Translations under genes and position numbers: made by a program
DNA from: Craspedostauros australis
Taxonomy: Eukaryota
Assembly (NCBI GenBank): GCA_030167865.1
Contig: JALAGF010002092.1
Coordinates: forward strand, 1-44,169
DNA: 44,169 nt
Reading direction: 5' to 3'
Notes under the pieces: model-generated
What the model saw: the letters and a program-made list of their open reading frames with translations, nothing else
Told to the model about the DNA's origin: nothing
Database searches by the model: none
Shown: one piece after another, positions 1 through 44,169 of the stretch
How the letters are laid out: the number at the start of each line of letters is the position of its first letter
Numbering within the stretch: the first letter of the stretch is position 1

Positions 1-1
1 G

Positions 2-340
2 GATGAGCGTGAGATCCCGTACACCGTCATTGAGAAGCACTTCAAGGACAACGATCGGGCCATTCTGGATGACAAGACGGCAGGATTTGTTCGGTTCCGA
101 GTCGACAGCAAGGGCATGATCCTTGGCGCCTCCGTTGTGGGAGAAGGTGCCGGCAACATGATCTCCGAAGTCACGCTGGCCATTCAATCTGGCACAAGTA
201 TCACCGCGTTATCCGCCGTCATCCATCCTTATCCGACGACGGCAGAAGTCCTGCGGCAGTCGGGAGATGTCTACAACAAGGCTCGACTCACAACAACGGT
301 GAAGAAGCTGCTGCGCGGTATCGTGAAGCTACAGTTCTAA
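2..340 (+). CDS. 3' end of a pyridine nucleotide-disulfide oxidoreductase (mercuric-reductase/dihydrolipoamide-dehydrogenase-like dimerisation domain); 5' part lies outside the window
   Basis: Frame open from base 2: DEREIPYTVIEKHFKDNDRAILDDKTAGFVRFRVDSKGMILGASVVGEGAGNMISEVTLAIQSG...VIHPYPTTAEVLRQ. DRA...GFV...ILGA.VVG..AG.MI.E and HPYPT..E are typical of this dimerisation domain. No C-terminal Cys-Cys pair, so not called merA. Confidence 0.8.
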   Translation, partial: DEREIPYTVIEKHFKDNDRAILDDKTAGFVRFRVDSKGMILGASVVGEGAGNMISEVTLAIQSGTSITALSAVIHPYPTTAEVLRQSGDVYNKARLTTTVKKLLRGIVKLQF

Positions 341-1140
341 TTATGAAAATAGATGGAATATGATAGAATGCATGAATGCATGCATGCATGAATACTTGCA
401 TTCCTGTGCACATGAATGCAAGAGTCAATGAGTAGTTTGGTTTGATGATCTTCAAATACTTCTCGAAACGTCCAACCTCTCTGTGTATTATCCCCCAATC
501 TTGGCAACGGTCTGCCGCACTATCCCCATGACCAAGACGGCATGTGTTCCCACTAGCGACCGTGCTCTTCGTGCATGTAGCTGTGCGCCGGAGAAGGATC
601 TCCGAGTGAACAGAGGTTTCTCACGGTATCAGAAGTTGTGCTGAAAGCCATCTCTAGCTCATCTCATCGCATCGAAGTCAAATGCGCATGCGCGGAAGAT
701 GAAACATGAACAGAAATAGAATGGGCGAGAGTTCGAAGGGGAGGCCTTTGCGACCATGGTTCTCGAAGACTTGTGTTCGTATCCGTGCACTCTATGGAAG
801 AATATACTTGTACAATAATAGGTCGCAATACTCTGGAGAATGGTAGTGCATGAGTACCGACTTTGCGGATGTTTCGTCGTTTCTTGCTGAGAATCACACC
901 ATCGGAGATGACCAAAGCCACGCACGGAACAGATCTTGCCCGTATGCGCACGCTGTCAATGCTATTCGTCCATCCACGCTCCTGCCATCCACGCGAGGTC
1001 GCAACTAAACACGAGAACGTACGATACATCAAACATCTAATGTTATGCAAATGAAAATGAAGTGCTGCGAGCTGGGGGTCCTGACCGTCACCACTGAACG
1101 TTGCGATCGTGCAGGTCCTCCACCTGTCGTGAGGTCACAG

Positions 1141-4100
1141 TCAGCTTCGCGGTGGCTGTCCGGACCAAGTGTTGGATCTGTGGTGACGATGTGGCCGTCC
1201 GCCATTGCCGCTGCTGCCACTGCTGTCGCTGGTGGATGAGTCCGAGTTGGACCCGTGCAGACCGTCAGATCGTTCGTTGGTGTCTTGACCACCAGCGGAT
1301 CGCCCTGCGTGATGTGCCGCTGCGAAAGCGCTTGGCTGCAGAAGACCAGGATTGCCGAAGGTGCCATACATGTCGCGTCCATCGGGGCCGCGCAACTCCA
1401 TGATGATCGGGATGGACATCGTGCGATTGCGTCTGCGCGGTGCGTTGGTGGCGACCCATTCCAGCAGCTGTCGGCTCTCACGTTCGAATTCCTCGTTCGT
1501 CAGGGTCAGGTCGAAACCCAGGGACTGCACTTGGCGTGTGCGTACGTACGGTCCGTGGCGTTCGAATTCGGCGGTACCGCGTCGTACCCTCATCAATGCG
1601 CCCTTCTCGTTGGCATGCAGCACGGATGGGTTGGTGAATGGTTGGTGCATCACCTCGTGGAAGTCGGTGTTGTCCATCCAGCTCTGCACAACGGAGATCT
1701 CGTCCATATCGGAGAGGCTGAAGTGGGAGCTGTCGGATGGACAAGCCACTGGGACCATCACCGGTGTCACTCTGCCCTGCGCAGTTGCCTGTTGCTTTCG
1801 GTACGAACGGGAAGCGTCGGAATTCATCTCCAGGTCGGCAACCCCCGCATTGCTTGCAATGGCTGAACCTGCGGAAGAGGTGATCTTGTGCGAATCCACC
1901 TTGGTCCAGCGAGGCAACCGAACGACGTACTTGTAGGTGAAGATGAAGTTCAGCACAGTGCCGATGATCAGGCAGGTGAACCAGTACGTGAAGAGGATGA
2001 TCTTGAACGGACTTCCTTCAGGCGATTCGGAGAACGAGATGAAACCTGATCGGTAGGCCTGCACGGCGTTGGTATGGGACAGCAATGGGACTGCAAAGTG
2101 TGAATAACAGTAAGAAGAAGACGTGAGGAGCCAGAGTCGAGAAGAGGAAGAGAGTTTGGCAGTTGTGAAGTTCACATCCATGTTCACATGCAAGTGCAAG
2201 TTCACTTTTCGGTCGTCCGTAAACAGTAACAACTATCCAACCAACCAACGTCGAATGGCATTGCATGAACACTTTCGAAAGCGACTCACAAATGAAGGCA
2301 ACGTGCGCCGGACTGAATTCCTTCAGCTTGAACTGCGGCCATCGTGTCCAGAGGCATTGGAGCGACGCGGCGAAGCCGACGAGGCACATTATCATCATGA
2401 AATGCATGACCGGGAGGTACAGCGATCTGTGGATCTGCTCGAAGCTCAATTCTGCTTTGGCGTCCTCCAACAGGACCTGTTCCTCCTTGTAGGTTGGCTG
2501 CGCCATAATGGTCATTGCGTACATGGTGATGGACGGCGCAGAAAGTGAAATGAAGCACACAGGAGCGGCGATTTTCGTGTTGCGCATGGCTCGATAGATA
2601 CTGATGAACGCAACGTGATAGATGAAGAGGCGGCAGATTGCAAAGAGTATATCAAGATATGAATACGATCATCGCGGTGATGAATAGAGGAGGAGACAGA
2701 AACATGAAATGAAGAAGAAAGATAATTGCAGAAGGAAGAGGAAGAAGACCATGTGAGAGATGTGGATGAAAGGGGAGAATACATTACATCGAAAACGATC
2801 GAGAAGCGCGCGTGGCCCGTAGTGAAGACTTACGCAATTCCGAATGTGCTGAACAGATAGACTACGCAGATCTGCGAGTATGGAGATGTAGGAACGATTC
2901 GAGGGATGTGAGTGCATGAGCACGAACACAAGGACAAGGTCCAAGTGAGGTACGAAATGCAGGCGTGAAGATTGGAACGATGAGACGACGATGGGATGAG
3001 CTGAGTTGAGTACAAGGTGGCGAATTGGAGCAACGCATTGGAACAAGCATCCCGCAACTTATGTCTTCGATGCCATGTTCGTACATTGGTTGCAAGAAGA
3101 GCGAACGTCTATCACCGCATTCTCAATAATGTACTTACCGTCATGAAGACAAGCCCAGGCATCGGGAAGTAGAGCCATGTCTTGATGGCTGCATATGCTA
3201 TGCCAACTGTTGTCCCAATTTAAAGCAAGAAGTACGAGCAACGTACGAGTAAATGACATTTGCGCAATGAATGATCCCAGTGAGGAAGGAAGGCAGCAAA
3301 GAGAAATGATGGTCAGCCCAAGCCATTGGCAAACAATACCGTACTGTGCCTCGCTTTGTTGTGCTTTGCTGAACCTCCACAAGCGCACCGCACCCTTCAC
3401 ACCAAATTGCGTGCTGCTTTCAGTCAACTCGTACTCACCTGTATTTGGGAACCATCCGGGGTCCGGCCACAGCCGGTACTGGTACAATGCCATGTACAGG
3501 AACCATATCGATAAGCCGATGTGAAACACGGAAGTTATGAGCACGATGACTTCTCCGATCGCTCCACGTCCAGCCGCCACACAGATGATGGTGATGCACA
3601 CCACGCCCGCTGGAGTAGACGTTGTCGGATTGCTCAGTTCGTCGATGACCACCCTGGATGCGATGCAGCACTTCAGGAAGAACAGGACGCAGCAGAGCGC
3701 CGCCACGCAATGGCAGAAGTAGTGGAAGATGACGACGCCGCGATAGATCGGATTGGTTGTGTCGCATTCGAAACAGCCAGGGAATTCGGGGTACGTGCAT
3801 TGCGGCGAGTTGAAGCGGACGGTCGTGCACGAATCGTTGTTCTCCTCCATGAACTTGAACCAGATGACGCCCTGCGTGACCCAGCTCAACCCGACCGCGC
3901 CGATGGTCAGCGGGAGATTGGAGATGAAGCATTCGGCGTAGGAAAGCCAATCGAAGATTCTGGAGCAAAGATCGGAGCAGCAGTTGGAAAAGGCCGCATT
4001 TTGCTTTGCAAAAATCACGCTGCTCCTTCGCCTCTCACTGTTGTTAGCTGTGCCGAATTCTTCCCTCCATGCATCCATCAGCATACTCTTTTCATGCTCA

Positions 4101-5409
4101 AGTTCCTTGTAGTACTTTTCCAGGTACGCTCTTTCCAATTCGCACATCTTCTCGTCGCTGCCGATCTGCTTTGTCGTCATCGGTGTTGGCGTGATCGTGA
4201 TTGTGAAGTGGTTGGCATATTGTGGTTGACAGTGAAGCAGCGAGGATGGTGATGTTTTTAGCATGAGCATGAGTTTGAAGTCCTTCGAGGCATTGACGAG
4301 GACCGGTGGTCCACAAATGATCGCTAGCATATCCTCCTGCGGTTGCCGCTGCTGGTGCTGCTACGAATACTACTGCTTACCTTGGATGACGCTTGCTTGC
4401 GCATCGGATCGTGCTTGCTGTGACGACTCTTTCGGCTCGATGGCTTGGAATGATGCGATTTGCTGCGAGTCTGCGCGTCATCACTGCGTGGCAAGGCCTG
4501 TCTGCTTGATCCGTCTCTCCGGAATGCTTTGTGCAGCAGCGCATTCGTGAGGCGCGACTCGAGCCGATTGGATTCGCCATCGGACGGTGGCTGGCTGTCT
4601 CCAAAATCGCTGGATGCCACAGAGTCTTCGAGGTTCGACTGCTCGTCGGCATCGTACCCATCCGTGCCGACGTCATCCGAGGAATACATCGACCTTGTGC
4701 CTTCATCCGAATCGTCGAAACCATCCGACGATGGAATGGCGCAAAGTCGTCGGCCCATCGGCATGCCCAACGGGCGGGTGTAGACGAAGACCGGGTCATT
4801 GTTGTCGTTGCTAATCGTGCTTTTGCTGTTGTTCGTATGATAGATGTTGCAGTACCATTGAGTAGATTGAATGACGAGAGGGTGGGTGCGTGAGGCGACA
4901 TCAGTGCGATTACAATACTCCAGATGCATGCAATCTTTGAAGCGAGAACAGTGCGATCATGAACGCTGATGGTGCATCATCAGCATGGCTCCGTGATGGT
5001 TGCATTGCGCCGTATCATCCTTTGGCTAGCAACAGATTCCGCATTCAAACCACCTTGCGGAGCAGCGCTCGCATACAGTGACGTACCTTGGTTCGATGGT
5101 GGTGTGATCGACGACCGGAAACTCCCCTCTCGCTGCGGCCTTGGCCTGTTGGATCTTGGCAGTCTCGAGGAATCGTTTGCCCGTGACATTGTAGGCTTCA
5201 CGCGCCTCCTCCATGGCGTCCTTCTCCGCGGCCTGCTCTGCCCGTGCGATCGAATCAAAAACCGATTCATCGAGGGACATCATGTCCACCATCTCCGAGT
5301 TGCGCCTGTGTTTGGATCGTCTCGAATCCGAGTCACTGCTTCCCACGTGATCGATCGTGTATCGCTGTGGTGAGCTAGTTTGGCTCGATACGTCGGAGAC
5401 CTCCAACAT
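1141..5409 (-). CDS. TDT/SLAC1-family (tellurite-resistance/dicarboxylate transporter) anion channel-like membrane protein, 7 exons
   Basis: Exons assembled by hand; all introns GT..AG with matching phases: 5409-5087, 4810-4381, 4165-3439, 3206-3139, 2871-2834, 2600-2290, 2090-1141. Spliced protein has a long disordered N-terminus, then about 10 hydrophobic segments with ELSNPTTSTPAG, PDPGWFPNTVGIAYAA, APVCFISLSAPS and FSPAHVAFIFPLLSH (TDT-like P.WF.P.VG and AF.FP motifs). Start codon (5409) and first two exons are less certain than the core. Confidence 0.8.
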
Positions 5410-7094
5410 CGTTGATTGCTTTTCGACGCTTGTGTTTGATGTTGCTATTGCTGCTCTCGATCTTGTGATCGCGGATGGCAATGCACGTTTGCAGCTACGT
5501 GATGTAGAATACGATCTACTCGTACGTAATGTGATGGATCTTGTTGTACCGTTGCTGTGTCACTGTCTTCCGTCCTCTATCGTGCCTTGCTTGTTGAGTG
5601 AGAAAATGACTCAGGATCTGTTGCAAAGAATCTTGCGCGGATCTTATGGAAGGAGCTGATGCTGTCGCTGATGTCGATGTTGATGCTGATTTGGTTGTTG
5701 GAGAAACCACCAACGTTCAGATCCTTTCTCACGAGAGGATGCCACCCGATGTTGATCCGCACATGGGAGTGTTGGATCAACCACTTGGAAATGCTCTGGC
5801 CGCACAGGTGATGGTGATCTTGATGTTGATGGCGCTTGCCATTGGTCAGTCCTCCTGCATCGACACGAGTCGCTTTTGGGTGATGGGAAAAGGCCGGAAG
5901 CAGCAGCCCATCTCGCATTGGGGGTCACCACGACAACCCGACATGAGATCTTGCAAGCGCGTTTCGACGAGGGGAACAGGATGGAAACACCTCGCTGCAG
6001 AGTACCGATGGTCGCCGCACTTGTAGTCGTACGACTACAAGTACAGTGCGATGCGAGATGACACACGGCGTGAGTGCGCAAGTCCTGGACGGAGTCGATC
6101 TTCCTTCGTCAGATCGCCACAGCGTGCTTCTTGTTGGTTCCGTGATGGGTACGCTGTGTGGCGTCGCTCCGTTTTTATCGTTGGTGCACTCTCACCTCTT
6201 GATTTTGTGACATGCCTCCGATGTTCCGGCGTTTCCACGCGCCGACTCCAACCAAAACATGTCTCAAGGCGAGGAACTCTGGAAAATTGTATCAACGCAC
6301 CTGGAATAGAATGTCGCTGCGACATGGAAAAGAGAACAGCGGCCTGGCGAGGATTGCCACGATGGACGCAGTGCGGGAGTTTTGTGCCAAAACGCTCCGG
6401 AAGGGAAGAAATCTCAGAGACCCGTTGACCATTTTCGGCGACCTCTTCCGCTCCTGTGGGAACATGCAAGGGTGGCCAAAACCCAAACCGCCCAACCGTT
6501 CGTAACGCAACGAGAAAGTCATCGAGAAAGGAGTGCGTTTGGTAGGTCGGACGAGTGGGAGGCGATTGAGTAACTGCAAGTTGAACACACCTCCCCATGG
6601 ACAAACTGATCATCTTGTCAGATGAGCTGCCGGCATGGCGGGATCATCGCCCACAACAAAACGGAAAGCACCGGCATGCATGCCATCGAAGACTTCTCTG
6701 TCTGGGTCTGTGCAAGGACCATCACCCTTCCACCGCAGTGTTGGCTTGTCTCGCGATGGCGGAAGCGAGAAGAGCACCATTCTTGACGTTGCGAACCGTT
6801 GCGTCACAAAAGTTCCGCACCCACGATGACACGGGGGTGTGATGGTGCAGGAATCAGCAGAGTGTCGCCAAAGGGAGACGAGTCCTTCGCTCTTTGGGGG
6901 TGATGAGGGATGGCATTCAATGGCGACCAACGGTGTGACGTTCCGATGCGATGAGAGCCACTGGACGGGGAAGAGCAGAGGGCGAGGGACGTTGTGTGGA
7001 TTGTGGATACTACTGCATGTACTACCACGAGTGGACCGAACATGGCGCTCGCTTGGTCTTGCTGGTTGTGATCGGCTCCAGTCGTGCACATGAT

Positions 7095-8504
7095 CTAAGA
7101 TTCCATCAACAGGTTTCTTCGACATCTGTAAACGAAGAGAGGCTCTGGATCGTCGATGCCGATGGCCGGAAGATCCACCGCTTCCATCCTCTCAAACATC
7201 TGCCCCATCCCCTGCAGGAAAGCATCGTGCGTCGGCTTGCCACGTCGCTGATAGGAGACCAGAACATCAGCGCTGGGGCTTTGATCCGTCAGTACACGCA
7301 ACGTTTGCAACAGCGGCGTGACCAGCTCCAACATCCAAACGCAGTCCGCAACGAGGATGACATCGATCGTTCCCTTCTGTTCTGCGACGAGTGCAGGAGG
7401 AACCGCGGTGAACCAGTCGTACGCAATGCAGTGCATGGACTGACAACCCGCTTGCTTCCACATGGATTCGTGCCCATCCACGTTGATTTGAATCAACGGC
7501 GTTGCGTGGGGTAGATCCGACAAGATCACCTGTCTTGCGCCAAGCACGCCCGCGACGATGCCGACCAAGCCTGTGCCCGATCCCAACTCCAGCACGTTTT
7601 TGTTGGCGATCTACCGCATGCACATGTACGGGAACGAGAAGACAAGTGTTGAATGACGGGCACAGTAGGGGTGTGCTTGAGGAAGTTTTGAACAAGTGAG
7701 TATGGGCATGAACATGAGCGTGTTGACGAGCTGGTCATTTTGCTATTAACCGCATGGCATCGCATGATGGTCGCACATCGATCCATCCATCCCTCTTGCT
7801 TGCTTGCTTGCAAAGTAACGTACCCAGTCGCTGCTCTGACATTCCATGACCTTCGCCAACAGGATAGCTCCATCCCAAACATTGCCAGCCGTTTCTTGTT
7901 GCGGTTGATTCGTCGCTTCTTGGATCTGAATAAGATAACTAGCGTCTACAAGCTGGTTGCGGATCGCGACGGTTCCATCATATGGAAAGTATCGCCCTTG
8001 TATGGCAAGCATCGGCTTTCGGTTCTGCGTCTCTTCTTCTTGCGGATCTGATCCAGTTACATTGGCCGTCGCACCCGCGACTGCAGTTGGTATTACGCGT
8101 TCTACACGTGATCGTATGCGCCGACCCAGGCATCGAATAATGTCCAGCTCAGCATCGTAGTCTTGCAGTGAACGGAACGCATTCTGTTGCCGATCATAGA
8201 CTTCGACTTGATACGAGGATGATGCCTGCTGCCTGGCCTGGTTGTATACGGTCGCCAACTGTTGTCCGATGTATCGCAGCAGATCGCTTGCAGTTATCTC
8301 CCGGCCTCCATTCGGAACGTCTCCTTGACGTAGGCGTAGCTTGATAGTCGTGCCGCACTGCCCCACATCACCATCAACAGCGGCTTGATTTCTCGTCACG
8401 ATCTCATCAACGTCCACGATGATCATAGCAAGAAGCGGATTGTTGGCGTGCAGCGAGTCTTTCTCTTCTTCATCTTGCTTCGACGCTGCCGTGTTGGCGC
8501 TCAT
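7095..8504 (-). CDS. METTL21/EEF1A-KMT-like (methyltransferase family 16) seven-beta-strand protein methyltransferase, 2 exons
   Basis: Exons 8504-7824 and 7610-7095 (intron gtacgt...cggtag, phase 0). Motifs TAGNVWDGAILLAK, VLELGSGTGLVGI, ILSDLP, YDW, VILVADCVW and SYQRRG are the family-16 signature set. Confidence 0.88.
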
Positions 8505-8683
8505 CCTCGATTTCTTGTGATTGTTAATAATCGATTGTCGATCGTTCAATGTGAATTGTGAATCACCTCCTCTCCATGTCGAAGCATCACGCTCACTCCG
8601 ACAGCGCTTGGCAGGCCAAGATTTCGCTTGTTCCATTTCTTGTTCTCGTTCGTTGTTCCATCTTTTGTGGTCATTTCTCCAAT

Positions 8684-8697
8684 TTTTGGCGCCAAAA
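8684..8697. promoter_or_regulatory. Palindromic E2F-like site TTTTGGCGCCAAAA in the divergent METTL21-like/HELLS promoter
   Basis: Perfect 14-bp palindrome with TTTGGCGC on both strands, about 330 bp upstream of the HELLS ATG; a CCAAT lies near 8785. Function is inferred. Confidence 0.45.
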
Positions 8698-9024
8698 CGG
8701 GTCTGTCCGTCCACCAGAGCATCGGCATTGTTCTCAGGCAAACTGCCGCATTGAACATGGGTGGCGGCGTGGCGTGCGGCGCAGCCAATCACCGCGAAGC
8801 AACCAACACAGCGCCCAGAGTGGCCAAAACCTCCCACCGCCAGCACGCGACAAAACACGAGGTTTCGTGTTTGGGCACGTTGTGGAATGGTGGTGTTCAC
8901 CATTTCGAGTGGTCGAGATGCAGACAAAACGAAAGAGATAACAAACTCACGATACAACCATACGCTCAGAGACAAGCAACAAGAACAACGACGACACTCA
9001 CCAACACCAAAGCAAGTGGCGATC

Positions 9025-12000
9025 ATGGCAACCAAGAACGCTTCCGACAAGGAGGAGGAGGAGGAGAAGTCCGCGAAGGAACCAATGACTGATTCTGGCG
9101 CAGAGGCCAAGAAGGACAAAAAAGAAGCATCCACCCCAGAAACTCCAGCCAAGACGGAAGAAGACAAAAAGGAGGACGGAGCTTCGTCGGATGCCGATGA
9201 TGAGATTGACAGCGGTGATGTGGAGAGCGACGATGGCAAGGAGGAAGAGGCCATGTTCCAGGCGATGGAGAAGGAGCAGGCGGAGAAGACCGACGACGCA
9301 GAGCAACCCACCGACGTGAAGGCCGCACCCAAGATGCTGCAGCAGGCCTTGGCGGAAGGCAAGGTGGACGTTTCTGATTCCGAGAAGGAGGAGGAAGCCG
9401 AGAAGCTCAAGACCAAGGCTGATGGCAACGAAGACACCAAAGACAATGACAAGGACAAGGCCAATGGCGCTGCGGACAAGAAGGCTTCACCAAGCAAGGA
9501 CCACCACGTCCACGCAAGGGTAAGTCATGCGCAAACGCCCGCATTCTCCAACACGGTTTTGCCTGTCGAATGAGCGCGCACTTCCATGACAACACGAGAG
9601 ATGAATTAGTCGAGAAAGCCTTGCCGTTCAATCAGAACAGCGGAGCATCCACAGCATCATTTTTGGCGCCAATCCCACAATCCTGTCTCCGCATGCACGT
9701 CTCGCATCAACTCAATCAACTGCGTTCATCCACTCATTGTGCTCATTCCACCCATGGCATCCATTACACCCATTGCACTCGTATCCATGCTCCTCATTGC
9801 GCGTACATACATACCATGCACGCCACACGTACCAACTATTATACTGTGCATAACCGCACATACATTCATGCTCGGATGCAACTGACAGGCAAACCAACTG
9901 GACTTCCTGCTGTCGAAGGCATCGGAATACTCAAACTTCATCTCGAAGGATTTGGAAGAGCTGCAGTCCGACATGCAGATGCAGGCGAGGAAGAAGATGG
10001 AGAAAGCGGAGAAGCGCAAGCGCAAGAGCCGCGGCACCGCCAACAGCAACAAGAGGGCGAAGAAGGCCAACGGGTCTGCCAAAGAGCTCCGGTCGGCAAT
10101 TTCCAAGGACAACGAATCGCGGTCCGAAGACGCGGCACCTCCCATCTTCATCCAACCACCCAACCTTGCGGAGGGATGTCAGCTCAAGGACTACCAGCTC
10201 GAGGGTGTGCGGTGGCTGGCGAGTCTCTTCGAGAATGGCGTTTCCGGCATCCTGGCCGACGAGATGGGACTGGGAAAGACGATCCAAGTCATCGGTCTCA
10301 TCGCCCATCTCCTCACGCAGGGCGTGTCGGGACCCTTCTTCGTCGTGGCCCCGCTGGCGACATTGCCGAATTGGGTGCGCGAAATCCAAAAGTGGCTGCC
10401 GGATCAACCGGTCGTGCGCTACCACGGCCCAGCAAAGGAACGTGCCGAGATGCTCAACGGGCCGCTCAATGCGAAGATGAAGAGGGACAAGAAGTTCCCC
10501 ATCATCGTCACATCTTACGAGGTCGCCATCCGCGATAAGAACAAGCTGCAGAAGCTCACACCGCTGACCTACATGATCGTCGACGAAGGCCACCGTCTCA
10601 AGAATCATCGCTGTCTCCTGCTGTCCAGCCTCAAGCACCTAAAGGCAGGCAACCGACTGTTGCTGACTGGAACTCCCATCCAGAACACGCTCGACGAGCT
10701 CTGGAGTTTGCTCAACTTCGTCAACCCGCAGATCTTCGACGACCTGGCGGTCTTCCAATCCTGGTTCGGTTTCAAGGATATCGGTCAGAAGGAGCGTGGT
10801 GGCACGGACGAGGGGGACATCATGCTGGAGCAGCGCAAGAACAATACCGTCACCAAATTGCACGAAATCCTGCGTCCCTTCCTTCTGCGCCGCGTCAAGC
10901 TGGATGTGCTCAAGGAGATGCCACCCAAGAAGGAGATCATCGTCTACTCCGGCATGTCCAAACTGCAGATCGGGTACGCCCAGCTCATCGAGAAGGGAAA
11001 CTTGGTCCTGCGAGATGAGCTCATCCGACAGGGCATCGAAGCTGGTCGCAACCTCAGCAAGTTTAACAAGACCATGAACTTCCGCAAGAACGTCAACCAT
11101 CCGTTCCTGTTCGGCGAACCGATGGATCCGGCGACCGGGGCCCTCATCGGCACCAAGCACCCGCATCTCCTGGTGCGTGCCAGCGGCAAGTTCGCGCTGA
11201 TGGACCGCATGCTGCAACGTCTCTTCGATGACGGCCATCAGGTGTTGATCTTCAGTCAGATGACGGCCATCCTTAACATCCTCGAAGACTACCTCGTGTA
11301 CCGCAACTGGAAGTACTGCCGTATCGACGGCTCCACGAACATCGATGACCGTCAAACCGCCATGGATAAGTTCAACGCCGAGAAAACCAAGGGCAAGGAT
11401 GGCAAGCACAACACGGCAAACGACCGGCAGTTTGTCTTCCTCCTGAGCACACGCGCTGGAGGTTTGGGGATCAATTTGGTAAGTCATGCAGTGCTCTCAC
11501 TTGTGGTGGTGGTGGTGGTGGCGTCTCCCGCTTGCACTATGTAGTTTTGATGTGCGTATTGCATGCCACGCGTCAGTGCTGATGCCCAGCCGTCCTTGAC
11601 CTGCTTCGTTTATTGTGTATGTGGAACGGCATCGATCGTCATCGCGATTGCGACGGCGATGGAAGCATCCAGGTGCCACTGTCGATCTCTTCAAAGATGC
11701 AACGGCAACACCAGCCAACCGTTGCCCAATCATTGCACTAACATATAACAATTGTTTTGGACTCTCCTCTCCCACGCAATACGCACACGTCAACCCGACG
11801 TACATCATGCGCGAACTCCCATGCCATTTCTGGAACGATCCAATGAACAACAGACAAGCGCCGATACGTGCATCATCTTCGACAGCGATTGGAATCCGCA
11901 CGCTGATAGCCAGGCCATGGATCGTTGCCACAGGCTGGGCCAGACACGTCCTGTCGCTGTGTACCGTCTGCTGACATGCAATTCGGTGGATATCCACATG

Positions 12001-12309
12001 ATGGAACGGCAGGTATCCAAGAAGAAGCTTGAACGCATGACCATCGCTGGCGGAGATTTCCGCAAGGCGGGCATGAGGTCGCAGGGTGACATGTCCTTCC
12101 AGAAGCTGGAATCGTTGTTGCAAAGCGACATTGCCGATCTCCAGACCAGGGGACAGGACGTCGAAGATATCCGCATCGACGACGACGAGTTTGAACGCAT
12201 CATGAACCGCAGCACGCTGTTCGGAGACGATCCAATCGCAACGGAGGGCAAGATGTACGACATTATCGATTCTGCTGGTGGAGATTTGCTGGGTGCAATG
12301 ACAACCTAA
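9025..12309 (+). CDS. HELLS: SNF2-family chromatin remodeller HELLS/LSH/DDM1, 3 exons
   Basis: Exons 9025-9519, 9889-11478, 11854-12309 (gtaagt...acag, both phase 0). Motifs LKDYQLEGVRWL, GILADEMGLGKT, IVDEGHRLKN, LLLTGTPIQN, FLLRRVK, NHPFLF, ASGKF, LIFSQMT, LSTRAGGLGINL, DSDWNP.AD.QAMDRCHRLGQTRPV. N-terminal QLDFLLSKASEYSNFI resembles the LSH/DDM1 helix; no chromo, bromo or SANT domains. Confidence 0.9.
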
Positions 12310-12572
12310 TACCAAAAGGTCGTCCTAGTACTAAAGCATGAAAGATAGCAAACAATACTTTAGCAGCATTTTCGAAGTGTGGTACTACTACGAGTTTTCT
12401 CAACCTTTTTTCAGATGGAGCATCTGCGCGTCATCCGCTCTGACAACGCGCTATCGACATTACAAACATGGCATGCAAAAATAAAGCACGTCTTTTACTT
12501 GGATGTGTTATCGAAATACTGCGACACTGGACGCAGCAACGGTATCAAATGTGTATCACCAGCGTTCTTCAT

Positions 12573-15089
12573 CTACAGCTCGTCACTGCCCTGCACCTCC
12601 TTGACTCGATCGGATGGATTGTCGATCAGAACTTGATCGTACGTGCCCCTGGCAACCTCCTCTGTCTCCACCACGGTGATATGCCTGGCCTCGTCGCCAG
12701 CCAAGAAGATCTCCCACGCCTGCGTGAAGCCGGACAGAAGGTTCTGCGCGTACCGGTTGGCATCCCAATACGGGTGCATCGGGTTGCGTTGCAGCGCCGC
12801 ATCGACCAACCGCTTGCGCACATCGCCCAGCTTGGCCTTGTCATTGCCCAACGCGATGGCGATGTCCTCGTACTGCTTGGGTCCGTCAACGGCGTTGAGT
12901 TCCTCGAGTCCCAGGACGATGTTGGCCGATGTCGTGACGCGGGAGCTCATGTCGTCGCCATCGCTGCGCGTGATGATCGGCACGCCGCCGTAGAGGCTGT
13001 CTTGCGCCACGGTGTGTCCGTTGTAGGGGAAGGAATCCAGCATGACGTTGCAGAAGTCCTGGTTGCGCGCCTGGTGATCGAAGGGACTGCGTTCCCATGG
13101 CAGGAAGTGGATGCGGTCGATCAGGTCCTCGCCATCCTGCGGCTTGAAGGTGTTGTACTGCTTCTTGGATCGCGAATCGGTCTCGACGCTTGGGAGACCT
13201 GCGGCTTCGTGGATGTACCGCTGCATGTACGGGACTCCTTGCGAGGGATTCTCCAAAAGACACAGGATGGAGTTTGGCACCTCGCGCAAGATGCGGATCC
13301 AGCTGTTGAGAGTCTGCGGGTTGTTCTTGAGGAACTTGTTGAAGTTGCAAAAGACGATGGACGGTTCCTCGATGTCATCAGCCAGGCACCGATTCTGCTG
13401 CGGCGACCCCGTCCCGATTCTGTATGGCATTTCGGGTGGTGCGTAGTCGTGGGTTGGCTGCTTGACCTCCTTCTGCACGGCATGGCCCTTGCTGAAGAAG
13501 TGGTTGGGCAGGTAGATGAACTTCTCCGTGTAGAGGTACTCCAGATGCGGCGGGGATGTGACCTTGTCCGTGACGATGTAATCGATGTACTGCGCGCCGC
13601 TGGTGCCCAAGAATTCCTGGTGCAGTATCTGCATCGGCGCCGGGTGCAAGGCCATGAGACCTTGCGCTCGTTCACCCTGACGGGCGTAGCCATCCCATTC
13701 CACCAGGATGTGGATATCCTTGCTGTGGATGTACCGCGCCATGTCGATGTGCGATGTCTTCATGTGCTCGACGTCATGGAAGTGGTCCACGTGACCCTTG
13801 ACGCGCTCCCTCCAGTCGCAGCCACCCATGCCGACCTTGATGAAGAGATCGTTATCCGCCGGTCCCAAGGAGAAGACGTGCATCTCGATCTTCGAACGAT
13901 CGTAGAATCGAAAGATGTCCTGCGACAGGTACAGCACCGCCTTCGAATTGAAGCCGCTGCCGACGAAGCCGACGCGCAGCTTGAAATCTGGCTTGCTGGC
14001 ATCCTCGACGTACCGCTCGCGATCCGCCTTGGGGTTGTAGGGAAGATCCGGCGGAAGGGGATCCAGCGAACCCGCAGAACTGACGCGCGCCATCATCTCA
14101 TCCATCGCGGCCGAGGACTCGGCGGAGTAACGCTTGAGGATGGGTGGGACGGGATACCCCAGCATCATGTGCGGGTGCACCGACGTGGCGCGGTTCCACT
14201 TGATCGTCCCACCTTCCTCACGACGGTTGAGGGCGGCCTCGCGTTCCGTGATCTCAATGATGCGCTCCATGTCGCGGTCGAATGTGGTGCCGTTGAAGCC
14301 CCAGTCCAGCACCATGGTACGGCAGTAGACGGCGTTGCTGCACGATGGTCCCAGCTTGAAGTCCGACCGACGGCACGACAGCTCGAAGATATCGGCACAC
14401 GCCTCGTAGTTCTTGCGCGAGAAGAGCGTGCTGCCGTACTCGTAGAGATCCTCCGGCGTCTTGTCACCGAACGCCTCGGCCTGCGACGCACCTTCTGCAG
14501 GACGGAACTTGTTTTCGCCATTTCGTTTGGGTCTGTCCAGCTTGGAGAGTCCATCATCAACGGGCGTCTTCCTCTTGGCGCCAGCAGAACTCTGCATCTG
14601 GCGTTGCAACAGCTGCGCCTCCGGGTTGTGCGGATCCACCATCAACGCCTGCTCTAGGTACTTGGCCGCCATGTCCTTCTGATCGCGCTGGAAGGACTCA
14701 CGCGCGATGAAGACGAAGCCGTCCGCGGCGCGGTCCTGCACGGCGTAGCACTGCATGAAGCCACCGAAGGCGTCCTGCACGGAGTAAGCGTTGCTGGAGG
14801 CCTCCTGCAGCAGCACCGACCTCCAGAAGTACAGGCTGGCGTCATCGAAGCTGCCGGCGGCGAACAGCTCTCTGCCCTTCTCCAGAGATTCTGTTCCGTC
14901 CAGCTCGATCTCGTGAACGCTCAGGGCTTGCGCGGTTGGCAGGATGGAGGCCGCCAGCGATGCGCACAGCGAGACCGCTGCAATCGACATCAGCAGGGAC
15001 ACCGACACGACCATCATGGCATTGAGGATCCTGGACATGAAAGTCTTGGAGCTGCGGGAGACTGCACTCCTCTGGGAAGCGACCTTCAT
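12573..15089 (-). CDS. OGT/SEC-like GT41 glycosyltransferase with few TPRs, N-terminal signal peptide and C-terminal SDEL
   Basis: Single ORF; first ATG 15089 (listed start 15170 is TTG). GT41 motifs SVHPH, LRVGFV, DIHILV.WDGY, ALHPAPMQI, GTSGAQYIDYIVTD, YTEKFIYLP, FCNFNKFLK, LDSFPYNGHT..DSLYGGVPIIT, SSRVTTS. Hydrophobic N-terminus ending AQA-LS; ends QGSDEL*. Confidence 0.9.
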   Translation of the reverse strand: MKVASQRSAVSRSSKTFMSRILNAMMVVSVSLLMSIAAVSLCASLAASILPTAQALSVHEIELDGTESLEKGRELFAAGSFDDASLYFWRSVLLQEASSNAYSVQDAFGGFMQCYAVQDRAADGFVFIARESFQRDQKDMAAKYLEQALMVDPHNPEAQLLQRQMQSSAGAKRKTPVDDGLSKLDRPKRNGENKFRPAEGASQAEAFGDKTPEDLYEYGSTLFSRKNYEACADIFELSCRRSDFKLGPSCSNAVYCRTMVLDWGFNGTTFDRDMERIIEITEREAALNRREEGGTIKWNRATSVHPHMMLGYPVPPILKRYSAESSAAMDEMMARVSSAGSLDPLPPDLPYNPKADRERYVEDASKPDFKLRVGFVGSGFNSKAVLYLSQDIFRFYDRSKIEMHVFSLGPADNDLFIKVGMGGCDWRERVKGHVDHFHDVEHMKTSHIDMARYIHSKDIHILVEWDGYARQGERAQGLMALHPAPMQILHQEFLGTSGAQYIDYIVTDKVTSPPHLEYLYTEKFIYLPNHFFSKGHAVQKEVKQPTHDYAPPEMPYRIGTGSPQQNRCLADDIEEPSIVFCNFNKFLKNNPQTLNSWIRILREVPNSILCLLENPSQGVPYMQRYIHEAAGLPSVETDSRSKKQYNTFKPQDGEDLIDRIHFLPWERSPFDHQARNQDFCNVMLDSFPYNGHTVAQDSLYGGVPIITRSDGDDMSSRVTTSANIVLGLEELNAVDGPKQYEDIAIALGNDKAKLGDVRKRLVDAALQRNPMHPYWDANRYAQNLLSGFTQAWEIFLAGDEARHITVVETEEVARGTYDQVLIDNPSDRVKEVQGSDEL

Positions 15090-15638
15090 CTTATCTCTGT
15101 GTGTGGTATGGTGTGGTATTGTATGGTGTGGTACGGTGTGATATTGTTCGACTGTCGACTGTCGATGCAATGGGATCAGCTGTTGTTGTTCTTCAAACAG
15201 CTCTGTTGCTGCCGCTGTGATGGCTCTTGATGTGTCGGGTTGTGGTCACTTCTCTCCTCTTCTCTCGTATTCTCAACTCTTCTGGGCTCTCCGTGTTGTC
15301 CTCCATCGTGTTCTTCTCTGTGCGTTGTGACTGTTTTCGTGTGCGTTTCAACAACTGCGACCACAGCGGCGAGTGCGAGTATCTTTGCCGCCAAAATTGG
15401 AATTCTCTCTCTTTTCGTCTGTCTTTCCATACGTTGGATGATTAGTCGATGTAGTCATACGCCGGACATCGTCACGATCAACCATTTTTGACGGTGTGCT
15501 TCACTTTTTTGCGCGAACGAACTGCCACCATCGTCGACATCGTCGACCCGCCAACATCATCGACACCAGAACGGATTGCCTTCCTTGACAACCGTACTCA
15601 ACGTATCATACCCTGCCACCATCCCGAGTGAGACGACA

Positions 15639-17069
15639 ATGAAAGTGAAAGCACTGTCAAGGAGCAAGGCCTCCACCCAGCGCGAATGCGTCGGAGATCT
15701 GCGACGTCATGATCGCAACCTCGACCCCACCTACCATCCCATGCAACGGCCGAGAGAGTACACGCGTGCCGTCACATCCGCCAAGATCGAGCGCATGTTC
15801 GCCAAGCCGCTGGTCGGCAACCTGGGCAACGGCCATGCGGATGCCGTCTATCACACCGCCATCTCGCGCCGCACGCTGCTGCCCATGATCAGCGGTGCCG
15901 CCGATGGCTGCATCGCACTGTGGGATCTGGCCACGCGGGCCAACGTGGCGACGATCAAGGGTGCGCATTCGCGGGCGGTGTCCGGCATCGTCTTTGGATT
16001 GGACCAGGACTTTTACACGTGCAGCGTGGATGGCAAGGCGCGGCGGTGGTCCATCGGCGATGTCATGCATGCCAATTCGGCAGATCAGCAGCTGCTTCAG
16101 CGGACGAGTGGTGGCAGTGCCAGTGGCGGTGCCAGCGTAGATGCCTCCGTGGCGCAGCCGCTTTCGACATGGCGCATCGACGGCTCCTTCCAGTCCATCG
16201 ATCATCAGTGGGAGAATCCGCAGTTCGTGACGGCATCGGATGAGGCCGTTCAGGTTTGGGATCCCGAACGCAACTCGCCCATCCAGACGCACGATGATCT
16301 GTGGGGATCCTCCGACACGGTGCAGGTGGTGCGTTGCCATCCCGTGGAATCGCATCTGGTCGCCAACTGTTCGGCGGATCGTGGCATCGGGTTGCATGAC
16401 ATCCGGACCGCGTCGGCCATGAAAAAGACGATATTGCGCATGCGATCCAACGACCTGCAGTGGAATCCTATGGAACCGCTCAACTTCGTGGTCGGCAACG
16501 AAGACCACCAGGCCTACACGTTCGACATGAGGAAGCTGTCGCAACCCACCCACATCTACAAGGGACACACGTCGGCCGTCATGTCCGTCAGCTGGGCGCC
16601 GACGGGCAGGGAATTCGTCACGGGCTCGTACGACAGGACGATACGCATCTTCTCCCTCACGCGCAACAACGGCGTGTGCCGCGACATCTACCACGCCAAG
16701 CGCATGCAGCGAGTCTTCACCGTCAACTACTCCCTCGACAGCACGTACATCATCAGCGGCAGCGACGACACGAACGTGCGCCTGTGGAAGGCCAACGCCA
16801 GCGAGAAGCTGGGGCAGCTCACAACGCGCGAGGAAGCCGCCATGCGGTACCGCCAGGCGCTGGTGCAGAAGTTCCAGCATCTGCCGCAGGTCAAGAAGAT
16901 CCACAGAGCGCGCAAGCTGCCCAAGGTCATCAAGAAGCAGACGCATATCGGCATCATCCAGAAGGAGAGCGCGGAGCGCAAGCAGGCAAATCGCGTCAAG
17001 CATTCCAAGCCCGGTGTTCACAAGTTCGTTCCGGAGCGCAAGAAGGTCGTTGTGCAGCAGGTGGATTAG
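15639..17069 (+). CDS. DCAF13: WD40 SSU-processome protein Sof1/DCAF13
   Basis: MKVKALSRS...RNLDPTYHPMQRPREYTRAVTSAKIERMFAKPLVG, WNPMEPLNF, GREFVTGSYDRTIRIF, YHAKRMQRVF, SGSDDTNVRLWKANASEKLG and a Sof1-type C-terminus. Confidence 0.95.
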   Translation: MKVKALSRSKASTQRECVGDLRRHDRNLDPTYHPMQRPREYTRAVTSAKIERMFAKPLVGNLGNGHADAVYHTAISRRTLLPMISGAADGCIALWDLATRANVATIKGAHSRAVSGIVFGLDQDFYTCSVDGKARRWSIGDVMHANSADQQLLQRTSGGSASGGASVDASVAQPLSTWRIDGSFQSIDHQWENPQFVTASDEAVQVWDPERNSPIQTHDDLWGSSDTVQVVRCHPVESHLVANCSADRGIGLHDIRTASAMKKTILRMRSNDLQWNPMEPLNFVVGNEDHQAYTFDMRKLSQPTHIYKGHTSAVMSVSWAPTGREFVTGSYDRTIRIFSLTRNNGVCRDIYHAKRMQRVFTVNYSLDSTYIISGSDDTNVRLWKANASEKLGQLTTREEAAMRYRQALVQKFQHLPQVKKIHRARKLPKVIKKQTHIGIIQKESAERKQANRVKHSKPGVHKFVPERKKVVVQQVD

Positions 17070-18393
17070 AATAGAATGGAGTCAGGTGGAGTGGAGTGGA
17101 GTATTGCATGGTTGAGCCTGTTCGAGCATGTTTGAACATGGGAAACATGATGTGGGGGTCTGTAACGAGGAATAACGATCCGTAGGTAGGGCGTTTCATC
17201 CAAGCTCAGACTTGGCTTGGTTCTTGCGTGTGGTTGCATTTCGGATCTTCGTTGTTCTGGATAGAATTGCCAACAGAACATGAGGGGCGGGACATGACAC
17301 CCCACGTCAAGGCAGCCGGCGATGTGGGAGAGCCGAAAAGACTACTCCACTCATGAGGCACTCTGCTGCAATCAATCATGCCAGTCTGCTGTGCCATTCT
17401 GTTCCTATCATCATGTCATTCCCAATGGTTCACAGTTGCAAAGATGCCCGCAGGCTTGTACGTATGAAGTACTTAGTTTGTCGCAGCGGTACGAGCATGA
17501 AGCCCCAATGTATCATGTCAGCGAACCCAAAGGCACGCCCGGAAACAAGAACAATAAGAATTGAAAGTATCGATGTTGGACGCTTGCAGAGACCTGCGGC
17601 ACGTTGCACTTTGCATCGTTCGAGCCAACCCGGTTTCGGAGGTGTTCTGTCACGATCAGTGTGTGCGTGAAGGGAGGTGCGAAGAGAAAGACGAGAAAGA
17701 TCTGCCACACAACAACCGTTTTGTGAGCACCTTCCCACAAGCGCGAAACTGCTCGTGCCACATCAAGCCAGCAAGATTGGAACGAAGATTGTCAGCGCTT
17801 CGACTAATACGACTCACCCAATTTCCTTCGACTAAATGTCCCGTGCGAACACTTGGGGTCTTTAGTGTCACTTGACACGTTGAAGCGACCACAGAATTCA
17901 TAGGAATCCAGTCATGTCCAATGTCCTTTCTCCCCTATTACATGTGCCCTTGAAAGACCCACATGTTTGTTGGGCCGCGTCCGAATAGCCCGCCCAACGA
18001 TCGCGCTTGGAGACGTGACGACGTGGATGGCCATACACATCACGAAGCGAAAGGCGTTTGGCCCAAACGGCGCCTGGGCGAAATAGTTTGCGCGTTGTGC
18101 ACACAAATACGTTGCGTTTTCGCCCAACGAAAGAGACAGCGCAACAACGACGCGCGGTAAAATCACGCACAGGAAAGGAACGCTTGGGCACAGCGAGAAG
18201 GTGTGCTTCACTCTCACGACAAACAAACCATCTCTGTCGCTGTGTTGGTGGGACGATCGACCGCTCAACCAAGTGTTGCTCTCCAATCAGTCTCTGTCGC
18301 TCGCTGACTTGACTACCTGCCTGACTGGCTGATCCATTGATCAACCGCTACATCGTCACTCGTCGTCTGATTGAACCTGAACAGAGTCGCAAG

Positions 18394-20298
18394 ATGACAG
18401 AAGTGATCACTGCAACGACGACTGTTGCGCAACCAGCGATCGGACCTGTGTTGGAGGCAACTCCTCATACAGAGACAGAGACAGAGATCGCTGCGGAGAC
18501 TACATTGAACACAACTGTGGATACTGCCGCGCAGACTGCCACAGAGACAGAAGAGGAAGACGAAGAGGAAGACGAGGAAGAGACAACAGAAGAGATCAGA
18601 GACGAGACGATGAAGAAGCTGAAGACGGTGACGCCCACCATGATCTCGGTCGAGCCGGATGCCATGTCTTCGAAGCCGGTGAGCCAGCTCAGCGCCCTGA
18701 GTTCCCAGTCCATGCACTCCACGACGTCTCCCAACTCCAACTCCAAGCCGTCATCTTCCAAGACGAGATCCAAGTCGAAGACGACCAAGTCCAAGAGCGG
18801 CAAGAAGCAGCGATCGCAGGGCTTGGAGTCGTCGTCGCACCATCGCAAGTCCAGGAAGAGCAAGGCCACATCGCGCGATGGATTGAACGGAGACACGGAC
18901 CACGACACGATCGAGACCTCACCCTTGAGCGATGTCAGCGATCACGTGGCCCTCGGCAAGTCCAAGCATCGGTCGCGGCACAGCAGCAGCGGTCGTCGCA
19001 AGAGCATCGGCAAGGGCAGCAACCACAGCGGCAAGAAGTCGCGTGAGGGATCACCCAAGACCGTCACGGCGGGAGGGCTCACGCGAAGCCTCAGCGAGGA
19101 CGAGCTCAACGTGTCGGCAAAGTCGTCCGCATCCAGCAAGCACAGCATCGCAAGTGACGACGACAACCGCCACAACGAGGAGGACATTGGCGACATTGAC
19201 GACGCTGATGAGTTCGCTTGCGACTCGCCGCATTCCAAGGAGGGATGCCCTGAGCCAGCGACGGCGCCAACGCCGATACAGATAGCGTCTCCCAAATCGT
19301 CAACCCGCAAAAAGACCGACAAGAAGGCGAAGAAGAAATCCAAGGACCGCTCCAAATCGAAGGAACGATCCAAGTCAAAGGAGAGGTCTAAGTCAAAGGA
19401 AAGGTCTAAGTCGAAGGAGCGCTCCAAAGCGAAGGAGAGATCGAGAAGCAAGGCACGCTCAAAGTCCAGGGATCGGCTGGATTTGGCAGTGGCGAATGGC
19501 GCCTCACCTCCGGCGCCTCCTTCCGCCAAAGAAAGACGCCGCCAGATGAAACGATCCAAAAGCGAACGTGTCGTGTCCTTGAGCAGCCAGCGATCCTTGA
19601 TCAGTTCGGACGGCAACGACAAGTCAAAAGGCGACGCATCCACCGCGGACACTGCCAACGCCATCCCGGTATCGCCGCATTCGCCTTGCCGCTTCCAGAA
19701 CACGCGATCCAAATCCGCGCGCCTGCTGTTTGGCGACAAATCCATCAACGCGCCCGATCTGCACTGCGTTCTCGAGAAGAAGGTGGAGTTCGGTTCCATC
19801 GAATGGCGGGAGTATCCGATCGAGCTGGGCGACAACCCCTCCTGCAGCGCGGATGGCGGACCGCCGCTCACCATCGGCTGGAACTACCAGCACATTGAAT
19901 GGTACGGCATCGACGAGTTCGAATCCCTTCGCGGATGCGGCGACGTCCTGCAGCAGTCTCCCAACGCGAATGACCCCGCCGCCAATGAGAATGCGGCCTA
20001 CCAGCGCGCCGTCTGCACGGGCGATCTCATCATCCCGGCCTCCATACGGCTCAAGCTCCTGCTGCAATCGGGATACAGCATGGAGCACATCGACGGCGTC
20101 ATGGAGCAGATGGAGATCATTCGCAAGCAACGCCAAAAGACGTTGGCCAGCATCAACACCACCAAATGGAAGGTCTTCGGAAAGCTCAAGACGACGATCA
20201 AGAAACAAACGAGTAGCAGCGCCGTCGACGCGACGAGCAGCAGCTCCTCTGCCAAAACAAAGAAGAGACGAGGATTCTCGTTGTTCCGCAAAAAATGA
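18394..20298 (+). CDS. Uncharacterised Ser/Lys-rich low-complexity protein with a C-terminal 'V.F...REY...LGDNPS...GPPL.IGW' domain
   Basis: Long ORF with coding-like codon bias; acidic N-terminus, basic SK-rich middle, then KKVEFGSIEWREYPIELGDNPSCSADGGPPLTIGW...R.KLLLQSGYS...IRKQRQKT, a module I recall from many diatom hypothetical proteins. Confidence 0.8.
   Translation: MTEVITATTTVAQPAIGPVLEATPHTETETEIAAETTLNTTVDTAAQTATETEEEDEEEDEEETTEEIRDETMKKLKTVTPTMISVEPDAMSSKPVSQLSALSSQSMHSTTSPNSNSKPSSSKTRSKSKTTKSKSGKKQRSQGLESSSHHRKSRKSKATSRDGLNGDTDHDTIETSPLSDVSDHVALGKSKHRSRHSSSGRRKSIGKGSNHSGKKSREGSPKTVTAGGLTRSLSEDELNVSAKSSASSKHSIASDDDNRHNEEDIGDIDDADEFACDSPHSKEGCPEPATAPTPIQIASPKSSTRKKTDKKAKKKSKDRSKSKERSKSKERSKSKERSKSKERSKAKERSRSKARSKSRDRLDLAVANGASPPAPPSAKERRRQMKRSKSERVVSLSSQRSLISSDGNDKSKGDASTADTANAIPVSPHSPCRFQNTRSKSARLLFGDKSINAPDLHCVLEKKVEFGSIEWREYPIELGDNPSCSADGGPPLTIGWNYQHIEWYGIDEFESLRGCGDVLQQSPNANDPAANENAAYQRAVCTGDLIIPASIRLKLLLQSGYSMEHIDGVMEQMEIIRKQRQKTLASINTTKWKVFGKLKTTIKKQTSSSAVDATSSSSSAKTKKRRGFSLFRKK
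19351..19476 (+). repeat. Coding 18-bp tandem repeat, 7 units encoding SKSKER-like hexapeptides
   Basis: tccaaatcgaaggaacga / tccaagtcaaaggagagg / tctaagtcaaaggaaagg / tctaagtcgaaggagcgc / tccaaagcgaaggagaga / tcgagaagcaaggcacgc / tcaaagtccagggatcgg; differences in the first four units are all synonymous. Confidence 0.9.
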
Positions 20299-20866
20299 TC
20301 ATGTCTGCGGATCATGTCGATAGCAGCAACCGTGGCTGCTCGCGCAACGGGAACAACTAAGCAGCAGTATGCATGCGATAGTAATCTATGCTTCTTTGAA
20401 CTTTTTTAGATTAGAAACGGTGTGAGAGTTATTCCACCATCTTGAAGCATCTGTTGCTTCCTGAAGTTGATTGCCGTGAAGGGCGGAAGGTTGCACTGCA
20501 CAGGGTCGATAGTCGTACGACCACGCAGCTGGATGTGAGCTTTGGCACGATCTTGGAACAGGAGCTCAACCAAGAAAGATGATTTCGTCATGCACCTTTG
20601 TGATGCCTTGAGTCGCTCTTTCTTGTGAAGCGATAGTAACAGCCATCCTCTGCTTCACTTTCCGTCGCAAGTGGACTCGACCTCGACACTCAACACCTTC
20701 TCATCCAGCATTGTCTAGCTCGTATAATATTATACATCGAACGAAGAGCTACATACGAGTAGAGTAGTTGCGCTATTCGAAACACAGGCATTGCGATACG
20801 CAACGGAATGCCAACAGGAAAGACAGCTTGCATGTACGCATGTTTCTCTCTCTAGAGAAAATCTGT

Positions 20867-22255
20867 TTATAGGTACAGTCCTTCCGGGATATTTCCCTTC
20901 TTGCGATACAGGGCCTTCTCCTTGGCCTTGACGAAATCTTCCTGGCACACCTTCATACGACGTTCTCGCAAGGCAAGCATACCGGCCTCCGTGCAGACGG
21001 CCTTGATGTCGGCACCGCTGAGCTCATCCTTGGCCATGACGAACTTCTCCAGATCGACGTCGTCGGCCAGCGTCATGCGGCTCGTGTGGATATTGAAGAT
21101 GTGGCGCTTGGTTTTGGTGTCGGGCAGCGGGAATTCGATCTTTCTGTCAATACGTCCCGGACGGATGAGGGCGGGGTCGAGCGATTCGATGCGGTTCGTG
21201 GCCATGATGACCTTGACGTCGCCGCGTTCGTCGAAACCGTCGAGCTGATTGAGGAGCTCGAGCATCGTGCGCTGGATCTCGCGCGTTCCGCCGGAGTTGG
21301 ACTCGTAACGCTTGCTGCCGACCGCATCGATCTCGTCGATGAAGACGATGGTGGGCGACAGGTCGTCGGCGACGCGGAAGAGCTCCCTGACCAGCTTGGG
21401 ACCGTCGCCGAGGTACTTCTGAATGAGCTCGGAACCCACGACGCGCAGGAACGTGGCGGAGGTTTGGTTGGCCACGGCCTTCGCGAGCAGGGTCTTGCCA
21501 GTTCCCGGTTCACCGTAGAGGATGACTCCCTTGGGCGGCTTGATGCCGATGTCCTCGTAGAGCTCCGGATGGGCCAGCGGGAGCTCCACGGCCTCCTTGA
21601 TTTCTTGGATCTGCTCCTCCAGTCCACCGATGTCGGCGTAGGTCTCCAGCGGCGCCTTCTCCACCTTCATGACGGAGACCATCGGATCGGTGTCATCCGC
21701 CAGTATCCCCACCACGCTCATGGTTTTGTTGTGCAGCAGCACCGAGCTTCCTGGATCCAGGAGATCCTGGTTGACGGACGACAGGATGTTGACGTAGTAC
21801 TCGGGCCCCACGGAGGAGCTGACGATGGCGTGGTTGTCGTCGATGAGCTCCTCCAGCGTTCCCACTCCCAGCGGCGACCCGCGCAGCTCCTCGAGCTTCT
21901 CGCGTTCCTCCTGATCGCGTTCCTCGCTGGGCTTGAAGACTTCGTGGTTGCGTATGAATTCTTCCTCCAGCAGCAGGAAATCCTTGACGCGGTCCAGCTT
22001 GAGCAGCCGCAGCTTGCATTTGGAGGACGGCACGACGGTGGGCAGCTTGTTGAGGCCCGAGGGGCCCTTGCGTCGTCGGCGGCGTCCCTGGCGGTTGGTG
22101 CTGGCGGGGCGTGGCTCGAAGCGCTTCTTCTTCTTCTTGCGCTCCTCCTCCTTGTTGTTGTTGGCGTTGTTGGCGTTGTTGCCGTTCGCGTTGTTGTTGT
22201 TGTTGGAGGGTGGGCCGGAGCCGTCCCCGGCCATTCCTCCTGGCATGTTACCCAT
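20867..22255 (-). CDS. PSMC1: 26S proteasome AAA-ATPase regulatory subunit 4 (Rpt2)
   Basis: [105 protein letters not shown]-terminal PEGLYL (HbYX tail) and N-terminal MG. Confidence 0.98.
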
Positions 22256-23201
22256 CTTGCCTCAATTCACGTCGATGCGAGTGTGGTTCAATATTGTTGC
22301 GCCGTGCTTGATTGCGGGTGTGCTGGGCTGTCTTGTATCAGGGGATGTGTGATGAACGGCGCCGCGCTGGTATGGTCCGGATTGTGTGAGATCCAGAGCG
22401 CCATGGTCGGACTTGGCAACAGAAAAACGAGACCGATCAAAACCACAGATCGACAAACAAACAAAAAAGAAGTCACTCGATCTGCAAAGAAGTTTGGGAG
22501 AAAGAGGGAGAGCTTACGCACACAACAATCGGACAAGATGACACAAGAAGATGGATTGAATTGGCGACTCATTCGATTACATAAGATTGAAACTACGATT
22601 TCGAAACGCTCCCGACGCTTCCACGCGCCAATCGGTCTCGTTTTGACGTCGGAGAATCATGAAGATCACGTGGGACACGGGGGAGTGAATGGTTGCGTGA
22701 TTTTAATTATGATGCCGAACGCGAGGTCGCCTTCTTTTTGCGTTTCGCGGCGGCCGTTTTGCCCGTTGTTTCGTTTCGTTTCGTTGGAATCGTCATCCTT
22801 CTTGGCGCGTGGTATGGCGTGGCATGGTGAACCAGAGTGCGAAAGCATGCGAAGGTGCGTGGAAAGGTGAAAGCGGGTAGATCACCGAACCACACAAAAA
22901 CAAAGACACAGGAAGCTTGCTTGTTGACCCAACACTCTGCCTTGACGACAACCCTCTCTGCCGTCGCTCGTCGCTCTGCAACGTTGCAAAGCATTCCAAG
23001 ACACTTACTTGGTCGCAGCCTTTGATTACATTCACACAATACAATAGGATAGAATACAATACTTCGAATTGCTCTCCGTTGCGCGAGCATACGATCTACT
23101 TCATTCACCTGTGTGTTTGATCTCATTTCATCTTCATCAACATCACCAACAAGGAAGCGTTCCAGAAAGGACCCAAGGAAGCAGTAAGGGCAACGGCCAC
23201 G

Positions 23202-25319
23202 ATGCAAGCCATTCATCCCTTCGATGAGGGTGACGATCGCAGCGCCGCCAGCAGCAGCGACGCTATGAAGGAGGATCCACCAAATCAGCCTCTCAATGAA
23301 GCTCAACAAAGGACTGGCAAGAGTGCTGCTACTGCTACTGCCACCGCTACTGGTGATGGCAACGGCCACGACGACGAACGGCTCACGTGGTTCATCATCA
23401 AGGTGACGGCCATCGCATCGATCGGAGGCATCCTCTTCGGGTATGACATGGGATCCATCTCCGGCGCGCTGCCGCAGTTGCAGGCGACCTTCGATCTGTC
23501 AGATTCGCAGGAGGAGCTCATCGTCTCCATCCTCTATCTCGGCGGTGGCTTCGGCGCCATGGTGGGCGGCACGATCTGCGACGCTTTCGGTCGCAAGATG
23601 TCCATCCTGGGAACGGACGTCGTCTTCCTAGTGGGCGCCACATGCCTCTGCACCAGCAACACCATCACGCAGCTGCTCATCGGCAGATTCATCGTCGGCA
23701 TTGCGATCGCCGTCTCGGGCATCGCCGACGTCAGCTACCTGCACGAATCGGCACCGCAAGCATGGCGAGGTGCCATCGTCAGCGTCAACGAGGTCTGCAT
23801 CAGCCTCGGCTTCCTCTTCGCCTACCTCGCCGGTTGGGTGTGGTCGGCCAAGGATGACAACCAGGAGTGGAGAAAGATTTTCGGTGTTGCGGGATTGCTT
23901 GCTGCCGTTCAGTTCGTCGGGATGTGGGGCATGCCGGAAAGTCCCGTTTGGTTGCGCCAGCAGGAGGAGCTGAGGCAGAAGCAGCGGGCGCTTCATAAGC
24001 AGCAGTCTACGAGTATGCAGGACGATGAATCTGAGGAGGGTGACAACGAACATGCACCGCAGTCTGAAGTCTCCCATGGCATGCAATCGCCCGCGAGGAG
24101 CGATGCGGAAGAACACCTGAGGTTGCAATACCAAAAGAACGGGAACCTCGCGGCATCACCATTGACACCGACGCTCGGGCAGGCTCATGCAGAGAAAGCG
24201 CGGATCGTCAACCGCACTGACAGCCTCCACACTGGCGCACAGAGTTATCAATCCATCCAGCCGGTGGGTGGCAGCACGCAGTCATTATCGCAATCGCAGT
24301 CGCAGACTCCACCGTCAACTCCGCCAAGTCCAAAACGCACATCTCCAGTGCCTGCTTCCAACCTCTTCGCCAAACTCAAGTCTCTGTATCGGATAGCATT
24401 CACGACGTATCATACGTACCGCAAGCAGATCATCATCACATCCTTCTTGGCCATCATTCAGCAATTCTGCGGTCAAACGAACGTTCTCAACTACGCACCG
24501 CACATCTTCGCGACTGTCATGAAGGGTCATCATGAGCACAATGGCGATGGCGACGTGCATGATCATGATGACGCGACAAGCACTCGGTCGACAGTCACGA
24601 TCGGGCTGGTCAAATTCCTCGTTACATGTTTGGTCACGTGGAAGATCGAACGCGTCGGAAGACGCAAGCTCTTGCTCGGCGGCATGGCCACAATCTCCTT
24701 GGGTTTGTTCTGCCTCATCCTCGCCTACGGCGGTCAGCAGAGTGAAGACGACTCCGCATCCGACGTCACACACTTCAAGACGTTCCATCTCGCGCTGCCC
24801 GGCGTGCTCCTCGTCGTCTGCGGCTACTCCATGTCCTTCGGTCCCTTGACGTGGCTCCTCACATCCGAACTGTTTCCCGCCAAGATCCGTGGACGTGGCC
24901 TGGGTGCCAGCACCATCCTCACCTACATGGCCGCATCCTTCGTGACGCGCACCTTCCTCTCCGCGCAGAATTGGCTCGGTTCCGCCAGGGTCTTCGCCCT
25001 GTACATGGGCATCACGTTGCTGGGACTCGTCTTCGCCTATCTCGCCATCCCGGACACGGGTGAGAAGTCGGCGCAAGAAGTGGAAGTCGAGCTGTGCCGC
25101 ATGCCGTGGTGGCGATTCGAGCATATCTCCGTTCTGCAGAGCGCGGCCAATGCCGACGACGCGGATAAGGATGATGCATCGCAAGGCAAGCCAAAACCAG
25201 TTTACGAGCTGTATCAAACGGATGAAGAGAATTCGAACGATGAGGAGGACAAGCCAAACGACTCCGGCGACAGCATCATCAACAACAAGAAGCAGCTCCA
25301 GCTGAAGGAAATTGTGTGA
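23202..25319 (+). CDS. MFS sugar porter (GLUT10/12- or VGT-like)
   Basis: GGILFGYDMGSISGAL, DAFGRK, GRFIVG, YLHESAP..WRG, MPESPVWL, QQFCGQTNVLNYAP, ERVGRRKLLL, SFGPLTWLLTSELFP..IRGRG, IPDTGEKS; 12 hydrophobic segments around a long central loop. Confidence 0.93.
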   Translation: MQAIHPFDEGDDRSAASSSDAMKEDPPNQPLNEAQQRTGKSAATATATATGDGNGHDDERLTWFIIKVTAIASIGGILFGYDMGSISGALPQLQATFDLSDSQEELIVSILYLGGGFGAMVGGTICDAFGRKMSILGTDVVFLVGATCLCTSNTITQLLIGRFIVGIAIAVSGIADVSYLHESAPQAWRGAIVSVNEVCISLGFLFAYLAGWVWSAKDDNQEWRKIFGVAGLLAAVQFVGMWGMPESPVWLRQQEELRQKQRALHKQQSTSMQDDESEEGDNEHAPQSEVSHGMQSPARSDAEEHLRLQYQKNGNLAASPLTPTLGQAHAEKARIVNRTDSLHTGAQSYQSIQPVGGSTQSLSQSQSQTPPSTPPSPKRTSPVPASNLFAKLKSLYRIAFTTYHTYRKQIIITSFLAIIQQFCGQTNVLNYAPHIFATVMKGHHEHNGDGDVHDHDDATSTRSTVTIGLVKFLVTCLVTWKIERVGRRKLLLGGMATISLGLFCLILAYGGQQSEDDSASDVTHFKTFHLALPGVLLVVCGYSMSFGPLTWLLTSELFPAKIRGRGLGASTILTYMAASFVTRTFLSAQNWLGSARVFALYMGITLLGLVFAYLAIPDTGEKSAQEVEVELCRMPWWRFEHISVLQSAANADDADKDDASQGKPKPVYELYQTDEENSNDEEDKPNDSGDSIINNKKQLQLKEIV

Positions 25320-25465
25320 TGGAAAGCCTGAACGACGATGCGATTACGAGCACTTTACCAACATGCCAATCTAGAGTATCGCAATCCATTCCAGTTTGTT
25401 CATATCCTCTGGTTAAGAGAGAGACTTATCTCTGCTACAATTCTCTCAGCCTGCACTACCATCGT

Positions 25466-26193
25466 TCATGACCGTTTTGCTGGGTTGCGGGTCACAAAAT
25501 CCCACAGCGGCTGTTTCTGGATCCTCGAGATCATGGATTCGGCCCACGGAACAGCAAACTGAAGCGACGCGACCTTCGTGGGGATGGGGCACTTGTCGAT
25601 CACCTCTTCCAGGCATTTCTCTCTGGCCTTCTCCGACAGCGTTTCGTCTTGAAACCGCGCGGCAGTAGCCATGTACACGCCAGCATTGGCGAGCTTCAGG
25701 TCGCTTCCGATGAAGGCTTGGACGTCGTCCTGCAGAGACTGGATTCGCAGGAACTTCGACAGATGGCTCAACGCCACTGCATTCGACGTGGTGATGCGAA
25801 ATTCTTCATCTCCGTACAGTAATCCAACAACGCAGGAAAGTACTTCCGCGATTCCGGATCCAACCTCAACCTCGTCCCGTATCCGCCGCCCATCTCGGCG
25901 TAGAAGATGTTGGCAAAGTACACGCTGCGGCGCGCCCCGATGCCAACGATCGCGCGGTGAACGTGGTACGTGTGATGTTCGTGCAGCGGCGCGGAATGCA
26001 CCTCGATCACCCAGTCGCTGAAGCTGGTTTCAGGGTCCATCCTCCAAGTCAGCGGTTGCTCACCAAGGCTCTCTCTGCTCCAGAAGGTCACCGACGTCCC
26101 AGCATCCGAGGAATCGTCGCTCATCGTGCCATCATCATCGTTGTCATCCGCATCGTCTCCGTGAAAACGGCCCACGTGGCTCCATCTCGTCAT
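25466..26193 (-). pseudogene. BTB/POZ-domain gene split by a 1-bp frameshift near 25819 (pseudogene or sequencing error)
   Basis: Frame 1: LTWRMDPETSFSDWVIEV...YHVHRAIVGIGARRSVYFANIF...FPALLDY. It continues in a shifted frame as LYGDEEFRITTSNAVALSHLSKFLRIQSLQDDVQAFI. The minus strand reads GATTACTGTACGGA where GAT TAC CTG TAC GGA would give a continuous BTB domain. Confidence 0.75.
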
Positions 26194-27363
26194 GGTTGCG
26201 ATGATTCAACCATTGATTGTACTCGCACGACTACAATGCGCGGGTGTTTATGGCTGCGCCTGGCTGTGCCTGTGTGTATGGTGTGTATGGTGCGTACGAC
26301 TATGGTCGATGATTCTCAACTGCGTTGTAACTTCAGGCGACAGCATCAAACTGCGTGCCAAAACCGCATCCATTCGGAAGGAACGTGGAGACATCACGTT
26401 TGCGACTTCAATGATATTGAAGCACGATGGAATGCGTCACCACCGGAGCAAGAGCCACGAAGAAGCGGGCCGCAGTCTTGTGGGTGCGATGGGCGGTTCC
26501 TTGATCGTGCAAGAATCGGTTGGAGCATACTCGTCCCTTGGCCAAGCAAAAAGATGATACGGAAAACATGTGTCTCCCGTTTCCCAAGATTGGCCTCTCA
26601 AACCCCAACGAGAACGAAATGGTGTTCAATAATGCAAGTTAAGCAAAAGATCGTAGTAGAGTTGCAGCGTGTCTACCATACATGTACTAGAACATGACCC
26701 ACACATACACAAGGCCCGTCGTCACACACGAATCACAAACCGCAAGAGGAGCAAGTCCCTCGAGAGTCGAAGCAGTCTTCGTGTGGGATAGCGATTGTTG
26801 CGTTGCAAAGCGTTCTGCGGAAACCTCTGGACTTGCTGGCGCCATACATGTACGGAAGACAAGATCAACCGTTCTTGTGGGATAGCGGACACCGAAGCGA
26901 GGTGATCAGTGGGGCAAACAAACAGCCTGGGTTGCGTTCAATGGCATGTGTGATACTTGCTGGTGTGATACTTGTGTGATGGGTGAAGGATAGCGTTGAG
27001 CATGATGGGAGCGAGGCATTACGATGTTGGCCTTTGGCTTCGAAAGGAGTGAACATGTTCATTCACGAGTAATCTGATTGAGTCATGGATACCATCACAC
27101 GATGGAGATGTTCGGCGACAGCCACACAAACGATCGTGTTTTCTTGATCGCACCCCATGATCCTGTTTGTGTGGTTTGCAAACCTGAGGAAAGATTGGTT
27201 TTGCGATGATCCAACACGAACACAAATCGTCAGGGGAAGCAGAAGCCCATGAACGTTGACCGCTTGCCTCATCATCATCATCATCATCACCACTGTCGTC
27301 GTCGTCGGTTGGCTACATTGTTGCAATCAGAAAGTTGGTCAAAGGAGAGACACGCTGTGCAAC

Positions 27364-29211
27364 ATGGCATCCACGGAGCCAAAGACGAAACGAAGGCGAA
27401 AGGATGGAGCGGCGCCGTCATCAGATTGTCCATCGCCATCGCCATCGCCATCGCCACCATTGCCATCATCACCAGTGAAGATCCATCATATCCACTATCC
27501 TGATGCAGATGCTCATGCTGACGACAGCGAAGATCGTGGACTCCCAACCACGTTGACGCTGGCGTCTGGATTGCAGGGGCTGCTGCACACATTGGACAGC
27601 GATGAGTTCATGACGCAGTACTTTCGGAAGCAGGCCGTCCATGTTTGCTGCGCCGATTCTCAAAAGCAGGAGCTGCACGCAGCAACGCGCGTGTCCAAGA
27701 TCTGCGAGGCCATGTGCGACATGGACGTTGCCAGCATTCTGCAGGAAACCAGCAGCGACAACATCTTCCTGTGGTTGAGAAAGCCAGATGGTGCGAACGG
27801 ACAATCCGCGCTCAAGGCGAAGGTGCCTGGCGGTACGGCTGTGAATGGGGACGATGCATCAACTCCAACCAACAGTACGGAGACGATCCATAGTATTGAA
27901 ATTGCAGACCCTGGCACTGCGTACGCGTTGCATACAACAGCGGGACATGCCACGTATTGCCGTGCGCCACCCGAAGTGGAACAGCGCCTCGTGGCCAACC
28001 TGCTGCGGGACACCGGATTGGGATGTGGTCAGTACGACCCCTCAGGTTCGTCTCCCATCTGTCTGGCACGCGGCGAAGTGGAGACGTTCATATCGACGCC
28101 GGGTCATATCACCAACTGGCATTATGACTTCCAGGAGAACTTCACCATCCAGCTGTCCGGCACTAAGCGGTGGACGTTGCAAGCCAGCACGATCAAGGAC
28201 CCGATGAGAGGATGCACACCACACTACGCCTCTCCGGAAGCCGTCGAATCGCAGCTGAAGGCGGCCCATTTGCACGATCGCAAGTTCCAATTCACATACC
28301 CGCAAGTCGGCGTCAACGCGACAGGCGACGCAGTCACGATCGATATCCGACCAGGCGACGTGTTCTACTTCCCAGCCGGCATGTGGCACAAGATCGAGAC
28401 CATCGAACCGGGCGTCAGCATCAACGTATCCCTCATGGCAGCGAATTACGTGGCCGTGACATGCCAGGCGCTGCACCATCTCCTTTTGCAGGATGCCAAG
28501 TGGCGTCAGCCAATTCTGAATACACCCAAACCGAATGCTGCTGTCGATGTGCTCGCCAACTTGCTCGAGGAGCTTCCGGCCAAGATCGAACAGCTGCGCA
28601 ACAATCAACGTGGCGCCCAGGCAATCATCCCTCCGATATTGCAACATGCCCCAGCATTCGCCATTGATGAAGACGATGATGGCGGCGACGATAATGCGCA
28701 TGATGTGGGTGGGGATAATGCGAGTCACGGAGAGAAGGAAGCGGATGACAACGATACAGATGAACATGCCGACGAAATAGACGAGGAAGAATCTGACGTA
28801 GAAACCCCTCACGACAACGATATGTCTCAAGCACCCACAGATACTGCTGTGGATGATTCGTTTCTCGACCCTTGCGAATTCGACAGCTATCCTGATGGTT
28901 GGAAATACGATGAGACGAAGCAATACTTCCGCAACCGATTGGCGCATTTGGCGAGATGCGATGAACTTCGTGGGTTCTATACGCCATCCAAACCAGCTGA
29001 TGAATTGTGCTTTGTGCTGAATGTGATCTACGCCGGCAACGAGATGCATCAAAGCAATGTGAGAGTCGAATTCTGCGCTGCAAGTCTGGATCTAGCGAAT
29101 GAACTGATTGCCATCGAGGTAGAGAAATCGAATGCAGGTGCAGTATTGCAGCACGATGATAAGCAAGGCGCGATGAAGAAGTTCTTGGTGTATCATGGCT
29201 ACTTCGTGTGA
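27364..29211 (+). CDS. JmjC/cupin 2-oxoglutarate Fe(II) oxygenase (ribosomal-oxygenase NO66/MINA/YcfD-like)
   Basis: FMTQYFRKQAVH; TNWHYDFQENFTIQLSGTKRWTL (HxD plus 2OG-binding Lys); IRPGDVFYFPAGMWHKIET (distal His); acidic linker. ATG at 27364. Confidence 0.88.
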   Translation: MASTEPKTKRRRKDGAAPSSDCPSPSPSPSPPLPSSPVKIHHIHYPDADAHADDSEDRGLPTTLTLASGLQGLLHTLDSDEFMTQYFRKQAVHVCCADSQKQELHAATRVSKICEAMCDMDVASILQETSSDNIFLWLRKPDGANGQSALKAKVPGGTAVNGDDASTPTNSTETIHSIEIADPGTAYALHTTAGHATYCRAPPEVEQRLVANLLRDTGLGCGQYDPSGSSPICLARGEVETFISTPGHITNWHYDFQENFTIQLSGTKRWTLQASTIKDPMRGCTPHYASPEAVESQLKAAHLHDRKFQFTYPQVGVNATGDAVTIDIRPGDVFYFPAGMWHKIETIEPGVSINVSLMAANYVAVTCQALHHLLLQDAKWRQPILNTPKPNAAVDVLANLLEELPAKIEQLRNNQRGAQAIIPPILQHAPAFAIDEDDDGGDDNAHDVGGDNASHGEKEADDNDTDEHADEIDEEESDVETPHDNDMSQAPTDTAVDDSFLDPCEFDSYPDGWKYDETKQYFRNRLAHLARCDELRGFYTPSKPADELCFVLNVIYAGNEMHQSNVRVEFCAASLDLANELIAIEVEKSNAGAVLQHDDKQGAMKKFLVYHGYFV

Positions 29212-29546
29212 AACCAATAGGAGCCACAACTGACGAATAATATTTGGTATCGTTTCTTCTAAAGTAACATCATGCTCAGGAACTGCAATGATGTTGACCA
29301 CAGTTTTCGTTGTGATGGTCTCAATCGGCTCAGGTTGCTTCTGTACTCTGTTGCAGTTTACCGGATCGAATGGGCTGGGGTTATCGCTTCCTTTTGCAAG
29401 TCCGGAGAGACTGGATCTGTATCCTTCGTCCTGATCATATAGTACATGCTCGTCCGCACGAAGGCTACTATTTGCTCACTGTCGTCTGTATCCTTTGGGG
29501 AGGCGTTCCCATCGCTATCTATCTCTCTGCCTCTCACACACTCTCG

Positions 29547-31739
29547 CTAGTACTCTTGAAAGTCGCCAAAGTGCTCGCCATTATCAACAACGTCGTCATC
29601 ATCGTCGTCAGCGTCGTTACTCCAAAAGATGCCCGTGAAACGTTTCGCCATGCCTTTCTTGGATTTGCGGGATTGGGTTGGTCCTCTCTTCCACCCATTC
29701 GATTGCATGATTCTTTCAATGGAGAAAGACATCGCGTTCATGCCGTCCTCTCCCGTATTGGTTGCTCCAAAGCGGTCAAGGTTCTGGCACAGAATCGCCG
29801 GATCTGTGAGGTGGATTGTCTTGCCTCGCTTGACACCTTGCATGTCGGCCACCATCAGGTATCCCTTCGACATGGTGTAGGTGTAATCGCAGAATCGCAC
29901 GAGCGACTCGTCGAGATTGTCCCAATGCCAGTACCCGGTGTTGTTGCTGAATCGGGTGAACACGCATCCGTCCGCGATGGGTTCCTCGGCACAGAAGCGG
30001 CGGTTGCCTGCTGCCTCGTTCTCCTCATCCGTCTCTTCGATCACGCAGACTTGCGCCACGTGAATCTCGGCGCAATGTGCTGGGCGGTACTGGGACTTGT
30101 TGTACTTCTTGGCGAGATAGTGGGCAACGGATGAGACCTCCATCTGCTTGAAGTACTGAAGCTGCTTGTTGACGCCGCCGCCGAAATGCTTGAAAGTCTT
30201 CAGCACCATGGCTTTCCGTTTGGAGCTGAGGCATTGGTCCTCGTCAGACATCTGCGCATGAAATACGATGCGGCTTCCACCTTGGGCGAACGGCTCGCGA
30301 GCTCGGCGCACGTAGGTGACGGACTCGGTTGTTTTGTCTGTGGCTCTCTTGGAACGGCCAAACAGTGAGTAAACGAAGCGGATGACTCCGACGGAAACGG
30401 GTTTCTTGAGGTCTGAGATGGACTTGACGGCAAGGTTGCGGAACACCTTGACGCTCTTGACTGGCATCCATTCGTCTACGGCTGGAAGGTGCTCGACGAT
30501 TTCGAATGGCTTCACCTTGACTTCCTTGGCGTTGATTTTCGAGTCGCAGAAGGCCACGGAGTGCATGTGCGTTCCAGATACCGTCACCGTGTTGAAGATG
30601 GAATTGCGGATGCTGGTGGTCACTGCCTCCTTGATACGTCCCAAGGAGCTGAAGTCGACCACCTCAATCTTCACGCCGTAATGATTTCGGAATCGATCCA
30701 CCATGTCATCTGTGTGCTCCGTGATGCGGCCAAAGTAAATGTTCATCGTCCCTCCCTCTGCATGATTGTCTCGTAGCTGCTTCATTTCTTGCACGATGTC
30801 CACGTCCGGAGTTCCTGCTGGGTAGTCATCGTAGAGAGAGTGGAATTCGACGCCATGGCACGGGTAGTCCCCGACGATGATTGCCACGCGCGTGGAATTC
30901 GCCCATGACAGGCTGTTTGCCTTTTGGATGCCGATGGCCATATCTTCCACGTAGTCGGCACCACCGATCGCCTCAACTCCATCAAGGTAGGTCTTGAACG
31001 ATTCCACGTCTTCCACGAAGTCGAGGGCTTGGACTCGGACGGCGCTGTCGAGATCTCGGTATGCCACAAGAGCAAAGCGTACCTTCAGACCTTGATGGGT
31101 CTGCGACACGTCACTAACAATGCTCTCGATGGACCGCTTTGTTTCGTCGATGTACTCTTGCATCGAGAAGGTCGAGTCCATGATGAAGGCAATGTCGACA
31201 TGGGTCGCTTGCTTGGCAACTTCAATGGCGCTTTGGATTTTCTGAGCTCGACGCTGGTGTCTTCGCTTGCATTCGTAGACCTTGATACGCAGCCCGTCGG
31301 ACTTTGTCTTCTTCTTCTCGGCCTCGTCTCGAAGGGCGCTAATGGTGTTTGCCCCTGATTCCACGAATTCGACCGCGGCAGGACCAGATTTGGATTCTTC
31401 GTTGTCCTTGCTGCCCTTGCTGTCCTTGTTGCTCTTGTTGCCGTTGTTGACATCGGCTTCGTCGTCGTCGATCAATGTTGGTGGCTTGACAGCGTCCTTC
31501 TTCTCGGCTTCACTGTCATCAATGAGTGTCTGGGCCTTGGCCATTTCCTCTTTCATACTGGCAATGACAGTGTTCCATTCATCCTCGCCTTCTGCCAGCT
31601 CCTTCTCCAACTGTTCGATGCCTGCGGCGGATGCTTCATCATCCGAGGTTGTTTCGATCTTCTCAAGACCGTAGGCATCATCATCGATGAAACTGAAGTC
31701 GCTCGATGCGCTTTCGTTGTCGTCTGCGTTGGATTCCAT
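29547..31739 (-). CDS. vWA-domain alpha-kinase (VwkA-like architecture: coiled coil, vWA, alpha-kinase)
   Basis: VDIAFIMDSTFSM (MIDAS DxTxS), FALVAYRD, GGADYVED, IVGDYPCHG; kinase part PFAQGGSRIVF, VLKTFK, FCAEEPI, FSNNTG, LMVADMQGV, LTDPAI, FGATNTGEDGM. Confidence 0.9.
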   Translation of the reverse strand: MESNADDNESASSDFSFIDDDAYGLEKIETTSDDEASAAGIEQLEKELAEGEDEWNTVIASMKEEMAKAQTLIDDSEAEKKDAVKPPTLIDDDEADVNNGNKSNKDSKGSKDNEESKSGPAAVEFVESGANTISALRDEAEKKKTKSDGLRIKVYECKRRHQRRAQKIQSAIEVAKQATHVDIAFIMDSTFSMQEYIDETKRSIESIVSDVSQTHQGLKVRFALVAYRDLDSAVRVQALDFVEDVESFKTYLDGVEAIGGADYVEDMAIGIQKANSLSWANSTRVAIIVGDYPCHGVEFHSLYDDYPAGTPDVDIVQEMKQLRDNHAEGGTMNIYFGRITEHTDDMVDRFRNHYGVKIEVVDFSSLGRIKEAVTTSIRNSIFNTVTVSGTHMHSVAFCDSKINAKEVKVKPFEIVEHLPAVDEWMPVKSVKVFRNLAVKSISDLKKPVSVGVIRFVYSLFGRSKRATDKTTESVTYVRRAREPFAQGGSRIVFHAQMSDEDQCLSSKRKAMVLKTFKHFGGGVNKQLQYFKQMEVSSVAHYLAKKYNKSQYRPAHCAEIHVAQVCVIEETDEENEAAGNRRFCAEEPIADGCVFTRFSNNTGYWHWDNLDESLVRFCDYTYTMSKGYLMVADMQGVKRGKTIHLTDPAILCQNLDRFGATNTGEDGMNAMSFSIERIMQSNGWKRGPTQSRKSKKGMAKRFTGIFWSNDADDDDDDVVDNGEHFGDFQEY

Positions 31740-32647
31740 TGGAGCAGAGTATCGGTGTGTTGCTGGTCGTATCGCGTTGAGCGTGATGAAGAAAGCTCAA
31801 TCTGATTTATGAGCAGCCGGATAGAAATGAATCAGAGCACCTGCTCGAACAAGTGTTTGCAGTAAAGTACAATAGATGAATGCACGCATGCGACTATTCG
31901 TACCAGAGGATGGCGTATTGTCGGACTTGTCTTCTGCTGCCAAACAAGCCAAATTTCATCTGGTAGAGCGGCTTGCTGAGTATCCGTGGCATCGTCTGCT
32001 TTGCTGCGGCCAGCAGTCGTTGAACGCAACCGTGGACCGCACAACCGTGGACAGCCCAATCATGTTGGGAAGTTCGCGGGAGAGGAACTCACCGGCTGAT
32101 ACCGCTGTGTAGAGGGTACGATATTATTTTCCAAGTTTAGGTCCGACTGGCTCCCGCGAGATGCAGCAGTTCGTGCTGACAGACCGGAGACTCAAATCGC
32201 TGATCACGACAATGGTGATGATCACAATGATGATGATGAGCGGAGTGTTTGCTTGTGGGGTTTGCGAGTCTCCATGCCACATGTTGGAGAATGTAGCAGA
32301 GGCCGGAGTCGAGCAGCATACTCAACAGAGTATACAGAGAATGCCACAGAATTTCTGCTGGCGATAATCATCGGTTGGCCCATTCATAGGATCGTTGATT
32401 CGATTGTTTGCTGAGTGTAGCACTGGCGGGATTGCCCGTACTCCGCAACATCAACGCATTGGTCGCCGTGGATATCGTGGTAGTATGCGCGCGTCATCGA
32501 TACAGTTGAGGGGATAATTGCATCACGGTTGCTTTGCGACACGCACCGAAACGAAACGACGAAAATACTCCACTCATCGGCGAGTCCATTCTTACCCAAA
32601 GACGATGGTATGTGTGTGCGAGAATGCGCACAAACGTACACGTACGC

Positions 32648-33776
32648 CTACCGAATCGATGAGAACTGTGACATCGCAACCGTGGAGAATTCCTCATCCA
32701 AGCTGGATGGGTTGATACTGCACCGTGTCCCCTCGTTCAGCAAGTTCGATCGCAAGCCCAGCGCTGACGCGGGACCCGATGATCTAGGCCCGTACAGCTG
32801 CACCTGCCGAATGTGTGTATCCCTCCCGTTCTGGTGCATGGTGTTGATCGATATTTGCAACAAGTGGGTCCGAATGATGTTGCGACCAGTCATGTGTGAA
32901 TCGGGAGCCATCTCCTCATCTTCCTCATCGAGAGGATCTGGCGGAGACGACAGAGGTCTGCTCCCGAACGTACGTGTGTAAGTGATAGAAGTTGGGCCAC
33001 GTTGAACCGGTTGAGCACGTGGGACACGTTGTTTTGAGATATTTCGGTCAGTGCATTCGGTGTGGCATACTCTTCCTTGTAGGTAGTCGTATGAGAATGG
33101 GAATGAGAGCACTAGGCAGATGCATTTGCCGTGATGGCGATGCAACCGCATGATTACTCGTATTTCAACAGATGGAACGAGACCACAAGACAAGACAAAC
33201 GCAAGTACCCATAACAAGGCATTCACACGCCAAAATCCACACTCCGCTTGTTCGTACTCACATCAAGCACCAACCAACTGGTTCCTTGAGCTCCACCACG
33301 GTATCGGGCGGTTGGATGGCCGGCTGCAGATCCTGCGTCGTCATCCCCGCCTGAACCGACAGATGCCGCGGAGTGTAGCTCTCGTCGAGACCGTAGTCCA
33401 AGTACAGACAGACGTAGGAGATGGCCACGCGACGCGCGAAGTGTATTCGGATCCAGTGCGGATGGATCACGCCATCCGACTGCCAGTAGGTATCCGTGCT
33501 CTGATCGCGAATCTGCTCCACGCCGTTGCCTGGCTTGGCCGACGAAAGCTGCCAGCACAACGCTTCACGCCCGATCTCGCGCAGGCCGAACAAGGAGTCC
33601 AAACTTTGCACGGCCTGCACCTGCAGCACGCCCTGATCGCCACCGTCCTCTTCCGCGGCGCCCTCCTCGAGCTCCTCTTCCTCGTCCTCTTCCTCCGGCA
33701 CATCACCAGCGCCGTTGGCAATGTCGTCCACGTCGGCTGACATTCCCGTCTGCAGATCCACGCTGTCGTCGTTCAT
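32648..33776 (-). CDS. ANAPC10: Anaphase-promoting complex subunit 10 (APC10/DOC1), 2 exons
   Basis: Exons 33776-33262 and 32957-32648 (gtgagt...agcag, phase 2). LREIGREALCWQLSSAKPGNGVEQIRD..TDTYWQSDG, DESYTP, HQNGRDTHIRQV and the C-terminal IR tail. Confidence 0.95.
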
Positions 33777-35360
33777 TCTGTTTTGCTGATTTATCGACGT
33801 GTTGTCTTGTTATCTTGCTTCTCGATGCTGTTGTTGTCTTGTTATCTTGTTATCTTGTTGTTCACAGTGCCAACACCTGTGCCCTCTCGTCCGTGCGTGT
33901 GGTTGTGATGTCTGTGGTGGCTTCACTCCAAAAGCCGACACAGAATTCGTCGTTTGGGCCCAATGACGCAGCGCTCATGCTGTGGAGAGATACTGCCGAC
34001 AGCGTCGTGTTTGTTGATGCCTCCCTGTTCTGTTCGTTTTGGATTTGAATTCGATCGTTTTGATCGCGTTGGTCGAACACACTACGCATTCATGTCTAGA
34101 AATAGATGACGGACCGAAGCATTTGGATTTGCGCAGACGGTAGTTGCAGCCGCTGTCTCAAATGAGTATGCGCCCCTCGAGCAAGTCGACCTGTACTTTG
34201 CAATGGATCTCCTAACCATTATTTTGGATGTCCAAACCAAGTACATATTCGCAATCCTTGTAGTCTCCGTATTAATATTTAGCCTTTACATTTTTAGTTA
34301 GGTCCTATATTGAGGTTTATGGACTGATGGATGTGCGCATTTTCGATCGCTTCCGGGTTTCAGGGATGCACTTCCGACCACATCGATCTAACACTGAGAA
34401 GACAAGGACATACCTCCCAAGCTAAATGCTCTTCGCTTTCAGACGGCAGCCGCTTCGATCCTGTTTTCTTCTCGTCTCCGACCCATCATCCGTGCTTGTG
34501 CTCATGATCGTTGTACGTATCTGTGCAAGAATCATATCCCTTCATGACCCAGAGATAATTGCACTATTATATCGTTTATCTCAACACCGTGTTAAATTTT
34601 GAATGAGTTTATCCTACCACAGCCTACGTGAAAACTAAATATGTACCATCGTTTACTAGCGCTATTGTTGGAAACCACTGAAATTATGTATTACCCTACT
34701 TCAACATCTTCCATGGTAGATACCCCAATGTTCTTTGCAGATATGGACTCCGCACAAGCTGCAGATCCGTTTGACCCTCTTGGGAGAGTTTCCGTCTAGG
34801 CCAGTAATTTTATATGCAGCCTTCAAGTAGCAGCAAAATTCTCACAGTCGCTGCTTTCCGTCCTCATCCATTTTCTGTCTGTGGTCTTCATACACCCCCA
34901 TGATGCAGTTGGATGCTGTTCCCTCTCCCTTGTTGGGAGTGGAACGATGACATGTCCCTTTGCCTCCTCTGACAAATCACTGAGTGTTGGCTGTGATCTT
35001 TGTGTCCTACAGTCACAACAGGTGTTCGTGAAGTGGAAGACATCAACGCATGTGTTGCATTGAGTCCAACGAGTCCAGCGGGTCGTTTGAGAACTGCAAC
35101 GTGACAACAACACACGATTTGGCGCCACAACCAACACACATTTCCCTCTTTTGTTCCGTCGATTCTGAATCGCTATCATCAACACACACAATCAGTTTTC
35201 CCAGAAAGTCTCAAACACAAACAACGATGATTTGACGGGACGTCACTGTTTGACTGTCATCGCATCCGCACTCGCACAGTGTCATCGACGGGCAGAACCA
35301 ACCACCAGTGGCCGTACGAGTATCCGTATTCATACCAGTATTAGTCGCAGCTTTGCTCAG

Positions 35361-36863
35361 ATGAGAACGACCACCATGATGGAGACGAGATGGATCGCAT
35401 TGTGCATCGCGCTGAGCATGGCCGTCACCATGGCTGCCGCCAAGGCGCCTGACGTGTCCTCGATCTTGCTCAAGATGCATCGCAAGCACATCTCCCAACC
35501 ACCGCACGACACCACTCTGTACGATGTTCTGCAGGTGCGCTCCAACGCAACGACAGCCGAGATCACGAAGCAGTACCGCATGATGTCTCGCAAGTATCAC
35601 CCCGACAAGATCCGATCAACGCAGAAGAACGACACGGGCAGCACATACAAGTATGCCCAACAGAAGCTCGAAGATGTGCAGAAGGCCTACGAAGTCTTGA
35701 AGGACGATGCGACACGATTGATGTATCATCAATACGGAATCACGGACATGGCGATGGCCATCATGCTCATGGTGGGACCCGATGAGAGCATGGTCACGTC
35801 ACCAGCGTCGTTGAATCCGCGACAGCGGGAGCTACTGGAATGGATCGGGTACAACATGTCACCCAAAACCAACTCCCGCAACACTAAGTTCCAGACACCT
35901 GACCAGCACTTTGACAACTACCACCGCCGCTACGACGACCCCGGCGCGAATGCCAACACTTGCTGCAGGGCCGACCGCGATGAGCGCATTCGGTACATTA
36001 CAGCACGCCTGGCCGAACGTATCCGACCGTACATTGAGGGTACCGTGGAACGGTACATCTTCGTGCATCAGGTGGCTGCGGAATGCGATGCCTTGAAGCA
36101 TCTGCCCATGGGCGCGCAGGTCATGCGATGCATCGGGCGTGCGTACCGCCACGCAGGCCAATCTTACCTGTCCTCGAATGGCAATCCGCTGCGCAATAGT
36201 TGGCGCAAGATGAAGCATGTCGCCGAGGCGACGTACGTCAGTGGGCACGCCGTGGTGATGGAGAAAGTGTGGGGATTGCGAGAAGAACTGTGGAAGGAAC
36301 AGCAACGTCAACGCAAGCAGCGTCGACAGCGAAAGGAACAGTTGGAACGGGGCGGCGAGGGGAAGTCTTACTTGGATGGTGACATCGACAACAACAACGA
36401 CAATGACAACGATGTCAGTGATTTCGATATGGATTTGGAAGGTAATCAGCTCCTGTTGGATCATCACACCACGATGTTTGATGACTCAGACGGAGACGCC
36501 GTCAGCAACTACGACGAGGAAGACCTCCTCTTCCTGCGACAGTTCGAGGCCCGGCAAGCATTGCTGTTTGTGCTGCAAATGGAGGCCTTGTGGAAGGTCA
36601 CCAAGATAGAGATGGATGAAATCATTCAGGAAGCATGTCGCAAGGTGCTGTCGGGCGAAGGATACTACATGAATTTTGAGCAGCTGAATGGATGGGTCAC
36701 CTCGTCGCTGTCGTCATCATCGTCGTCGACATCATTCAAGAACACACCTTTGCCCACCGTCGTGGATTCCATCGTGGCGCGTGCCAAGGCTGCGGAGGCC
36801 ATGATTTTGATTGGCGATGTGATTGTGGCATGCACCAAGGAGGGAACATCATGGAAGAACTAG
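35361..36863 (+). CDS. DnaJ (J-domain) protein with DnaJ-X-like domain and predicted signal peptide
   Basis: LYDVLQV...EITKQYRMMSRKYHPDK...VQKAYEVLKDD..R..Y; then RLAERIRPYIEG...MGAQVMRCIGRAY...LWKVTKIEMDEIIQEACRKVL...AEAMILIGD (X-domain-like). N-terminus WIALCIALSMAVTMAAA. First in-frame ATG is 35361. Confidence 0.85.
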   Translation: MRTTTMMETRWIALCIALSMAVTMAAAKAPDVSSILLKMHRKHISQPPHDTTLYDVLQVRSNATTAEITKQYRMMSRKYHPDKIRSTQKNDTGSTYKYAQQKLEDVQKAYEVLKDDATRLMYHQYGITDMAMAIMLMVGPDESMVTSPASLNPRQRELLEWIGYNMSPKTNSRNTKFQTPDQHFDNYHRRYDDPGANANTCCRADRDERIRYITARLAERIRPYIEGTVERYIFVHQVAAECDALKHLPMGAQVMRCIGRAYRHAGQSYLSSNGNPLRNSWRKMKHVAEATYVSGHAVVMEKVWGLREELWKEQQRQRKQRRQRKEQLERGGEGKSYLDGDIDNNNDNDNDVSDFDMDLEGNQLLLDHHTTMFDDSDGDAVSNYDEEDLLFLRQFEARQALLFVLQMEALWKVTKIEMDEIIQEACRKVLSGEGYYMNFEQLNGWVTSSLSSSSSSTSFKNTPLPTVVDSIVARAKAAEAMILIGDVIVACTKEGTSWKN

Positions 36864-37148
36864 GAGTGTAACTACACCATGCTCCACTCGTACGAATCAA
36901 CCAATCTATTATATTTGCGCAAGATATAGATGGCAGCAATGGTGACGGGGAAGGTGGACGCACGTCGTATGAGTAGTAGTAATCCGCGTTGGTCGTTTTT
37001 GGAAGGATCCAACTATTGTACTCGTGCTCTGCGTTGCGTGATGACCACTCACAAGGATAGCATGGTAAAGCAACATCTAGAGGAATAGCAATACTGAGCG
37101 AATGCAAAAACATCGACGATGATGCATGAACACAGAGGCATGTTCATA

Positions 37149-38605
37149 TCATGTTGAATCTGCTACACTCTCATCGACACGATCACGTCCATCCGTCCGC
37201 CGCCGGTACTGGTGCAGCTCTTTCTACTCCAGAACAGCTCTCATCGCTTGCCGCCATCAACAACCCGATCGACGTAGCTTTCCACGTCTTCGAAGCGAAT
37301 GGAATCTCTCTCTGTGCCAATTCCTCCTTCAGTTGTGTGATGCCACCCTCATTCTCCGCAGTTGAGCATGAATCATACGTACCAGTATCCGCAGCGTCAT
37401 CAATCGTCTTCCGAATTTGTGGACGACTCGACAGTGATTACTTCTCTCTTGATCGCTATCGCTAGCCCTGACGCAGTCACCCGTTGCCTGACCTTGCGGG
37501 CCTGCGATGGTCTCAGTTCCGCGATGTGTTCCACAGCCAAACTCTCCCCTGCCATGGCCTTCTCCATCGCATCATCTTCCGCCGACATCATCGCGGCATC
37601 CTGCGATAGGATGTGCTCCAGCTACTTCACCAACACTGCCTTCTTCGAGTTTGTGACAATCGTCTGGCCTCGACAATGTAACTCGCTCTTGATTTCACGA
37701 ATGGTGAGCCTTCCAGGCCGGTTGGCCTGCAATCGTTGCGCCACTGATTCCGGTGCACAGCGCGAATTGAATGGAACGCAATTCTCTTTCTCTGTGCTAG
37801 TGTGAGACATGGTATGGGATGCGGTGCGAGATATGGCGTCTGCCTTTGCTATCTTCGCTACCTTCGTTACCTTCGCTGTCTGTGTTGTCTTCGTTGACTT
37901 CGCTGCATTGGTGATCACCGTGCTCTTCCGGTCAATGCCATACACCGGTTGACATTTGGGGCAAGCGTAACACCTGCGATTCGCGATCTGCCAGGTCTGG
38001 ATGTGAGTGGAACAGCGGGGACATCTGGAGGTGTTGTAGATGCACCGTCGCAGTCTCGGCCTGCCCAATGCCTTGGCTTCAGCAGGATCCACGGTCAGGA
38101 TGGGACCCGTCTCGAATCCACGTCATAGCACTGCGACGGTGTGTGCCCACGCCCGGTTGCATTGGGAGCGCTCCAGTGCCCTGCCCAGCACGCCAGGATG
38201 CACGCCCGCCTTGAACAGGATCTCCGCACGGTAGATGTTCCCAGGACCAGCAAAGTAGCTCTGATCCATCAGCAATGCACCGATGGATTTCTTGGATCTC
38301 TGGATTCCCTGCCACAACGCTTCTGGATTGGCATCGGCACGCAAGGGATCTTCGCCCAACTTGGATCGTTTGTCATTGTACAACGACATGTCGCCGTGCT
38401 GCACGGTCATGGTTGCCAGATCGGCCACAATATCATCAGACTCCAAACGTAAGCGGTTCGTTTTGGTTGGTTCTGGTGGTGGATCTTCCTTGCTGTAGTT
38501 GTACGGGTACACCACCCAGCTGCCTGCCATTCCAAAATGCACGTGCACCACAACAGGATCGCCAGCACCGTCAGGATCGTGTTGGAGAATGCGGTGAGGA
38601 TCCTG
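37149..38605 (-). pseudogene. Fpg/Nei (endonuclease VIII-like) DNA glycosylase pseudogene with zinc finger and two SAP/HeH-like motifs
   Basis: VVHVHFGMAG, KLGEDPLR, SIGALLMDQSYFAGPGNIYRAEILFKAGVHP (H2TH), CPRC...CYACPKCQP. In-frame TGA at 38123-38125, in-frame TAG at 37622-37624, frameshift near 37402; no N-terminal catalytic segment found upstream. Confidence 0.85.
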
Positions 38606-40640
38606 GAATCATGGCGGGCTTGGCTGATCTCATTCCACTTGGTACCGCAGGCACACGGCGCATACTTGGTCTGCGAGTAATCTTGAACGAATGCGTTATT
38701 GCTGTCGAATCGATGCTCGCTGGAATGGAATCTGCGCGTGTGGTTGCCATCGTGTCCATCGATTTGGTTGTTGGATGAGGTGATTCCTCGTGAAGTATCC
38801 AAAAATCTCTCGAACAAGACCAAAACTTTTGAGAGAGAGATGGCGCTCGTCGTTTGAGTGAAGCATCATGCCTCACACGAAACATGCGCAAATCGACCAG
38901 CGCTCCCGCTGTGCTCTGTGTTTTGCAACCAACGTGAGCTGGTCTGCCGTCGCTCTCGCTCTCTCTGTCTTCTGTTTCTCTGTTTGGAGTGTTGATGAAG
39001 AGGTTTGACCGGCTATTTTCGGAATTGCTGCCGTCGTTTCGGCACCTCGCTTGTCGACGCCAGTCACACCAGTTTCCTTTCACATTTGAGTTTCTCCGAG
39101 CCCCACTTGACACAAAAACGCCGATGGGCGATGAGCCTGAGGTTGGTCTTGGTCTTGGTCTTGTTCTCGGCTGTTCTCCTCATCGCGCACACGTTCACGA
39201 AAGTCTCACTCACAGTTCCGCAAGGATTCATGACCTGATAGAGACACTTTTTGAGGGGCGGCGTGTGAGCTTCCCCCCTCGGCGAGCTGAGCCGATTTCA
39301 GTTCGTGTGCTCCGGACTGAAGTGTTCTCAGCTCGTACGACTACAGTCCCGGAAAAATGTCACTTCCACGCGTAAACAAGCAACAGCCAATCATGATGCT
39401 TCATTTTGGAAGTTTTGGTCGTTCTTGTCAGTAATGTAAAGCTATGTTTGTGGCGATGCTACACTGTATGCATTTGTTTTCAGACAACGACATCCAAGAG
39501 AACAACAATAACACGTCCATTACGTCATACTATCATCTCTACCTATTTTATGGCCATAATTCACAATCTCTGAACACCCATGACCAAAATAGGACATTGT
39601 CAAGCTGGAGCTGAAGTGGACTTGTCTGAATTCGATGTCTATGTCGTGGCAAAGACTCAACATCGCTCGATTTAATCAAAGAAGGAATGTGTTTCGAAAC
39701 AATCCTGTGCAGTTTCGGGACTCGAGCGTGAATGCGAACTGTGACATGACGAAGGGGCCAAGGGAGCTCAAGGCGAAAGTTCTCCCACGAATGAGCAATT
39801 CTCCCCCGGTTACTCTGTTCCACAAGGTGGGTTTGCGCACGCACAAGCAAAGGAGCGGAGGGAGTGTTCATCTGTCGTTGATGCAGCAACAATACCACAG
39901 GGTCCATCGCGCTAGTCTTCTCTGTGTCTGTCACAGCATTTGCGTGTGCGTGCGCGTCTGCGAGGATCGCTGCCTTGCCTTCGACAACATCCCCATTTCT
40001 CTCATAAAAACAATCGACGAACAGATTGTACAGCATCACCACACGGCAATCGACAAGCATCGCCAGGTGATCGCAAGCCTCTTTCCGGCCAAAGCCAGAT
40101 ACAAACCAAAGGTACGTTACGCGCATCGATCAATTGCAGACGCAGGTTGGCAAGATGAATGAGTGTCTGCATGGCGAGGAGCCAATGACGGGAGGATTCG
40201 TTCGCCGCACTCGTCCTATCCCACACAGCGTGCTGCCTCAAGCAGAGGCACACTTTGGGAGCATGAGCATCACCGGCAGTATCTGGGGAGGACGCTCCTA
40301 TTGGATCAGCTGCGATCGTCATGGGAGATGTGATGCATACTGATGCCACGCGCCCCCGACGCGTGTCATTCCGATCACATGCTTGTTTTGCATGTTGGTG
40401 GCGTGCGGTGCCATTGCCACCGACTTTGCTCTACTCTGCTCTGCCCAGTACATTGCTGCTACGTTCTGCTGCTCTGCTCTGCTCAACTCAATCCCACACC
40501 TTTCGTACCCCACCGGTACGAGTACTTATGCTCCCGCTCTCCACACTGCTCCGCGCCGCGCTGCTCTATCCGTGCCGAACATGAAATTGAATCACAGCAC
40601 ACAATCCAAGCAACCGACAATCAGCAACCGACAAGCAACC

Positions 40641-43502
40641 ATGATCCGTATGATCAACATGAAGGCAGCCATCGTGGCTGTTCTCTTCCTCTCCAACATG
40701 GCGTTGACTCACGCCGTGCTCCGTGGCAACCGGACCCCCTTGGATCCAACTAAGGAACTCCGCACGGCGATGAACAAGATCCGCGCTCTCAAGGTCGGCG
40801 CTGATGACAACGCGAAGGCGGCGAAACAAAACAAGGCCGAACGAGAGCCACCCACAGACAACCCGGGTGCTCCCGAGACCTCTGCGCCAACAGCGTTGCC
40901 GACTAGATCGCCGACTGCCGGACCCACGGGTCCTCCGACTGCCTCGCCGACGCATGAACAAACATCTGACCCAGACTCCTTCGATGCCACCATCGAAGTC
41001 GCTTGTAAGCCAGACGGTGCCACCGCCCTTGCCGAAACCAGCTCCAAGACCATCATCTGCGATGCCACCAAGCCATCCTGCCGCGAGGCCGTGACAGCCG
41101 TGAAGGAATCCGCAGAACTGCAAAACTTCTTCGCGTGCGCTGGAGACCTCGGCGAAGGAGCCGCGCGCAAGCTCTTCAACAAGTACGCAACGGACGCCGT
41201 GCTCGCTGAGCAACTCACGATGATCGCTGCCACCAACGCGATCCTCGTCACCGAACGTCCGGATGCCATGAAGGCAGCATGCGCCTCCATCGCTGCAATG
41301 CAATCGCCTGTCGTCGCCGATCCATGCTGCCAGGGATCCTCGGGGTGTACTTCTGCCTCCGCTTCCGCTTCCAGCTCTCCACCGTTCATGACCGTCGCCA
41401 TCACTGGTTGCACTGGTGACAGTGCATGCAAGAACATCGGACCCAATCCCCTCATCCTGGACTCGTCGTGCACTGGCGAGAGTGCATGCGAATCCATGAA
41501 TGAAAATGATCTCAATCCATCCGTTGTGGGAGTCACTTTCGTGGGTGAAGCCTCATGCACCAATGCAGGATCATGTGAGGGAGTAGGGCATCGCTCTTAT
41601 GGGAATGTCGTCGTCCTGGACGCCTCTTGCGTTGGTCCAGATGCATGCAACGCAGCCGGACGCCGCAGTCAGCAGAAGACCTCCAACCGTTTCCCAAGCC
41701 ACATCAACATCGGACCGAATGCATGCGTTGGCATCGATGCCTGCAAGGATACCCATTCTACAGTCAATTATGGCACTGCCGGCAAGCGCGAAGGAAGCCT
41801 GACCATTGGCGATGGCAGTTGCACAAAGGATCGCTCCTGCGAGAAGATTGGCTTCAACGACAGGTTGGGAATGGATATCATCGTTGCTCCTGGTGAGTGC
41901 AGTGTCGCCGGCACCTGCAGGGGATGCATCACCGCAGAAGACTGCGACAACGGTGGGGCGTATCTCATCAGCAACACCGATGGAGCTTGCCCCAAGGGAG
42001 ACAGCAGCTCCGGTGGCAATCTGACTGGAAAGAAGGTGGAGGAGTACTGTGTTGGGAAAGACACTTTGCCCACGGAAACCCCAACATTCTTTCCAACTCC
42101 TCTCCCGACCATCACAAGAAGACCAACCAACAGTCCAACTGTCTTTGGGTCAGCCATACCGAGCACAGTTCCGTCCGAGGCCCCTTCCAGAATTCCTTCC
42201 GAACATCCATCCGATTTCCCAAGCTCACTGCCTTCGGACAACCCAAGTTCACTCCCGTCAGACGCTCCATCTGACCAACCATCTGATCTTCCGTCCCACC
42301 AACCGTCCTCAATGCCGACTGAAACCCCATCTGACAGCCCATCGACTGTGCCATCAGACATCCCCAGCCTATCGATTGTGCCATCAGACACCCCCAGCCT
42401 AGCTCCTTCGGAATCCATTGCTCCAACTGAAGTACCAACGATCACGATGGCGCCAACTCCTTTCCTAGTCACCATTCAAGTTGGCTGTCTCGAAACTCCT
42501 GGAGATGAATCATCGACATTCAACCCCGTTGTCGACGTAGTCAGCTGCGATGGCCCGACCGGAACATGTGCCGACTTCGTCGATTCTATCAACAGACTCG
42601 ACGATGGCAAAGCCAAGATGATCAAAAGTATCTTTGGCTGCGGACCATCAGGTATGGCTGTGTCGCAGGAGGTGGCCCAGAAACGCTTCAACAGTATGAA
42701 GAATGACGCGGAGGTGACCCAACTGTTGTTGACAACAGTGGCGACCAAGAATTTCTTCACTGGTGGTGGACCCCAGTTGACGGCAGCTTGCAATGGCAAC
42801 TGCTGCACAGGAAACAACGCGTGTGTGGTCAGTCCTTCCACTGGTGTGATGACGATTACCGAAAGTTCATGCATGGTCGCAGCGAGTACCTGCAATCTTG
42901 TGGTCGAAAACGCTATTATCATTGACAGCTGCACCACCAACAGTCCAAGTTCCAACGAGGCCTGCGCCAACTTTGGTACGTTCACCACGGCCCCAAACTC
43001 GGCTGCCCAGCTTGGCTACAAAGTGATTGGGCCAAATGCTTGCAAAGGTGTGGCAAATTGCAAGGCCATGGGCAAAGACGTCTATGGTAATGTGAGAGTC
43101 GCAGAAAGGGCTTGCTCTAGCGGACCGAATTCTTGCCTAAACCTGGGGCAACGTAAGAGTCAAGGCAATATCGCATCACCAATCCGAGTCGACATTAGTA
43201 TCGAGACCAACGCGTGCCGAGGTTTCAGCGCTTGCGTATCGATGTATAAAAATACTGCCATCACAACGGGAAGTGTTGCCGTCAAGAAGAATGCATGCAG
43301 CGGAGTTTCCGCGTGCCGTGATCTTCATCAGGGCGGGATTGGAGGCAACGACATTGTCATCGAAGAAGGAGCCTGCGCTGGAGCTGTTGTGTGCGAAGAC
43401 TGCTTGGAGAACGTCCGGTCATGTGCTTTGTCCTCAGAAACATACACCATCAGCACCCCAAAGGTTGGTTGTCCTGGTCCAGAACAATCTTCGTGCAGCT
43501 AA
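40641..43502 (+). CDS. Secreted cysteine-rich, Pro/Thr/Ser-stalked (mucin-like) cell-surface or extracellular protein with an internal duplication
   Basis: Signal peptide MKAAIVAVLFLSNMALTHA followed by VLRG; PT/PS linkers (PTxxPT, PSxxPS); two homologous Cys-rich domains with repeated (S/A)C-x5-C units; no TM segment seen. Start placed at ATG 40641 or the next Met, not the ORF-track start 40383. Confidence 0.88.
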   Translation: MIRMINMKAAIVAVLFLSNMALTHAVLRGNRTPLDPTKELRTAMNKIRALKVGADDNAKAAKQNKAEREPPTDNPGAPETSAPTALPTRSPTAGPTGPPTASPTHEQTSDPDSFDATIEVACKPDGATALAETSSKTIICDATKPSCREAVTAVKESAELQNFFACAGDLGEGAARKLFNKYATDAVLAEQLTMIAATNAILVTERPDAMKAACASIAAMQSPVVADPCCQGSSGCTSASASASSSPPFMTVAITGCTGDSACKNIGPNPLILDSSCTGESACESMNENDLNPSVVGVTFVGEASCTNAGSCEGVGHRSYGNVVVLDASCVGPDACNAAGRRSQQKTSNRFPSHINIGPNACVGIDACKDTHSTVNYGTAGKREGSLTIGDGSCTKDRSCEKIGFNDRLGMDIIVAPGECSVAGTCRGCITAEDCDNGGAYLISNTDGACPKGDSSSGGNLTGKKVEEYCVGKDTLPTETPTFFPTPLPTITRRPTNSPTVFGSAIPSTVPSEAPSRIPSEHPSDFPSSLPSDNPSSLPSDAPSDQPSDLPSHQPSSMPTETPSDSPSTVPSDIPSLSIVPSDTPSLAPSESIAPTEVPTITMAPTPFLVTIQVGCLETPGDESSTFNPVVDVVSCDGPTGTCADFVDSINRLDDGKAKMIKSIFGCGPSGMAVSQEVAQKRFNSMKNDAEVTQLLLTTVATKNFFTGGGPQLTAACNGNCCTGNNACVVSPSTGVMTITESSCMVAASTCNLVVENAIIIDSCTTNSPSSNEACANFGTFTTAPNSAAQLGYKVIGPNACKGVANCKAMGKDVYGNVRVAERACSSGPNSCLNLGQRKSQGNIASPIRVDISIETNACRGFSACVSMYKNTAITTGSVAVKKNACSGVSACRDLHQGGIGGNDIVIEEGACAGAVVCEDCLENVRSCALSSETYTISTPKVGCPGPEQSSCS
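42067..42462 (+). repeat. Coding PSxx/PTxx tetrapeptide (12-bp period) repeat
   Basis: PTETPTFFPTPLPT...PSTVPSEAPSRIPSEHPSDFPSSLPSDNPSSLPSDAPSDQPSDLPSHQPSSMPTETPSDSPSTVPSDIPS. Confidence 0.9.
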
Positions 43503-43829
43503 GACTGGCACGAAATAACACAATCATAATAAGGATATTGCTTGTGTCGACATGCTGCTACAACTGCTATATCCACTTGTACTCAGACACAAAATGAGCA
43601 CGAGTACTAACGCGAGTGCTGTATGATGGAATGGTACAGCGCTGCTCTCACTCTATCTGATACCACGGGTGTACGAGCTTGCTTCGGCGGTTGGGGCAGT
43701 TGTTTGCGAAGGTGCGGTGAGATGTGATGGCTCTGCACCAAATCCTCAAAATTTCAAGAGCCCTGTGGCACCGACTATTATCCCGTTACGACCGGAGCTT
43801 AACGCCCATATCCATAATGACGTTTTTCT

Positions 43830-43903
43830 TGCGTCCGGACGCATTCTCTACGTAGCTTGCGTCCGGACGCAAATTGAACGCTCAGTTTGCGTCCGGACGC
43901 AAA
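43830..43903. repeat. Three copies of the palindrome TGCGTCCGGACGCA with different spacers, running into an assembly gap
   Basis: Cores at 43830-43843, 43858-43871 and 43888-43901 (periods 28 and 30 bp); the palindrome extends to 16 and 18 bp in copies 2 and 3. Confidence 0.9.
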
Positions 43904-43904
43904 T

Positions 43905-44009
43905 NNNNNNNNNNNNNNNNNNNNNNNNNNNNNNNNNNNNNNNNNNNNNNNNNNNNNNNNNNNNNNNNNNNNNNNNNNNNNNNNNNNNNNNNNNNNNNNN
44001 NNNNNNNNN
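43905..44009. other. Assembly gap (105 N)
   Basis: Run of N bases. Confidence 1.
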
Positions 44010-44169
44010 CCGATTTCGGTCCGAAACCCGAAAGTGGGTTGTTTTTTTTCTGACTCCTTCGAGTAACACATTTATTTGGCGATTTAAAAAAAAAACCTCG
44101 CGATGCAGCACGGCGTCATTGGTCATGTCTCAGGGGTTCCTTTCCGTGCGCCTGACTTGCTTTTCTGAC

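Follow-up and report, generated by a model that had tools for sequence, protein, structure and literature searches.

The characterised eukaryotic members of glycosyltransferase family 41 (GT41), the O-GlcNAc transferase OGT and its plant relative SEC and the O-fucosyltransferase SPINDLY (SPY), are described as nucleocytoplasmic. OGT and SEC carry about 13 tetratricopeptide repeats (TPRs) and lack a targeting leader. In the animal ER, single sugars are put onto secretory proteins by soluble residents of families other than GT41, namely EOGT (GT61), POFUT1/2 and POGLUT1, which have a signal peptide and a KDEL-like tail and act on folded EGF or TSR domains. Little is known about the enzymes that start O-glycans on the wall, adhesive and mucilage proteins of diatoms. 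Stramenopile GT41s, which the query resembles, have been assigned to an 'Intermediate' clan (Kumar et al. 2023, PMC10027727) and to ochrophyte groups (Mazéas et al. 2024, PMC11468063). In these, the specificity residues are mixed, the donors are predicted to be UDP-sugars and the activities may be new. The available text of these two papers makes no mention of a signal peptide, ER retrieval or a lumenal location, and 'signal peptide' has 0 matches in the accessible Mazéas supplements (PMC11468063). The literature searched holds only passing mentions of GT41s with signal peptides, and key GT41 evolution papers outside that scope might note the leader.

Here we describe a GT41 gene of Craspedostauros australis in a stretch of 44,169 nucleotides (contig JALAGF010002092.1, assembly GCA_030167865.1) that was analysed as a whole and is called the window below. 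The best reading of our data is that it represents a conserved diatom subfamily of GT41 which works in the ER lumen and is either a sister or a descendant of eukaryotic OGT/SEC. A lumenal subfamily would break the usual GT41 topology because OGT/SEC and SPY are nucleocytoplasmic. The gene and the parts of its product, with human OGT (hOGT) equivalents in brackets, are as follows.

12573..15089, minus strand: whole coding sequence, 838 aa plus TAG in a single frame, GT41 family.
14922..15089, minus strand: predicted signal peptide, residues 1-56, with a basic n-region, an h-region at about 21-51 and heuristic cleavage after AQA (hydropathy and (-3,-1) heuristic).
14226..14897, minus strand: TPR-like region, residues 65-288, of about 4.5 helical hairpins, in which the linker at 171-191 is modelled with low confidence (Pfam, AlphaFold2 model).
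14286..14294, minus strand: N266-G-T268, the only N-glycosylation sequon of the protein; 111 of the 117 homologues that cover the site have N-x-S/T there.
13479..14201, minus strand: N-terminal catalytic lobe, residues 297-537, with H307 (H498), K383 (H558), D466, E492 (G654) and L494 (P656).
13260..13388, minus strand: C568 and C610, which may pair as a lumenal disulfide (family co-occurrence).
12666..13373, minus strand: C-terminal catalytic lobe, residues 573-808, with K585 (Q839), K588 (K842), L612 (L866), H672/R675 (H901/R904), Y689 (C917), H692/T693 (H920/T921) and D697 (D925).
12573..12587, minus strand: C-terminal SDEL and stop codon; the tetrapeptide is a KDEL-type signal for retrieval to the ER.

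The reading frame has no internal stop, and the protein matches the Pfam profile Glyco_transf_41 (PF13844) with an E value of 1.3e-64 (218.8 bits against a curated cut-off of 25), which bears out the complete GT41 catalytic region given in a preliminary description of this DNA. That description had also set the gene apart from EOGT as a different family and, in agreement, no GT61 (EOGT-type) catalytic domain was found in the query protein, the only Pfam matches at E <= 0.01 being PF13844 and weak TPR families. The start codon lies 549 bases from that of a divergent Sof1/WD40 gene (start 15639), a gap too short to hide upstream exons for about nine more TPRs. No second GT41 catalytic region was found in the C. 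australis assembly.

Although the Pfam TPR matches are weak and under the cut-off, the AlphaFold2 model (pLDDT 88, 99-row alignment) contains the few repeats that had been proposed, joined to an OGT-type GT-B fold, and the top Foldseek matches were all OGT, XcOGT, SPY or TtOGT. The earlier placement on the OGT/SEC rather than the SPY side held both for the fold (4.5e-33 for OGT vs 4.8e-24 for SPY) and for the sequence (E 6.6e-53 with human OGT vs E 2e-18 with Arabidopsis SPY). We assembled 120 homologues, of which all named ones are from diatoms, and 148 other GT41s as controls. Family proteins are 49-70% identical to the query and are labelled 'protein O-GlcNAc transferase' in databases; as they are mutually related, the counts given below are not independent trials. 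The phylogeny had 90 rows (LG+G4, SH-aLRT only); 16 near-duplicates were left out, as were 17 of the 55 bacterial-type rows picked at random, and 6 extra rows were taken in. It placed 38 family rows in one clade (SH-aLRT 100), which grouped with eukaryotic OGTs against bacterial GT41s with a support of 96 in a sample without plant SEC, SPY, HMW1C-type or XcOGT sequences. P0310, a candidate diatom OGT, grouped with animal OGTs in the tree; it was rejected and served only as an OGT query. A search of the ESM Atlas returned bacterial GT41 clusters only.

Signal-peptide calls were made by hydropathy and (-3,-1) heuristics only, for query and homologues alike. The N-terminal hydrophobic stretch reported earlier, at about residues 21-51, has a best 11-residue Kyte-Doolittle mean of 2.41 and is closed by AQA|LS at residues 54-58. 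A leader helix is predicted at 17-47 in the AlphaFold2 model, and no other segment of the protein exceeds 0.82 in a 19-residue hydropathy window. Among 98 homologues with intact N-termini the h-region reaches at least 1.9 in 93, and a stricter cut-off of 2.2 is passed by 87 of the 98 vs 3 of the 148 control GT41s. The n-region is net positive, again by heuristic, in 81 of the 93 leader-bearing homologues.

At the other end of the protein, the SDEL previously read there is followed directly by TAG. The window has 75 ATG-initiated ORFs of 120 aa or more; among these the GT41 gene alone ends in xDEL or xEEL, and the chance of a terminal DEL, given composition, is about 3.6e-4. An xxEL end was found in 91 of 114 homologues with intact C-termini (73 xDEL, 9 xEEL and 9 other xxEL, comprising 25 different tetrapeptides) and in 0 of 148 other GT41s. 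Terminal EL is missing from 23 of the 114, including named Attheya and Epithemia proteins and one Nitzschia protein; some of these ends may be gene-model errors and others real losses. In the C. australis genome, a BiP-like Hsp70 ends in DGEL, a second Hsp70-family protein in EDEL and calreticulin probably in GEEL, and there are six ERD2-family matches. Judged by its letters, SDEL is a retrieval tetrapeptide of the loose xxEL type borne by presumed ER residents of the same genome. The preservation of both ER signals in orthologues, which had been put forward as a check, was thus found for the leader as well as for the tail.

The conserved sequon lies in the context DWGFNGT. The Phaeodactylum tricornutum protein B5Y558/PHATR_44040 is listed as N-glycosylated at N234 of the same sequon (PMC8678454, Tables S1/S2, row 58), with a localisation probability of 1, a PEP of 3e-7 and 3 spectra. 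At charge 3 the listed m/z of 602.26635 corresponds to the peptide plus 2.988 Da, the increment of 18O deamidation, although the table gives charge 2; an increment of 0.984 does not fit. In the methods of that paper 18O deamidation is a search option and 18O water is not stated. Chaperone sites appear in the dataset as well, among them an Asn-Gly in Hsp70A that lies outside any sequon. The leader and C-terminus of B5Y558 were deduced from 812-aa homologues having the same peptide with the same numbering. Asn-Gly sites deamidate readily, and the PHATR_44040 glycopeptide is an Asn-Gly site from a noisy dataset and from a species other than the query. A literature search by Phaeodactylum gene identifiers found no paper. 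PHATR_44040 probably passes through the ER, because it is listed as N-glycosylated at the sequon and the m/z fits the 18O label. The proposal of a GT41 moved to the ER lumen is supported by the two conserved signals, this listing and the xxEL ends of ER residents in the same genome, and we regard entry into the secretory pathway as highly probable.

Two other fates of the protein were weighed against ER residence. A bipartite leader could direct it through the ER to the complex plastid or the periplastid space, with xDEL being incidental. The query has Leu at +1 after AQA, and F, W, Y and L are the +1 residues allowed by the diatom plastid rule. A basic, Ser/Thr-rich transit peptide behind the signal peptide was not found in the query, in which an 8-residue linker follows the predicted cleavage and the following 20 residues have a net charge of -4. 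Throughout the family a transit peptide has no space, the distance from cleavage site to conserved domain having a median of 9 residues and being at most 15 in 78 of 93; 83 of 93 homologues carry no net positive charge over the 20 residues after cleavage, F/W/Y/L at +1 is found in just 23 of 93, and xxEL is mostly retained. The plastid route thus seems very improbable, even though PMC8678454 predicts 'chloroplast' for PHATR_44040 and says that glycoproteins can reach the plastid. We give still less credence to an ordinary cytosolic short OGT with a leader that is mis-predicted, or skipped via downstream initiation or splicing. A Met lies between the h-window and the first repeat in 20 of 93 homologues, the gene calls of one homologue cluster begin at a Met inside the leader, and a single GT41 catalytic region in the assembly makes a cytosolic isoform plausible. 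However, leader, xxEL and sequon are all conserved, the Phaeodactylum site has an 18O-type mark, and the in-frame Met residues of the query are at 1, 18, 25, 26, 34 and then 112, with none between 34 and 112.

Within the catalytic lobes, K588 (the catalytic Lys) and R675 are present in 120 of 120 homologues, H672 in 114 of 120, and H692, Y689 and D697 (the ribose-binding Asp) each in 118 of 118 covered. The query shares with OGT/SEC the fold, the TPR plus two-lobe GT-B layout, a neighbouring clade (eukaryotic OGTs in the tree) and the equivalents of H498, K842, L866, H901, R904, H920, T921 and D925. It differs from them by its signal peptide, xDEL and conserved sequon, by about 4.5 rather than about 13 TPRs, by the absence of the large intervening domain, and by H558→K, D554→G, G654→E, P656→L, Q839→K, Y841→L and C917→Y. 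In the sugar and acceptor pockets the changes His558→Lys (K383, 119/120), Gly654→Glu (E492, 120/120), Gln839→Lys (K585, 120/120) and Cys917→Tyr are near-invariant, a pattern that would fit redesign rather than decay. The positions of M501, L502, G654 and P656, which we take to surround the N-acetyl group in OGT, hold residues unlike those of OGT across the family. The catalytic lysine and the UDP pocket are retained.

The specificity positions given in the available text of PMC10027727 are L866/R904/C917 for OGT and K689/A731/Y744 for SPY. The query triad, L612/R675/Y689, matches the former at two of three positions and the latter at Tyr alone. Such an L/R/Y triad is predicted to combine a uridine pocket with a Tyr that clashes with the N-acetyl group, a clash also predicted for Tyr at the C917 position in the accessible parts of PMC9715652 and PMC10027727. 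SPY shares this Tyr and the catalytic Lys, but has a guanosine-type K689/A731 pair in place of the uridine-type L/R, Glu (E752) in place of Asp at the D925 position, a much weaker similarity (E 2e-18) and a nucleocytoplasmic location. Bacterial HMW1C/NGT and XcOGT have a similarly short TPR-like region, an aromatic residue at the C917 position and donors that, as here, are non-GlcNAc or uncertain; unlike the family, they are cytoplasmic bacterial enzymes, and in the tree, built without HMW1C or XcOGT, the family sides with eukaryotic OGT and not with the sampled bacterial GT41s. A non-GlcNAc donor is made less certain by bacterial GT41s, in which this Tyr is common; XcOGT, one of those that have it, did O-GlcNAcylate one substrate. 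The earlier term 'O-GlcNAc-like' stands for ancestry, on the OGT side, and need not extend to the chemistry, the sugar-pocket residues being near-invariantly unlike those of OGT.

Three further readings concern what the enzyme does in the lumen. It could still move GlcNAc from UDP-GlcNAc to Ser/Thr as a convergent counterpart of animal EOGT, given that OGTs are its nearest characterised relatives by sequence, fold and tree, that the H498, H920, T921 and D925 equivalents are retained, unlike in SPY, and that XcOGT manages some O-GlcNAc transfer; we think this unlikely in view of the predicted clash of Tyr689 and the family-wide changes around the N-acetyl group. More doubtful is an acceptor other than protein Ser/Thr. 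The sugar could go to Asn (HMW1C-like N-glucosylation), to a pre-existing glycan, to a lipid, or to an anionic compound (sulfated, phosphorylated or uronic) that the new K383 and K585 would bind. N-glucosyltransferases do occur within GT41, the acceptor-side residues H558, Q839 and Y841 are all replaced, and brown-algal GT41 groups with new UDP-sugar activities are proposed in the available text of PMC11468063; against this, the TPR plus catalytic layout and the H498 motif are those of a peptide-acceptor OGT, and the family groups with eukaryotic OGTs (in a tree lacking HMW1C-type sequences). An ER protein without catalytic activity, serving as a lectin, chaperone or scaffold for nucleotide sugar or unfolded peptides, would accord with the lost H558 equivalent, since such loss nearly abolishes activity (fly OGT H596F has 3% of wild type and SPY H495A/F is dead), and with Gly654→Glu at the position of the SPY mutant G593S. 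This is improbable, as OGT is dead when K842 or D925 is lost and the family keeps the equivalents of both without exception, and as the replacements are near-invariant over proteins as divergent as this family.

We lean towards an ER-resident, active UDP-sugar:protein transferase that probably does not use GlcNAc. Taken singly, catalytic activity seems likely from the residues retained, and a protein acceptor and a donor other than GlcNAc each appear somewhat favoured. The leader would bring the GT41 into the ER, a strongly supported step, where N-glycosylation at DWGFNGT (reported for the Phaeodactylum protein) would take place and disulfides probably form. Retrieval from the Golgi through xDEL and ERD2/KDEL receptors would then give ER or cis-Golgi residence. 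By homology, the short TPR array would hold an extended polypeptide over the GT-B active site, and K588 with the donor alpha-phosphate would effect inverting transfer, as in OGT and SPY. The weakest step is the last, in which a UDP-sugar, most likely one lacking N-acetyl (Glc, Gal, Xyl, Rha), would donate to Ser/Thr of secretory proteins. The Ser/Thr-rich wall or adhesive proteins named in the preliminary description would be candidate substrates. By analogy, the enzyme probably works like EOGT, POFUT1/2 and POGLUT1.

A move to the ER would probably predate diatoms, because the leader, xxEL and the Lys/Glu pocket also occur in distant members. Only tentatively do we suggest the joint reading that a pre-diatom OGT duplicate in the ER lumen initiates an undescribed pathway of secretory protein O-glycosylation whose donor, a UDP-sugar but not UDP-GlcNAc, would add a third donor chemistry to the eukaryotic GT41s, and that some diatoms may have no other GT41. 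If a family member is the only GT41 in some diatoms, those cells would lack nucleocytoplasmic O-GlcNAc and O-fucose altogether. The database label 'protein O-GlcNAc transferase' is probably wrong as to compartment and perhaps as to sugar. An ER-lumenal GT41 would point to a new route for glycosylating secreted proteins, and its near-invariant pocket changes are a natural test of the published one-residue (C917/Y744) rule of donor choice in GT41. PHATR_44040 is a single concrete target for O-glycan initiation in a genetically tractable diatom, and the finding bears on the glycosylation of recombinant proteins from Phaeodactylum.

A 729-aa plus-strand ORF at 12468-14657, without a Pfam match, was rejected as a shadow frame. 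A sequencing run presumed to be RNA, compared with positions 11000-17500, gave no coverage of the 5' part of the GT41 gene; its 37-base match at 15101-15137 comes from an unrelated contig and was set aside. Among 43 covered rows of the family, the cysteines of the candidate disulfide, C568 and C610, occur together in 37 and are jointly missing from 6; no row is discordant.

The GT41 gene of the Craspedostauros australis contig and its neighbours are arranged as follows.

Genes and long frames in the window
9973-12309, plus strand, SNF2-family helicase gene, convergent with the GT41 gene
12573-15089, minus strand, GT41 coding frame
15639-17069, plus strand, Sof1/WD40 gene, divergent from the GT41 gene
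20867-22255, minus strand, proteasome AAA ATPase
23202-25319, plus strand, MFS sugar transporter
27364-29211, plus strand, JmjC/cupin
29547-31739, minus strand, VWA plus alpha-kinase
32648-33151, minus strand, APC10-like
35361-36863, plus strand, DnaJ with DnaJ-X
40392-43502, plus strand, 1036-residue ORF, assigned to no clear family beyond a weak Pro/Thr-repeat match

The preliminary description of a hydrophobic leader, few TPR-like repeats, a complete GT41 region and a terminal SDEL was borne out, all being encoded in one unbroken frame of 838 residues. The basic N-terminus is followed by a hydrophobic helix (residues ~21-51) ending AQA|LS and then by ~4.5 TPR-like hairpins (65-288); the two lobes of the GT41 catalytic region (297-537 and 573-808) come next, and the frame closes with SDEL-stop. 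The greater likeness to OGT/SEC than to SPINDLY (SPY) also held, both by sequence (E 6.6e-53 for human OGT vs 2e-18 for SPY) and by fold. The Sof1/WD40 gene starts only 549 bases from the GT41 start, which leaves no room upstream for exons encoding a standard 13-TPR N-terminus; this interval is possibly a shared promoter. A contig of a presumed-RNA run is identical to window positions 12474-13354 and spans the SDEL codons and stop. Another contig of that run skips a 375-base GT..AG intron (~11478-11852) in the neighbouring SNF2 helicase gene, and this hints at RNA as the source of the run. No functional tie to the GT41 gene was seen among the housekeeping neighbours at 20867-36863. On the opposite strand, 12468-14657 (plus) holds an open frame of 729 residues that overlaps the GT41 gene; it lacks a Pfam match and is probably a shadow frame. 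Long ORFs of 346, 423, 502 and 634 residues without a clear Pfam family lie at 1141-9254 and 18394-20298.

The targeting signals are conserved among GT41 orthologues, in line with the ER placement first proposed. Homologues were taken as the best 120 of 324 matches (49-70% identity), and those named are all diatoms (Nitzschia, Cylindrotheca, Seminavis, Attheya and Epithemia). Within these best 120, the leader was present in 93 of the 98 with an assessable N-terminus and an xxEL tail in 91 of 114 assessable C-termini (xDEL 73, of which HDEL 30; xEEL 9; other xxEL 9; none 23). At the stricter threshold of 2.2 the leader was found in 87/98 vs 3/148 controls (animal OGT and bacterial GT41 sequences), and terminal EL in 0/148 controls. 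The ER-type feature is real and conserved. The tetrapeptide takes 25 forms across the best 120. This variety suggests that the motif itself is under selection and was not just passively inherited, although the sequences are related and not independent. Such loose signals are of the type used by the same genome's own proteins (named from family and sequence): a BiP-like Hsp70 has DGEL at its end, a further member of the Hsp70 family EDEL, and calreticulin probably GEEL, encoded beyond an intron. The assembly has six ERD2-family matches; loci L032, L034 and L035 (contigs C3462 and C4863) involve two same-contig pairs, ~2 kb and ~7 kb apart.

A hydrophobic leader in a diatom protein could also lead to the plastid. 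This destination is unlikely, because the conserved domain begins a median of only 9 residues past the heuristic cleavage site and in 83/93 the 20 residues that follow this site are net neutral or acidic. ER passage is supported by one external dataset. The query's sole N-x-S/T sequon, N266, lies within a short insertion specific to the family, and 111 of the 117 homologues covered there (best 120 of 324) retain it. In the P. tricornutum N-glycoproteome, B5Y558/PHATR_44040 is listed as modified at the equivalent sequon, N234 (PMC8678454, Tables S1/S2). By our computation the tabulated m/z corresponds at charge 3 to the peptide with 2.988 Da added, which is the 18O label that PNGase F leaves and not ordinary deamidation. 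Several points weaken this evidence: N234 belongs to an Asn-Gly pair, charge 2 and a "chloroplast" prediction are tabulated for the protein, the accessible methods text does not state 18O water, and the dataset also includes a non-sequon Asn-Gly in Hsp70A (PMC8678454). Homologues of 812 residues with the same peptide at residue 234, standing in for full B5Y558, have a hydrophobic leader and an NDEL end. Paired cysteines give a further hint of ER passage: of 43 covered rows, 37 have both C568 and C610 and six have neither, and the four OGT rows lack them; C239 and C250 co-occur with one exception.

Loss of K842 or D925 (human OGT numbering) is reported to kill OGT (PMC2556091, PMC4703063). Equivalents of both are kept in the family, as are those of H498, L866, H901, R904, H920 and T921. 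These catalytic and nucleotide residues point to a live enzyme, which would take its sugar from a UDP donor and work by the substrate-assisted mechanism reported for both OGT and SPY (PMC9715652). The sugar and acceptor side of the pocket, as judged from the alignment, is rebuilt: K383 replaces H558, a position that is His in 65/67 rows outside the family, and E492 stands for G654, L494 for P656, K585 for Q839, L587 for Y841 and Y689 for C917. GT41 donor choice has been assigned to three positions (PMC9715652, PMC10027727), where the family carries the uridine pair and a Tyr whose predicted effect is to exclude N-acetyl groups. We therefore read the family as a putative ER-resident UDP-(non-N-acetyl)-sugar:protein transferase, which would transfer a sugar devoid of an N-acetyl group to an acceptor protein. 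Against this reading count the reported importance of the H558 position in OGT and SPY, and the commonness of Tyr at C917 among bacterial GT41s, one of which, XcOGT, is weakly O-GlcNAcylating. The family shares GT41 membership with OGT/SEC and SPY, yet is neither; it probably works like the animal lumenal single-sugar protein transferases, which belong to a different protein family.

Full-text searches of the literature turned up no account of a GT41 subfamily resident in the ER, although GT41 evolution papers and the supplement of Kumar et al., beyond the texts searched, may already mention the leader. The GT41s counted in four species in an oomycete secretome CAZy table (PMC4316629), one with a signal peptide in a pelagophyte study (PMC11375080), some stramenopile GT41s placed in an "intermediate" clan (Kumar et al., PMC10027727) and ochrophyte GT41s with predicted UDP donors and new activities (Mazéas et al., PMC11468063) may belong to the same subfamily. 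Table S1 of the last paper gives an average of two GT41s in three diatoms. No second GT41 catalytic region (standard OGT or SPY) was found in the C. australis assembly with the Pfam profile, an animal-type OGT or a bacterial GT41, a count that is a lower bound given 6734 contigs.

In a catalytic-domain tree of 90 rows (no plant SEC or SPY among them), the 38 family rows formed one clade (SH-aLRT 100). This clade joined OGT-type proteins of animals, fungi and ochrophytes, apart from the bacterial GT41s, with support of 96. The OGT side formed its own clade with a support of only 90 in this sampling, and the family may be either sister to it or nested. A search of 1.8 billion representatives plus a profile search found more distant members at 26-47% identity with the same pocket signature; a set of 36 of these rows, which includes many fragments, has a hydrophobic leader in 22 and an xxEL end in 15. 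The deepest members (P0198, P0216 and P0251/P0275) keep the leader and Lys at H558, have Val rather than Glu at G654 and lack C568/C610. The two of these with a complete-looking C-terminus lack EL, and the deepest members possibly represent an earlier, non-retained state. The distant members P0143, P0154 and P0184 carry long Lys/Arg-rich tails directly preceding a terminal EEL, and in the 949-residue member P0125 the N-terminal TPR module is apparently duplicated.
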